From the NCBI GenBank assembly GCA_016783665.1, contig JADHWC010000003.1, positions 1,959 through 65,958 on the forward strand: a stretch of 64,000 nucleotides of DNA. Reading direction: 5' to 3'. The position numbers were made by a program, and so were the translations under genes. Origin of the DNA: Fidelibacterota bacterium. GTDB taxonomy: Bacteria > Fidelibacterota > UBA2242. This document shows, one piece after another, positions 1 through 64,000 of this stretch. Under the pieces are notes generated by a model. The model was not told where the DNA came from. It worked only from the letters and a program-made list of their open reading frames with translations, and searched no databases. Position 1 is the stretch's first letter; every line of letters begins with the position of its first letter.

Positions 1-540
1 AATTAAATTAATATTTTTGGATTTGAAGGTATTGATTTTAGTTGTAATAACGTGATTCTTTTTACTATAATACAGTGTTCGAAGTTCAAGAATTGCGAGT
101 TTATCATTATAGGTATGTTCCTTTAATGGTATCATATCTAAACGTTTAAGTTCGTCTATTTTTTTTATATCGTGTTTTAAAAGAAATTCATGACAGAGGG
201 GGCTGCATTTTATTGTGTCAGATAACAATATGGGCATATCTTTGAATTTTCCGACAAATAAACCGTCATACCATTTTCTTAAATAGAACAAAGCCTTTTT
301 ACCAACCCCCCTATATAACTCAAGTTCATAAAGTGATTTATTACTAATATTTCCAAGGGTTTTAAAATTTGAAATTAGTTTTTTATATGAAAAAAGTGGG
401 TTTGGATTTTCACTTTGTGAAAATAAAAATATTTTTGAAATTTCAATTTCATTTAACTCAGGGGGAATCAAAAAGACAATCTTTTTATTGTCAACTAATG
501 TCTCAGTCGATCTTCGTACTTTTTTTACTAATTGTGGCAT
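1..540 (-). CDS. Partial hypothetical protein; the 3' end runs beyond the window start and it is not in the supplied ORF track
   Basis: Hand translation of the minus strand from ATG at 540 (RBS-like AAGGGAG 7-12 nt upstream) to position 1 gives 180 codons with no stop in AT-rich DNA (MPQLVKKVRRSTETLVDNKKIVFLIPPELNEIEISK...). No recognisable family. Confidence 0.5.
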   Translation of the reverse strand, partial: MPQLVKKVRRSTETLVDNKKIVFLIPPELNEIEISKIFLFSQSENPNPLFSYKKLISNFKTLGNISNKSLYELELYRGVGKKALFYLRKWYDGLFVGKFKDMPILLSDTIKCSPLCHEFLLKHDIKKIDELKRLDMIPLKEHTYNDKLAILELRTLYYSKKNHVITTKINTFKSKNINLI

Positions 541-1102
541 GTTTTCTCCCTTTTTTAATCTATTTTCAACATTTCAAATTACTCGATAGTATTCAAAAAT
601 AAAACAGGATTTTTTATTTTTAAATGATACTTATACAGGCAATTGCAAGCATGAAATATCTTGATTGCGCGATAAAATGTTATTGATTTGTTTTGTAACC
701 GTTATACTCTCTATTTTTCCCTTTTGTTAATATAAGTCTCGTCACTGAATTTTAAAAACGTTCTGATAATATTAATTACCTGGAATCCGCCTAATAAGCC
801 TGCTATTGATTGAACTTTTAATAATGGATCCCAATCTTTACAAAATAAAAGTCCTACAATATTGAGGAGCTTTTATTTTTATAAATTTAAGTGATCAACT
901 ATTTAAAAATTGCATGAATCTATTCCTCCAAATAGCCGTGCCTTTTAAGACGTAAATTATAAATCACCCCACTAATCCAGGTTTTTACCATTGCTAAAAT
1001 GATAAATACTCAATTTTTATCCGGCGTAGATTTATCATTGACGGATGTTAATGGGCATAAGCGCCCCTCTCTCACCATTTCCGAATTCATTCGGAATATC
1101 CT

Positions 1103-2164
1103 TCAAGTACTCGAGATAAAATCGCAGATATAATCACCAATCTCTTCGGTTCCCATAATGCCGCCTATATCGATCGTGACCCAATGCTGTTCAAAATTAT
1201 TCTCGATAGCCCGATCTAACACTTCTGCTTCCGTAAATAATGATAATTCTTCCAGGATATATCGAAACGCTAAAATAGCGCCTAATGGATTTACGATATT
1301 ATGACCTGCTAATTTATGTGATGCGCTTTGCATTATCCGGTAAAGAGAAATGACATTTGGATTCACTTCAACAGACATTGCTAATCCAAACCCGCCGGTA
1401 ATTACAGTTGACAGTGTGGATAACAAATCTCCATACATACTTGTCGTTAAAATTACATCATATTTATCCGGATTATTTATTATCTCTTTAATTGCAGTGT
1501 TGATAAGTATATAATTAACCGAAATATCCGGATATTCCGACGCAATATCTTCTATAACGGATCCCCAAAGTTGATGACTGACGGGAAATAGCGTACCACG
1601 ATCGATGAAACTAATTTGCTTTCTTTCCTTCTTTTTTACAAACTCAAAGGAACCCCGAATAAACTGCTCAACATTTTTTCTTGTAAAAACAGAGGAATGC
1701 AGGACTAATTCAGTATCTTTATCTTTATTAATGTAATTTTCCAACGGTGCGGCATAACCTTCCGTATTTTCTTTGATTATCAGGAAATCTGTCTTTTTCA
1801 CTTCGGTATCTTTCACTGAAGAGAGCCAGTTTCTGTATAGTTTTACGGGCTGAATATTCAGAAACAAGTTCAACTGGTGTCTAAAGCCTAAAACAATTTC
1901 CTTAGCATTTTTCATATTGGGAATTCTCGGATCTCCCAGTGGTCCCAGCAGAATAACATCATAATTTTTTGAAAGCTGTTCGACAAATTCAGGCGGGAGC
2001 GATATTCCGGACTTCAGGTAATAATCAGCTCCATATGGAAATTTAGTTATCTCGATGCCGGAATTGTATTTAGAATTAAGCGAGTTCGCTATTTTATCAA
2101 CTTGTGCAATCAAATCAGGTCCGACGCCGTCCCCTTCAATGATCGCTATACGATTCGGCTTCAT
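1103..2164 (-). CDS. Isocitrate/isopropylmalate dehydrogenase family protein (LeuB/ICDH-like)
   Basis: 353 aa; N-terminal IAIIEGDGVGPD nucleotide-binding motif, NTEGYA and a C-terminal GD..S region typical of the beta-decarboxylating dehydrogenase family. Confidence 0.8.
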   Translation of the reverse strand: MKPNRIAIIEGDGVGPDLIAQVDKIANSLNSKYNSGIEITKFPYGADYYLKSGISLPPEFVEQLSKNYDVILLGPLGDPRIPNMKNAKEIVLGFRHQLNLFLNIQPVKLYRNWLSSVKDTEVKKTDFLIIKENTEGYAAPLENYINKDKDTELVLHSSVFTRKNVEQFIRGSFEFVKKKERKQISFIDRGTLFPVSHQLWGSVIEDIASEYPDISVNYILINTAIKEIINNPDKYDVILTTSMYGDLLSTLSTVITGGFGLAMSVEVNPNVISLYRIMQSASHKLAGHNIVNPLGAILAFRYILEELSLFTEAEVLDRAIENNFEQHWVTIDIGGIMGTEEIGDYICDFISST

Positions 2165-2281
2165 TGCTTTTCCTCTTCAACCCTACTATGTAATTTACAA
2201 ATTCACCACATAGTATGTTATGTATGTAAATTACTTTTGGGTTTATATATTGTTTAAAGTTCTTCAAATGACGTTATAAGG

Positions 2282-3556
2282 TTAATATCGGTCATAAATA
2301 TTTTCATAATAAGGCGTTAATAGCCTATAATCACCGAAACCGGTTTCATCAACAAAAACAAACGTTCGGTTAATTTCATAATAGTACCATATTTCGTAAG
2401 GTTTTGATTGGATTTCAAAAGGATGGCGTTCGATATCGTTTGGTGGACCGAACAATATAAATACCATTCCCATATCAGTCTTCCATCCATCCATAAAACC
2501 GGTGAAATGTTCGTTTGAATATTGAATGCGTTTATAATATTCGTTCATAATTTCATTTTCTGTCGTGGCAGGTGATGGATCACGCTGTTTCCAGAATTTA
2601 ATAAATTTCTCTTTCTTTTCTTTTGGTTTGGATTTTTGCAGGTCTTTGATAACTTTTGTGTTGGTGATATATTTCAGTTGTTCAATTGCATCGTCGAGGT
2701 TATCGATGAGTTTAGACATACCGAGCCAGCGTAATTGAAAGACCCGCTCGCTTGTGATCTGATCCTCTCCGATATTTATTGTGATGGAAATACGGTATTT
2801 GGCAAAACCCAATTTTGATTTGTTTATTACCAGCTGTTTTTTTGAGATTCCAGTTACAAAAGTATCTTTTTTAGTTGCAGATAATAGTACTTTTTTATCC
2901 ATATCAAAAATGGAATACTTAATGCTACCCAATCCACCTTCGGATAAGATGTCGAACGATACGGTAAATTCCGGTTTACGATCTGTTATAGTGCCTTCCA
3001 CCGATGTAATATCTTCAGTTTCACCAGCTTTATTTTTAATTTTTTGTTCGATAATATTGATATTACTCAGCGTGATTGCTTTTTCGTAAAAATGGCTGAC
3101 GTCAATTTTCTTTTTACGAAAACTGCTCTTTTTAGTGTCCAGGTCAAGTACGCCAATCGTAAGCAGAAATTTGTCAGGCAATACTTTAAATTCGACTTTA
3201 TTCACATCGAATACTTCCCGGGAGTTTGTTTCTTTATAAGATTCAGTGTTCAATTCCTGCCGCCAAATCCTTGACGCGACTTTGGCGTCGTCTTCACTTA
3301 AAAGTAATATGGAAATTTCGTAGCGACCGGTATATTTCCGACCTTTCTTAATAAACTGAATAGCGTCAAAAGGAACTTTAGTAATAACTTCAAGTCGTAT
3401 TGAATCCCTGCTTATCATTGGATAGGTAATAGCTTCATAATAGAAGAAAGGTATATCTGATTTCTCATTATTTTTTGGTTTGTGATCGTCTTTAGCAAAT
3501 CCAACTTCTAACATTGTTAAAATTATTACCGATAATGTGTAGATTTTAATTCGCAT
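2282..3556 (-). CDS. GWxTD domain-containing secreted protein (paralog 1)
   Basis: C-terminus has GWKTDMG...FILFGPP...YEIWYY. A signal peptide begins at an internal Met (MRIKIYTLSVIILTMLEVGFA), so the start is placed at 3556 rather than 3616. Confidence 0.7.
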   Translation of the reverse strand: MRIKIYTLSVIILTMLEVGFAKDDHKPKNNEKSDIPFFYYEAITYPMISRDSIRLEVITKVPFDAIQFIKKGRKYTGRYEISILLLSEDDAKVASRIWRQELNTESYKETNSREVFDVNKVEFKVLPDKFLLTIGVLDLDTKKSSFRKKKIDVSHFYEKAITLSNINIIEQKIKNKAGETEDITSVEGTITDRKPEFTVSFDILSEGGLGSIKYSIFDMDKKVLLSATKKDTFVTGISKKQLVINKSKLGFAKYRISITINIGEDQITSERVFQLRWLGMSKLIDNLDDAIEQLKYITNTKVIKDLQKSKPKEKKEKFIKFWKQRDPSPATTENEIMNEYYKRIQYSNEHFTGFMDGWKTDMGMVFILFGPPNDIERHPFEIQSKPYEIWYYYEINRTFVFVDETGFGDYRLLTPYYENIYDRY

Positions 3557-5213
3557 AGCGCCTCCATTGGTACTTGGTGAGTCCATTATCGGTTCCAAAC
3601 CATACTTGCTCACCATCTATTAAAACCTTATATATAAAATTACCTGCCAATCCATCTGACATTGTGTAATGTTCAGTATAAAAATCATCGATACGCACTA
3701 AAAATGCTCCATTATCCGTACCAACCCATAAATATTTTTTATCAACGGACATATCAAAAATATAAGAATTGGTCACAGGAATGACCTGGGGAATCGAAGT
3801 AAATATTTTTTTTGCATGATGATACATCAATAATCCGCCATACCGGGAAAAGATCGTTACCGAATCGTTTGATGCTATGGAATTCACATTCGACGCAACT
3901 GCTTCATCAATATCAATTCTTTCCCCAAACATATCGTAATGTTCGACATTATGAGTTAATTTGTCAATGGAATATAGACCATTATTTGTTCCTATCCAGA
4001 TAATATCCTTTGAACAAAGAACCTTATATATTTTCATTTTTTGTCTGTCGCGTGTCAGATAAACTCTTTTAATGGCGAAGGAAGGCAGCTTAATCTTATT
4101 AAGCCCAAGGGGCGTTCCTATCCAGGCAAGCGTGTCTTCCAGGGCGATTGTCCATACAATCTCATCCTGCAGCCCTTTTGTCATGGAATACCGTTTCCAA
4201 TAGTTCTTATGATAATTATAAATCGACAGTCCCTGATCAGTGCCAATCCACAGCCGCTTATCATTATATGCGATATCATTTACTATTTCAGATGCTAATT
4301 CGGGGATTAATTCAGTTTCTAAGTATTCCCAGCTGTCATTATCGAGATCATAGACAGAAATTCCGGATCGGTTAAATAGAGTTTGTAAATTTTTAGAACT
4401 ACTTCCCATCCAAAGTCTGTCATCGGAGAGAGTTAAGGCATTTATGGAATTTTGCATCGGACCTTTTGAATAGACGGTCATATTTTTTACATTCATATCA
4501 CCTTCAAATAGACCTAAACCCCAGGCGCCACCGTAAAGATCGAGATTGAAATCAGAATAAAAAACACTCACTGAATATTCACGGAAATCATCATCATAGA
4601 TCAAGCCATCGGCTTCAAACCGGTATGGCTGATTAATGGCAAATTTATGCAATGATGGTAACGGATCAATTCTGCTGGGAGCCCATTTGATTAGATCGGA
4701 CTGTCCGTTAGAAACACTGGAATAAAATCCCAGAGTTTTGCTGATTGATATTATATCACCTTTCGATGTCTGCAGCCATAGATAAGAATTATCCATTCCC
4801 AAGCGAATAATTGACTCAGTATCAGGAATATGGATTTGATCGTTGGAAATATTTTCCCACTTTTCCGCCGAAGGATTTAAATAACTCACACCTGAACTGT
4901 GAGCAGCCCAGATATAATTCGTTGATGGATCAAATAAAACGGCTGTCACAAAATCATCCGCCATTCCATCACTGCTAGTATAAGGTTCCTCCCAGTATCG
5001 TCCGTATTTATGATATGGAATCACGCCACCGCTTGTACCGTAATATATATACTCGTAACCTTCGCTCAGACTCGTTGGAAAATTACAATTTTTATAGCTG
5101 ATCCAATCATCCAGATTATATATTCTGACAGGCGCTGTAAATTCATCGTTAGCGAAGGTTTGTCCGCTAAAAACTAATAGAAGTGATATGATTATAGTGT
5201 ATAAGTTTCGCAT
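3546..5213 (-). CDS. Secreted beta-propeller protein with two-component-regulator-propeller-like repeats
   Basis: 555 aa with an N-terminal signal peptide and repeated W(I/V/F)GT(D)(N/Q)GL motifs (WIGTDQGL, WIGTNNGL, WVGTDNGA, WFGTDNGL). Confidence 0.65.
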   Translation of the reverse strand: MRNLYTIIISLLLVFSGQTFANDEFTAPVRIYNLDDWISYKNCNFPTSLSEGYEYIYYGTSGGVIPYHKYGRYWEEPYTSSDGMADDFVTAVLFDPSTNYIWAAHSSGVSYLNPSAEKWENISNDQIHIPDTESIIRLGMDNSYLWLQTSKGDIISISKTLGFYSSVSNGQSDLIKWAPSRIDPLPSLHKFAINQPYRFEADGLIYDDDFREYSVSVFYSDFNLDLYGGAWGLGLFEGDMNVKNMTVYSKGPMQNSINALTLSDDRLWMGSSSKNLQTLFNRSGISVYDLDNDSWEYLETELIPELASEIVNDIAYNDKRLWIGTDQGLSIYNYHKNYWKRYSMTKGLQDEIVWTIALEDTLAWIGTPLGLNKIKLPSFAIKRVYLTRDRQKMKIYKVLCSKDIIWIGTNNGLYSIDKLTHNVEHYDMFGERIDIDEAVASNVNSIASNDSVTIFSRYGGLLMYHHAKKIFTSIPQVIPVTNSYIFDMSVDKKYLWVGTDNGAFLVRIDDFYTEHYTMSDGLAGNFIYKVLIDGEQVWFGTDNGLTKYQWRRYAN

Positions 5214-5241
5214 ATAAATAAATCTTTTAAATTTAACAGAA

Positions 5242-5372
5242 CATCCCCCTTTTTATTCCCCCTTTACTAAGGGGGATTTTAATTTTCCCCTCTAATAAGA
5301 GGGGTGTCCGGCAGCTGCCGGACGGGGTGTGTTACTCCCTTCACCGAAGGAATGATCTCTTTCATAATCCTC
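5242..5372. repeat. Triple-hairpin repeat copy 1, overlapping the 3' end and stop of the DUF559 gene
   Basis: Three consecutive palindromes: ccccctttactaaggggg, cccctctaataagagggg and ccggcagctgccgg. They recur at 5767-5900 and partially at 5929-5966. Confidence 0.8.
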
Positions 5373-5714
5373 AATCCAATTTCTAATACCTTCTAATACT
5401 TCATCCATATTCTTTTTCACATCAATGTCCGAAAATCTTAAAAACTTAAGTCCAAGGGATTCAAGAAGCTTTCGACGTTTATAATCTACACCCCCTTTAA
5501 ATTCGTGACTCACTCCATCTATCTCAATTATTAAATTTAATTTTGGACAGAAGAAATCGACTATATAATTGTTAATCGGTTTTTGCCTGTGAAAATCATA
5601 GCCTTTCATTTTTTTACATTTTAGATAATTCCATAATAGAACTTCAGACAAGGTGCTATTATTACGGAGCTTTCTGGCAAGTAATTTGAGATGTGGATTG
5701 TAGTAGATTTTCAT
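5292..5714 (-). CDS. DUF559 / endonuclease-domain protein (Vsr-like fold)
   Basis: 140 aa with the typical DUF559 core (LWNYLK...FHRQKPI..YIVDFFCP...IEIDG..H). The last ~25 codons are encoded by the hairpin repeat. Confidence 0.75.
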   Translation of the reverse strand: MKIYYNPHLKLLARKLRNNSTLSEVLLWNYLKCKKMKGYDFHRQKPINNYIVDFFCPKLNLIIEIDGVSHEFKGGVDYKRRKLLESLGLKFLRFSDIDVKKNMDEVLEGIRNWIEDYERDHSFGEGSNTPRPAAAGHPSY

Positions 5715-5766
5715 TTTTGAAACTCGTTATACATTTTTAAAATAACAAGCGGTAAATAGGATATAA

Positions 5767-5966
5767 CATCCCCCTTTTTATTCCCCCTTTAATAAGGGGG
5801 ATTTTAATTTTCCCCTCTAATAAGAGGGGTGTCCGGCAGAGCTGCCGGGCGGGGTGTGTCGCTCTCTTCACCGAAAGAATGATCTCTTTCATAATCTTCG
5901 TTTTAGAAATTAGAATAAATACCAAATCACATCCCCCCTTTTATTCCCCCTTTACTAAGGGGGACT
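5767..5966. repeat. Triple-hairpin repeat copy 2 (5767-5900, including a ~40 bp duplicate of the DUF559 3' coding end) plus partial copy 3 (5929-5966)
   Basis: Near-identical to 5242-5372, ending ...caccgaaagaatgatctctttcataatc; a third truncated copy covers only the first hairpin. Confidence 0.8.
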
Positions 5967-6021
5967 TACAAAGGGTGTTACAATCAATTGTAAAAAATAT
6001 TTTCTCCATCACAAGATGTTA

Positions 6022-7110
6022 TCAATTACGAATAAACATTTTTCCTGCCAGCTGGCGCACGATGCCTTTCAATTCTAAATTGAGAAGTGCCGGAAGCACT
6101 TCGTAGGATGATTTGTGAAGAGTTTCTGCCAACGAATCAATATCTATAGGATCATTCGACAGAGCATCAAAAACTGCTTTTTCAAATCCTTCCAAATCAA
6201 ATTCGATATTCAGTTGTCGGGGCGTACTTGGAAATTTGCGAATGCGATCGATTTCTATCAGAATATCATCGATATTTGTGACAAGTTTTGCACCTTTTTG
6301 GATTAAACGATTAGTCCCTTTACTCTTGATATCATCTAATCTGCCAGGGATGGCAAACACCTCCCTGTTCTGATCAACAGCATAATAAGCAGTCAGGATT
6401 GCTCCGCTCTTTTCGCCTGCCTCAATGACCACAACTCCCAGACTCATACCGGAAATAATACGATTTCGCCGGGGAAAATTGACAGCATCCGGCTTTGTTC
6501 CGATTGGAAATTCCGTACAATATGCTCCGTTTTGAATTATCTGATTTTTTAGTTCACGATTTTCTTGCGGATATATCCTGTCGATCCCATTTCCCAAAAC
6601 TGCAATAGTGCGTCCTCCGTGAAGAAGCGCCGTTTTATGCGCGGCTGTATCAATTCCCCGCGCAAAACCACTGACAATCACGATCTGTTGTTCCACCAAT
6701 CCCTCGACTAAGTCTTCGACAACTTTCTTTCCATAGGAGCTTGGTTTTCGGGTGCCGACTACCGCGATCGCATCAACATCGATTTCAGTAAAGTCTCCCA
6801 TATAATATAGAACTATTGGCGGATCGTATATATTTTTTAATTGAGTTGGATAACTTTCATCGAAAATAGTCGTCAATTTGAATGGACTTTTCTGCAATTC
6901 TATTAACTGTGAATCAACAAAATCCGCTGTATCAGATTTTTTTATAGCTTTCGCCAGGCGATAATCAATTCCGGGAATCCGGCATAATTCATCAATGGAC
7001 GCACCGAAGAACTGCTCGATATTCTTAAAATGCCGCACGACACTCAAAATCCTTCTTGGTCCTAATCCGGGTATCGATAACAATTGCAGCGCTGTTCGTT
7101 GATTATCCAT
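6022..7110 (-). CDS. dprA: DNA processing protein DprA (Smf)
   Basis: 362 aa with the Rossmann-like DprA core GFARGIDTAAHKTAL...GNGID.IYP...SG.S.G.V..EA...SG; overlaps obg by 8 nt. Confidence 0.88.
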   Translation of the reverse strand: MDNQRTALQLLSIPGLGPRRILSVVRHFKNIEQFFGASIDELCRIPGIDYRLAKAIKKSDTADFVDSQLIELQKSPFKLTTIFDESYPTQLKNIYDPPIVLYYMGDFTEIDVDAIAVVGTRKPSSYGKKVVEDLVEGLVEQQIVIVSGFARGIDTAAHKTALLHGGRTIAVLGNGIDRIYPQENRELKNQIIQNGAYCTEFPIGTKPDAVNFPRRNRIISGMSLGVVVIEAGEKSGAILTAYYAVDQNREVFAIPGRLDDIKSKGTNRLIQKGAKLVTNIDDILIEIDRIRKFPSTPRQLNIEFDLEGFEKAVFDALSNDPIDIDSLAETLHKSSYEVLPALLNLELKGIVRQLAGKMFIRN

Positions 7111-8080
7111 TTTGCTCTAATAATTTAACAATTTTTTCGACTAAATTATTCAATCCGTCTCCGTTGATTGCCGAAATCGGAATTACATCAATCTTCGATA
7201 TTTGCGGTAAATTGATTTCAGAAATAATATCTGTTTTTGTTAATGCTATTAAGCGTGGTTTATCGGAAAATATATCAAGATATTTATCCAATTCGGCATT
7301 TAATATCTGATATTGACCGATGATATCTTCCTCGGTTGCTTCGATAAGAAAAACAAGTACCTTTGTACGTTCCAGATGCCGCAGGAACCGATGACCAAGT
7401 CCTTTCCCCTGATGCGCCCCTTCGATTAAACCGGGAATGTCAGCCATGACAAAACTTCGATATGTTCCATATTTAACAATACCTAAATTTGGCACCAAGG
7501 TTGTGAAGGGGTAGCTGGCGATCTTGGGACGAGCAGTGGTTAATTTTGAAATTAGAGTTGATTTTCCGGCGTTTGGAAAACCGACCAATCCCACATCGGA
7601 AATTACTTTCAATTCAATAACAAGGTTCTTCTCTTCTCCGGGTATTCCCTGTTCGGCATAACGAGGCGCTCGGTTAGTGGAAGTTGCAAAGTTTGCGTTT
7701 CCCCTGCCGCCTTTCCCGCCGGTCGCAACAATAAACGAATCATTCTTTTTTGTCAAATCTGCGAGAACAGCGCCGCTATCTTTATTGGATATTACCGTAC
7801 CGGGAGGAACATTTATTATCACCGGTTTTGCGTCCTGACCGGTTTTTCTACTACCCTGCCCCGCTCCTCCGTTTTTGGCTTTATAGCTTTTATGATACTT
7901 GATATCCTGAAGTGTGAACAGGTTATTATCAACGCGAATGATAATATCGCCTCCGCGACCGCCATCACCGCCACTGGGTCCTCCTTTCGGAACGTGCTTC
8001 TCCCGTCGAAATGCCACACATCCCTTACCGCCATCCCCTGATTTTACATATACTTTTGTCCAGTCAACAAACAATATCAT
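7103..8080 (-). CDS. obg: GTPase Obg
   Basis: The N-terminal Obg fold is glycine-rich (FVD...SGDGGKGCVAFRREK..PKGGPSGGDGGRGG), followed by GTPase G1 (GFPNAGKST) and DIPGLIEGA. Confidence 0.92.
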   Translation of the reverse strand: MILFVDWTKVYVKSGDGGKGCVAFRREKHVPKGGPSGGDGGRGGDIIIRVDNNLFTLQDIKYHKSYKAKNGGAGQGSRKTGQDAKPVIINVPPGTVISNKDSGAVLADLTKKNDSFIVATGGKGGRGNANFATSTNRAPRYAEQGIPGEEKNLVIELKVISDVGLVGFPNAGKSTLISKLTTARPKIASYPFTTLVPNLGIVKYGTYRSFVMADIPGLIEGAHQGKGLGHRFLRHLERTKVLVFLIEATEEDIIGQYQILNAELDKYLDIFSDKPRLIALTKTDIISEINLPQISKIDVIPISAINGDGLNNLVEKIVKLLEQNG

Positions 8081-8214
8081 TACTCCATTGGGTTTTAATC
8101 ATCCGTATTTAAACTAAATTTATTCAGTTAAGTTGCAAATATAATCTTCAAAAAAATACCTTCTATTCAATCAAGGTTAGAAGGTATTTAGAATAAAGCT
8201 AAATGGAAAGTGAA

Positions 8215-10089
8215 TTATTTTGTCGCTTCTTCCATTATTTCATTCAAGCGCTGGACGAATTCCGTCGGATTTGTCAAATTGCCATCAATTAACATCGCTG
8301 ATTCATATAGCTGCAGAATTGACTTTCTCAGAAGCGGATCCTTGCTGTCGCCTATATTCAACCGGGACAAATTTTTAATTAAATGATGGACTGGATTTAT
8401 TTCAAGAATCTTTTTCCGGGGTATAACTTCCTGATTCATGATTTTCATCATTCTTTCCATTTGCGGATCCAAGCCATCTTTCCCGACGACCAAAGTCACA
8501 GGTGAATTTACCAGGCGTTTTGAGACTGTCACATCCTCTACTTTATCGCCAAGAGTTTCCTTAAATACCGAAATCAGTGAGTTTGTCATTGTCTCGTTTA
8601 GCGAATCAGCTTCTTCACTGTCTTTATCCTTTTTCTCATCATCCAGCGTGATATCCGCTTTATCGATGGATTTTAAGGGTTTTTTATCATACTCGTTTAT
8701 TGATGGAGTGACAAAAACGTCCACCGGATCAGTCATTAACAATACTTCGATATCATTTTTCCTGAAATATTCAAGATTAGGATTTCTTTCCACAATATCC
8801 CGGTCCTCGCCTGAAAGATAATAAATCTCTCTCTGCTTTTTCTTCATTCGTGTGATATAATCGTCCAGTGATACCAATTCCCCTTTTGGTTTTGCCGTCG
8901 ATTCAAAACGAAGAAGTTTGATAATTTTATCACGGTTTCCAAAGTTACTATTAACACCTGTTTTGAATAGCATACCAAAATTCTTATAGAACTTTTCAAA
9001 TTTGCCGATATCATTTTTTGACCAATCTTCAAGCATATTGATAATTCTGGTGGTTAAAATTGTTTTGATTTTAGCCATAACCGGACTGTGCTGTGTGACT
9101 TCACGAGAGATATTTAATGGTAAATCTTCCGTATCAACAACACCACGAACAAATGTTAAATATTCCGGTAATAGATCTTTAGCATCGTCCTGAATAAAAA
9201 TACGATTTGAATAGAGATGAAGTCCTTTATCTTCAAGATCATAAAAAAGATTCATTGGAGCTTTTGGCGGTACAAACAATAAAGCCTTAAAGTTAACCGC
9301 GCCTTCGAGAGATAGATGCAGATGACCAAGCGGAGCTTCAAAATCATTAGCGACAAACTTATAAAACTCGATCAATTCATCCTCTTTTAATTCATCTTTT
9401 GACCGGCGCCATAAAGCATCAACAGTATTCGCTTTCTCTTTGCCTATTTCAATCGGGAAATCGACAAAGTTAGAATATTTTTTAATAGTCGATTTAACGC
9501 GATAATCTTCACTAAAATCTTTATGTTCATCCTTTAAACGGAAACTGATTGATGTACCCCGTTTCTTACGGTCAATTTCCTCTATTGTAAATGAACCTTG
9601 TCCGTTTGACGTCCAGCGATACCCTTTTGACCCGGGATTAGCGTGACGGGTTTCTATGACTACCTCGTCAGTTACCATAAAAACAGAATAAAATCCAACG
9701 CCAAATTGACCGATTAAATCTCCCTCAGGAACTTTCCCATTTTTCTGTATCTCTTCCAAAAACTTCAACGTACCGGAATTTGCCACCGTACCGATGTTCT
9801 TGATCAGATCTTCTTCGGTCATTCCAATACCCGAATCTTCTATCGAAAATAACTGCTTTTTAGTATCCAAATTTATCGATATTTTCAGATCAGCATCAGG
9901 ATCAGTGATTTCCTGATTCGTTATCTGTAAAAAACGTACTTTATTCAAGGCATCGGAGGCATTGGAGATTAATTCTCTTAGAAATACTTCCGGATGAGTA
10001 TAAAGGGAATGAACAATCAGATGAAGCAGTTGAGTTAATTCTGCTTTAAACTTATAGGTTTTTTTTGATTTAGTCGAATTTTTAGCCAT
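8215..10089 (-). CDS. htpG: Molecular chaperone HtpG (Hsp90)
   Basis: 624 aa with the GHKL ATPase motif LRELISNASDAL near the N-terminus and a typical Hsp90 middle and C-terminal domain. Confidence 0.95.
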   Translation of the reverse strand: MAKNSTKSKKTYKFKAELTQLLHLIVHSLYTHPEVFLRELISNASDALNKVRFLQITNQEITDPDADLKISINLDTKKQLFSIEDSGIGMTEEDLIKNIGTVANSGTLKFLEEIQKNGKVPEGDLIGQFGVGFYSVFMVTDEVVIETRHANPGSKGYRWTSNGQGSFTIEEIDRKKRGTSISFRLKDEHKDFSEDYRVKSTIKKYSNFVDFPIEIGKEKANTVDALWRRSKDELKEDELIEFYKFVANDFEAPLGHLHLSLEGAVNFKALLFVPPKAPMNLFYDLEDKGLHLYSNRIFIQDDAKDLLPEYLTFVRGVVDTEDLPLNISREVTQHSPVMAKIKTILTTRIINMLEDWSKNDIGKFEKFYKNFGMLFKTGVNSNFGNRDKIIKLLRFESTAKPKGELVSLDDYITRMKKKQREIYYLSGEDRDIVERNPNLEYFRKNDIEVLLMTDPVDVFVTPSINEYDKKPLKSIDKADITLDDEKKDKDSEEADSLNETMTNSLISVFKETLGDKVEDVTVSKRLVNSPVTLVVGKDGLDPQMERMMKIMNQEVIPRKKILEINPVHHLIKNLSRLNIGDSKDPLLRKSILQLYESAMLIDGNLTNPTEFVQRLNEIMEEATK

Positions 10090-10221
10090 TGGATAATTCC
10101 TTATATAATTTGCATAATTATTGAAAAGCGCATTGAGATGTTACGAATATCATGCCAAAATTTTTAAACGTCATATTGTCAGATATTATTTCCGGAATAC
10201 CATAAAACCTAACCTGGATAA

Positions 10222-10287
10222 ACCCCCGAAGGGGCAGGCCCGCCTGCTCCCGAACCGCTACGGCGGAGAGGGTGGGCAGGCAGAGCC
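10222..10287. repeat. GC-rich palindromic element E1 (REP-like)
   Basis: A ~65 bp segment of >65% GC in ~35% GC surroundings (cccccgaaggggcaggcccgcctgctcccgaaccgctacggcggagagggtgggcagg). It shares gctcccgaac...gagaggg(t/c)gggcagg with the element inside hsdS (19419-19497, opposite strand). Confidence 0.7.
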
Positions 10288-10340
10288 AAAAAGGAAAAGA
10301 GTTAAAAGTGAAAAATGAACAGGCTGTTCCAGTCCAGGCG

Positions 10341-10490
10341 ATTCTGGATACTGGATTCTGGATACTGGATTCTGGATTCTGGATACTGGATTCTAGATAC
10401 TGGATTCTGGATACTGGGTACTGGATTCTGGATACTGGGTACTGGATTCTGGATACTGGGTACTGGATTCTGGATACTGGGTACTGGATA
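10341..10490. repeat. Tandem heptanucleotide array (~21 x [a/t]ctgg[a/g]t) with a 21-bp higher-order unit actgggtactggattctggat x4
   Basis: Direct reading shows attctggatactggattctggat... ending in four perfect 21-mers, in the divergent region between htpG and the receiver/hydrogenase operon. The 79-aa ORF listed here is its translation. Confidence 0.9.
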
Positions 10491-10798
10491 AGAAAAAAAA
10501 CAAGAATATGATTAGTAAGGGACTAATTGTTCACGAAATACGCTATAAATTGTAAATCTTTTGGAGTTTTATGGCAAATATTGTATGCTCCTTTAGATTT
10601 CATTTATTATATTACGGCGCTTTGATGGTTTATTGAAAACACTATAGTACGTATCAGATATCTAACAGCTAAGCGTATATGATACAGTTGCAATAAATTC
10701 TCTGTAAATAAGCCCCTTTTATCAGGCTATTTTAAATAGTATGACCGGGGATAATCGTACATAAAAAATATTAGATCACATTTTAGGAGGACTGTTTA

Positions 10799-11170
10799 AT
10801 GGCGAAAATATTAATAGTCGATGATGACGAAGACTTTGTATCGGCTGTCAATCTCTTACTGAAAAGCAACGGTTTTGATGTTGCAATTGCAAATTCCCGC
10901 CAGGAAGGAATGGAAAAATTTGATGAAGATAATCCGGACCTGGTCTTATTGGACGTGATGATGGATGAACCGGATGACGGATTTGTAATGGCTCAATCGC
11001 TCAAGAAAAAAGCGAAGGACATCCCGGTTCTGATGTTAACAAATGTCGGACAGGTTACAGGTCTGGATTTTGACAAAGACAGTGAAATGGTTCCCGTCGA
11101 TGATTTTGAGCAAAAACCAATTATGCCAAATATATTACTTGATAAAATAAACCAACTTCTTGGCAAATAA
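10799..11170 (+). CDS. Stand-alone response-regulator receiver domain protein (CheY-like)
   Basis: 123 aa: ILIVDDDEDF...LVLLDVMMD (acidic pocket and phospho-acceptor Asp) with AGGAGG RBS; sits immediately upstream of the hydrogenase genes. Confidence 0.8.
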   Translation: MAKILIVDDDEDFVSAVNLLLKSNGFDVAIANSRQEGMEKFDEDNPDLVLLDVMMDEPDDGFVMAQSLKKKAKDIPVLMLTNVGQVTGLDFDKDSEMVPVDDFEQKPIMPNILLDKINQLLGK

Positions 11171-11182
11171 GGAGATAGGTCA

Positions 11183-12919
11183 ATGCAAATTATCGATAGA
11201 CAAAAAGTAAACAAACAAATTAAGGAACTGAAGAAAAAATATGGTGACGATCGCTCCGCTCTAATGCCGATACTTCAGGACCTTCAGGAAATTTACGAGT
11301 ATCTTCCGGATGTTGTAATGCAGGAGACGGCGCATTCTCTTGGAATTCACCCTGTGGAAGTTGAAGGTGTTGCCAGTTTTTACAGCTTCCTTCGCACGAA
11401 GGAAAAACAGGGCAAATATGTCATCCGGCTATGCCGGACAATTTCCTGTGATCTCGCCGGCAAATCAAATGTTGCCCGCCAGCTGGAAAATGAAATGGGC
11501 ATCAAATTCGGCGAAACAACAAAAGATGGAAAATTCACACTCGAATATACAAACTGCCTTGGAATGTGCGATCGAGGACCTGCCCTGATGATCAATGATC
11601 GTCTGTTTGCAAAGGTAGATCCTGAGAAAGCATCTCAAATCATAGCAGATTGTCGCAGGGATTTTTTAAAGAGCGACTTTCCGAAAGTTGTTCCCTCAGA
11701 TGTTAAGAAAGCCGGACCGATCCTGGATCATGGTTTAAAACCTGCTGAAGCAATAAAAAAAGCGCTTAGTATGTCACGCTCGGAAATCATTAATACTATC
11801 CGTGAATCCGATCTAAAAGGTCGCGGAGGCGCAGGTTTTCCTACTGCTGTTAAATGGCAGCTCGCCGGCGCCGCAAAAGGCGAAAACAAATATGTCGTCT
11901 GTAACGCCGATGAAGGTGAACCGGGAACTTTCAAAGATCGTATGCTGCTTTACGAACATACCGATTTTCTTCTTGATGGAATGACCATTGGCGCTTATGC
12001 AATCGGCGCTTCAAAAGGTTTCATCTACCTGCGTGGTGAATATCTCTATATGAAAAAATATCTTGAGGAAGCCCTGGAAAATCGCCGGTCGGAACATCTG
12101 CTTGGAAAAAATATCCTCGGGAAAGATGGTTTTCACTTTGATATTCGAATCCGAATGGGAGCCGGCGCTTATGTATGTGGTGAAGAGACTGCCTTAATTG
12201 AATCTCTTGAAGGCTATCGCGGTGAACCCCGCAACCGTCCGCCCTTCCCTGTCGACACAGGATTCCAGGGTAATCCGACAATCGTCAACAATGTCGAAAC
12301 TTTTATTGATTCAGCCTTGATAATTGTAAAAGGGTACGAGTGGTTCAATATTCATGGAACAGAAAAATCGAAGGGCATGAAGATCTTCAGCATCTCAGGC
12401 GATTGCGAACGTCCCGGTATTTACGAGTTTCCTTTCGGAATTAAGGTTTCCGAATTATTAAAAGAAGTTGGCGGTGAAGACGCAAAAGCAGTCCAGATTG
12501 GCGGCGCTTCCGGTCATTGTATATCACGAAAAGACTTTACCCGTACTATTGCTTTCGAAGATATCGGATCGGGCGGTTCAATTATTGTTTTCGGGCCTGA
12601 TACCGATATGCTGCAGGTAGCCAAGAACTTCCTTGAATTCTTCGTGGAAGAATCCTGCGGACAATGCACACCTTGCCGGGATGGCAATCCGAAGCTGCTC
12701 GAAGGTATCGAAATGCTCGAAAATGGACGTTGTTCCGTTACCTATCTCAATGAATTAAAAAAATTAGGCGAAACGATTCAGAATGCATCAAAATGCGGTC
12801 TTGGCCAATCAAGTCCTAACGCATTCTTATCTATTGTTGACAATTTTAAACCAGAAATCCTTGGCCCGGCAGCTGCCGGGAAGCTGACTAAGGAGGAGCG
12901 CTATGCAAGAAAAAGATAA
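11183..12919 (+). CDS. NuoE-NuoF-like fusion (HydC/HydB-like NADH-binding flavoprotein subunit of a multimeric [FeFe] hydrogenase)
   Basis: N-terminal thioredoxin-like [2Fe-2S] NuoE domain (CRTISCDLAG...CLGMCDRGPA); NuoF FMN/NADH motifs (RGRGGAGFPT, GAGAYVCGEETALIESLEG); 4Fe-4S motif ESCGQCTPCRDG. No extra C-terminal ferredoxin domains. Confidence 0.88.
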   Translation: MQIIDRQKVNKQIKELKKKYGDDRSALMPILQDLQEIYEYLPDVVMQETAHSLGIHPVEVEGVASFYSFLRTKEKQGKYVIRLCRTISCDLAGKSNVARQLENEMGIKFGETTKDGKFTLEYTNCLGMCDRGPALMINDRLFAKVDPEKASQIIADCRRDFLKSDFPKVVPSDVKKAGPILDHGLKPAEAIKKALSMSRSEIINTIRESDLKGRGGAGFPTAVKWQLAGAAKGENKYVVCNADEGEPGTFKDRMLLYEHTDFLLDGMTIGAYAIGASKGFIYLRGEYLYMKKYLEEALENRRSEHLLGKNILGKDGFHFDIRIRMGAGAYVCGEETALIESLEGYRGEPRNRPPFPVDTGFQGNPTIVNNVETFIDSALIIVKGYEWFNIHGTEKSKGMKIFSISGDCERPGIYEFPFGIKVSELLKEVGGEDAKAVQIGGASGHCISRKDFTRTIAFEDIGSGGSIIVFGPDTDMLQVAKNFLEFFVEESCGQCTPCRDGNPKLLEGIEMLENGRCSVTYLNELKKLGETIQNASKCGLGQSSPNAFLSIVDNFKPEILGPAAAGKLTKEERYARKR

Positions 12920-14831
12920 ATTATTTGAAGAAACAAACCGGTCCCCTAAAAGTACAAAAACGGCTTCCGTAAAAATACCGGTAAATACTGAGGCGATTGG
13001 TGCGCTTATTAAAGTCACTATCGACGATAAAGAGATCAGAGTTCCAATGGGAACCACAATTCTCGAAGCTGCCGGAAAGCTCGGGATAAACATTCCTACA
13101 TTATGCTATCATGAAGACCTGTGTATCAGCGGTGTCTGTCGTATATGTGTTGTAGAGATTGAAGGATATAGAACGCTTCAGGCATCTTGCGCTTTTACGA
13201 TCACTCAAGCGATTAATGTTCATACTCACACCCGTAAAGTCCGCCAGGCGCGCCGTCATATACTTGATCTTCTGCTTTCGAATCATTATGGCGAATGCTA
13301 CACTTGTGTTCGGAATAACAATTGCGAACTACAGAAATTAGCCAATGAATACGGCGTTGATTTTTACCGCTTCGGACATGTTGAAAAACCGACTTACGGT
13401 CGTGATGAATCTTCCTATGCAATTGTCCGCGATATGGATAAATGTATCATGTGCCGGCGTTGCGTACGCACCTGTATCGATCTGCAGGAAGTCGGCGTCT
13501 ATGAAGCTATGAATAAAGGCGCTGAAACCCATATCGGAACATTTATGGATAATCCCATGGCGCAGTTGATCTGCATCAATTGCGGTCAATGTATCAACCG
13601 CTGCCCAACCGGCGCATTACATGCTAACGATCCGTCAGACACAATCTGGGCGGCAATCGACGATCCGACAAAACATGTTGTAATCCAGACCGCTCCGGCC
13701 CCGCGTTCGGCGATTGGAGAATGCTTCGGACTGGAACCCGGCAAACCACTTACATTCGAAATGAATACAGCGATGCGCTATTGTGGCTTTGATAAGGTAT
13801 TTGACACAAACTTTACGGCAGACCTTACAATTATTGAAGAAGGCACTGAACTGATTCTGCGACTGTATAATGCGCTTGTGAAAAAGGAACAGCAAGCCCT
13901 GCCGCAGTTCACATCCTGTTCGCCGGGCTGGGTAAAATATATCGAACATTTTAATCCGGAAATGTTAGCACATGTCTCCTCTGTTAAAAGTCCGCAGCAG
14001 ATGTTCGGTGCGGTTATTAAAACCTATTATGCCGGACTCAATAATATCGATCCGGCTGATATTGTCACGGTGGCTTTAATGCCCTGCACGGCAAAGAAAT
14101 TCGAATGCAATCGTCCTGAAATGAACGATTCCGGTTTTAAGGATATTGATTACGGTTTAACCACACGCGAACTGGCGCAGATGTTTAAGGAAACCGGCAT
14201 AGACCTGGTAAATATGAAAAAATCGGATTTCGACGATCCTTTTGGAACTGCAACGGGTTCCGGCGTTATTTTTGGCGCAACCGGCGGTGTGATGGAATCC
14301 GCTCTCCGCTCGGTATATGAATTCATTTCCGGCGAAAAGATCGAGAATCTGTTCGATCATGCCAGGATTGTTCCGGTGCGTGGATTTGAAGGCGTTCGCT
14401 ATGTGGAATTGCCCATTGCCAAAGTCGGACCCGTGCCGGACATCCTCAAACATCTTGTTCCCGATTGGAACTGGCTGAAGGGCGTCACATTGAAAGTTGC
14501 GGTATGTCACGGTACTGCAAACGCCAAAAAAATTCTCGATGATATAAAAGCCGGCGGCAGAATGAGTGAATGCCATTTTATCGAATTCATGGCTTGCCCG
14601 GGCGGATGTCTCGGCGGCGGCGGTATGCCGATCCCGACCGATGAAAAGATCCGCGCTGCCCGCGCTAAAGCAATTTATGCCGAAGATGAATCCTCCGAAG
14701 TCCGGAAATCCTATGAGAATCCCGCTATTATAAGACTCTACTCTGAATTTCTCAGCGACGGACCATGTGGACATAAAAGCCATAAATTGCTGCATACCGG
14801 TTACACGCCGCGAGGGAAAAAACTGGTTTAA
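12903..14831 (+). CDS. hydA: [FeFe] hydrogenase catalytic subunit HydA (M3-type, with N-terminal [2Fe-2S] and accessory [4Fe-4S] domains)
   Basis: H-cluster motifs L2 MPCTAKKFE and L3 EFMACPGGCLGGGG are present; L1 reads TSCSPGW rather than the canonical TSCCPxW; N-terminal CYHEDLCISGVCRIC [2Fe-2S] and CxxCxxCxxxCP ferredoxin motifs; overlaps the upstream gene by 17 nt. Confidence 0.9.
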   Translation: MQEKDKLFEETNRSPKSTKTASVKIPVNTEAIGALIKVTIDDKEIRVPMGTTILEAAGKLGINIPTLCYHEDLCISGVCRICVVEIEGYRTLQASCAFTITQAINVHTHTRKVRQARRHILDLLLSNHYGECYTCVRNNNCELQKLANEYGVDFYRFGHVEKPTYGRDESSYAIVRDMDKCIMCRRCVRTCIDLQEVGVYEAMNKGAETHIGTFMDNPMAQLICINCGQCINRCPTGALHANDPSDTIWAAIDDPTKHVVIQTAPAPRSAIGECFGLEPGKPLTFEMNTAMRYCGFDKVFDTNFTADLTIIEEGTELILRLYNALVKKEQQALPQFTSCSPGWVKYIEHFNPEMLAHVSSVKSPQQMFGAVIKTYYAGLNNIDPADIVTVALMPCTAKKFECNRPEMNDSGFKDIDYGLTTRELAQMFKETGIDLVNMKKSDFDDPFGTATGSGVIFGATGGVMESALRSVYEFISGEKIENLFDHARIVPVRGFEGVRYVELPIAKVGPVPDILKHLVPDWNWLKGVTLKVAVCHGTANAKKILDDIKAGGRMSECHFIEFMACPGGCLGGGGMPIPTDEKIRAARAKAIYAEDESSEVRKSYENPAIIRLYSEFLSDGPCGHKSHKLLHTGYTPRGKKLV

Positions 14832-14855
14832 ATTATCTTTGCGATAAAATGAATA

Positions 14856-14883
14856 AGGCTATCCGATTGGGTAGCCTTTTTTC
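14856..14883 (+). terminator. Rho-independent terminator after hydA
   Basis: ggctatcc-gatt-gggtagcc hairpin followed by TTTTTT. Confidence 0.75.
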
Positions 14884-14939
14884 AATTTCATCTCATTCAC
14901 CTCGTTCCCAAATTTAATTTGGGAATGAGTCGAAATCCA

Positions 14940-17888
14940 TTACACTTTCTCTGAATAATCCTCAAACAACACTCTTTTCACATACTGATTCCGTTTGGGC
15001 TCAGTGAGCTTTTTGTAAAAACCCAAACTATCATCCACCAATCCTTGTAGTAATTTGTCAAATACCTTGTTGAACATAAATCTTTTATTGGATTCTGTGT
15101 TATCACCAAGATGAACTTTCCGTAGTTCCTTATCCTCATTCAACCGGGTTTGTATTTTTTCCAAATTCACTTTGTCATCGTCGTTCAAATCACTACCAAA
15201 GTTCTCATTTAGGACTTGTATGATATGGGATAGTAAATCTTTGAGTTCTTCGGGTGGAGATTCACCCACCCCGGTTGATATAGGTTGTAACTCCCCATCC
15301 TCATACATCAGGGAAATCGGATAGCTATGTTTCTTCTCAATCCTGAAATACTCCAAATCCACATAGGAAAAAACATCTGCCAATCTATCTCTTGTTCTCC
15401 TGGGGAGTTTCCTGTTCAGGAATCGCAGGAAGATATACAGTTTTTCAAGCTTTATATCTTTGAAAGTGATGATTTGAGAAATGTATCCGTACAGTCTAAT
15501 AAAACTCTGAATCTGATGACGGAAATCTTCCCTTTCTTCTTCCTCCAACCTCTTCCAATCTTCTACCACATAGTCCAAAATGGGTTGTAGTTCTTCATCG
15601 GGTATTCTGTCATCGTAGAACTTCTCTATCAACTCATTTACTGTTTCATCCCGGAATAGATTGTATTTCTTTATTTCTTGTTCAATGGAATACAGTTTGT
15701 TGGGGTCGGTTTCCTCTACAAGTAGAGTCCCTTGATAGTATGGTTGGAATGAATCCTGAATGATTTCCGGTTTATTCACAAAGTCCAATACAAGAGTGTC
15801 AGTCTTACCTGTCATCGTTCTGTTCAACCTGCTCAAAGTCTGAACGCACTGGAGTCCTTGAAGTCGTTTATCTACATACATTGTATGAAGTAACGGTTCG
15901 TCAAATCCTGTTTGAAACTTGTTACAAACAATCAGGATTCTATACTGCGGGTCTTTGAAGTTCTCCTGGGTCAATCTTTCAGGGAAACCGTTCAATGATG
16001 GCTCTGTATATTCCTTGTGAGTATCCTTATCATACACCGTTCCACTAAATCCAACCAGGACTTTGAATGGAAATTCCATTTCTTTTAACTGCTTATCAAA
16101 TTCAAGTTTGTATTTGACACAGTGAAGTCTTGAGCGGGTCACCACCATTCCGCGACTCTTGCCGCTTATTTTTAGGGAGCTATGGTTCAGGAAGTGTTCT
16201 AAAATGATTTTGGTTTTTTCAGAGATGGTATGCGGATGAATATCTACATATTTCACCAACATCTTTTTTACACGACTTTCGGGCAGTTCCTTATCCTCCT
16301 CAATCTTTTTATTTAGACGGAAATATCGCTCATAAGTGGTGTAATTCTGTAAAACATCAAGAGTAAAATTTTCTGAAATACTCTGTCTCATTGAATACAA
16401 ATCAAAAGAAACGAACTGTCCGTCCTCGTTCTTTCTGCCAAAGATTTCAAATGTTTTATTCTTCGGTGTTCCACTAAAACCGAAATAGGAAATATGAGCT
16501 TGTCTTCCCCTTGAAATAATTTCATCTAATATCAGTTTATCCACTTCGGTAAGGTCATCCCAATCCTCACCTTCCTGGAACTCATCCAATACAGATTTGG
16601 ACAGAGATTTTTTCAGGTGTTTGGATGTTTCTCCACTTTGAGATGAATGAACTTCATCGATGATAACGCCGAACTTCTTACTTTTCAGTCTGGATATGGA
16701 ATCTGATATAACAGGGAATTTCTGAACTGTGGTAATGATGATGGATTTCCCCAATTCAAGGTATTCTTTCAACTGTTGGGAATTGACATCCACAGGATTC
16801 ACTACACCTTTGGTTTGTTCTAACTGTTTAACGGTATTCCGTATTTGTTTGTCTAAAACCTTTCTGTCTGTAACTACAATTACAGAATCAAACATACCTT
16901 CCGTGTCTGCGGGAGTTCTGTAAAGAGAAGTCAATAGATGAGACAACCAACCAATAGATAAGGATTTACCACTTCCTGTGCTGTGTTGTATCAGATAATT
17001 ATTTCCAACACCTTCTTCAACTACAGATTTCTTCAAGCTCCTGATGACATTCAATTGATGGAATCGGGGGAAAATCAGAAGTTCTTTTTTCTTATCAACC
17101 ACTTTCCCAAGCTTTGAATCATACACCTTCTCTTTTTCTTCACGGATATGAACAAAGTTCTCTATCAAATCCAACATACTGTTGGGATGTAGAATATCCT
17201 CCCACAGATAATGGGTTTTATGTCCTTTAGGATTGACAGGATTTTCAATGTCTTTGTTGTAAGGAAGAAACCGTGTCTTACCACCCATCAACCGTGTCGT
17301 CATTGACACTTTTTCATTCCCTACAGAAAAATACACAAGATTCCGTTTGAATCTGAACAACGGTTCTTTGGGATCGCGGTCATACTTCCATTGTTTCTCA
17401 CCGTCGATATGGTTCTGTCCCGTGAGTGTGTTTTTCAGTTCCATCATCACGATTGGGATTCCATCGATGAAGATTCCCATATCAATAGAGTTCTCATTTT
17501 TCAGAGAGTATTTCAGTTGTCGGATGACGGTAAAACGATTCTGTTTGTATAAATCTTTATGTTCAGGATTCAGCCCGCTCCTGGGCTGGAAATATACCAG
17601 GTGAAAATCACAGCCCCTGTCCTTGACGCCATTCCGTAAGACATCGATAACCCCTCTGTTTTCAATTTCTGTGGATACTCGTTTTATCAGTTTGATTTCT
17701 GTTTCAGAACCATATTGTAATTCAAGTTTTTCAAGGGTTTTAGCCTGGGTTTCCTGAATGAATTCAATCAGTTGGGCAGGAATAAGACAGAGAGTTTTAT
17801 CATATATGGATGGGTCTGATGAAGAATAACCACTACTGACAAGATGTTCTTCAATGTGTTCTTCAAAGTCTTGTTCAAGGTAATTCAT
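14940..17888 (-). CDS. hsdR: Type I restriction enzyme R subunit HsdR
   Basis: 982 aa with an N-terminal PD-(D/E)xK nuclease motif (IDGIPIVMMELK), SF2 helicase motif I (HSTGSGKS) and motif II (DEVH); lies in an hsdM/hsdS context. Confidence 0.85.
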   Translation of the reverse strand: MNYLEQDFEEHIEEHLVSSGYSSSDPSIYDKTLCLIPAQLIEFIQETQAKTLEKLELQYGSETEIKLIKRVSTEIENRGVIDVLRNGVKDRGCDFHLVYFQPRSGLNPEHKDLYKQNRFTVIRQLKYSLKNENSIDMGIFIDGIPIVMMELKNTLTGQNHIDGEKQWKYDRDPKEPLFRFKRNLVYFSVGNEKVSMTTRLMGGKTRFLPYNKDIENPVNPKGHKTHYLWEDILHPNSMLDLIENFVHIREEKEKVYDSKLGKVVDKKKELLIFPRFHQLNVIRSLKKSVVEEGVGNNYLIQHSTGSGKSLSIGWLSHLLTSLYRTPADTEGMFDSVIVVTDRKVLDKQIRNTVKQLEQTKGVVNPVDVNSQQLKEYLELGKSIIITTVQKFPVISDSISRLKSKKFGVIIDEVHSSQSGETSKHLKKSLSKSVLDEFQEGEDWDDLTEVDKLILDEIISRGRQAHISYFGFSGTPKNKTFEIFGRKNEDGQFVSFDLYSMRQSISENFTLDVLQNYTTYERYFRLNKKIEEDKELPESRVKKMLVKYVDIHPHTISEKTKIILEHFLNHSSLKISGKSRGMVVTRSRLHCVKYKLEFDKQLKEMEFPFKVLVGFSGTVYDKDTHKEYTEPSLNGFPERLTQENFKDPQYRILIVCNKFQTGFDEPLLHTMYVDKRLQGLQCVQTLSRLNRTMTGKTDTLVLDFVNKPEIIQDSFQPYYQGTLLVEETDPNKLYSIEQEIKKYNLFRDETVNELIEKFYDDRIPDEELQPILDYVVEDWKRLEEEEREDFRHQIQSFIRLYGYISQIITFKDIKLEKLYIFLRFLNRKLPRRTRDRLADVFSYVDLEYFRIEKKHSYPISLMYEDGELQPISTGVGESPPEELKDLLSHIIQVLNENFGSDLNDDDKVNLEKIQTRLNEDKELRKVHLGDNTESNKRFMFNKVFDKLLQGLVDDSLGFYKKLTEPKRNQYVKRVLFEDYSEKV

Positions 17889-18089
17889 TTTTCCAATTCT
17901 TTTCTAAAGTTTGTCTAATTTAGTAAAGAAACTGCGTGATTCAAGTGATAATACATAATTCGAATAACTCCTTGTTATAGCGATAGATAGATGTATTCAT
18001 ATCCTGCATTTCAATCTTATTTGCTATCAATTCAACACCCTTCTTTACTAAAACTTTACTAATTCTTTACTAAAATCCATTTTCTACCA

Positions 18090-18665
18090 CGTAACCCACG
18101 AATTTATTCGTGGGTGATACAATAATGTCTAAACCAAACCGATTCATCGGTTTATCTCCAGATTATGCAACTTCATGAATTGTTCATATTCCTCTTTGAA
18201 GGTCATTTTACGATGATGCTCTTCTTGCGTTCGGATGTATCGTTCGACTTTTCCCACATCAGATTCACTAACAGAAAACGCTCCATAGCCAACCTGCCAA
18301 CTGAATTTTAATTGTACTAAATCCTCCTGATTAATCCAATGAGACGTTTCCCCTTTGATAGATTTCATTACTTGAGCAATTGAGACCTCTCTGGAAAGTA
18401 AAAATAATTGATGCACATGGTCACTTGTCCCATTGATAATTAGAACCTTACAATCCATTTCCTCCAATTTCTCGTATAAATGGGTATGTACATCTTTACG
18501 GATAGCATTAACAAGCAATGGTCTCCGATCTTTAGTTCCAAAGATGCCGTGTATCCATAATTTTGTTAGTGAGTGACTCATAACTTTCCTTTGTATAAAC
18601 CGTTAAAACGGTTTCCTTTTTGTTGTTGTTCATGCTCCCACGATTGAAATCGTGGGTTTCTAACA
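18090..18665 (-). mobile_element. IS200/IS605-family (possibly RAYT-like) element inserted between hsdR and hsdS
   Basis: A Y1/HuH tnpA gene is flanked on each side by a pair of hairpins in mirror arrangement. Left side: cccacgaatttattcgtggg then aaccgattcatcggtt; right side: aaccgttaaaacggtt then cccacgattgaaatcgtggg. Confidence 0.7.
18144..18581 (-). CDS. tnpA: IS200/IS605-family tyrosine (HuH, Y1) transposase TnpA
   Basis: 145 aa with HuH motif (SDHVHQLF) and a C-terminal catalytic Tyr region (ERYIRTQ); N-terminal WIHGIFGTKDRRPLL resembles IS200 TnpA and RAYT. Confidence 0.8.
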   Translation of the reverse strand: MSHSLTKLWIHGIFGTKDRRPLLVNAIRKDVHTHLYEKLEEMDCKVLIINGTSDHVHQLFLLSREVSIAQVMKSIKGETSHWINQEDLVQLKFSWQVGYGAFSVSESDVGKVERYIRTQEEHHRKMTFKEEYEQFMKLHNLEINR

Positions 18666-18721
18666 ATTGTTTATCATTCAGTCCTCGATTGTGATTGTGG
18701 ATTGCTTCGTATGGTTCGCAT

Positions 18722-20158
18722 TCATCTTGATTGTGTCTCTCCTTCAACCAAGACGGTTGAGTTATACCCCCTCACATCAATTTTCCCCGTCACCACTTCG
18801 GAAATAAGTGATTGACGGTATTCTTTTAAAAGTTCAATTCGTTGGGTTTCTTTTTCAATGGTAGTGTCAATCTTTTGGGTTTGTTCATCAAGATATTCAA
18901 CGATTTGGTGTTGTTCAGTATTGGTTGGTTTTGGATAAACCATATTTGAATATTTTTCACCATTCACATTTTCAATAGTTGAAGTGATTGTGTTTAGACG
19001 AATCCAATATAAATAAAAATCAGTTTTCGTTGTGTAAAAGACAAATTTTGAAGAAAAATAATCCCCAAAATTGAATCTTACTAAATAACCACCTGAAGAA
19101 TACATACCATCTTGAAGATGTAAATATGATTTGCCTACAGTATGTCCACTTCTACATAACAACAAATCATATTTATCCAATAGAAACTCTACATCCACAT
19201 CTGATTCAATTAAATATTTTCCATTATCGGGATTCAATTCTCCACAATCATCAAGGTCTGTAATCCTTATAAACCTTACACCATTTTCAGTATATCTGTC
19301 ACTACTAATATTGAGACCATAACGAACTGGTATTAGTGTATCGTATTTAAGTTTTGAAATAGTCCAACCACTCGGAATCTCCCCAATCCACTTAACACCA
19401 CTATCTTTCATCTCCACATTCCTGCCCGCCCTCTCGTCCGTTCGGGAGCCAGCCTGCTCACGGAGTGCTGGCAGGCAGGCGGGGGGGTTCAGCCCTTTGG
19501 TCACACAATGATTGATAAGGGCAGTTCGTTTTTCTTTCAGGAGTTCGATCTTCTTTTCTGTTTTTTCAATCAGTTCGTCAATCTTTTGGGTTTTGTGGTC
19601 AAGGAAGGAGACGATTTGTATTTGTTCTCTTTTTGGAGGAATCAAGAATTGAAAAGTAGAAATCTCTTCTTGACTCAACATTGGGATTGTTGTAATTGAA
19701 CCAATCAAATTAATTTGAGTAAAAATGTGATTTGATTGTAAATAGTACCAAAGAAATATTGGATTTTCTTTTATTTGATTAACCAAAACAAGACTCGGAT
19801 TGATTGTCATTTCACCATAATCTTCATCAATGAATACTACTTTCCCTAAACTTCCCCTTTGACTAATAATCATATCACCTTTTTTCACCATAATCTCGGG
19901 GGACTCATAATATTTATCCCAACTCAAAAAGTCAGGATTTGATAGGTCTATTTTTTGGGATGAGTTGATATGTTTCCCTCCAAGAACTAAACATCCTTCC
20001 CCTTCATCTACAAAATCAGTTTTCTTATATCCTTTGTATCCAATCCTACCCTGTAAATTTACAATATATCCAAGTTTTTTTCTTGCCCACCCACTCGGTA
20101 TCTCTCCAATCCACTCAACTTCACTATCTTTATATGACGGATACGGTCTCATTATCAA
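18722..20158 (-). CDS. hsdS: Type I restriction-modification specificity subunit HsdS (two target-recognition domains)
   Basis: 478 aa with duplicated EVEWIGEIPSGW / GVKWIGEIPSGW TRD starts, a central coiled-coil conserved region, and C-terminal ...LISEVVTGKIDVR. Confidence 0.85.
   Translation of the reverse strand: MIMRPYPSYKDSEVEWIGEIPSGWARKKLGYIVNLQGRIGYKGYKKTDFVDEGEGCLVLGGKHINSSQKIDLSNPDFLSWDKYYESPEIMVKKGDMIISQRGSLGKVVFIDEDYGEMTINPSLVLVNQIKENPIFLWYYLQSNHIFTQINLIGSITTIPMLSQEEISTFQFLIPPKREQIQIVSFLDHKTQKIDELIEKTEKKIELLKEKRTALINHCVTKGLNPPACLPALREQAGSRTDERAGRNVEMKDSGVKWIGEIPSGWTISKLKYDTLIPVRYGLNISSDRYTENGVRFIRITDLDDCGELNPDNGKYLIESDVDVEFLLDKYDLLLCRSGHTVGKSYLHLQDGMYSSGGYLVRFNFGDYFSSKFVFYTTKTDFYLYWIRLNTITSTIENVNGEKYSNMVYPKPTNTEQHQIVEYLDEQTQKIDTTIEKETQRIELLKEYRQSLISEVVTGKIDVRGYNSTVLVEGETQSR
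19419..19497. repeat. GC-rich palindromic element E2 inserted in-frame in the hsdS inter-TRD linker
   Basis: A ~78 bp stretch of ~70% GC inside a ~33% GC gene. It translates to ...PPACLPALREQAGSRTDERAGRNV... exactly between the central conserved helix (TKGLNP) and TRD2 (EMKDSGVKWIGEIPSGW). Its reverse complement is similar to E1 at 10222-10287. Confidence 0.7.
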
Positions 20159-20239
20159 TTCTTTTTACATAGGTTAATAACGCAAAAAATTACACATACT
20201 TTTATATCTATAGGTAAATAATCCAATTTTCTACCCATA

Positions 20240-21304
20240 CTATTCTTCGCCTGCAAATAGTGTAAATAATGGTAAGTTGACATAATAGTTACTATTTTTG
20301 ATTTTCATTTTTTTTACAAAGCCATCTTCTGATAACTGATTGAGATAACCGGATGCCGTTTTTCTTGACACCCTTAATTCATGTTCAACAAACTCTATTT
20401 TTGTATAAGGATGTTTAAACAAGTTGTTTATCAAATCCTGGCTATAAAATTTATATTGATTTCTTATTCGATGTTTATAATCCATCATCAACCGCTTAAT
20501 CTCAGAAATAATTATGACGGTGTGTTGCGATGTTTCTGCAATGCCATTTAACATCCAGATAATCCATGATTCCCAATCATTCTCCGTGCGAACACCTTGC
20601 AACAATTGATAATAATCCGTTTTGTTCTCAATAATGTATTTGCTGAGATAAAGAACCGGAATATCAAGTAGTTTTTTTTGTAGTAGATACAGAATATTGA
20701 TAATTCGCCCGGTCCTGCCATTACCATCATAAAAAGGATGAATACTTTCAAACTGATAGTGAATGATTGCCATTTTAATCAACGGATCAATATCGTGCAG
20801 TGAATCTTCATTGATATAATTTTCAAGATTGCTCATTAACGCAACAATTTCATTTGCATCCTGTGGCGGTTTGTAGATGGTTTCTCCAGCGCTGTTTTGC
20901 AATACCGTGCCAGGTATTCTTCGAAAACCTTGCTTTATCGGCTCAATTATTTTTTGAATTTCCAAAATATAATTATTTGTCAAAAGATGGTGCTTTTTGA
21001 CCAGTTTAAATCCTTTTTTCAAAGCATTTGCATAATTTTTCACCTCTTTTGCCGCTAGATTATTGAAACTATCGTCCGCATCCGCACGGTAAAGATCATC
21101 TTGAGTAGTTATTATATTTTCAATTGCAGAACTATCTTTTGCTTCTTGTAAAGCAAGTGTATTTATAAGAATTTCTTCATTAGGAATTGTTTTGGATTCT
21201 CCTTTCAACTCCCCCAACGCCCGACTGGCTTTGTTTAAATTTTCATAAATATCCGATGTTTTGACATTTATATCCAGAGGCAACTTTTGCAATGATATAT
21301 TCAT
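20240..21304 (-). CDS. fic: Fic/DOC family protein (adenylyltransferase-type Fic)
   Basis: 354 aa with Fic motif HPFYDGNGRTGR; overlaps the hsdM stop by 4 nt and lies between hsdM and hsdS. Confidence 0.85.
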   Translation of the reverse strand: MNISLQKLPLDINVKTSDIYENLNKASRALGELKGESKTIPNEEILINTLALQEAKDSSAIENIITTQDDLYRADADDSFNNLAAKEVKNYANALKKGFKLVKKHHLLTNNYILEIQKIIEPIKQGFRRIPGTVLQNSAGETIYKPPQDANEIVALMSNLENYINEDSLHDIDPLIKMAIIHYQFESIHPFYDGNGRTGRIINILYLLQKKLLDIPVLYLSKYIIENKTDYYQLLQGVRTENDWESWIIWMLNGIAETSQHTVIIISEIKRLMMDYKHRIRNQYKFYSQDLINNLFKHPYTKIEFVEHELRVSRKTASGYLNQLSEDGFVKKMKIKNSNYYVNLPLFTLFAGEE

Positions 21305-23007
21305 AATATCTCCTTCATCAATCCTTCTGTTTCCTCCTCCAATTTCAACAAATCCCGGGTGATTTCTTCCAATGACCGAAGTGGTTTATATTTGTAAAAA
21401 TACTTGGTGAAGTTGATTTCGTAGCCCACTTTGTCTTTGTCTCTATCCATCCAGGAACCCTTCAAATGGGGTATAACTTCCCGTTGGTAGTATTCCTCAA
21501 TATCATCCAACAAGGGAACACGTTCATAATCTCTTTTTGATGTGTCAGGTTTCGGATTTCCCTGCTTATCCGTTACTATTTCACCGTTTTCCATCATCGG
21601 TTGTTCTATGGTGACTTTGGTATAACCGAAAAACTCATTGGGATAAATTTTACTGTATTCACTCTCCGCAAAGTTCAGATAGTGTTCCAATAAGGTATTT
21701 CGGTTTTCCTCGGTGATTTCTTTCCGTTTATTCCCCAGTGATTTCTTCATCTGTTTGAAGAAAGCAGAACCGTTGATGAGTTGGACTTTACCTTTTCGTC
21801 TTTCTGATTTCCTGTTATTTACAATCCATATATAAGTGGAAATACCTGTGTTGAAGAACAGTTGGTCGGGAAGTGATACAATACACTCCAGCCAATCATT
21901 TTCAATAATCCATTTACGGATTTCAGATTCACCGCTGCCACTGTCCCCCGTGAATAATGGAGAACCGTTAAACACTATCCCAATCCGGCTTCTTTTTGAT
22001 TCCATCTTGGAAATCATATGTTGAAGGAATAACAAAGAACCATCAGAAGTTCGTGGTGTTCCGACGGAGAATCTTCCATAGGGATTCTGTCCCTCATTTT
22101 CAATGAACTCTTTTTCAGATTTCCAGCTAACACCAAATGGGGGATTTGTAATCATATAGTCATATTTTTTTCCTTGAAAATTGTCCTCTGATAGAGATGA
22201 ACCCAATCGGATGTTGTCAGGGTCTTCATCGGTAATCAACATATCGGACTTACAGATTGAATAGGTTTGGGGATTCAGTTCTTGTCCTAACAGACGAAGT
22301 TTCACTTTGTCGTTGATATTCTGATGGATATATTCTTTTCCGATAGTCAACATTCCGCCAGTTCCACAACAAGGGTCAAAAATGCTTCTGACTTTGCCTT
22401 CACCTTGTAAATCATCTTTATCCTCTGAAAAGACAAGGGAAACCAACAGACGAACTACATCTCTTGGGGTATAGTGTTCTCCACTTGTTTCATTGGACAT
22501 TTCAGAGAACTTCCGTAACAATTCTTCAAAGATAAGTCCCATATCACGGTTGGAAATCTTATCAGGGTGTAAATCTATTTCGGTGAGTTTGTCTATAAGA
22601 ATAAACAGACGGTTATTCTTGTTCAGTTTCTCAACCGGTTTCTCCAACTGAAAATTCTCAATAATCTCGACAACATTGTCACTGAATCCACCCAGGTAAT
22701 TCTGAAAGTTCATATATACATTCTGTGGGTCGGATTTCAGTCTTTTCAAATCATACTTGGAATGATTGAAAAAGCTGGTGTTGATTCGGTTTAGAATGAT
22801 TGGGGTGGGGTCATCTACTTTGGTTCTGTATTCTTCGTAGATGTTGAACACATCGTCTTTGTGAGGTTCTAAAACACAATCCAATCTCCGTAGAACGGTG
22901 AACGGTAGAATCACATCGCCGTATTCGTGTGGTTTGAATAATCCCCGAAGGACATCATCACAGACATTCCAGATGAAGGATGATATTTGGTTATAGTTAT
23001 TTGACAT
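21301..23007 (-). CDS. hsdM: Type I restriction-modification N6-adenine DNA methyltransferase HsdM
   Basis: 568 aa with SAM-binding FDPCCGTGGML and catalytic NPPFG (ITNPPFGVSW). Confidence 0.9.
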   Translation of the reverse strand: MSNNYNQISSFIWNVCDDVLRGLFKPHEYGDVILPFTVLRRLDCVLEPHKDDVFNIYEEYRTKVDDPTPIILNRINTSFFNHSKYDLKRLKSDPQNVYMNFQNYLGGFSDNVVEIIENFQLEKPVEKLNKNNRLFILIDKLTEIDLHPDKISNRDMGLIFEELLRKFSEMSNETSGEHYTPRDVVRLLVSLVFSEDKDDLQGEGKVRSIFDPCCGTGGMLTIGKEYIHQNINDKVKLRLLGQELNPQTYSICKSDMLITDEDPDNIRLGSSLSEDNFQGKKYDYMITNPPFGVSWKSEKEFIENEGQNPYGRFSVGTPRTSDGSLLFLQHMISKMESKRSRIGIVFNGSPLFTGDSGSGESEIRKWIIENDWLECIVSLPDQLFFNTGISTYIWIVNNRKSERRKGKVQLINGSAFFKQMKKSLGNKRKEITEENRNTLLEHYLNFAESEYSKIYPNEFFGYTKVTIEQPMMENGEIVTDKQGNPKPDTSKRDYERVPLLDDIEEYYQREVIPHLKGSWMDRDKDKVGYEINFTKYFYKYKPLRSLEEITRDLLKLEEETEGLMKEIL

Positions 23008-23090
23008 ATTTTATTTCCCTTTTTATCGGCTGTATCAAGTCGGCGTTGAAGCGCTTGTTATGTGTTTTCTCACTTAATTATTTATCAATC

Positions 23091-24752
23091 TTAAATTTCT
23101 TCTATTCTATCTTTATTTATCCATTGTAAAAATGTTGGATATTTTTGCACTGATGAAATTAGGTATACTTTTTTCTTTGTTCTAGTTAGTGCAACAAGAA
23201 AATTACATATATCTCGATCAGTATTTTTAGTTTTGTCATTATCTTTTATAAAATAACGATCATCGAAATGAGTAATAAATACTAGATCTCCTGAAAGACC
23301 TTTTGAGCTTTGTATTGTTGTAGTTTTAATCGGTATTTTTCTGATAGCAGGAATACCTACGGGTTGAAAAACATTATTTATTTTTTCACGTGCGAATTCA
23401 TTTAATATGGCATAAGGATCTATGTTAATTTTTTTCATAATGTCAATAAATTCATCATTATCAATAGGCTTTTTATCTTTTATCTTTTTTAGTATTTTTA
23501 AAATACTTTTTACTTCTTTTTTAAAATCCTTATCAACTATTTCATAAATCATTTTACTAGAATTTGAATATGTAGCACTTAATAAAGTACTAAAATCATC
23601 ATTCGATAATAGATATTTTGAAACTATACGCCAACCGAGGTTATCATTGATATTGTTAAGTAGAAGTTTAAAACCATCTAAAAGGGATACTTCTTTTTCA
23701 TCCTTTATCTTACACTCAATATTTTGCATCCCTTTTTTCTTCAATGCCTCGGCAATAAAATTAGATTGTTTTCTATAAGGAGAAATAATTAATACTGAAA
23801 ATTTATTTCTTAAATCTTTTGCCATTTCGCTTATCTTTTTTTCAATAAACCAAGGTATTTGACTTGCGAATATCTGTTTGTATCCAATAGTTGAATATTT
23901 TTCACTTTCTTTATCTTTTTCTTTTTCGTGAAAATATTGAAATGGTTTATTAATACGTTGATCAAGAAAATCAAATTTTTTAGCAGCAATTATAATGTCA
24001 TTTGTTGCATCGACGATAACTTGTGTACACCGAGCACAAAATGGTAATTTGAATGATTCATAATCGGGTACATCATCTCCAAACCTTTCTCGTATATGTC
24101 GAGTACTAGCATTTTTAAATTCATAAAGCGCCTGATCATCATCACCTGCTAATAATATCGAACTTTTTTCAGATAGTAAATCGATAAGGGATACTTCAAG
24201 TTTATTAAAATCCTGAAATTCATCTATTAAAATTTGATCATATGATGGTATTCTTTCTCTATATTTTTCAAAATACTTTACTAATGCATAGATAATACTT
24301 GAATAACCATAGTAATTATAATAATCGACTCGCTTTTTATAAAACTGAAGTAATTCATCATTATCTTTTCTATTATGAAATAGATATTCGAAATCAACTT
24401 CTTTTCTAAGAATATATTGGGTATCCTCTTTTATAACATTTGTAAGTTTCGGAAAAATATTAATACTTCTACTCTTGACAGCACTAAGCGTACTTCGGGC
24501 GAAACTGTGAAGTGTTTTGACGTCTGACATACCATATAATTCTAAGGATAAATCTTCAACAAGAGAATTAATAAAGGTTAGTGTCAATGAATTTTTTTTA
24601 CCCTCAAGTATTTTTCTAAATAGAAAGGTCTTCCCTGTACCTGGTCCGGCAACAACAACCTTTTTGAATGATTTTGAATTTAATATCGCATCAACATGTT
24701 TTTTCCTATCATTTATTGCTTTGGAATAAACTGATCCGTCTAGCTCTGACAT
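23091..24752 (-). CDS. UvrD/Rep-like superfamily-1 DNA helicase (stand-alone, very AT-rich gene)
   Basis: 553 aa with Walker A (AGPGTGKTF), motif II-like (LIDEFQDFN), GDDDQALYEF, and C-terminal motif VI-like (VALTRTKKKVYL). Confidence 0.75.
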   Translation of the reverse strand: MSELDGSVYSKAINDRKKHVDAILNSKSFKKVVVAGPGTGKTFLFRKILEGKKNSLTLTFINSLVEDLSLELYGMSDVKTLHSFARSTLSAVKSRSINIFPKLTNVIKEDTQYILRKEVDFEYLFHNRKDNDELLQFYKKRVDYYNYYGYSSIIYALVKYFEKYRERIPSYDQILIDEFQDFNKLEVSLIDLLSEKSSILLAGDDDQALYEFKNASTRHIRERFGDDVPDYESFKLPFCARCTQVIVDATNDIIIAAKKFDFLDQRINKPFQYFHEKEKDKESEKYSTIGYKQIFASQIPWFIEKKISEMAKDLRNKFSVLIISPYRKQSNFIAEALKKKGMQNIECKIKDEKEVSLLDGFKLLLNNINDNLGWRIVSKYLLSNDDFSTLLSATYSNSSKMIYEIVDKDFKKEVKSILKILKKIKDKKPIDNDEFIDIMKKINIDPYAILNEFAREKINNVFQPVGIPAIRKIPIKTTTIQSSKGLSGDLVFITHFDDRYFIKDNDKTKNTDRDICNFLVALTRTKKKVYLISSVQKYPTFLQWINKDRIEEI

Positions 24753-24797
24753 ATTATTTCCTTTGATTAGTTATTATACACAAAACATATGATTAGC

Positions 24798-25079
24798 CTA
24801 TATATTTATGCACTTTTGAGTTTTCTGCATGTAGAAAAATATTGCTACCTGTCGTATTGTTAAGCGGTATTGTCCTTCGAATTGAACTCCGGTTATGCCG
24901 GTTTCTTCCTGAATGACTTCTAAGGCATAACGGTTGTTTAAAATATTCTGACGGTCAATAACCGAAGTTGTTAAGCTTTTCTTATTTGGGAATTGAGAAT
25001 TGACAGTTGATAATTTTTTATTTTTTTTGTTCATTTTTTTCTCTTTGGACTTTTTTATGATAGAAATTAAAAGTTTCAA
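24798..25079 (-). CDS. Hypothetical small protein
   Basis: 93-aa ORF with a lysine-rich N-terminus; no recognisable motif. Confidence 0.3.
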   Translation of the reverse strand: MKLLISIIKKSKEKKMNKKNKKLSTVNSQFPNKKSLTTSVIDRQNILNNRYALEVIQEETGITGVQFEGQYRLTIRQVAIFFYMQKTQKCINI

Positions 25080-25118
25080 TAGTTCTTCAATATCCGCTTA
25101 CTGTTTTCAATTCAATGA

Positions 25119-25565
25119 TCACAAAGAATCACCATGGTTGAACCCAATTTCCCATTGTTTATTAATTAAGCCCCAGATGAGATATCCGATTCCCGGCGCC
25201 ATGCCAACGATAAAACTGCCATGTGTCAAATGTTCGGTTTTATACATCATCAACAAATAAGTACTGAATCCGGCAATAACAGCAACGGCAATCACCATGT
25301 ACCAATATTTTAAAACCAGATGTTCGAATGTCATAAACAGACCGACGGATATTCCGGTTGTGATCAGATACAGATAAAATCCGACGCTGTCGATCGCAGA
25401 CAGCCTGTGCAGGATGAGACCGGTTAATAAAGCAAACAACAGGTTTATAAAAAGTAATTTTATTGTCTTTCGCCGGATTTGTTTTGGATCAGTCTGGTAT
25501 CGAAACTGAATCCTGGCAATAAAAACACCGATTAATGCGGATAATAAAAATATTTTGGTTATCAT
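25119..25565 (-). CDS. Hypothetical integral membrane protein (about 4 TM helices)
   Basis: 148 aa, hydrophobic throughout; overlaps the next gene by 4 nt. Confidence 0.5.
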   Translation of the reverse strand: MITKIFLLSALIGVFIARIQFRYQTDPKQIRRKTIKLLFINLLFALLTGLILHRLSAIDSVGFYLYLITTGISVGLFMTFEHLVLKYWYMVIAVAVIAGFSTYLLMMYKTEHLTHGSFIVGMAPGIGYLIWGLINKQWEIGFNHGDSL

Positions 25566-26182
25566 GGTGATTTCTTATCATTCCATTTTTCACTTTCCCA
25601 TACTTTTCGGGAAACAACTCGATAAGATGGGGAATACTTTTCAATATAATCTCTCGAATGATGGATAACGGGATAATTGTTTTCAATAATGTATTGATTG
25701 AATTTGGCGAATGCACCCTGATCAATTGACAGCTTGCCGCTTTCGACCCGTTTCGCAATTCCGATCCAGATATCTCTAAAAGGCTCTATATTTTCGGGCG
25801 AATTCCGGGCTGATTTAGTGATGATCGCAGCCAATTTATCCGAAGATAAACCGTCATATTTAAAGCGTTTCAGGTTTATTCGAATATAGGAAGAATCAGG
25901 CGCAATATTTTCAACCAGTTTTATCTGTTGGGTGGCTTCTGTCTGAGACATTTCTCGGTTCAGATAATTCAATATTTTCTGAAAATCAGTCCCAAGATGC
26001 CCGGGTCCCAGCACTCCCTGATAGACCAATTTATAAATATCATCCACCTGCATGTCCGGGTAATGCATCAGATGCATTTTGATCAACGATTCCCATGCGC
26101 GAATGGTCTCGTCAACTTTCATGGAATTACAGGAAAATAAAATCATCGCCGACATCGTGGTTATAATTAAGATATTTTTCAT
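25562..26182 (-). CDS. Hypothetical lipoprotein
   Basis: 206 aa with a signal peptide and lipobox-like LFSCNS. Confidence 0.5.
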   Translation of the reverse strand: MKNILIITTMSAMILFSCNSMKVDETIRAWESLIKMHLMHYPDMQVDDIYKLVYQGVLGPGHLGTDFQKILNYLNREMSQTEATQQIKLVENIAPDSSYIRINLKRFKYDGLSSDKLAAIITKSARNSPENIEPFRDIWIGIAKRVESGKLSIDQGAFAKFNQYIIENNYPVIHHSRDYIEKYSPSYRVVSRKVWESEKWNDKKSP

Positions 26183-26203
26183 CCTGGGGCAATAATGAAA
26201 TCG

Positions 26204-26392
26204 CTAAGACTTGTCCTGATCGTCAATGTCTTTAAACTTGGCGTCTTCAATTTTATCAGGATCGATATGAAGGTTTTTTTGAGTCCTCTTTCCTTTTACA
26301 TCAAATTTATCAGTAGAAGATTTCTTCAAATATGGCTCAATTATTTTCCAAATTATGTATGCAACGAACAGAATTAATAAAAACCGGAACAT
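26204..26392 (-). CDS. Small membrane-anchored hypothetical protein
   Basis: 62 aa with a single N-terminal TM helix and charged tail; fills the gap exactly between flanking genes. Confidence 0.35.
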   Translation of the reverse strand: MFRFLLILFVAYIIWKIIEPYLKKSSTDKFDVKGKRTQKNLHIDPDKIEDAKFKDIDDQDKS

Positions 26393-27036
26393 TATATTGC
26401 CTTTCGTTCCGGATTATAATATACGGTTCCGGATATCGGCTTTTTCAATAATGATAACAGATCGTTTAAATCATCTTCATTCTGAACGAAATCAATTTCA
26501 TTCGTGTTTATTATCAGCAGCGGACTGGCTTTATATCGGAAGAAATGTTCATTATATATCTGGTTCAGGGATTCTATGTATTCCCTTGATATTTCCCTTT
26601 CGTAGCTTCTACCCCGCTTTTTGATATTCGCCATCAATCTGTCAGTGCTTGCCTGGAGAAATACAACCAGGTCAGGTTTGGGAATTTCCTTTTCCAACAA
26701 CCGGGCGATTAAATTGTACAGCACAAGTTCTTTTTCGTTCAGGTTAAGATGAGCAAAAAGTTTATCTTTATCGAACATATAATCGCTGATGAGCAAACTA
26801 TGGAATAAATCCACCTGCTTTAATTCAAGTTGCTGACGATAGCGGCTAAGTACAAAATACAGCTGTGTTTGAAAAGCATAGCGTTCCGGATCAACGTAAA
26901 AATCTTCCAGAAACGGATTTTCTTCGAATTTCTCTGTGACCAGTCTGGCAGACATCCGTTCTGATAAGATTTTTGCGAAACTGGTTTTTCCCACTCCAAT
27001 CGCACCTTCTATGGCAATATAGTATAAATGCTTCAT
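26392..27036 (-). CDS. Deoxynucleoside kinase
   Basis: 214 aa with P-loop IEGAIGVGKTS, the dNK-family ERS-like segment and LID-region arginines. Confidence 0.85.
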   Translation of the reverse strand: MKHLYYIAIEGAIGVGKTSFAKILSERMSARLVTEKFEENPFLEDFYVDPERYAFQTQLYFVLSRYRQQLELKQVDLFHSLLISDYMFDKDKLFAHLNLNEKELVLYNLIARLLEKEIPKPDLVVFLQASTDRLMANIKKRGRSYEREISREYIESLNQIYNEHFFRYKASPLLIINTNEIDFVQNEDDLNDLLSLLKKPISGTVYYNPERKAI

Positions 27037-27062
27037 AAATACTGTAATTCCTCACTCATAAT

Positions 27063-27614
27063 TTAATGACTTATCCAGGATTTAATATCTTTAATTTTTT
27101 CAACTTGGTCGGTATCGCTGCAGTTATTAAGCAATTCCTGCATTGTTCTATTTTTAACCGGATGGATATAATCCGGAGCAATATCCGTTATCGGCTGTAA
27201 GACAAATCGTCTTTCTTCTATTTTTGGATGCGGAATCGTCAACAGCGCAGATGATATCACCTGGTCCGAAAAAAATAGTATATCGATATCTATTTTTCTG
27301 GGACCATTTCGCTTCTGTTGAAAATCTCTTCCTGATTGTGCTTCGATATGTTTGTTAAAATCTAAAAGATCATCGGCGGTCAATTCAGAGACACCTTCTA
27401 ATACAAGATTATAGAACCGGGCTTGTTCTCTGAGATATTTAGGTTCCGTTTCATAGAGACAGGAAATATTGCTGACCTGAAAGTTATCTGAAGTATTGAG
27501 ACTCTGCACTGCTTCTTTTAAAAATTGTTCCCTGTCGCCAATATTTGATCCAAGCCCGAGAAATATGGGGTAATAGCTCAAAGTAGTTCCTCGATCTCGT
27601 CGCGCGTTCTGCAA
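27063..27614 (-). CDS. folK: 2-amino-4-hydroxy-6-hydroxymethyldihydropteridine pyrophosphokinase (HPPK)
   Basis: Typical HPPK N-terminus YYPIFLGLGSNIGDR and DIDILFF; adjacent to folB. Confidence 0.88.
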   Translation of the reverse strand: MQNARRDRGTTLSYYPIFLGLGSNIGDREQFLKEAVQSLNTSDNFQVSNISCLYETEPKYLREQARFYNLVLEGVSELTADDLLDFNKHIEAQSGRDFQQKRNGPRKIDIDILFFSDQVISSALLTIPHPKIEERRFVLQPITDIAPDYIHPVKNRTMQELLNNCSDTDQVEKIKDIKSWISH

Positions 27615-27955
27615 ATCTCAACTTCAACCGTATCCAAAACGCCTTTTACCGGAGCGTTGGGTTTGCGAATTCTGATCAACACTTTTTCGGGCGAAAACTT
27701 TAAAAACACTTCTTTAATAATTTTTCCCGCAAGCGCTTCAAGCAGGTAATATTTGGAATCTGTAACAACATTATGAACGAGTTTATACAAATCTTCATAA
27801 CTGATCGTATCTTTAAGGTGATCTGATTTAATGGCGGGTGTCATATCGAAAACCAGGCTGAGGTCAACCTCAAATCTGCCGCCCAATATTTTTTCCTGCT
27901 CGGCAACTCCGTGATAACCGTAAAACACCATATTTTTTAAACTGACTCTGCCCAT
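27578..27955 (-). CDS. folB: Dihydroneopterin aldolase
   Basis: 125 aa with GYHGV.E.E...GQ.F.VD core; overlaps folK by 37 nt. Confidence 0.85.
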   Translation of the reverse strand: MGRVSLKNMVFYGYHGVAEQEKILGGRFEVDLSLVFDMTPAIKSDHLKDTISYEDLYKLVHNVVTDSKYYLLEALAGKIIKEVFLKFSPEKVLIRIRKPNAPVKGVLDTVEVEICRTRDEIEELL

Positions 27956-28227
27956 TTAACTACTCTCCCGAATACTGACATGAAATTTACCGAACCAGCT
28001 TTTGATTGTCAAGAACGCCCGGTATGCATAATTGACGAATCGGCAAACACTATGACAATGATGCATGACAAAATAGTATAAACGGACATGGCGGCACTGT
28101 TATGACGACAGAATTTCTTTTCCATATGACAAAATTATTACTATCAAACTCCGGCACAGCTATTGTCACTTTAATAAGCGGTTTTTGAAGAAAATGAAAA
28201 ATAACGAACAAAAAAGGAGGTGTTATT

Positions 28228-28668
28228 ATGACACTCGTAAGATGGACCCCCAGAAGTATGCTGGGATTTCGAAATGAAATCGATCAACTATTCAACTCAT
28301 GCTTCAACACGCCTGTTAAAGAAGAGACAACCATTGCCACCTTTGCTCCTGCGGTAGATATTGAGGAAAAAGATAAAGAATTCCGGATCACTATCGAATT
28401 GCCAGGTATTAAAAAGGAAGAAGTATCAATCAAAATTAAAGATAACCTGCTCACGATTACCGGCGACAAGAAAAAGGGAAAGAAAACCGAAGATGAAAAT
28501 TATCATCGTACAGAACGAATTTATGGATCCTTTCAGAGAACCTTCAGATTACCGGAATATGCCGACCAGGACAATATCGCTGCAGAATATAAAGATGGTA
28601 TTTTAATTGTCTCGATTCCAAAATTGAAAGAATCTATCTCAAAAAATGTTGAGATTAAGATTAAGTGA
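28228..28668 (+). CDS. Small heat-shock protein (Hsp20 / alpha-crystallin family)
   Basis: 146 aa with an alpha-crystallin domain (FRITIELPGIKKEEVSIKI...LLTITG...GILIVSIPK); RBS AAGGAGG. Confidence 0.92.
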   Translation: MTLVRWTPRSMLGFRNEIDQLFNSCFNTPVKEETTIATFAPAVDIEEKDKEFRITIELPGIKKEEVSIKIKDNLLTITGDKKKGKKTEDENYHRTERIYGSFQRTFRLPEYADQDNIAAEYKDGILIVSIPKLKESISKNVEIKIK

Positions 28669-28685
28669 CGAAATCTTCAGCATAC

Positions 28686-28718
28686 TAAAAAGCCGGTTGA
28701 CAACCGGCTTTTTTATTG
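28686..28718. terminator. Bidirectional rho-independent terminator between hsp20 (+) and the EF-G gene (-)
   Basis: AAAAA-gccggtt-gaca-aaccggc-TTTTTTATT: a perfect 7-bp stem flanked by A and T runs. Confidence 0.8.
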
Positions 28719-28728
28719 TCAAAATATA

Positions 28729-30837
28729 TCAGTTCTTCCCAGCCTTTTTTGCTCTCACTTCGGCAATGACTTCTTCCTCGATGGTCTTTGGCAAAGCGGC
28801 ATAATTAAGAAATTCCATCGAAAATGCAGCTCTACCACTGGATATTGTTCGCAATGCCGAAGCGTAACCGAACATTTCCATTAATGGCACGGTTCCGGTA
28901 AGTTTCTGAGATCCTTTTCGATGTCGACGCATATTATCAATTTTACCGCGACGCCGGTTTATATCTCCGATGACGTCCCCCATATAATTGTCGGGAGTAT
29001 TTACCTCAATTTTCATAATCGGTTCCAACAACTGAGGCGCCGCTTTATGGATGACTTCTCTCAGAGCCTGTTTCGTACAGGTCCGAAATGCCATTTCACT
29101 GGAGTCCACAGGATGGTAGTTTCCATCAATTAATACAAACCTTACATCCACCATTGGATAATCTGCGTAAAGACCTCGCTCAGCACTTTCACGAAACGCC
29201 TTTTCGACTGACGGTATATATTCCCTTGGGATATTGCCACCTTTGATCAGATTGGTAAATTCCAAGCCATTTTTCTTATTAGGTTCTAAGCGAAAGATAA
29301 TATGAGCATATTGTCCCCTGCCGCCGGTTTGTTTTTTTAACTTGTAGTTATATTCCACTTCCTTCGTGATCGATTCACGAAAAGCGACGGCGGGCTTTCC
29401 AACATTTACGACCATTTTATGCTCTGATTCTAAGCGATCAACGATCACTTCAAGATGAAGTTCACCCATCCCGGATATTACTGTTTCTTCGGTTTCGTCA
29501 TTAAAACGAACCTTGAAGGAAGGATCTTCCAATGCCATTTTACCTAATGCTATTGACAGTCGATCCCGGTCTTTTTTTATTTCCGGCTCAATTTTCATAT
29601 CAAGTACTGTTTCCGGATATTTGATACTTTCCAATAAAATCGGATCCCGGTCATCACAAAGCGTATCGCCTGTCGTTGTAAATTTGACGCCGATTAGCGC
29701 GCCAATATCACCGGCTCGCAATGTTTTTACTTCCTGCCGGTTATTCGCATGAATTCTTAAAATCCTTCCAATGCGTTCCTTCTTACCTTTTGTAGAATTT
29801 AAAATGTAACTGCCGGACTCCAGCTCACCTGAATAAACCCTGACAAATGTTTGCTGCCCGACAAATGCATCGTTTGTAATTTTAAACGCTAATGCGGAAA
29901 ATGGGCGTTTATATGAAGGTTTTCTCGACAATGTAATTTCCGGGTCTCGTGTATCTAGTCCGGTTATAATTCCACGATCAATTGGAGAAGGAAGATAATC
30001 AACAACTGCGTCCAGCAATAATCGAACACCTTTATTTTTAAATGCGGCGCCGCAAAAAACAGGCGTTATACAAAGGCTCAAAACAGCATGGCGCGCAGCG
30101 GCTTTAATGTCATTAACTGTGACTTCATCTTCTGCAAGATATTTTTCCATCAGGGGCTTGTCAAAATCAGCCAGTTTTTCGATCATGATTTCCCGGAATT
30201 TTTCTGCCCGTTGTTGAAGATTCGTTGGAATATCCGATATAATCATATCCAGATCATCGTATGTAACGGCTTTCATCGTGATCAGATCGATAACGCCCTT
30301 AAAATCCGCCTCTTTACCAATTGGCAGTTGAAACAATACGGCATTGGCGCCCAGCATTTCATTCATCTGTTCCATGGTATGGAAAACGTCTGCTCCCTGC
30401 CGGTCCATTTTATTAATAAATGCAATCCTGGGAACTTTATAACGGTCAGCCTGGTGCCACACGGTTTCACTCTGAGGTTCGACTCCACCAACAGCACAAA
30501 ATACCATGACAATGCCGTCCAATACCCGCAAGGATCGTTCAACTTCAAGAGTAAAGTCGATATGTCCGGGAGTATCGATAAGATTTATCTGGTGATTTTT
30601 CCACTCCGTCGTAATCGCAGCCGACGTGATTGTAATGCCTCGCTCCTGCTCCTGTTTCATAAAGTCCATGACAGCCTGACCATCATGCACTTCACCTAAC
30701 TTGTGCGTTATTCCCGTAAAAAACAGGATGCGTTCACTGGTCGTGGTTTTACCAGCATCAATGTGGGCAACAATTCCAATATTACGTATTCGTTGTATTT
30801 CTGCATTTTCCATAAATAAATAATTCCTTAAGTTCAT
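28729..30837 (-). CDS. fusA: Elongation factor G family GTPase (EF-G / EF-G2-like)
   Basis: G1 [17 protein letters not shown] and NKMD motifs plus full EF-G domains II-V; the likely true start is the internal Met ([14 protein letters not shown]) at about 30813. Confidence 0.9.
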
Positions 30838-31954
30838 TCGGACGGCGAATTTAAGATTTTAATCCATAAAAGCAAACTCATTTTCGAGGACTTTTACTTC
30901 ATATATCGTGCAAATATTGCGTTTATCGTTCCGGGAAGATCTCCCTTGTACCAGAACCATCCCCTTTCTCGTCTCAATGACCCTGCGTTGATACGGAGCT
31001 TTTTTCAGTGTCTCCTACTGGAACGAAGACACGAGTGGTGTAACACAAACACTCTTGTTTGTGAGCAATTATTTTACCGCGACCAATCTGCTGAGTAATA
31101 TCGTTCCGAAGCACCTGCCCGACCTGTCAGGCGGGGAACCCCGGAACGAGAAATGCGAGAATCCTCACTAATCTGGCTACGGGGTTGTACTCCGTAGCCT
31201 TCATACGTTCCGTAGCAAAGCCACGGAACGAGATTCAACGAGACGCGCTCCCAATCTCTGGCTACAGTGCCCCCCCCCGCCTGAAGGTCGGACAGGCTGC
31301 TCTTTAGCCTATTTAACCGCCCGGAGCGATGCGCTCCGCATACTGTCATTCCTACATTATTTTGTACTTTATCATTGCATCTGACATGAATTTGTCCTGT
31401 TATATTTCATCATGGCTGGGAACCTCGAAAAACGTCACCGCACAACTCTCTGGGAAATGCTCAGAGATTTGCCGAATCTGGCAAAAGTGAACGGTTCCAG
31501 TCATTGGCACGTTTTTCCGAACCATCAGAAAAGACGGCTGAGAATAAAGCAAAACACTAATCATCCGGTCATTGTAAATACCCGTGGACCGCCTGTGATC
31601 GAAGCATCCTTCCGAAGGTTCGGAACCTTCGGAAGGTTTAAAGCAACGTAACGAGATGTATTATTTTACTCTGGCTGCGGGATTGTACTCCGCAGCCATT
31701 TTACACTCTTGTTTGTGAGCGGTAATCTGGCTACAGGGTAGCCAGGTAATAACGCAAACCCGTCTTCTATGAAACGAAGTGGAATCAAACGGGTTTCGCG
31801 GATTTATGGGGAAACATTCTGAGTTTATGACGATGTGCTTTAGTTTTGCTTCGGGGGCGCTGAAACCCATACCGAAAGTTTCTTCGGATTACGCGAAAGA
31901 TTCAAGTAATATCGTGAAGTATGTTAGATAACTTTTGCAAAGTTATCCTTAAAC
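30838..31954. repeat. ~1.1 kb non-coding region dense in GC-rich palindromic/REP-like repeats (possible structured ncRNA locus)
   Basis: Repeated units aatctggctac (x4) and the hairpin ggctacggggttgtactccgtagcc (31178; variant at 31671) occur with stems cgttccgt...acggaacg, two copies of acactcttgtttgtgagc, and a 29-nt near-perfect palindrome ccttccgaaggttcggaaccttcggaagg (31598-31626). The only ORFs are short and GC-skewed. Confidence 0.6.
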
Positions 31955-32503
31955 TTACACCTCGAAATATCGCCGGATTGTATCCAGCTCTTTACGTTTC
32001 TTGGGTTTTGGAGAGGGATATGATTTCTCAGGGTATCCCAGACTGATCAATATATCAATTTGGGTTAATCGGGGAAGATTCAATACTTTTTTTACCTGTT
32101 TTGCATTAAACCAGCCCAGCCAGCAGGTTCCGAGTCCAAGTTCCTCCGCCTGCAATATCAGATGCTCACAGGCGATCCCGATATCGATCAGGCTGTATTT
32201 TACGTTACGGATTTGAGTCCCAAGCCTGGTAATATAGTCCACTTTTTCAGTTATAACGACGATCAGCACCGGCGCTTTTCCGGCGAAACTTGTACTTGCA
32301 TAAATTCCTCTAAAGGCATTTTTCGCCAGTTTTTGTATCATGTTATGATCATCAATCACGATAAATGACCAGGGCTGGGAATTACGCGCAGACGGAGCCA
32401 GGCGGGCCGCTTCTATGCATTGATCAATTAATTTCCTGCTAACCGGTCTGGAAGAGTATTTCCGGGTTGATTGTCGTTTTTGAACCAGTTCAGTGAAATT
32501 CAT
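31955..32503 (-). CDS. Nitroreductase family protein
   Basis: 182 aa with the FMN-binding N-terminus (RQSTRKYS...P) and nitroreductase fold motif PSARNSQPW. Confidence 0.8.
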   Translation of the reverse strand: MNFTELVQKRQSTRKYSSRPVSRKLIDQCIEAARLAPSARNSQPWSFIVIDDHNMIQKLAKNAFRGIYASTSFAGKAPVLIVVITEKVDYITRLGTQIRNVKYSLIDIGIACEHLILQAEELGLGTCWLGWFNAKQVKKVLNLPRLTQIDILISLGYPEKSYPSPKPKKRKELDTIRRYFEV

Positions 32504-32511
32504 AGCAATAT

Positions 32512-34236
32512 TTACCCCGACATTAATAATTCACGCGCTTGCCGCAAAGCCGTATCGGTAATCGATGCGCCGCCAATCAGCGCTGCAATCTCCTCCACTC
32601 TTTGCATCTCATTCAATTTAATAATTTTAGTATAACTGCGACCATCTTCTGAAACTTTATATACTCTATAATGGTGATCACCCAGACCGGCAATCTGGGG
32701 AAGGTGCGTTATGCAGACCACCTGATGGGTGTCTGCAAGAGACTTGAGTTCTTTACCAACAACCCGGGCTACTTTACCGGATATTCCCGTATCAATCTCA
32801 TCAAAAATAACAACGGGAATATGATCTTTTCCGGCAAGAATCGATTTCATTGCTAACATAATCCGCGATACTTCGCCACCGGATACAATACTGGCAAGAG
32901 GACGAAGTGGTTCCCCCGGGTTTGTGCTGATTTCAAAGACGATATTGTCAATACCGTCACTTTCGCCTTTTACCTTCCTGCCGTCCAAATCAACCCAGCC
33001 ATCAGCGGCGTCGATATATCGTATAGATACTTTGAATTTACTGCCGGAAATCCCAAGTCTTGATAAGGTCTGGTCAACTTGTTTTTCAAACGATTCTGCA
33101 AATTTCTTGCGCTGACGGGATAATTCCACAGCCACTGTTGCGTATCCCTTCCGAACAGAATCGATCTCCCTTTCAACTTTGGCTATTTCTGCATCAAGTC
33201 CATCATCTTCATTGAGGTAATGCTTTACTTTTTCTCTATACTCAATGACTTCTGCAACGGTTTTTCCATACTTCTTCATCAGTTGTTGAAGATGATAAAG
33301 TCGTTGGTTTACAGCTTCCATTCTCGCTGAATCGAATTGGATATTATCGGTATATTTGGAAAGATGATTGGATAGGTCCTGAATAAAAAACTGTGTTTCC
33401 TCTAATTTATTTAATTCCCCGGAAAATTCAGGATCTATTCCATTTAATATTGATAATTTTTTAATTATCGTCAGTACTTGCCGGTAGAGAGTATCATCTT
33501 CGGCTTCATATAATTGCTCAGTCAACTCATCGGCAATTTGATGGATCTTCTCAAAATTTTCCAGGACAGTTTTTTCCTTTATCAGTTGTTCATATTCATT
33601 TTCTTTAGGGTCAATTTTTTCAATCTCATTCAACTGAAATTCCCACAGTTCTCGTTTTTCCAGGTTAAGGTTCCGCTTCTCTTTCATAAATTTATGCCGT
33701 TCCGATAAATTACTTAATTTCAAAAAAGAATCATGAACTTCTATCAATAAATCCCGATAGCCGCCATATGCATCGAGAAACTGAATATGGCTTTCTTCCC
33801 GAAGTAAAGATTGGTGATCGTGTTGTCCATGAAGATCAACCAGAAGGTCTCCGGCAGATTTCAGCAGATTAATTGTACAAGGCGAGTCGTTTATCCACGC
33901 TTTTGATCTGCCGTTTACATACAGCTGCCGCCTCAGCTTCAATCGTTCCGGCACAAACTGGAGCTGATTATCTTTTATAAACTGAATTACCGGATGCGAC
34001 TTATCAATACCCGTAAATATACATTCGATATAAGCACTTTCTGAGCCGGATCGTATCATCGTCGGTGACGCCTTTTCACCTAATGCCAGATTTAACGCAT
34101 CAATGATTATCGATTTCCCGGCGCCGGTCTCACCGGTGATCGTAGTAAAACCGGACCCAAAATAGACCGTAATATTGTCAATTATCGCAAAACTATCTAT
34201 TTTTAATGTATGCAGAACCATAGAACCTTTATACAA
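32512..34236 (-). CDS. recN: DNA repair protein RecN
   Basis: SMC-like protein with Walker A GETGAGKSIIIDAL, a coiled-coil middle, and C-terminal signature/Walker B (VVIFDEIDTGISG); the true start is probably MVLHTLKI at about 34221. Confidence 0.9.
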   Translation of the reverse strand: MYKGSMVLHTLKIDSFAIIDNITVYFGSGFTTITGETGAGKSIIIDALNLALGEKASPTMIRSGSESAYIECIFTGIDKSHPVIQFIKDNQLQFVPERLKLRRQLYVNGRSKAWINDSPCTINLLKSAGDLLVDLHGQHDHQSLLREESHIQFLDAYGGYRDLLIEVHDSFLKLSNLSERHKFMKEKRNLNLEKRELWEFQLNEIEKIDPKENEYEQLIKEKTVLENFEKIHQIADELTEQLYEAEDDTLYRQVLTIIKKLSILNGIDPEFSGELNKLEETQFFIQDLSNHLSKYTDNIQFDSARMEAVNQRLYHLQQLMKKYGKTVAEVIEYREKVKHYLNEDDGLDAEIAKVEREIDSVRKGYATVAVELSRQRKKFAESFEKQVDQTLSRLGISGSKFKVSIRYIDAADGWVDLDGRKVKGESDGIDNIVFEISTNPGEPLRPLASIVSGGEVSRIMLAMKSILAGKDHIPVVIFDEIDTGISGKVARVVGKELKSLADTHQVVCITHLPQIAGLGDHHYRVYKVSEDGRSYTKIIKLNEMQRVEEIAALIGGASITDTALRQARELLMSG

Positions 34237-34239
34237 ATT

Positions 34240-34644
34240 TTACTTATGAGTTGTACTCTGATAGATTAATTCTTCAGGATCGGTTTTATGCTTTATTATT
34301 TTAGTGAACAAATATACCCCTAAAAAAACTCCTGCTGCATCTGCGGCGAAGTCAAATATACTAAAATCTCTGCCAGGAACGTACAGTTGGTGAATCTCAT
34401 CAGTTGCCGCATAAATAATTCCCGTTATCAGGCTTAATTTAAACGCATTATTAATAATTTTATCGGAAGTTGAGCGTGAGAATGCCAGCATTAATGTCAT
34501 ACCATATAATAAATATTCGATTAAATGAGCGATTTTATCAAAACTAATCAAGCGCACCGGTGGTAATTTACTCTGTGGTATAGACGATAGAAAAAATATC
34601 AATATGCTATAGAGTATTGCAGGAATTTTATATTTTATATTCAC
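34240..34644 (-). CDS. VanZ-like small membrane protein (tentative)
   Basis: 134 aa with about 4 TM helices and a DKIAH motif; family assignment from memory only. Confidence 0.4.
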   Translation of the reverse strand: MNIKYKIPAILYSILIFFLSSIPQSKLPPVRLISFDKIAHLIEYLLYGMTLMLAFSRSTSDKIINNAFKLSLITGIIYAATDEIHQLYVPGRDFSIFDFAADAAGVFLGVYLFTKIIKHKTDPEELIYQSTTHK

Positions 34645-34646
34645 AA

Positions 34647-36203
34647 TTACACAACCCGTTCATAGTCTTTCATTATTCCGGGAATCATATCCAGCAGATC
34701 ACCGGCTATTAAGCCCCTGACGCCAAATTTTTCCTTTCCTAAATCGCCAGCCAGCCCGTGAAAATAAACGGCAATCATACTTGCATCAAATGAGTCTATT
34801 TTCTGGGCTCGTAGTCCTGCAATCAGGCCCGTCAGGACATCCCCGGTTCCGCCGGTCGCCAGTGCCGGATTTCCGGTACTGTTCACAGCAACTTTTCCAT
34901 CACGGCTTACCACCACAGTAGGCGCTCCTTTTAGAACAAGAGTACAGGGATGTTTTTCCACAAACTCACGGCAAACGTCAATAACATTCTCTTTTATAGC
35001 ACTAACATTCATCCCGGTCATTTGTGAAAATTCACCAATATGGGGCGTTATTATCAAATCGTCAATTGAATTTATCAGATCGAGATTTTCATGGAATACA
35101 CGTAATCCATCGGCATCGATAATCATAGGTTTTTTCAGGGATTCTATCAGTTTTTTTCCGAAAGCTTCTACTTCCGCACTATCTGAGACACCCGGACCAA
35201 AAACAATGACGTCACTCCAGTCAATGCGTTCCTTTGCAGAATTTAATGATTCCTTGCAAAATGTGTGGTTCAATGACTCCGTTAATGGTAGCGAAAGTGT
35301 TTCAGTCGATTTTATTTCAATTATAGAATTAAGACTTTCCGGTATGGCATTGATTACCAGTCCGGCTCCGCTTCTCAGGGCGGCTTTTGACGTCAATATA
35401 GCAGCGCCGGTCATTCCGGGTGAACCGGCAAATATCAGCACCTTACCCTGTTTATGCTTATAAGTATCATCAAAAATTGACGGAAATAATTGTTTGATAA
35501 TTTGCTTATCAATTAAAAACGTTTCGTTATGGAGAACTTTATATGCCTTTGCAGGATATTTCAGGTCAACAAGCACCACATCTCCAGCCTTGCGCTTACC
35601 GGGCTGAAACATTAATCCCCGTTTTAAAAATCCCATTGTAACTGTTCGTGTCGCCTGAATTGCCACTCCTCCTATCTGAGCAGTATCTCCATTAATCCCC
35701 GATGGAATATCTACGGATAAAACAGGTCTTTTGGATGAATTAATTAATTCTATCAATTTTTTTATTACGCCACGAACTTCGCCGCTGAAACCGGTGCCAA
35801 GTAGTGCATCTATAATCAAATCACTTTGACAAATCTGTTTATGCGTTGGAATAGTGTCTGAATTCTCAACTATCGTTATTTTTATCCGTTTTGTATTACA
35901 CCGTTCAAAATAATGTCGGGCGTCGCCTTTGATTTTATTCGGTTTTCCGGCAAGCCAGATAAATACATTTGCTCCCCAATCAGAAAGATCCCTGGCCGTG
36001 ACAAAACCATCTCCACCATTATTCCCTGTTCCGCAGAATATATCAACATGACTGCCAGGCACATCTTTCAGGAATTTTTTCGCTTTTAATGAAACAAATG
36101 AACCGGCTCGTTTCATTAAATCAATACCCGATATTCCCAATGTATCAATTGTATAACGATCTACAAGCCGGGCTTCAAGATTGGTTAGAATATATTCTTT
36201 CAT
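34647..36203 (-). CDS. nnr: Bifunctional NAD(P)H-hydrate repair enzyme Nnr (YjeF_N epimerase + YjeF_C ADP-dependent dehydratase)
   Basis: N-terminal GTGNNGGDGFV and a C-terminal ribokinase-like domain with GGTGDVLTGLIAGL. Confidence 0.88.
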   Translation of the reverse strand: MKEYILTNLEARLVDRYTIDTLGISGIDLMKRAGSFVSLKAKKFLKDVPGSHVDIFCGTGNNGGDGFVTARDLSDWGANVFIWLAGKPNKIKGDARHYFERCNTKRIKITIVENSDTIPTHKQICQSDLIIDALLGTGFSGEVRGVIKKLIELINSSKRPVLSVDIPSGINGDTAQIGGVAIQATRTVTMGFLKRGLMFQPGKRKAGDVVLVDLKYPAKAYKVLHNETFLIDKQIIKQLFPSIFDDTYKHKQGKVLIFAGSPGMTGAAILTSKAALRSGAGLVINAIPESLNSIIEIKSTETLSLPLTESLNHTFCKESLNSAKERIDWSDVIVFGPGVSDSAEVEAFGKKLIESLKKPMIIDADGLRVFHENLDLINSIDDLIITPHIGEFSQMTGMNVSAIKENVIDVCREFVEKHPCTLVLKGAPTVVVSRDGKVAVNSTGNPALATGGTGDVLTGLIAGLRAQKIDSFDASMIAVYFHGLAGDLGKEKFGVRGLIAGDLLDMIPGIMKDYERVV

Positions 36204-36354
36204 CTTATCATCTTCTTATTTTCTATTTTACTTCGTTTCATGCAGTCACAAATATTTCATATTAAAATAATAAGAATTTTCAATTCATGCAATGTCGATT
36301 CTAAATAAAAAAGGGCGAGAGTATTCTCACCCTTTTTTAAATATGAAAGAGATT

Positions 36355-37668
36355 TTACTGAACAGTTTTCAATTCGTATTCAGCAGCGGCTTTCCATTTG
36401 GGATCGCGTGCAGCCATCTGAAATGCCTGGCGAGCTGCCGTACGATTGCCCATGCATCTCTCGGCAGTACCCAGTTCGAAAAGAACAGGCGCCCAATTTG
36501 GTTTTAACTTTAAGGCTTTTTGAGCAGTCTCTTTAGCTTTATCACATTTCCCCGTTTTGTTATATGCCTGTGATAAACGGTATAAGCTGTTATTATCTCT
36601 GGGATTTAATTCAGTGGCTTTACTCAAACTTGGGATAGCAGTACTAAATTTTTCCTGTTGGATATAGATAGCTCCCATATTGGCATACGCTGATGCATAT
36701 TGGGGCTGTAATTTAGTAACTTCTTTGTAAGCCGGGATTGCTTCGTCATATTTTTTTGTTTTATAATAAATGTAGCCAATATTTTTCCATGCATCTACAT
36801 ATTCGGCGTCAAGCTCGATTGCCTTTTTAAATGCTTCTACTGCGCCATTTACATTATTCATACCGGAAAATATTTTCCCTTTTACTAAATGTGCTTTGGG
36901 ATACTCAGGATCTAACTGAATACTTTTATTAATAGCATCAAGCGCATCCTGTGATTTTTTCTCTTCCAGATATACTACAGCGCTGTAATAGTACGCCAAT
37001 GGATTATCCGGGTTCAAACTGATAGCCTGTTTAAATTTTTCTAATGCTGCGCCATAGCTCTTGCGCTGCATCAATTGCGAACCCTCATGAATATAACGAC
37101 GAGTAATTCCTTCAAACTCCTTTTTATAGCTTTCATTTTCAGGATCTTTCTCGATGGCTTTACGGAAATTTACGGCAGCCTGTTCCAGATCATTTAAACG
37201 TACCAAAACCCGACCGAGATTCACATAGGCATCAACAAAGTTTGGATTTTCATTGATGACATCCAGATATATTTTCTTCGCATTTTCATAATCAGCGTTT
37301 GTGGATAGGCGAGATGCCTCTGTTAGCTTACTGGCAAAAGCTGCCATTTCGTTGCGAACCTCCCGGTAATCCGGATTACTCAGATCAAGTTCAATGGCTT
37401 TATCAATGAGTTCCTTTGCTTTATCAAGATCGCCAAGTTTATAATATACACGACCAAGCAGGAAAACGGCGCCAGCATATTCCGGATCATTTTCAACAAT
37501 TGGTTCAACAACTGTTTTAGCTTCTGAGTATTTCCCGGCAAGATACAATTCATTAGCCTCAATCAGGGAGTCTGAAGCCTGTGCCCAAACCAGAGTTGAG
37601 AAGAGCAAAAAAGCAGCCGTTATCTTTAGGATGTTCTTTCTGTTCAACAAGTTCATATTTTTCCTCAT
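36355..37668 (-). CDS. Secreted tetratricopeptide-repeat protein
   Basis: 437 aa with a signal peptide and many ~34-aa TPR units (A..Y..G......A...Y..A..L.P). Confidence 0.7.
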   Translation of the reverse strand: MRKNMNLLNRKNILKITAAFLLFSTLVWAQASDSLIEANELYLAGKYSEAKTVVEPIVENDPEYAGAVFLLGRVYYKLGDLDKAKELIDKAIELDLSNPDYREVRNEMAAFASKLTEASRLSTNADYENAKKIYLDVINENPNFVDAYVNLGRVLVRLNDLEQAAVNFRKAIEKDPENESYKKEFEGITRRYIHEGSQLMQRKSYGAALEKFKQAISLNPDNPLAYYYSAVVYLEEKKSQDALDAINKSIQLDPEYPKAHLVKGKIFSGMNNVNGAVEAFKKAIELDAEYVDAWKNIGYIYYKTKKYDEAIPAYKEVTKLQPQYASAYANMGAIYIQQEKFSTAIPSLSKATELNPRDNNSLYRLSQAYNKTGKCDKAKETAQKALKLKPNWAPVLFELGTAERCMGNRTAARQAFQMAARDPKWKAAAEYELKTVQ

Positions 37669-37689
37669 TCTTTTTCAATAAAACAATAG

Positions 37690-37773
37690 TGCCGAAGACG
37701 GGACTCGAACCCGTACAGGCTAACGCCCACATGGCCCTCAACCATGCGTGTCTACCAGTTCCACCACCTCGGC
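37690..37773 (-). tRNA. tRNA-Leu (anticodon GAG)
   Basis: Minus-strand RNA GCCGAGGUGGUGGAACUGGUAGACACGCAUGGUUGAGGGCCAUG...ACGGGUUCGAGUCCCGUCUUCGGCA: 7-bp acceptor, T-loop UUCGAGU, long variable arm, anticodon loop UUGAGGG. Confidence 0.9.
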
Positions 37774-37818
37774 AATGTAGGATCAGTCAAAAAGCGCTAA
37801 AATAATTTACTGATTGGT

Positions 37819-38169
37819 CTATTCAGTTATCGGTAATTCAGAAGAACCTTCTTCGAAACTTCCTTCCGGCACCGGCAGATTTGCCGACGGGACAACCCGC
37901 TTATTAGCCTCCCGTTTGATAATACTGGTTGGTTCGCCACGCGGCGCCGACATCAAACCGATTAAGATTGAGATAACCATAAACGCAACCGCTAAACCAG
38001 TGGTCATTTTAGAAAGAAACGTGGCAGCACCACGACCGCCAAAGATAGCGCTACCTCCACCACCTCCAAAAGTACCGGATAGACCACCACCTTTGCTGGA
38101 TTGCATTAATATCGTCAATGTTAATAAAGCTGCAACTAATACATGAATGACAATAAAAAATGTATACAC
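37819..38169 (-). CDS. secG: Preprotein translocase subunit SecG
   Basis: 116 aa with two TM helices and a glycine-rich loop (LMQSSKGGGLSGTFGGGGGS); conserved position next to tpiA. Confidence 0.85.
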   Translation of the reverse strand: MYTFFIVIHVLVAALLTLTILMQSSKGGGLSGTFGGGGGSAIFGGRGAATFLSKMTTGLAVAFMVISILIGLMSAPRGEPTSIIKREANKRVVPSANLPVPEGSFEEGSSELPITE

Positions 38170-38948
38170 TATTTCTCCTGTTTTGCTAAGTAATCTTCAA
38201 CAGTGTCTGCAATTGATACGAATTGTTCTTCTACCAGGCTTGCACCACCGATCAAAAATCCATCGATATCATCTGTCGCGATTAATTCCGCCGCATTTTC
38301 CGGTTTCACACTGCCACCATATAAAATCGCCATCTCAGTAGCCATTTTATAACTGAACTGACTGGCAACGAGGGATCTGATTTCCTTATGTGCTTCAGAT
38401 GCCTGCTCCGGAGTCGCCACAATCCCGGTTCCGATTGCCCAGACCGGTTCGTAGGCGATAATACAGTTTCGCATTTGTGATTCCGATAAGTTTCTGAACG
38501 CAGCAACATACTGTTTTTTTAAAATATTGACTGTGCGTCCACTCTGCCGTTCCTCAAGCGTTTCTCCGATACACAAGATTGGTTTTAGTCCGGTCTCTAG
38601 CGCTGCTGCCAATTTTTTATGAATCAGGTCATCCGATTCATTAAAAATATGCCTTCTCTCCGAATGTCCAAGGATAACATATTGGCAGGATGTAGATTTC
38701 AGCATATCAGCGGATATCTCGCCGGTATAGGCTCCGGAAGCCTCAAAATACATATTCTGGGCGCCCAAATAAATATCTGTTTTATTTAAAATTTCACCAA
38801 TGTTAAAAAGCGACGTATAAGGCGGGCATAATATAATGTCGGTTCGTCTGAGATTCAACAGATTTTTCGATAAACGCTCAGTGAAAACGATGGATTCGGG
38901 AACATTCTTATTCATTTTCCAGTTTGCGGCAACAATTAAACGTTTCAT
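38169..38948 (-). CDS. tpiA: Triosephosphate isomerase
   Basis: VAANWKMN N-terminus, active-site GHSERR, and YEPVWAIGTG; start set at internal Met MKRLIV (the ORF track extends to 38999). Confidence 0.93.
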   Translation of the reverse strand: MKRLIVAANWKMNKNVPESIVFTERLSKNLLNLRRTDIILCPPYTSLFNIGEILNKTDIYLGAQNMYFEASGAYTGEISADMLKSTSCQYVILGHSERRHIFNESDDLIHKKLAAALETGLKPILCIGETLEERQSGRTVNILKKQYVAAFRNLSESQMRNCIIAYEPVWAIGTGIVATPEQASEAHKEIRSLVASQFSYKMATEMAILYGGSVKPENAAELIATDDIDGFLIGGASLVEEQFVSIADTVEDYLAKQEK

Positions 38949-38955
38949 AATGCCT

Positions 38956-40152
38956 CTATTTTGTTGAAATAAGGTTAACGGGCAATAATTCGAGACCACT
39001 TAACAGCTCCAGCGATGCGCCACCGCCGGTCGATACGTGAGTAACCTTATCCATCAATTTGAATTTTTTCATAGCGGATGCCGAATCTCCTCCGCCAACA
39101 ACCGTTACGGCATCTCTAGAAGTAATATCTGCTAATTTTCTGGCGATAGATTCAGTTCCCGTCGAAAACTGCTGGATCTCAAATACTCCCATTGGTCCGT
39201 TCCAAAGTACGGTTTTACTTTCATCGATAATATTGGTAAAAATCATCGTCGTTTCAGGTCCGATATCAACACCCATTTTATCTTCAGGTATCTGATCAGC
39301 TCCAACAATTGTCATTTCAGCATCTTCGGAAATTTCCGTAACGGTAACGACATCGGTTGGCAAATAGATATTACAACCATGCTGTTTGGCGTTTTCAAGC
39401 GTTTCACAGGCAAGCTCGATCTTATCTTCTTCAAGCAGCGATTTTCCAATCTGGTAGCCTTTGGCTTTTAGAAAGGTATAAGCCAATCCACCGCCAATTA
39501 AAATATTATCAACCTTTCCGAATAATTTCTCAATAATTTCGATTTTACCTGTTACTTTTGCTCCACCGAGAATAGCGGTGTAGGGCTTTTCCGGTTTATC
39601 AAGATAATCCCGCAGATAATGCAGTTCTTTTTCAAGTAAATATCCGGCTGCGCGTTGTTTAAAATATTCAGCGACCCCAGCCATTGAAGCGTGAGTGCGA
39701 TGGCTGGTTCCAAAAGCGTCGTTAACGTAAATATCAGCTAATTCAGCCAATTGAGCTGAAAATTCAGGATCATTTTTTGTTTCTGCTGCATGAAACCTTA
39801 AATTTTCGAGTAACAGCACTTCACCATCTTTTAACAACCCGACCATTTTTTTCACTTCTTCGCCAATACAATCAGGAGCAAAATACACTTTATTATTAAT
39901 CAGATCGCCAAGTTTGTCAGCAACCGGTTTTAAACTGTACTTCGGATCCTTTTTCCCTTTTGGTCGTCCAAGATGGGACATTAATATAACTCTACCGCCA
40001 TCATTTAACAATTTAATGATTGTTGGAAGAGCAGCCCGAATTCGAAAATCATCAGTAACATTTTGTTTTTCATCCAGTGGCACATTAAAATCCACGCGTA
40101 CCAATATTTTTTTACCATTCACTTGTAAATCATCGATTGTTAGCCGTGCCAT
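38956..40152 (-). CDS. pgk: Phosphoglycerate kinase
   Basis: 398 aa with RVDFNVP near the N-terminus and a C-terminal GGGA..LE.L.G motif; canonical pgk-tpiA-secG order. Confidence 0.95.
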   Translation of the reverse strand: MARLTIDDLQVNGKKILVRVDFNVPLDEKQNVTDDFRIRAALPTIIKLLNDGGRVILMSHLGRPKGKKDPKYSLKPVADKLGDLINNKVYFAPDCIGEEVKKMVGLLKDGEVLLLENLRFHAAETKNDPEFSAQLAELADIYVNDAFGTSHRTHASMAGVAEYFKQRAAGYLLEKELHYLRDYLDKPEKPYTAILGGAKVTGKIEIIEKLFGKVDNILIGGGLAYTFLKAKGYQIGKSLLEEDKIELACETLENAKQHGCNIYLPTDVVTVTEISEDAEMTIVGADQIPEDKMGVDIGPETTMIFTNIIDESKTVLWNGPMGVFEIQQFSTGTESIARKLADITSRDAVTVVGGGDSASAMKKFKLMDKVTHVSTGGGASLELLSGLELLPVNLISTK

Positions 40153-40232
40153 ATTTCACCTTTAATTAGAATTTTAAACAACCGGAATTTTACCTTATTC
40201 AACGATATTATTCAAGAAAAATATGGAGAATT

Positions 40233-40982
40233 TTATACCGGAGCTGCAACTGTTACACCAATCACTTTTTTTACGCCGCGTTTCTTCAGGACGCCTGCAG
40301 CGGAATTTAATGTCGATCCGGTCGTGAATACATCATCGATAAGAACAGCGCAGTGTATCCCTGATAAATCAACCCCATCGGCAATTTCAAACGCATCCTG
40401 CATGTTTTTTTGTCTTTCAGTCGCCGATAATTGGGTTTGGGTTTCAGTGTTTTTAATACGCTTGAGCAAGCGCCTATGAATAGTTAAACCAAGGATTTCA
40501 GCAATTCCAATTGCAATGTAATTGGATTGATTATATCCGCGTTCGCGGTATTTAACCGGATGTAACGGAACCGGTATCAATACAGTTTCATTAGAAACAG
40601 GAATCTGGTTTTTCACTTTTGTTGAGACCTTTTTACCAAGTTCGATACCAAGTGATTTGAAACCATTATACTTTAAAAAATGAATAATTGTTTGAACTAA
40701 TTCATCAAATACAAATACCGGAATCATCATATCTATATTATCCGGGACAGGCTTGCTTTTAATGATATCGGGACTAAGGTATGATATATTACGCCAGCAT
40801 GATTCGCAAACTAAAGATTGTGTTTCGTTCATTCTGCGCTTGCATACAATACACGCTACCGGAAATAATAACGAAGAAATACCCCGAAAAATGTCATTGA
40901 TAAATCTGATTTTCATATTCCCGGTCAATTTTAACAGGAGTAAAGAATTTACATCTGTTCTGTGAATACCTGGTAATTCCAT
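40233..40982 (-). CDS. comF: ComF family protein (phosphoribosyltransferase domain, competence-related)
   Basis: N-terminal CxxC...CxxC zinc finger (CIVCKRR...CESCW) and C-terminal PRTase motif VLIDDVFTTGSTL; the start is likely at the internal Met (MKIRF). Confidence 0.75.
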   Translation of the reverse strand: MELPGIHRTDVNSLLLLKLTGNMKIRFINDIFRGISSLLFPVACIVCKRRMNETQSLVCESCWRNISYLSPDIIKSKPVPDNIDMMIPVFVFDELVQTIIHFLKYNGFKSLGIELGKKVSTKVKNQIPVSNETVLIPVPLHPVKYRERGYNQSNYIAIGIAEILGLTIHRRLLKRIKNTETQTQLSATERQKNMQDAFEIADGVDLSGIHCAVLIDDVFTTGSTLNSAAGVLKKRGVKKVIGVTVAAPV

Positions 40983-41039
40983 TTATTTAGTGTCTACGGC
41001 TGTTACCCGTCGTATCTCAGTCAATTCTTAATGACAGTG

Positions 41040-42419
41040 TTAATAACCATATTGATCCATAGAACTTGATGTCGGAGAAACCCAGCGTTGCCATTGATAA
41101 TCCTGCAGCTCATTACGGGCAGTAGAATGAACTAATTCCATTTGTCCAAATCCGCTTTTATCTACAAAAATAAATTGAACGCCACCTTCAATCTCATAGT
41201 AATGCCAGATCTGGTATGGTTTGGATTCGATTGAGCTCGGATATCGTTCAATTTCGGAGGGCGCCCCATAGATCAAGAAGACGCGTCCCAGGTCCGTCTT
41301 CCAGCCTTTTTGACGGTGAGTTGAAAATTGTCCGTCAACATATTGAAGACGTTGCTGAAATTCAGCCTGTGCTTCGTTAATTGGAGTGGAAGGATTCGGA
41401 TCCCGCTTAATCCAGAATTTTGCAATGATATTGCGTTTCCCTTCAATATCGGATTTTCGATACTGTCTAATCTCTTTATCGATGGCATAATATTTCATCG
41501 GTCCAAACATCTCATCCAACTGTTTTTCTGTTAATGTTGACAGGTTTGCCTCTTCAAGAGTCTTTGTGAACAATTCTTCACGATCATCTTTCATTATATA
41601 GAAACGCTTCACGGACTCGGATTGTTGATTTACGGATTCATCAATAACAGTTATTTTAAAATCATAAAGACCGGAACTCAGGTCTTGAATGTCTATCGAA
41701 TTCAACTCAACAGCGGATGTGCCAGGTTTTTTCTTTGGCATCCAATCGAGCGAAGTAACAACATTACCATTCAAATCCGTAATGGAATACTGCACTTTAT
41801 ATTTACTATCACTGGATTTATCATAATCTAAATTGTACACCTCGCAGAATCCATAGATCTTTTTGTTTTGTGATCCATATATATTACTTGCATTTGGAAT
41901 AATATCATATCCGAAGTATTTGCTGAATTTATTTTGTTTCGCTGTTTTTGAAACCTGAGCGCTTAATTGGATATCACTTATTTGTAATTCTGAATGGGAA
42001 TATTTTTTCAGATCGATAAGTTTTTTCTTCCTGTATATTTTCTTCGAGGTTAGATCCATCACTATCGCAATTATTTGATATTGCCCTTCCGGTATCGACA
42101 CTGTTATCATTTCGGGAATTTTCTGAGCATCGGAAATATTTGTTAATTCATTTGTTTGATCAACAATACTCCATTCCTTCATATCTCTGACGGTATCGTT
42201 TTGGGCAAATGCTATCCTGATATGTCCATTAGATCGATAAGTGTTTTCAACTTTGGAAAATTCAAACAAGGTCCTCGGAATCATCAAATATACTTCAACG
42301 ATATCATTATTATCGGATCCGCGAAATATCGCGTAATCAAGATCAAAATCAACGGCAAATACCGGCGTTATAATCGATACAAACATTATCATAGCAATTA
42401 GGCAGGTTTTTGTTTTCAT
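41040..42419 (-). CDS. GWxTD domain-containing secreted protein (paralog 2)
   Basis: 459 aa with a signal peptide and C-terminal KGWKTDLGRVFLIYGAPSE...YQIWHYY, paralogous to 2282-3556. Confidence 0.75.
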   Translation of the reverse strand: MKTKTCLIAMIMFVSIITPVFAVDFDLDYAIFRGSDNNDIVEVYLMIPRTLFEFSKVENTYRSNGHIRIAFAQNDTVRDMKEWSIVDQTNELTNISDAQKIPEMITVSIPEGQYQIIAIVMDLTSKKIYRKKKLIDLKKYSHSELQISDIQLSAQVSKTAKQNKFSKYFGYDIIPNASNIYGSQNKKIYGFCEVYNLDYDKSSDSKYKVQYSITDLNGNVVTSLDWMPKKKPGTSAVELNSIDIQDLSSGLYDFKITVIDESVNQQSESVKRFYIMKDDREELFTKTLEEANLSTLTEKQLDEMFGPMKYYAIDKEIRQYRKSDIEGKRNIIAKFWIKRDPNPSTPINEAQAEFQQRLQYVDGQFSTHRQKGWKTDLGRVFLIYGAPSEIERYPSSIESKPYQIWHYYEIEGGVQFIFVDKSGFGQMELVHSTARNELQDYQWQRWVSPTSSSMDQYGY

Positions 42420-42421
42420 AA

Positions 42422-45400
42422 CTACTCCAATTTTACGGATACAATCTGAGAAATCCCACTTTCCGCCATTGTAACGCCATAAAGGGAATCGGCAATACTC
42501 ATTGTTGATTTATTATGGGTGACAATGATAAACTGGGTTTTTTCAGAAAACGTTTTTATAACATTCGTAAACCGCTGGGTATTCTGATCATCCAGCGGCG
42601 CATCTACTTCATCAAGAATACAAAAGGGGCTGGGTTTTACCTGATAGATACCAAACAGCAGCGCAATCGCCGTTAATGCTTTTTCACCACCGGATAACAT
42701 TTTCAACGACCGCATCTTTTTTCCGCTGGGACATGCCCATATTTCAATCTGAGCTTCCAGTGGATCGCTGTCACCGATTATTTTCAGGTCAGCTTCTCCC
42801 CCATCAAAAAATATAGAAAATGTTGATTTGAAATTTTGTCTGATTTTCTCAAAGGTTTCAAGGAACTGTTCCCGGGCAATTTTATCAATTTGAAGAATAA
42901 CTTCGTTGAGTCCTTTTTCCGACTTGATCAAATCGTCACGTTGTTCTATCAGAAACTTGAGACGTGAATTTTCTTCCTCGTATTCATCTTTAACCGCCAT
43001 GTTGACCATTCCGATCAATTCGAGATTCCGTTTATGACGGTCAACAGCGCGCTGGATTTCTTCAACAGAAGAAAGTTCTTCCGGAAGCTGCTCCGGAATT
43101 TGTTGATTGTATTTCTCAAAAAGTACCGATTGAATCTCATTAATTGTCGCATTAAATCCTGATTTTTTTAATTCCTGCTGACTGATTGAATCGGTCAGTA
43201 TCTCCTTGTTGCGACGTAACTGGTACAACTGTTCATTTAATTCTTGAATACTCGATCTAATTCCCTGAAAGGCATTACGAAACTCTTCAATATGTTTTTC
43301 CGTAGCAGTCACCTTTTCCTGAAACTCATTCAGCTGTAGTTGATTCGTCTGGATTTTAGATTGAATATCAACTGCAATCTTTTCATTCTTCTCTTTTTCG
43401 ATTAACGAAATTTCTTTATTTTCTATCGCCTTCCGGATAGATCTTCCTGCAATTTCCTGGCTATCGGCAACATTTCTGAATTTATTCTCAAGATTAATCA
43501 GTTCGATTCTCCGATTTTGTCGCTCGGAAACAACTTGATCCAATTCAGTCTTGACAGATGATGCAGCCTCTCTCTTTTCCGCGATTTTTCCTTCGATTGC
43601 CTTTATGTCCGTATCAAGACTTGATTTCTCCGGATCTTCTCTCGTCATTCTCTCTTTGAAATTTTCAATCAGCACTTTCAGAGAGATGTGATTATCCTCA
43701 AGGGTTTTTTGAATGCTTTTGGTTTCCAGATATTTGGATTCATTCTGACGTGATTGCTCCTGAAGATCACGAAGTTTTTGTTCCTGCTCTTTTATATTCT
43801 GTGATAGCATCTTCTTTTCATTCAATGTTTTCGCAATATCGCGCTGAACGCTTTCTAATTGGGCTTGAATTCCCCGCAACTCATTTCCAACCGAATCTGC
43901 TTCTCGCTCAAACCGGTACAATTTTTCTGAACGCCCGATCAGCATACCGGATTCCGAAGATTCCGAACCTCCTGAGAAGAAGCCGTTGGCATCCCGGAAT
44001 CGTCCTTTATCAGAGACAAGAGAAACGTCTTGTAGCGCCGGATCTTCGATCAATTGATCAAATTTGCCATCTTCACAACAAAATATTTGCTGGAATAAAA
44101 ATTCTTTCAGTGAATTAAGTGAGTTATCACATTTTATATATGATGTCAGCGGAGTCAGATTCTTAACTGACGCGCTTGACTCTACCTGAAATTTTACATC
44201 AAGTGGAATTATAGAAACCCGACCCTTTCCGGTCAGCGTCAGTTTTTCGAGTGTTTCGAGCGCCGCTTTCTTATGATCGGCTACCAGTAATCGTGAAATA
44301 TCCTTGATAACGGCTTCGACAGCCAGGTAATATTTTGGATCGACCGACAAGAGATCCGATAACGCGCCTCTGATTCCTGAAAAATCGCTCAGATTATCGA
44401 GCACATATTGTAATCCGGGACTAAACCCTTCTTTTGTTTGGATAATACCGCTGTAAAACTGAATTTGATTATTTAAACGGTCTAATTTTGATTCTACCTG
44501 GCGTCGTTCATTCTGCAAATCACGTTCGGAATCTAGGAGTTGACTATACCGTATTTCAAATTTATCGAAATTTTCTCGATAATTATCAAGGTCATTCGTA
44601 AGGACTTCAATGGATTTTCGTACCTGATCGAGTATAACGGAAAAATTTTGCTCATTATCCTTCTCAACGTTGAGCTGTTTTTCTACCGACGTCAGCTCAT
44701 TTTCCCGTTGGGTAATATTATCCTGAAGACTGCCGTGACGGGCGCTGTATTCAGCCTGTTGCTTTAATAAGCCAAAACGTTTTTCCTGCAAAACCTGGAT
44801 TTCAGAATTTATTACGGAATATTGTTGCTCAATTTCCTCACTTTTTCCTTCTGTTATTTCAAACGATTCACGTTTGTATTCCAGCGTTTTCTTAATCTCT
44901 ATATATTGTTCTTTCAGCTGAGCTTCTCTCTGCCGGTTATCTGATACTGTTTTTTCAGATTGCCGAATGTCATTTTGAAGACGGGATATGGTTTGGTGAA
45001 TGTTACGAAGTTGTTCTTTTAAAACCAGTTCACTGGACAGATATTTATTATGTTCCTCCCTGATTTCAGCCAGTTCACTGTTTTTCTCGTCCAGGATATT
45101 TTCCTGTTCTTCAAATTCTTTCTGCCTGGTGTTCCAGATTTCTTCTTTGCTGCTCAGATCGGTTATTATCTGATTAAATTTCTGCCGTTCATTTTTCAGG
45201 TGTTCCTCAATGGGATCCAGGGAAGTCTTGATATTAGCGACTTTCCGGCTTGCCAGCTGCACTTCGGATTCAATCAATTTCTGAGTAATTTCCTGATGTT
45301 TTTCATATCGCTTAAGTTGTCGTCGTAAATTTTTGACTTTTGAATCAACTTCGGAGATGATATCATATAAGCGGGTTAAATCGTCTTTGGTCGCTTCCAG

Positions 45401-45940
45401 CTTACGCAAGGCAGATTTACGCTGGATACGGTATTTATTGACGCCGGCGGCTTCTTCAAAGAGACGTTTCCGTTCCTCCGGGTTTTCACTGAGGATATCT
45501 TCGATCATCTTTAATTCGATGATGGAATAAGCATTTGCCCCCATGCCGGTATCAATAAACAGATCGGTTATATCTTTCAGGCGGCAGAGATTGTTATTGA
45601 TAAAATATTCGCTTTCACCATTGCGATAGACACGACGTGAAATAACGATATCCGAATAAGGCAGAGAAAGTTTACCGCTGACGTTATGAATGGTCAGCGA
45701 AACTTCCGCCAGATTCAGCTGGCGGCGGGTAGCAGTCCCGTTAAAAATTATATCGGTATTCCGGTCAGCCCTGAGAACACTCGATTTCTGTTCGCCGATT
45801 ACCCAGCGTATGGCATCGACGATATTGGTTTTACCGCAACCATTCGGTCCAACAACTGTTGTTATTCCTTTACCGAAATGGATTTCCGATTTTCTGGAAA
45901 ACGATTTGAAGCCGTAAAGAGAAAGTTTTGAAATATACAT
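42422..45940 (-). CDS. smc: Chromosome segregation protein SMC
   Basis: 1172 aa with N-terminal Walker A (GPNGCGKTN), long coiled coils with a central hinge, and C-terminal signature (LSGGEKALTAIALLF) and Walker B (FCILDEVDAPLD). Confidence 0.93.
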   Translation of the reverse strand: MYISKLSLYGFKSFSRKSEIHFGKGITTVVGPNGCGKTNIVDAIRWVIGEQKSSVLRADRNTDIIFNGTATRRQLNLAEVSLTIHNVSGKLSLPYSDIVISRRVYRNGESEYFINNNLCRLKDITDLFIDTGMGANAYSIIELKMIEDILSENPEERKRLFEEAAGVNKYRIQRKSALRKLEATKDDLTRLYDIISEVDSKVKNLRRQLKRYEKHQEITQKLIESEVQLASRKVANIKTSLDPIEEHLKNERQKFNQIITDLSSKEEIWNTRQKEFEEQENILDEKNSELAEIREEHNKYLSSELVLKEQLRNIHQTISRLQNDIRQSEKTVSDNRQREAQLKEQYIEIKKTLEYKRESFEITEGKSEEIEQQYSVINSEIQVLQEKRFGLLKQQAEYSARHGSLQDNITQRENELTSVEKQLNVEKDNEQNFSVILDQVRKSIEVLTNDLDNYRENFDKFEIRYSQLLDSERDLQNERRQVESKLDRLNNQIQFYSGIIQTKEGFSPGLQYVLDNLSDFSGIRGALSDLLSVDPKYYLAVEAVIKDISRLLVADHKKAALETLEKLTLTGKGRVSIIPLDVKFQVESSASVKNLTPLTSYIKCDNSLNSLKEFLFQQIFCCEDGKFDQLIEDPALQDVSLVSDKGRFRDANGFFSGGSESSESGMLIGRSEKLYRFEREADSVGNELRGIQAQLESVQRDIAKTLNEKKMLSQNIKEQEQKLRDLQEQSRQNESKYLETKSIQKTLEDNHISLKVLIENFKERMTREDPEKSSLDTDIKAIEGKIAEKREAASSVKTELDQVVSERQNRRIELINLENKFRNVADSQEIAGRSIRKAIENKEISLIEKEKNEKIAVDIQSKIQTNQLQLNEFQEKVTATEKHIEEFRNAFQGIRSSIQELNEQLYQLRRNKEILTDSISQQELKKSGFNATINEIQSVLFEKYNQQIPEQLPEELSSVEEIQRAVDRHKRNLELIGMVNMAVKDEYEEENSRLKFLIEQRDDLIKSEKGLNEVILQIDKIAREQFLETFEKIRQNFKSTFSIFFDGGEADLKIIGDSDPLEAQIEIWACPSGKKMRSLKMLSGGEKALTAIALLFGIYQVKPSPFCILDEVDAPLDDQNTQRFTNVIKTFSEKTQFIIVTHNKSTMSIADSLYGVTMAESGISQIVSVKLE

Positions 45941-46075
45941 TAGCGAATTATTCAGTATTATGTGTTTACAAAGAACGCACGATTAATATATTCAATTTTA
46001 CTCTTATATGTAACGTGAAATTTGATAAACGGACAGAATCACAGACAAGCGGTCTCTATCATCTTCAAACATTCA

Positions 46076-46423
46076 TTAGCCCGGCGGCCAGGTCATTTTC
46101 CGTCCGCCAAACAGATGCAGGTGAATGTGATCGACTTCCTGTCCCCCGTCAGGACCACAATTAAACACTAAGCGGTATCCGTTTTTCGATATATTTTCCT
46201 GTTTAGCTATAGCATTCGCAGCCAAAACCATTCTTCCCGCCAGCTCACTATTCGAATCAGTCAGTTGATCGATCCTGGCAATATGCTCTCTCGGAATAAT
46301 CAGGATGTGGGTTGGCGCTTGCGGATTGATATCACGAATTGCCACGAGTTCATCGCTTTCAAAGATAAACCGGGTGTTCAACTCTCCCCGGGCAATTTTA
46401 CAAAAGATGCAACTGTCTTCCAC
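46076..46423 (-). CDS. HIT-family (histidine triad) nucleotide-binding protein
   Basis: 115 aa with CIFCKI and the triad HIHLHLFGG. Confidence 0.85.
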   Translation of the reverse strand: MEDSCIFCKIARGELNTRFIFESDELVAIRDINPQAPTHILIIPREHIARIDQLTDSNSELAGRMVLAANAIAKQENISKNGYRLVFNCGPDGGQEVDHIHLHLFGGRKMTWPPG

Positions 46424-46437
46424 TCTTACCTCTTTCT

Positions 46438-47154
46438 CTAATTTATATAAGCGTAAATACCTGTTATTGCTACAATGGCAGCCAGTTCCGTCCGCAACCT
46501 GTACGGATGAATACTGACCGGCGTGAACCCTTTTATAACAGCGGATTCAATCTCATCCGAATGTAAACCACCTTCAGGTCCGATAAGGATAGCGACTGTT
46601 TTATGATCGATTTGTTTTGTCAGAGCCGTTTGTAACGATATAGAATGATCTTGTTCAGCGACAAGTTTTACCGGAACGTTCGCTGCCATATCCAACCAGT
46701 CAGGCAATTCAACCGGCTCATGAATTTCCGGTAAATAGAAGCTGCCGCTCTGTTTTAACGACTCTATTGCGATCTTTTGCATCCGGTCAGAATTAAATCC
46801 CTGTTTGACAGAATGCTGAGTAAGTAACGGAACGAATTGACTGACGCCAAGGGCTGATGCTTCACGAATTAACAGATCCAGCGCTTTACTTTTAATCAGT
46901 CCAAATGCCAGAACGATATCAGTTGATATTGGTTTGTTAATTTTTTCGGTGGAAATGATACGGCACTCACAATATTTTTTTGATATCCGATCTATAACAG
47001 CCGTGAATACTTCTCCCCTGCCGTTGAAAAGCGAAACCTCATCACCTGTTTTTTGCCTCAGAACGTAAATGCAATGCCTGAATTCATCGCCTTCCAAGAT
47101 TGCGGTATCATTCTGTATTTTACCGGGAGAAACGTAAAAGAAATATCGATGCAT
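46438..47154 (-). CDS. rsmE: 16S rRNA (uracil1498-N3)-methyltransferase RsmE
   Basis: 238 aa with an N-terminal PUA-like domain and C-terminal SPOUT motifs (ILIGPEGGL...E....GF....LG..ILR.ETA) typical of RsmE. Confidence 0.8.
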   Translation of the reverse strand: MHRYFFYVSPGKIQNDTAILEGDEFRHCIYVLRQKTGDEVSLFNGRGEVFTAVIDRISKKYCECRIISTEKINKPISTDIVLAFGLIKSKALDLLIREASALGVSQFVPLLTQHSVKQGFNSDRMQKIAIESLKQSGSFYLPEIHEPVELPDWLDMAANVPVKLVAEQDHSISLQTALTKQIDHKTVAILIGPEGGLHSDEIESAVIKGFTPVSIHPYRLRTELAAIVAITGIYAYIN

Positions 47155-47825
47155 TAAAACTTTTTCCCGATACTCACCTTTATCGTAATTCCGTTGAAAT
47201 CCTTCCTGCCGGTATAATATTTATCCGGTTCCTCAGGAAACTCATAAGGCAGGTCTATTTTATTAGCGAATTTCAAATACTCATATCCGACAAAAACCGA
47301 TATTAATGTTCGGGGTGTTGTCGCGAAATCCATCCCGGCGCCGAATCTGAAGATACCTGTAAAATACACTTCCATATTTTTCATCCTGTCTGAGAAATCA
47401 GGTACATTCGCCGGGTCAAGAGCAGTGACAAATCCACCATCAAGATGCAAATAGGGACGAAAGTTATTTGAAAGTTTATCAACGAATAGAATGCGTTTAT
47501 AGCCTACAAGAACCGGAATAAAGCTCAACCGGGTTTTATCAGATCGTTCATACGTATAACCATACGGGTCATAGGGATTGTATATGGGATAATCATTTTT
47601 CCCGCGTACGATCAACAGATGAATATTAGCCGTCAGTCTGTTCGAAGCGTTGATTGCATATTCATAAAATCCGCCAAATCCGGCGCCGTTGTTTGACTGA
47701 ATGATCGAAAAACCGCCGTATTTTGCATCGGGATCATCGATTCCTTTATTTGTCTGCCCAATAACCGGTTTAAAACACAATAAACCAGCCATTAAACCAA
47801 GCGCAATATAATATTTGTATTTCAT
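47154..47825 (-). CDS. Outer-membrane beta-barrel protein (hypothetical)
   Basis: 223 aa with a signal peptide, alternating amphipathic strands rich in Y/G, and a C-terminal Phe. Confidence 0.5.
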   Translation of the reverse strand: MKYKYYIALGLMAGLLCFKPVIGQTNKGIDDPDAKYGGFSIIQSNNGAGFGGFYEYAINASNRLTANIHLLIVRGKNDYPIYNPYDPYGYTYERSDKTRLSFIPVLVGYKRILFVDKLSNNFRPYLHLDGGFVTALDPANVPDFSDRMKNMEVYFTGIFRFGAGMDFATTPRTLISVFVGYEYLKFANKIDLPYEFPEEPDKYYTGRKDFNGITIKVSIGKKF

Positions 47826-47992
47826 AATGTCTCACTATTTTCTTACTGAAATTTACATTTCTATTCGTGAAAGCAAAAGTATTTTACTGTATTTTCAGAT
47901 GAATGTTTCGTGTTTTTTCTATTATGTTCATTCCTGATATTGAATTTTAGTAATTTTAAAGTATATTCCGGGAGATAATTACATAGGAATTT

Positions 47993-49069
47993 ATGAAAAA
48001 CACCATCTACTTAATGCGATTTCATCATACTGATCGGGTTGATCAAACCAAAAACCGGCTGAAAAAATTATTCAAAACCGCCGGATTTGATAAAATAGTC
48101 GCAGCCAATGATATCACCGCCGTGAAAGTTCATTTCGGCGAACCGGGAAACACGACTTATCTCTCACCTCATTATGTCGAACCAATCGTACGGATGATCA
48201 AAAGTTGCGGCGCAAAACCTTTTGTTACCGATACAAATGTCCTATATAAAAGCCGTCGTGATAATGCCATCGATCATCTTTCCGTCGCAACTGAACATGG
48301 ATTTACTTCCAAAAAATTGGGCGCTCCGGTCATCATCGCGGACGGAATTATGGGCAGGAATGAGACGGAGATCGAGATTGCGGCGCCGCTCAATAAAACC
48401 ATTTCGCTGGCAACGGAAATTGTCTCTGCAAATTCAGCGATTGTCATTTCTCACGCCACCGGTCATCTGGCAACCGGGTTGGCGGCAACCATCAAAAATC
48501 TGGGCATGGGGATGTCCAGCCGCAAAGGCAAACTAACCCAGCATTCCGTCTCCAAGCCGATAATCAGCGAAAGAAAGTGTACAGCCTGCGGTATCTGCGC
48601 CAATTGGTGCCCTGTCGATGCTATTATTGTCGGAGATGAGTTTGCGGTGATCAACGAAGATATCTGTATCGGCTGCGGTGAATGCCTGGCGGTTTGCCGG
48701 TTCAATGCCGTGAAGTTCAAATGGGACAGTTCATCGGAATTGCTACAGAAACAGGTTGCCGAACACGCCCTCGGGATCGTAAAGCAGAAAAATGGCAAAA
48801 TAGCGTACATGACTTTCATGATCAAAATGACTAAAGATTGCGACTGCCTGGCGCAGAAACCTGAAATTGTACTGGACGACATTGGCGTCCTGGCGGGAAC
48901 CGATCCGGTGGCAATCGACCAGGCGGTTTACGATCTGACAAAACAACGATCTGATAAATCTCTCTCAGAACTTTCCTACCCTTCACTGGATGCCAATGTG
49001 CAATTAGAATATGGCGAAAAGATTGGGTTGGGGAGCCGGGAATATCGGCTGGTGGAAACGGAGTTTTGA
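47993..49069 (+). CDS. DUF362-domain protein fused to a 2x[4Fe-4S] ferredoxin domain
   Basis: 358 aa with two CxxCxxCxxxCP motifs (CTACGICANWCP; CIGCGECLAVCR) embedded in a DUF362-like scaffold. Confidence 0.65.
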   Translation: MKNTIYLMRFHHTDRVDQTKNRLKKLFKTAGFDKIVAANDITAVKVHFGEPGNTTYLSPHYVEPIVRMIKSCGAKPFVTDTNVLYKSRRDNAIDHLSVATEHGFTSKKLGAPVIIADGIMGRNETEIEIAAPLNKTISLATEIVSANSAIVISHATGHLATGLAATIKNLGMGMSSRKGKLTQHSVSKPIISERKCTACGICANWCPVDAIIVGDEFAVINEDICIGCGECLAVCRFNAVKFKWDSSSELLQKQVAEHALGIVKQKNGKIAYMTFMIKMTKDCDCLAQKPEIVLDDIGVLAGTDPVAIDQAVYDLTKQRSDKSLSELSYPSLDANVQLEYGEKIGLGSREYRLVETEF

Positions 49070-49092
49070 TTACAATTCCAGATTTCCCACAG

Positions 49093-49160
49093 AACACCTG
49101 TCAGGTTTAGTCGATTAATCTTTTTCAGACGCGACCATTCTCATAAACCTGACAGGTGTT
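49093..49160. terminator. Perfect 17-bp inverted repeat (aacacctgtcaggttta ... taaacctgacaggtgtt) with ~34-nt loop between convergent genes
   Basis: Read directly; followed by TTTT on the plus strand, so it is a possible terminator for the DUF362 gene, though the loop is unusually long. Confidence 0.45.
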
Positions 49161-49326
49161 TTAACAACCCTTTTTACATCTCTTTCCTCATACCATTAAA
49201 GGTTTTTTCGCCGTATTTATTGCCATGATTACCTCTATTATTGCTTAACTATTCATTCAGCCCTATTCATATCCGTCAGGTCTGAGGACCTTACGGAACT
49301 GAAAATATTCAGTCGGCAGAATCACT

Positions 49327-51720
49327 TCATTTTCTAAATTTATAGGAAATCGAAATAAACCCATTCCGCGTCGCTCCGGGCCAATAATAGGCATAATAAC
49401 CGCCCCATTCATAGCCATACCCGTATGTTGAATACAATTTATTCAGGATATTATTCACCTTACAATTAACTTCAATATTCTTAAATACATACCGGATGCC
49501 GCCGTCCAGCAGCCAAAAAGCGTCATTGGTTCCGAGGTTTTGTTTGTCGAGATACTGTTTCCCCACATAGCGCATCGCAATGAAAAACGTCAGCTGATCA
49601 ATCGGATTCAATCGCAGACTGCCGTTAAATAATATCGATGGAACATTGGGAATGACCTTATCCTTACAGCTACCGCTCTGAAAAATATGCCGGCTTATGC
49701 TGCTGTTCAGGTTCACTGCCCAGAATGATGACGGCTGATAATTCAGTTCCAGTTCAATTCCCTGGTGCAATGTCGCGTCGGAATGATAATAGATGTACTC
49801 TCCCTCCTGTTCAACATCGATGTTTTTCAACTGCTCGTTTTTATAATTAATCCTATACAGGTTCAGGTCGAACTCGAATTGGCGGCTTCGATAACTGCCG
49901 CCTAATTCATAATCGTTTATCAATTCAGCTGACGCCTTCCGGGGAGTGCTCCATACATCGTCGGCTTCGATGATCTGATCGTCTGCCGGTTCGCGCTGGG
50001 CTTTCCCGTAATTCGCAAAGACGGATAACTCATCGGTAAATGAATATATCGCTCCAAAGCGTGGATTCACGAATCTCCACACCGCATCCAATTGATACCC
50101 GACGGCATGTCCGATCTTCTTCTGATCCATATTCCAGTGAATGTATTGATACTGCAGATCGGCAATCAGTTTCAATTTTTCAAGCGGTTCAAAAGCAAAG
50201 TGAGCGAAACCTGTTGTGATCAATTTTTCACCAATATAGTTATAATACCGATACCAGTCTTCGGAAATTAGAGACGATAAATCAGGATCGGAGAAATCAG
50301 CGATTTCACCGTAGTGATCACCGGTATAGAAACGAATCTCACCGCCGATATCCAGTCGATATTTATTACGAATATATGTCAGTGTCGGAATCATCCCGAA
50401 ATAGTTATTGACGATCCATTTCCTACGAGTAAAGCCCAATTCGCGGCTACTATATAAATCCCACGGGTAATCCGGATAATAATTATCAAGATTATAGGAA
50501 AACAGGAAATCTCTGAAATCGTCCCGGTCATCAGTTCCAATGTCATTGGTAAGATCATAACCGGATGACTTTTCGGTCTCGTAATACCCCTCGCCCATCA
50601 CAAGGTAAGCGACATTACTGAAGTGAAGACGATCGCTGATCCGCCAGAAGCTGTTCAAAGAATAGACCTGTTGTAAAAAGTCATCGATATAAGATTGATA
50701 ACCAGCGCGCCGCTTTTTACGGTCATTGATATCATCAGCAGAAACGCCGTCCCACATCAGATGACTTCGTTCATAGCCTATCAATGCCCTGAATTGATGA
50801 GTGAATTTAACACCGTCGTATTCAATCCCGACAGATCCGGCTTTCTGATCGGTATCATGAAAATCACGATAGCCTTCGGATTTAATCTGTGAAAGCCTTG
50901 CCGATAGTTTTACTCTTTTATTGAAAAGCGCTCCACTAGCGGCTTTTAGATGGATTTTCGACGTATTATACGAACCCGCGCCCACATTCAGTGACAATTC
51001 CGGTTTATCGGATCCAATCGATGTAATCACATTTATCGATCCTCCAAAAGCCGAAGCGCCGTAAAGGCTGTTGCCAATCCCGCGCTGTATCTGAACATCT
51101 TCGGCATCACTGAGAACATCGCCATGATCTACCCAATAGACCTGATGACTTTCATTATCGTTCAATGGCACATTATTCATCATCACGGCGATGCGGCTCT
51201 GATCGAATCCCCTAATCTGGACATAGGAATAACCGGTTCCGTTGCCGCTTTCACTGTAGGAATAAACACCCGGTTCCATAGCAAGTATCATCGGTAAATC
51301 TTCGACAGTGTAGCGGTTTTGAATTTCCTCAGCAGTAAGTTCCGAAAAGGCGACCGGTGTTTTTCCTTTCACGGCTCGTGTGGCAGTCACAAAGACATCT
51401 TTGCCCGTTAATACTTCCGGAACAAGATATATATCGCCGACAGTACTTTTTTTTACTAAAAATGTCGTATCCCTGAACGCAATGTGGGAAACGGTTATTT
51501 TACAGGGCAATATTGTGTAATTCAGCACAAAATCGCCGGACTCATTGGAGTAAGTTCCCTCACCGGTTTCAAGAAATATATTGGCATAATCAATCGGTTT
51601 TCCCGTTGACCGGGATACTATTTTACCGGTTATGAGATTTTCATTGCTGAATCCCACACTTGTGAAAAAAAGCGTAATTAGAATAAAAATGAAAAATGCG
51701 GAGAATGTTTTTTGGGTCAT
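49327..51720 (-). CDS. TonB-dependent outer-membrane receptor with N-terminal carboxypeptidase-regulatory-like domain
   Basis: 797 aa with a signal peptide, a CarboxypepD_reg-like beta-sandwich (GKIVSRSTGKPIDYANIF...SGDFVL), plug domain and a long beta-barrel. Confidence 0.8.
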   Translation of the reverse strand: MTQKTFSAFFIFILITLFFTSVGFSNENLITGKIVSRSTGKPIDYANIFLETGEGTYSNESGDFVLNYTILPCKITVSHIAFRDTTFLVKKSTVGDIYLVPEVLTGKDVFVTATRAVKGKTPVAFSELTAEEIQNRYTVEDLPMILAMEPGVYSYSESGNGTGYSYVQIRGFDQSRIAVMMNNVPLNDNESHQVYWVDHGDVLSDAEDVQIQRGIGNSLYGASAFGGSINVITSIGSDKPELSLNVGAGSYNTSKIHLKAASGALFNKRVKLSARLSQIKSEGYRDFHDTDQKAGSVGIEYDGVKFTHQFRALIGYERSHLMWDGVSADDINDRKKRRAGYQSYIDDFLQQVYSLNSFWRISDRLHFSNVAYLVMGEGYYETEKSSGYDLTNDIGTDDRDDFRDFLFSYNLDNYYPDYPWDLYSSRELGFTRRKWIVNNYFGMIPTLTYIRNKYRLDIGGEIRFYTGDHYGEIADFSDPDLSSLISEDWYRYYNYIGEKLITTGFAHFAFEPLEKLKLIADLQYQYIHWNMDQKKIGHAVGYQLDAVWRFVNPRFGAIYSFTDELSVFANYGKAQREPADDQIIEADDVWSTPRKASAELINDYELGGSYRSRQFEFDLNLYRINYKNEQLKNIDVEQEGEYIYYHSDATLHQGIELELNYQPSSFWAVNLNSSISRHIFQSGSCKDKVIPNVPSILFNGSLRLNPIDQLTFFIAMRYVGKQYLDKQNLGTNDAFWLLDGGIRYVFKNIEVNCKVNNILNKLYSTYGYGYEWGGYYAYYWPGATRNGFISISYKFRK

Positions 51721-51886
51721 GATAAGCTCCCTTCGCTGGTATTATCCAGATCAGGTTCAAAGGGTATTTTCTCAGCCGTTCACGTGTTAGTGAAAAGCAC
51801 CCCCAGAACTTCAGTTTTTAAATATCACAATTACAATTTAATAACTATTTATTACTAAAATCAAATAGTTTTCATAACAATATTAG

Positions 51887-51979
51887 CGGGAACGCCTGGG
51901 AGTCGAACCCAGCTCCCCGATTGTATCGGGGACAGCGATTTTGAAGACCGCGACACCCACCGGGGTTGCATTCATTCCC
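51887..51979 (-). tRNA. selC: Probable selenocysteine tRNA (tRNA-Sec, anticodon UCA)
   Basis: Minus-strand RNA GGGAAUGAAUGCAACCCCGGUGGGUGUCGCGGUCUUCAAAAUCGCUGUCCCCGAUACAAUCGGGGAGCUGGGUUCGACUCCCAGGCGUUCCCG, ~93 nt. It has a long variable arm (CCCCGAU-ACA-AUCGGGG), T-loop UUCGACU, anticodon loop CUUCAAA, discriminator G, and an extended acceptor stem with one G.U pair. Confidence 0.72.
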
Positions 51980-52796
51980 ATTGATTCCTTTGAATAACGA
52001 TATAATCAATATTATGCAATGCTTTGAGACGATTCCCCGCTTCTACGGCGTCTGCACGGGAATCATATCTTCCCACTCTGACGGATAACAGGTCCTGGCG
52101 ACCACCTTTGATTTTCTGAACGTAGGAATCATATCCGTAGGACTTCAACCTGTTTTTCAATATCAACGCATTCTGGGAATTTCCAAATGCTCCGACCTGA
52201 AGAGCATATTTTGGTTTGGAAACTTGTCGTTCAGGCGGTTTCACTCGTTCGACTTGTTTTACTTTTGTCGCGAATTGGTCTCCGGTAACATATGATGGCA
52301 CAGATTGATAATCATAAAACTGCAGGTCAAGATCGGGATATTTTTCCAGATAATGAGCATAATAATAATCAACGGAATCCTTTTTATTCATTACGTTGAA
52401 ACTGCACATTAACATATACACACAATTCCCGACATTTTCGCTGTCCGGATATTTCGAAATTAACTGTTTAGAGTATGTAATTGTCTTTTTGTATAAGCCT
52501 TTTGTATAAAGATACTCAATAATTTTTGTCAGGGCGTTATCGGCTTTTTTACTGTTCGGATACTGACTTAAGACATCTTTATAAATTAACAAAGCCTTAT
52601 CGCCTTCCGGTTCCACTAGAGCAGAAAGATACAAAACATCCGGATTATTGGGATAGTTGCTAATCAGCTGTGGTATCGCCAGTTTGACCAAATCAGCCTT
52701 ATCCTGATTTACATAATCATAATACTTCGTCAAATCCTGAGAAACCAGAATAAATGGAATAAGCAAGCAGATAATTATTGCGATTACATTTTTCAT
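51972..52796 (-). CDS. SPOR-domain protein with TPR-like N-terminal region
   Basis: C-terminal SPOR peptidoglycan-binding domain (YALQVGAFGNSQNA..L..RLK..GY.....K......RV..G...A); start set at internal Met MKNVIAII (TM/signal). Confidence 0.7.
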   Translation of the reverse strand: MKNVIAIIICLLIPFILVSQDLTKYYDYVNQDKADLVKLAIPQLISNYPNNPDVLYLSALVEPEGDKALLIYKDVLSQYPNSKKADNALTKIIEYLYTKGLYKKTITYSKQLISKYPDSENVGNCVYMLMCSFNVMNKKDSVDYYYAHYLEKYPDLDLQFYDYQSVPSYVTGDQFATKVKQVERVKPPERQVSKPKYALQVGAFGNSQNALILKNRLKSYGYDSYVQKIKGGRQDLLSVRVGRYDSRADAVEAGNRLKALHNIDYIVIQRNQWE

Positions 52797-53938
52797 AATT
52801 GATCTAAAATGGGGTCCTCTTTTCCACAAACCGGGCAAATCCAGAGAATGTCTTTGACCACATGTCCGCAATTCGTGCAGCGAACCTGGTTGATCGTACC
52901 AAATTTATATAAAATATCATTCAGCACATCACTGACTTCTTGTTCACGTTTCTGTGCAACTAATAATTTACAATATGCAATTTTGGCAATTACGGAAGTC
53001 GGGTTTGTTTCGATAAGATCTTCAACAAGTTCCGACGCTTTTTGTAGATCACCTTTTCTCTCATAAAAATTCGCCAGAGCAGTAATTGTCCGAACATCTC
53101 CCGGCTTACGTTTCAGGATATTCAGGTAAAAATTTTCGATATTGCCAAAATTTCCCAAGTTAAACAGAACTTTCTGAAGTGGATCAAATATCAGCCAGGC
53201 TTTGTCCGGCGCAACTTCCGCAAATTTCACCCACCATTCGACGGCATCCACTTCACGTCGATCTTTTACATAAGATTCCGCCATATAATAGTACGGCGCT
53301 TCACAAGCAGGATCAATCTTTATGGCTTTACGGAAAACCAATCTCGCATCGTGGTTTGCGCCACTTTCAAATTTCTCCAAACCTTCCTGAACTTTATAAA
53401 TCGCCATCAGACGTTTATTGGATTCTTTGCGAAAACGCAGAACCATTTCCATATATTCGGATGCTTTAGTCCATTTTCTGAGATCCCGGTATAAATGCCA
53501 GATTCTTTCCAGCGCCCACATATTTTTCTTTTCCACATCCAAAATAGTTAAGGCAACCGATAAAGCAATCCCTTTTTCGTCCAGTTCTACATAATCATCA
53601 ACGAGATTCCGCATAATATCCAGTTTTTGGGTTTTATCGATGTCCTGCCGGTAGAGCAAACCCTGATGCACTTTTACAGCGGCTTTTAATTTTCCGGTTA
53701 TACGAAGCAGATTTCCCAATTTGATATAGGCATCGATGTGGCTGGTGTCCTTATTTATGATTGCCTTCAATTCTTTAATGGCGGGTTCATATTCACCCTG
53801 AAGAATGTGGTTTAATGCCTGAGTATATAGGGAGGATTTCGGTTTTGTTACTGTTTTTCTACGACCAAAGATCATTCCAAATATTATCACCAGAAAAAAC
53901 AGTAATCCGACTGCAAAAACAATTTCAATGGTAGCCAT
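52793..53938 (-). CDS. LapB(YciM)-like protein: N-terminal TM helix, TPR repeats, C-terminal rubredoxin-like zinc ribbon
   Basis: 381 aa with TM, multiple TPRs, and terminal CTNCGH...CPVCGK, matching LapB domain order; lies downstream of a LapA-like gene. Confidence 0.6.
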   Translation of the reverse strand: MATIEIVFAVGLLFFLVIIFGMIFGRRKTVTKPKSSLYTQALNHILQGEYEPAIKELKAIINKDTSHIDAYIKLGNLLRITGKLKAAVKVHQGLLYRQDIDKTQKLDIMRNLVDDYVELDEKGIALSVALTILDVEKKNMWALERIWHLYRDLRKWTKASEYMEMVLRFRKESNKRLMAIYKVQEGLEKFESGANHDARLVFRKAIKIDPACEAPYYYMAESYVKDRREVDAVEWWVKFAEVAPDKAWLIFDPLQKVLFNLGNFGNIENFYLNILKRKPGDVRTITALANFYERKGDLQKASELVEDLIETNPTSVIAKIAYCKLLVAQKREQEVSDVLNDILYKFGTINQVRCTNCGHVVKDILWICPVCGKEDPILDQL

Positions 53939-53961
53939 AAATAGTACCTTTTATCCTTAGA

Positions 53962-54270
53962 TTATTCGTTTTCCTCGACGTCTTCAAGTTCCTTGTTTCT
54001 GAGTAAATCGACTTCTTTTTTTAATTTTTTATATTCCGAGTTTAACACGCGCTGTTTGTTTTTTTGTTCCAGAATTTGAACACCGGCAAGTAAATATCCA
54101 ATTAAAAATCCAATGACAAGCGATATCAGCAACACAATAATCATTTCTGTCGAAAATGAGTAGGAGTCAGTGAAAAATTTCAACGTAATTTTCTGACCAA
54201 CGTTTTGAACGACAAAAACCAAAAGAATTAAAATAACAAGGATTAGCGCCAAGAGTTTTAAATATTTCAT
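53962..54270 (-). CDS. LapA-like (DUF1049) small inner-membrane protein
   Basis: 102 aa with two TM helices and a C-terminal coiled-coil charged tail; immediately upstream of the LapB-like gene. Confidence 0.5.
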   Translation of the reverse strand: MKYLKLLALILVILILLVFVVQNVGQKITLKFFTDSYSFSTEMIIVLLISLVIGFLIGYLLAGVQILEQKNKQRVLNSEYKKLKKEVDLLRNKELEDVEENE

Positions 54271-54284
54271 ATCTCCCTCATGAA

Positions 54285-55583
54285 TTATTGAATTTTGCCA
54301 AATAAACTTACGCCTGCTGCATCGATAATTTGTACATTGACAATATTCCCAATGTCGGCGTTTCCTCCCTTTAAAATTACCAGTTTATTTGTATCAGTTC
54401 TACCAATTTTTTCATTACTATCTTTTTTACTGATGCCATCAACCAGGACAGATTGAACGGTTCCGATCAAGGCTCTGTTCTTTTGAAGAGTATGAACTTT
54501 CTGTTTTTCAATAACGGTATTAAGCCGCTCTGATTTCTCTTTTCCCGGAATGTCGTCTGGTAATTTAACGGCTTGTGTATTTGGTCTTGGTGAGTATTTA
54601 AACATATAAGCATTGTCAAATACCACCTGATCCATAACATAAAGCGTATCATTAAAATCATCCTGCGTTTCTCCGGGAAAACCGACAATGATATCAGTCG
54701 TAATACCACAACCCGGCATATATTTCCTGATTTTATCAACGACATTGAGATATTTTTCCTGTGTATATGTCCGGTTCATCGATTTTAATATTTTCGTTGA
54801 TCCGGCTTGAAGTGGAAGATGGACGTGTTTACAGATATTTTCATGTTCCCGCATGACTTCCAGCATCGCATCATCGATATCTTCAGGATGAGGTGATGTA
54901 AATCGTATCCGTTTAACACCGGGGATTTCAGCAACAGTAAGAAGCAAGTCCGGAAACCGGTTTTCTTCATAACAGTACGAATTAACATTTTGACCTAAAA
55001 GAGTGACTTCAACGTATCCGTCATTAACTGCCTGCCTCACTTCTTCAACAATACTTTTAACAGAGCGGCTTCTTTCTCTTCCCCGAGTGAAAGGGACAAT
55101 ACAATAGGAACAGAATTTATCACAACCCCGCATTATCGATATCCAGGCATTTACCCGGGTGTTCCTAAACGGCGTTAATCCATCGTAAACTTCCTGTTTT
55201 GATAAATGGACGTCAACAAACGGTAATTCATGTTTGTTTAGTAATTCCGGAATCTGTCTGTATGTGTCAGGCCCAAGAACCAGATCGATGAAAGGTTTCT
55301 CTTCTAATATTTTTCCTTTATCACGCTGGGCTACACAACCTACCAGTCCGAGTAATAAATCCGGATTTTGTTTTTTTAAATGTTTAAACTGTGATAGACG
55401 TGCTATCGCACGATTATCGGCGCCATGGCGTACACTACAAGTATTAACGAGAATAATATCGGCTTCTTCCGGTAAATATGTTGAAGTGTAATTCACTCTT
55501 TCCAGCAGACCTGCCATAATTTCCGAATCTGCTTCATTCATCTGACAACCATAGGTTTCTATATAATACTTCTTAGAATTCAT
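54285..55583 (-). CDS. miaB: tRNA-2-methylthio-N6-dimethylallyladenosine synthase MiaB (radical-SAM methylthiotransferase)
   Basis: N-terminal YIETYGCQMNEADSE, radical-SAM CDKFCSYC, and a C-terminal TRAM domain. Confidence 0.9.
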   Translation of the reverse strand: MNSKKYYIETYGCQMNEADSEIMAGLLERVNYTSTYLPEEADIILVNTCSVRHGADNRAIARLSQFKHLKKQNPDLLLGLVGCVAQRDKGKILEEKPFIDLVLGPDTYRQIPELLNKHELPFVDVHLSKQEVYDGLTPFRNTRVNAWISIMRGCDKFCSYCIVPFTRGRERSRSVKSIVEEVRQAVNDGYVEVTLLGQNVNSYCYEENRFPDLLLTVAEIPGVKRIRFTSPHPEDIDDAMLEVMREHENICKHVHLPLQAGSTKILKSMNRTYTQEKYLNVVDKIRKYMPGCGITTDIIVGFPGETQDDFNDTLYVMDQVVFDNAYMFKYSPRPNTQAVKLPDDIPGKEKSERLNTVIEKQKVHTLQKNRALIGTVQSVLVDGISKKDSNEKIGRTDTNKLVILKGGNADIGNIVNVQIIDAAGVSLFGKIQ

Positions 55584-55659
55584 ACACTGCGAAAATTAAG
55601 CAAATACAACTTATTATTAAAGCTGAATTAAATAATGAATAAAATTTGGATGAAGCTAT

Positions 55660-56580
55660 TTAGCGAATATAACCGGTAAAATAATAATCCAGAGGATTTT
55701 TATTTATATCATATTGACGAATCTCATAATGTAAATGGGAAGCTGTGCTTCGCCCGGTGCAACCGACTTCGGCGATTTTCTGACCACGTTTGACAACATC
55801 ACCCGGCTTTACTACTATTTTAGATAAATGCGCATAGAAGGTTGAATAACCATATCCATGGTCAATTTTAACAATTTTTCCGTATGTCCCGCCGCGGTTA
55901 GAACTTCTAACAACACCATCGGCAGTGGCATACACGGGGGTACCTGTTGGCGATGAAATATCAATACCATAATGAAATTGACGTGTTCCGGAGATGGGAT
56001 CTCTTCTGTAACCATAACCATCTGAAATGTACCCGGTATTTACCGGTCGGATCGACGGCGTCGACTTTATTTGAGGAGAACGATGCTTGACCGCATTGTA
56101 TATCTCCTCATAACTGATCCGTTCTAACTTGATTTCACGCGTCAAACGGTCAAGATCATTTGCTAAGTCAGATACTTTTATATTACCATCAGGTAAAAGG
56201 TTATCAATCTCATCACCTTGAAAAGTATATTTACCACCAATACCTAGTTTGCGAATATCTTTATCAATAACGGGGAGATCAGCGTAGGTGCGTAGAGCCT
56301 GGTCTTTTTCGGCAAGTATCTGAATTTCCGATTCAATTTGTTGGATTCTGTTTTTCAAATCATACAAAGTACCAACCAACTTACTATTATTCCTTTGTAA
56401 CCGGACAACTTTCGTTTTATAGATGATATCGGAAAATACATTGATACTAATTATAACGACAATGCTGAATAAAATAACAGAAACAACCCCAAATCCAATT
56501 AATTGACGATGGCTTAAGCTAACGGACTTTGGAGTTCTTTTTGTGTTCCAGATTAGAACAAACCGTGACTGTTTCTTCAT
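55660..56580 (-). CDS. M23-family peptidoglycan DD-metalloendopeptidase
   Basis: 306 aa with an N-terminal TM/coiled coil and C-terminal HxxxD...H.H LytM motifs (HYGIDI...HLHYEI). Confidence 0.8.
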   Translation of the reverse strand: MKKQSRFVLIWNTKRTPKSVSLSHRQLIGFGVVSVILFSIVVIISINVFSDIIYKTKVVRLQRNNSKLVGTLYDLKNRIQQIESEIQILAEKDQALRTYADLPVIDKDIRKLGIGGKYTFQGDEIDNLLPDGNIKVSDLANDLDRLTREIKLERISYEEIYNAVKHRSPQIKSTPSIRPVNTGYISDGYGYRRDPISGTRQFHYGIDISSPTGTPVYATADGVVRSSNRGGTYGKIVKIDHGYGYSTFYAHLSKIVVKPGDVVKRGQKIAEVGCTGRSTASHLHYEIRQYDINKNPLDYYFTGYIR

Positions 56581-56670
56581 TCTCCTGCTACAATTAAATT
56601 TATCTTTGACCTCGTGTTTTTTTTCAACACCTCATTTTAACAATTCAAAAACACATTGTCAATATTTTTA

Positions 56671-57534
56671 TTAACCTAAATATCCTTTTAATAATAGCGC
56701 TCGGGAAGCATGACGCAATTTTCTTAATGCTTTTTCCTTTATTTGCCGAACTCTTTCGCGAGTCAAATGCTGATGATTTCCAATCTCCTCCAACGTCATC
56801 GGAAGTTCTTGTCCGATACCGAAATACAAACGTATCACCGTTGCTTCTCGATCATCAAGACTTCGGAGCGCCCTTTCTATCTCCAGATGAAACGACTCTT
56901 CTTGCAATAATCTGCCCGGATCATTTTCATCCATACCGCTTAGGATATCCTGCAGAGTTCCGCTCCCGTCATGACCGATGGGCGTATTTATACTCATAAT
57001 CCCTTCGTTTAATTGTCTTGCAACCTCTAAATCAATATTCTCCTTTTCCAGGATCTCTTCAATCTCTTCTGCTGTCGGCTCTCGTTCATATTCCTGTTCA
57101 AATTCGTACGTGATTTTTGAAATCTTGTTTAAATTACCCACTACATTAAGCGGAAGACGTACTAATCGAGAATATTCAGATATCGATTGTAAAATTGTCT
57201 GACGTATCCACCACACTGCATATGATATAAATTTGAACCCACGGGTTTCATCAAACCTTTGAGCGGCTTTTATCAGACCGATATTTCCTTCATTGATCAG
57301 ATCTTCCAGTGAAAGCCCCTGATTTTGGTATTTCTTCGCGACAGATACAACAAACCGTAAGTTAGCGCGTAATAATTTATCAAGAGCCTGAGAGTCCCCC
57401 TGTCGAACTTTTGCCGCCAGTTCAATTTCTTCCTCGGGTGTCAACGGTTCTTCATGACTTATTTCTTCGAAATATTTCTGAAGAATGTGACTATATAAAT
57501 GAGGAAGGCTTTTTGATGACCTGCTCTTTACCAT
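56671..57534 (-). CDS. Sigma-70 family RNA polymerase sigma factor (compact RpoD-like, no region 1.1 or non-conserved region)
   Basis: 287 aa with region 2 (...YAVWWIRQTI...), region 3, and the region 4 helix-turn-helix (LTLEEIGNHQHLTRERVRQIKEKALRKLR). Confidence 0.85.
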   Translation of the reverse strand: MVKSRSSKSLPHLYSHILQKYFEEISHEEPLTPEEEIELAAKVRQGDSQALDKLLRANLRFVVSVAKKYQNQGLSLEDLINEGNIGLIKAAQRFDETRGFKFISYAVWWIRQTILQSISEYSRLVRLPLNVVGNLNKISKITYEFEQEYEREPTAEEIEEILEKENIDLEVARQLNEGIMSINTPIGHDGSGTLQDILSGMDENDPGRLLQEESFHLEIERALRSLDDREATVIRLYFGIGQELPMTLEEIGNHQHLTRERVRQIKEKALRKLRHASRALLLKGYLG

Positions 57535-57554
57535 TAAAATTGTTTTTTAGGGAA

Positions 57555-57941
57555 TTATTCTTTTTTGTCTTTGACATCAGTTTCGGTTGACTGCTCTTTT
57601 TTAGCCTGACTGGTTTTTTGAATGGTCTTATACAGTTTTTCTTTTTCCTTGAGTTTTTTTTCAAGATCTTGAATTACGGTCAAACAGGATTTAACAGTTT
57701 CATTTTTCTCGAAGTCTTTGGTTTTCTTATCAAGTATCAATTGATAAACCATACCACCGAGCTCAGCGAATTGTTTTTCAATATCTCTTTTAATCTGGAA
57801 GATGTCCAATTTTACTTTTCCTAATTTCGTGACTTCTTCGGCTTTATCGGCTGCTTCCCGAGTCAATTCACCGGCTTTATCGGCTGCTTTGCTAGCCCAT
57901 TCACCAAGACTTTTTTTTATGTCACCCCATAAATCAGTCAT
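57555..57941 (-). CDS. Hypothetical coiled-coil protein
   Basis: 128 aa, highly charged K/E-rich alpha-helical; upstream of the sigma factor gene. Confidence 0.4.
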   Translation of the reverse strand: MTDLWGDIKKSLGEWASKAADKAGELTREAADKAEEVTKLGKVKLDIFQIKRDIEKQFAELGGMVYQLILDKKTKDFEKNETVKSCLTVIQDLEKKLKEKEKLYKTIQKTSQAKKEQSTETDVKDKKE

Positions 57942-58027
57942 TTTTCCTCCTTTTTATTTTCCATTCGCAATATATCTTTAAAGATGATTTAAATCAAGTA
58001 TTTCATTGAATATTAAATATGTCGGAA

Positions 58028-58068
58028 CCAAATAAAAATGGGCTACCCCATATTTGGAATAGCCCATT
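58028..58068 (-). terminator. Rho-independent terminator after groEL
   Basis: On the minus strand: atgggcta...tagcccat hairpin followed by TTTTTATTTGG. Confidence 0.7.
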
Positions 58069-58085
58069 ATCTGATTATCTACCAA

Positions 58086-60025
<1,940 letters not shown>

Positions 60026-60047
60026 ATCATTTCTCCTTTCAAATTTT

Positions 60048-60074
60048 TTAGCACTCTAATATTTAAACTGCTAA
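60048..60074. promoter_or_regulatory. CIRCE-like inverted repeat (putative HrcA operator) upstream of groES
   Basis: TTAGCACTC-N9-AACTGCTAA matches the CIRCE consensus TTAGCACTC-N9-GAGTGCTAA at 15/18 positions (right arm AACTGCTAA 6/9); lies 23-50 bp upstream of the groES start. Confidence 0.55.
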
Positions 60075-60350
60075 AGTTACTTCTATTATTAACGTCAAGT
60101 CAACTGTTTTTCTCAGTATCTATTTTAATAATTAAAACGATTATTCTTGTGTATTATTTCAAAAAAGCGCTGTGTTACATACAAAGGTTGTGCCATTAAT
60201 TGTGCGGGACATTTAGTCATGCCGCTTTTAATATTTCATCAAGCAATGTGACAATTGGGCATCATAGACCTATAGATAATCCAACTAATATCGATTCATT
60301 CAGGACAGCGATATTCAACATTTTAATGAAAGTTATCATATGAAGGTTTG

Positions 60351-60423
60351 TACCCCCAACAGGACTCGAACCTGTGCTTCCGGCTCCGGAGGCCGGCGCT
60401 CTATCCAACTGAGCTATGGGGGC
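60351..60423 (-). tRNA. tRNA-Arg (anticodon CCG)
   Basis: Minus-strand RNA GCCCCCAUAGCUCAGUUGGAUAGAGCGCCGGCCUCCGGAGCCGGAAGCACAGGUUCGAGUCCUGUUGGGGGUA: canonical D-arm, anticodon loop CUCCGGA, T-loop UUCGAGU. Confidence 0.88.
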
Positions 60424-60595
60424 GTCAAATATCGAGCTAAAATTAATTGTTATTATTAAAACTCCCAAAAGAATTCCAGAATCAAAATTATAGCTAAATG
60501 AAAAACTCCAATTCAAAATCTCGAAAATCGCTATGAATTTTAACGATTTTTCTCTATCTTAAGCTGATTTTAGATAGTTAAATAAGGAGTTTACA

Positions 60596-61612
60596 ATGAA
60601 AAAGTTTTTAGTTTTGCTTTCACTATTATTAATAATTATTTCTTCCTGTACTAAAAAGGAACCGAGTTTAATCCTTGAAAAGGATACTCCTGCTTTTTTA
60701 CTGGCTCAGGAAATTACCCAAAAAATTCCCTATCTTGACCCTGTAAAGAATAATGCTCTCATTAAGACCAAACATTTCAATATCGCCACTGGCGATGTTT
60801 TTAATGCAATTCATAATAATTTTGGTAACCGCGCCAGACAATTATCCTCATTTGACGAAACACGAATAAAATCAATTGTCTCACAACATGCCAAACAACT
60901 TACCGAAATAAAATTACTGCTTAACGCCGCGGAACGCTTCCAAATTGAGGTTACAGAAGAAGAAGTTGATAGTCTCATCGATGCGCGCTACATCAGAAAT
61001 GGTGGTAAAGACCGATTTTTAGGTTGGTTACAAAGTAATGAAATTAAATATGAAACGGTTCATAATGATTCAAAAAACGGATTAATCATACAAAAATACA
61101 TCGAGAAATCCTTAGCGAAAGATCTTGCCGTAACCGAAGAAGAATTACTGGAAATGTACAACCAGGATAAGTATGCATCTGTCCGCCATATTTTACTAAA
61201 AACTCAGGGAGTCAGCGATTCGACGAAAAATGAGATATATAAAAAAATGGATTCGCTATTAGTACGTGCAAAAAAAGGTGAAGATTTTACTGCGCTTGCA
61301 AATGAGTACTCCGAAGATCCCGGATCCAGTAATAAAGGCGGGCTGTACGAAAACATCACCCGCGGACAAATGGTTAAACCATTTGAAGACGCTTCATTTA
61401 ACATACCAGTTGGTGAAATAAGCGATATCGTCGAAACCACTTATGGATATCATATAATTAAAGTTATTGACCGAAAAAGAGACGAGCGTTCTTTTGAAGA
61501 GGTTAAAAACGGAATAGAAACAAAATTGAAAAACAAGAAACGCAATGAAGCTTACGAAAACCATATTAAAAAGTTAAAATCAAAAGCAAAGTATAAAGAA
61601 ATCGAATATTAG
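60596..61612 (+). CDS. Parvulin-type peptidyl-prolyl cis-trans isomerase (SurA/PrsA-like lipoprotein)
   Basis: 338 aa with signal/lipobox (IISSCTK), SurA-like N-terminal domain, and C-terminal parvulin domain (VRHILLK...GGLYENITRGQMVKPFEDA...GYHIIKV). Confidence 0.85.
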   Translation: MKKFLVLLSLLLIIISSCTKKEPSLILEKDTPAFLLAQEITQKIPYLDPVKNNALIKTKHFNIATGDVFNAIHNNFGNRARQLSSFDETRIKSIVSQHAKQLTEIKLLLNAAERFQIEVTEEEVDSLIDARYIRNGGKDRFLGWLQSNEIKYETVHNDSKNGLIIQKYIEKSLAKDLAVTEEELLEMYNQDKYASVRHILLKTQGVSDSTKNEIYKKMDSLLVRAKKGEDFTALANEYSEDPGSSNKGGLYENITRGQMVKPFEDASFNIPVGEISDIVETTYGYHIIKVIDRKRDERSFEEVKNGIETKLKNKKRNEAYENHIKKLKSKAKYKEIEY

Positions 61613-61688
61613 AGTATTACTTTTTTTTATAAATAAGCCGTCCATTCAGTTGAGTGGGCGGCTTTTCCATTGTAAGCGATTATAAACT

Positions 61689-62681
61689 TTAAAAATCAGC
61701 AGTACCAAAGAACTTCCCATCATACCGAACGATCAGCCCGTCACAGCCAGGTAAGGAATTTAAAATCTCAAGTCCTTTTGATACACCCGCAACAAAAATA
61801 CCGGTCGCTAATGCATCTGCCATTTCTGCGGTAGGCGCCAGAATTGTCACAGACTGACAGGAGTCAGCCGGTAAACCTGTTTTTGGATTGATAAGATGGT
61901 GATAGCGTTTGCCCTTATAAATAAAGTATTTCTGGTAATCACCTGAAGTAATAACTGCGCCGCTGTCAACTTCAATAATTTTCAGCATTTTTTTCAAATC
62001 CCTGGGATCCTGGATACCAACTCTCCATTTCTTACCATCGCCCCTTGGAAGCGCCCTGAGATCGCCGCCGGCATTCACCAATGCGCCTTTTATACCTTTG
62101 TCTTTTAGAATTTCAATCGCCTGGTCAACACCATATCCTTTTGCAATTCCACCTGTCGTCAACATCGTTTTGGGAGAGGCTGACATTAATACTCCACACT
62201 CCAAATCCACGGTTAGTGACCGGTAATCAACATAAGGAAGTAATGCATTTATTTCCCCTAATGCCGGTGGCACTGGTGATTCAGTCTTAAAATTATACAG
62301 TGGTAAAATAATCCCAACCGTCATATCGAAACAACCATCTGTCAATTCTGAGATTTTCAAGCCTCTCTGTATTAACCGAAGAACTTCATTCGGCATCGGC
62401 ACATTATTCGAAGTCCTGTGGCTAAACTCATACAGCGGACTTTCCGGGTTGCCTTCATAGAACAACGTTCCAATGCGGCTAATCTCTTCAAAAGCAGCAT
62501 CTATCGATTCATAAGCATGTTTTTCAGAGTAGTCCAATATAGTAATTTCAATCACCGTGCCCATTGCAAACCGGATTACCTGATAGGATTGTAACTTCGA
62601 CTTCGGAGAGCAGACGGAAAAAAGAACAAGAATCAGGAGTAAAATGAAAATCAGTGATTGAATAACATAATGTTTTTTCAT
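61689..62681 (-). CDS. apbE: FAD:protein FMN transferase ApbE
   Basis: 330 aa with signal peptide, IAKGYGVD and TSGDY motifs typical of ApbE flavin transferases; next to Rnf genes. Confidence 0.88.
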   Translation of the reverse strand: MKKHYVIQSLIFILLLILVLFSVCSPKSKLQSYQVIRFAMGTVIEITILDYSEKHAYESIDAAFEEISRIGTLFYEGNPESPLYEFSHRTSNNVPMPNEVLRLIQRGLKISELTDGCFDMTVGIILPLYNFKTESPVPPALGEINALLPYVDYRSLTVDLECGVLMSASPKTMLTTGGIAKGYGVDQAIEILKDKGIKGALVNAGGDLRALPRGDGKKWRVGIQDPRDLKKMLKIIEVDSGAVITSGDYQKYFIYKGKRYHHLINPKTGLPADSCQSVTILAPTAEMADALATGIFVAGVSKGLEILNSLPGCDGLIVRYDGKFFGTADF

Positions 62682-62727
62682 AATACTACATCTTAAATAT
62701 CTTTTATGTATTTATAAAATATATCAC

Positions 62728-63168
62728 TTATTTACAGATTTCTTTCATCGAAAAGACTGAGAAACCACCGGCGGCTTTTCTTTTAGCCCAATAGCGGGAT
62801 ATTAATCCGGCAATTGCAAGAACAGCTAATCCAATGCCGAACTGAAGAATATCAGATGGAATGCCAAGAAAAGAATCAGAAATCAGGTTATTGGCTACGA
62901 CCACAGCAAGCAGGAAACTCAATAGCGGTAATCCGTATTGCATAAATGCCAGCTTTAGTTGGTTTTTATCTGATTGTTCAATCAGTATCCGGTCTCCGAT
63001 CTGTGTATTAAGTGTATTGTTAAGGTATAATATTCGTTTACCCGAATCGCCGGGTCGGCAGACCATACGGGCGCCACAGCTGTGGCAATTATCGCTCTCC
63101 GCTAGTTCAATGCTGGCTCTATCACCTTTAATTTCGACTACTTTACCGATTTCAAAATCCTGATCCAA
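62728..63168 (-). CDS. rseC: RseC/MucC-family protein (SoxR-reducing-system component, common Rnf-operon accessory)
   Basis: 146 aa with an N-terminal Cys cluster (CHSCGARMVC) and two C-terminal TM helices. Confidence 0.7.
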   Translation of the reverse strand: MDQDFEIGKVVEIKGDRASIELAESDNCHSCGARMVCRPGDSGKRILYLNNTLNTQIGDRILIEQSDKNQLKLAFMQYGLPLLSFLLAVVVANNLISDSFLGIPSDILQFGIGLAVLAIAGLISRYWAKRKAAGGFSVFSMKEICK

Positions 63169-63987
63169 TTATGCCTCGTCCGCCTCTCCAACAATTACGA
63201 TGCATTTCGTTGGACATTTTTCTGTCGGTAATACAAGTTCTTTAGTGTATCTATCGTGATCAACGATTACCAAATTATTTTCAACTGTAAAACCGACGCC
63301 GTCAACCGCCTTTTCACAGATTTTACAGGCGATACAAGCAGCTTTACAAACCGCCCTGGAGTTTTTTCCGGAATCTTCATTTCGGCAAAGAACAAAAACA
63401 TGATGGCTTATTGGATGCATCTCGATAACATTTCGGGGACAGGCTTCGACACAATTGCCACAGCCTGTACATTTAACACGATCCACTACGGGAATGCCCT
63501 TGTCATTCATATAAATAGCGTCAAAAGGACATACAGCCACACAGTCACCATAACCAATACAACCGTAATTACAGGCTCGTTCACCACCACTCACGAAAGT
63601 TGCACCAATGCAGGATTGAATACCCTCATAATCCGCTTTTTTCTTTACGACGCCGTCGCCACCCTGGCACATCACAATTGCAACTTTTCTTTCACCTGTT
63701 TCAACATCCACTCCGAGAATTTGGGCTATTTTTTCTGCCGCTTCCGCACCACAAACAGGACAATCACTCAGTTGAGATTTTTCACCGGCGAGATTCTCTG
63801 CAAAATTAGCGCAGCCTCCATATCCGCAACTCCCGCAATTTGCTCCCGGTAATAAATCATTGATCAGTTCTATACGAGGATCCTCCTCAACATGCAATTT
63901 TTTATTGGCTAAAGTAATTAATATTGAGAAAAACAGACCAATTCCGCCCATACTTAAAACCGCATATACAAGGAATGTATAATTCAT
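63169..63987 (-). CDS. rnfB: Rnf electron-transport complex subunit B (RnfB)
   Basis: 272 aa with an N-terminal TM helix, a CGSCGYGGC...CPVCG cluster, and several CxxCxxCxxxCP 4Fe-4S ferredoxin motifs. Confidence 0.85.
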   Translation of the reverse strand: MNYTFLVYAVLSMGGIGLFFSILITLANKKLHVEEDPRIELINDLLPGANCGSCGYGGCANFAENLAGEKSQLSDCPVCGAEAAEKIAQILGVDVETGERKVAIVMCQGGDGVVKKKADYEGIQSCIGATFVSGGERACNYGCIGYGDCVAVCPFDAIYMNDKGIPVVDRVKCTGCGNCVEACPRNVIEMHPISHHVFVLCRNEDSGKNSRAVCKAACIACKICEKAVDGVGFTVENNLVIVDHDRYTKELVLPTEKCPTKCIVIVGEADEA

Positions 63988-64000
63988 TCCGATACTCCTT

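Follow-up and report, generated by a model that had tools for sequence, protein, structure and literature searches.

The 93-nt gene at 51887..51979 on the minus strand is selC, the gene of the selenocysteine-specific tRNA (tRNA-Sec), of an uncultured FCB-group bacterium nearest to Marinimicrobia (Neomarinimicrobiota), an identification made with high confidence. The window referred to throughout is the whole 64-kb stretch of DNA that was analysed. It is shown here by the sequence and fold of the RNA, by its score on the family model, and by its conservation, with covariation, among relatives. The gene is of an already known kind, and its annotation is correct but routine, being what standard tRNA finders report.

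Identification of the tRNA-Sec gene

ARAGORN calls a tRNA-SeC at 51886..51979(-), with the anticodon tca at position 36. Infernal cmscan against Rfam matches the tRNA-Sec family RF01852 end to end at 51888..51979(-) with 57.4 bits and E = 5.5e-9, where the E-value refers to the 64-kb window searched against 4227 Rfam families. The gathering score of RF01852 is 47, and selC lies only about 10 bits over that threshold. RF01852 is the top model of the tRNA clan at this place, the generic tRNA model scoring lower, and R1, a covariance model made from the clade's own sequences, gives the window selC 103.8 bits. The E-value together with the covariation in homologues excludes a chance match to tRNA-Sec. 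The minimum-free-energy fold of the RNA is a cloverleaf with a long variable arm, with a modest z-score of -2.4. Free-energy z-scores near that value are usual for tRNAs; it is the covariance model and the covariation, rather than the fold energy, that carry the statistical weight.

A preliminary description of this DNA had proposed a tRNA-like gene of about 93 nt at 51887-51979, which is exact once the discriminator G is counted. It gave no strand; the gene is on the minus strand, where the claimed anticodon loop CUUCAAA with its UCA anticodon can be read directly, and where the claimed discriminator G and long hairpin variable arm are both present, the latter with an 8-bp stem. The tRNA-Sec identity that it drew from these features is borne out by both checks on the interval, the SeC call of ARAGORN and an RF01852 score above the curated threshold, and the interval is not scored as a type-II tRNA of the Ser or Leu kind. 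The extended acceptor stem that it also claimed is present with 8 residues per strand, of which only 7 form standard pairs.

Table 1. Coordinates of selC, its structural elements, and neighboring or other RNA and protein genes in the window
Feature	Coordinates	Strand	Remarks
tRNA-Sec gene (selC)	51887..51979	-	G1 = 51979, discriminator G73 = 51887; 93 nt
Acceptor stem, 5' strand	51972..51979	-	nt 1-8, GGGAAUGA; pairs 1-7 standard, pair 8 A:G
Linker between acceptor 5' strand and D-arm		-	AU, 2 nt
D-arm	51953..51969	-	GCA[A]CCC-CGGU-GGGUGU; 6-bp stem, bulged A on 5' strand, 4-nt loop CGGU
Unpaired C between D-arm and anticodon arm		-	
Anticodon arm	51935..51951	-	GCGGU-CUUCAAA-AUCGC; 5-bp stem plus C:U on top
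Anticodon UCA, reads UGA	51942..51944	-	ARAGORN; + strand TGA there
Unpaired UG between anticodon arm and variable arm		-	
Variable arm	51913..51934	-	UCCCCGAU-ACA-AUCGGGGA; 8-bp stem, 3-nt loop (minimum-free-energy fold)
Unpaired G between variable arm and T-arm		-	
T-arm	51896..51912	-	CUGGG-UUCGACU-CCCAG; 5-bp stem, loop UUCGACU
Acceptor stem, 3' strand	51888..51895	-	GCGUUCCC; 8 nt between T-stem and G73
Discriminator G (G73)	51887	-	
SPOR/TPR-domain protein gene	51972..52796 (or to 52871)	-	Pfam SPOR 1.3e-13; 274 aa in public assemblies
MtaB/MiaB-type radical-SAM methylthiotransferase	54285-55583	-	
TPP riboswitch	51709-51814	-	RF00059, 60.4 bits
TonB-dependent receptor with CarboxypepD_reg domain	49327-51720	-	Directly downstream of TPP riboswitch
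tRNA-Leu(GAG)	37689-37773	-	Ordinary tRNA gene
tRNA-Arg(CCG)	60350-60423	-	Ordinary tRNA gene

Structure compared with known tRNA-Sec

The archetypes of bacterial tRNA-Sec (selC; RF01852) are those of E. coli and Aquifex aeolicus. Like bacterial tRNA-Sec, the window gene has UCA in a CUUCAAA loop, G73, a long variable arm and a score over the family threshold, and it also has the 8 residues per acceptor strand, the 5-bp T-stem, and the 6-bp D-stem closed by a 4-nt YGGU loop. Unlike the archetype, its 8th acceptor pair is A:G; its D-stem carries a bulged A on the 5' strand, which the cmscan alignment treats as an insert relative to RF01852; the would-be sixth pair, at the top of the anticodon stem, is C:U; and the 3' CCA is not encoded, CUA coming after G73.

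In the acceptor/T domain, each acceptor strand has 8 residues and the T-stem has 5 bp, with A:G as the 8th acceptor pair. Bacterial tRNA-Sec with 12-bp acceptor/T domains, acceptor-stem bulges and the D-stem bulge 13a are on record, with the 7/5 form in Cloacimonetes, 12 bp plus a bulge in Epsilonproteobacteria, and bulge 13a in Clostridiales (PMC5330540). Unlike the Cloacimonetes 7/5 type, the window selC has 8 acceptor residues followed by a normal 2-nt linker, and hence its geometry is 8/5 with a non-canonical terminal pair, and not a true 7/5.

Conservation and covariation in relatives

An orthologous tRNA-SeC is found by ARAGORN directly 3' of the SPOR gene in the six closest GTDB species-representative genomes (L005-L010), four of which are labeled Ca. 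Neomarinimicrobiota and two 'uncultured bacterium', with MtaB identity of 53-61%. It lies about 2.3 kb downstream of MtaB in these genomes, after the block MtaB-LapA-LapB-SPOR, and each of the six scores 56-69 bits on RF01852. A metagenome scan adds four further contigs with the same synteny (L090, L109, L127 and L160), of which the JGI metagenome contig L127 has an MtaB of 75% identity. The order MtaB-LapA-LapB-SPOR-tRNA-Sec is thus present in at least 10 related contigs, from Marinimicrobia-like MAGs and metagenomes, over an MtaB identity range of 53-75%. In FCB genomes that are further removed but also carry this MtaB gene, ARAGORN finds no tRNA-SeC at that place.

In the alignment of the seven syntenic sequences, 93.3% of cells agree with the pairing of the 8/5 cloverleaf, and both sides have changed at 15 of the 32 pairs. 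None of 500 shuffles (0/500) matches the observed pairing and both-side changes, and sliding the partners by 1-3 columns leaves 38-53% paired. Compensatory changes are present in every stem: the D-arm pairs in 97.6% of cells with 4 of its 6 pairs covarying, the variable arm has both-side changes at 7 of 8 pairs, and the T-stem pairs in 100% of cells with 2 covarying pairs. The UCA anticodon and G73 are lost in no syntenic homologue. The irregular positions recur as well, the 8th acceptor pair being non-Watson-Crick in 7/7 sequences (A:G in five, G:A once, C:A once) and the C:U atop the anticodon stem being invariant in all 7.

Since the structure has been kept by compensatory changes while the proteins of the clade diverged to about 55% identity, the gene is under selection and not a relic. 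Conservation of this kind argues strongly against a pseudogene, a possibility that the preliminary description had allowed for: the same locus is occupied in the relatives by genes that score over the same 56-69 bits, with compensatory substitutions in every helix.

How unusual are the structural departures

The scan of metagenomes used a search pattern consisting of the D-loop and anticodon arm only, and retrieved at least 120 contigs; among the first 40 loci checked, ARAGORN calls tRNA-SeC at 39. Covariance model R1 aligned 88 tRNA-Sec genes, 85 of them distinct, and across these 85 environmental bacterial genes 95.8% of cells pair under the same structure, while in the T-stem all 5 of the 5 pairs covary. 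This sample was chosen on the CUUCAAA/UCA motif, and the invariance of the anticodon in it is to be read accordingly. The bases of the C:U are likewise fixed by the pattern, and the set is uninformative on how frequent C:U is. The other two departures can be counted: among the environmental tRNA-Sec genes, 38 of 80 have a non-standard 8th acceptor pair, and 51 of 81 have an extra nucleotide in the D-stem.

A new structural variant, defined by the 8th-pair mismatch together with the D-stem bulge, was considered and rejected, both traits occurring in about half of the bacterial sequences. On this comparison, the A:G 8th pair and the bulged A are best read as ordinary variation. It is a highly improbable proposal that the Marinimicrobia-like clade has a lineage-specific form of tRNA-Sec, marked by a purine-purine or C:A 8th pair, the D-stem bulge and the invariant C:U, that could alter the discrimination of the tRNA by SelB and EF-Tu. 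If that were true, the extreme case would be a UGA suppressor delivered by EF-Tu in a lineage with reduced Sec machinery.

Selenocysteine machinery

Pfam finds no SelA, SelB-winged-helix or AIRS (SelD) domain among the window ORFs of at least 120 aa that are not nested in larger genes, and the sole translational GTPase in that set is EF-G. A six-frame scan of the 64-kb window for genes interrupted by one TGA required 25 or more codons on either side and 120 or more overall. Its 32 candidates include none that is credible, all of them being antisense shadows, the ends of normal genes or read-through of low complexity. The genes of [FeFe]-hydrogenase type at 11183-14831 are ordinary ORFs and intact. 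Downstream of selC in the relatives L007, L009 and L010 no sel genes were found, the genes there encoding a histidine kinase, CotH, amylases, Ni-SOD, a DAO oxidoreductase and NusG. The literature on Marinimicrobia and selenocysteine gave incidental mentions only, and the only external hint of Sec machinery is the SelD listed, as an 'orphan' SelD, for SAR406 (Marinimicrobia) single-cell genomes (PMC5029168).

These searches bear on whether the tRNA may have been retained after the lineage lost its Sec machinery, being now non-functional or on the way to a pseudogene. The empty result for sel and selenoprotein genes in the 64-kb window would fit such a history, as would the mismatches at the 8th pair of the acceptor stem and at the top of the anticodon stem and the listing of SelD as an orphan (PMC5029168). 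The orphan-SelD genomes are, however, incomplete single-cell assemblies, and the mismatches are conserved features rather than random decay, the one in the 8th pair being common in bacterial tRNA-Sec. A decaying gene would also be hard to reconcile with the same locus persisting in at least 10 contigs whose MtaB has diverged to 53-75% identity, with compensatory double changes maintaining every helix, and with an anticodon and a discriminator that are never lost. We therefore consider loss of function very unlikely.

Distinction from look-alike tRNAs

Some tRNAs of other identities resemble tRNA-Sec, and the gene could in principle be a selC*-type tRNA-Cys(UCA), an allo-tRNA or a class-II Ser opal suppressor, in which case UGA would be read as Cys or Ser via EF-Tu and without SelA or SelB. 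Such tRNAs are documented (PMC7609411, PMC5389517), and the window gene shares with selC* tRNA-Cys and allo-tRNAs a long acceptor stem, a long variable arm and an anticodon, UCA, that they sometimes have. Its 8th acceptor pair, if open, would moreover leave an acceptor/T helix of 12 standard pairs, like that of an ordinary tRNA.

Individual positions speak against each of these. What defines selC* tRNA-Cys is U73 together with a GCA (or UCA) anticodon (PMC7609411). The discriminator here is G, as it is in 81 of 81 of the aligned sequences, where the search pattern had left that position free, and this argues against a selC* identity. Allo-tRNAs are described as having a 12-bp acceptor/T domain in an 8/4 or 9/3 configuration (PMC5389517), and a T-stem of 5 covarying bp argues against that. 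Against all three stand the eight residues that separate the T-stem from G73, and the fact that the Sec model beat the general tRNA model. As for an opal suppressor, tRNA-Ser has a D-stem of 3-4 bp and a larger D-loop, and the 6-bp D-stem and 4-nt loop seen here do not fit it. A look-alike identity is in our estimate extremely improbable.

Genomic surroundings

Upstream of selC on the same strand there is an operon-like block encoding an M23 peptidase, MtaB, LapA, a TPR/LapB-like protein and a TPR+SPOR protein. The SPOR gene is the last of the conserved MtaB-LapA-LapB-SPOR block and abuts selC. The preliminary description had it overlapping the tRNA by 8 nt at its stop codon, and that is so, the TGA at 51972-51974 falling inside nt 6-8 of the tRNA. 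In the relatives, a gap of 3-56 nt separates the SPOR stop from the tRNA-Sec, and the overlap is specific to the window genome; not being conserved, it counts as a local accident, not as a mechanism. It is probable that selC is co-transcribed with the SPOR gene, the one basis for this being the lack of spacing between them. A scan for promoters and terminators around selC gave nothing above shuffled expectation.

Downstream, a 72-nt AT-rich spacer is followed by a TPP riboswitch and then by a TonB-dependent receptor, which is by analogy probably a thiamine-regulated outer-membrane transporter; transporters so regulated are known in Bacteroidota. The order of tRNA-Sec, TPP riboswitch and receptor is also found in L005. 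In L127, a TonB-dependent receptor is likewise downstream of the tRNA-Sec.

The upstream block is common to the clade (L005-L010, L090, L109, L127, L160), and the downstream neighbors differ in almost every genome examined, among them TonB-dependent receptor, CotH/amylases, Ni-SOD and histidine kinase genes. With conserved genes on one side and varying genes on the other, selC is a synteny break-point, which is reminiscent of tRNA genes as hot spots of integration or rearrangement.

Public gene calls contain a spurious 30-aa ORF (MNATPVGVAVFKIAVPDTIGELGSTPRRSR), at 51886-51975(-) in the window and 8430-8522 in L001, that is the tRNA-Sec read as protein. Several metagenome assemblies, such as ENA ERZ24794679 NODE_1486, contain proteins identical to those of the window.

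Other features of the window and of related contigs

The G+C content of the window is about 39%. Placement in the FCB group fits its content of GWxTD and Por_Secre_tail domains and of CarboxypepD_reg-type TonB-dependent receptors. A Type I restriction-modification system (HsdR, HsdS, HsdM) occupies 14940-23007(-), and a UvrD-like helicase (23091-24752) comes after it. Interrupting the system, or lying with it, are an IS200-type Y1 transposase (18144-18581) and, at 20240-21304, a Fic/DOC protein. The lower G+C in this region (0.32-0.36) suggests a mobile defence island.

At 10799-14831(+) there are genes for a response regulator and for a HydABC-like, possibly bifurcating, hydrogenase, namely a NuoE/NuoF-fusion along with the large subunit of an [FeFe]-hydrogenase, and at the window end, 61689-63987(-), there are ApbE, RseC and RnfB-like genes. 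The genes of these two regions contain no in-frame TGA. The hydrogenase together with the ApbE/RseC/RnfB-like genes points to an anaerobic, fermentative lifestyle.

Between the EF-G and nitroreductase genes, the 1.1 kb at 30838-31954 lacks any ORF of more than 91 aa and gives no hit in Rfam at E<=1. This stretch contains a repeated hairpin element, TAATCTGGCTACGGGGTTGTACTCCGTAGCC, at 31169, at 31667 and in part at 31723. An 18-nt sequence, ACACTCTTGTTTGTGAGC, occurs in exact copies at 31049 and 31703, and 31608-31636 is a perfect palindrome of 14+14.

An unrelated metagenome contig (L149, Ga0129310_1001352) carries two tandem tRNA-Sec genes, at 9956-10049(-) and 10123-10216(-), about 170 nt apart, each scoring about 68 bits on the clade model.

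Proposed function and significance

By analogy with the known system, charging, conversion and delivery of the tRNA would follow the established bacterial pathway. The selC transcript would probably read through from the abutting SPOR gene, to be trimmed by RNase P and 3' exonucleases, with CCA presumably added enzymatically. SerRS, recognizing G73 and the long variable arm, would charge the tRNA with serine, which SelA would turn into Sec with selenophosphate from SelD, and SelB would then bring Sec-tRNA-Sec to those UGA codons that precede a SECIS hairpin. The acceptor/T helix, with its 13 layers, would be expected together with the 6-bp D-stem to keep the tRNA off EF-Tu.

The value of the finding is practical and lies in annotation, selC being a standard part of a well-understood system that raises no new question here. 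From a tRNA-Sec so conserved and so constrained in structure, we infer with good foundation that the organism should make selenoproteins, with their genes elsewhere in its genome. This Marinimicrobia-like organism and the lineages of the at least 10 related contigs very probably use selenocysteine. Elsewhere in these genomes, TGA 'stops' may hence be Sec codons, and genes for redox enzymes that appear truncated merit re-examination.
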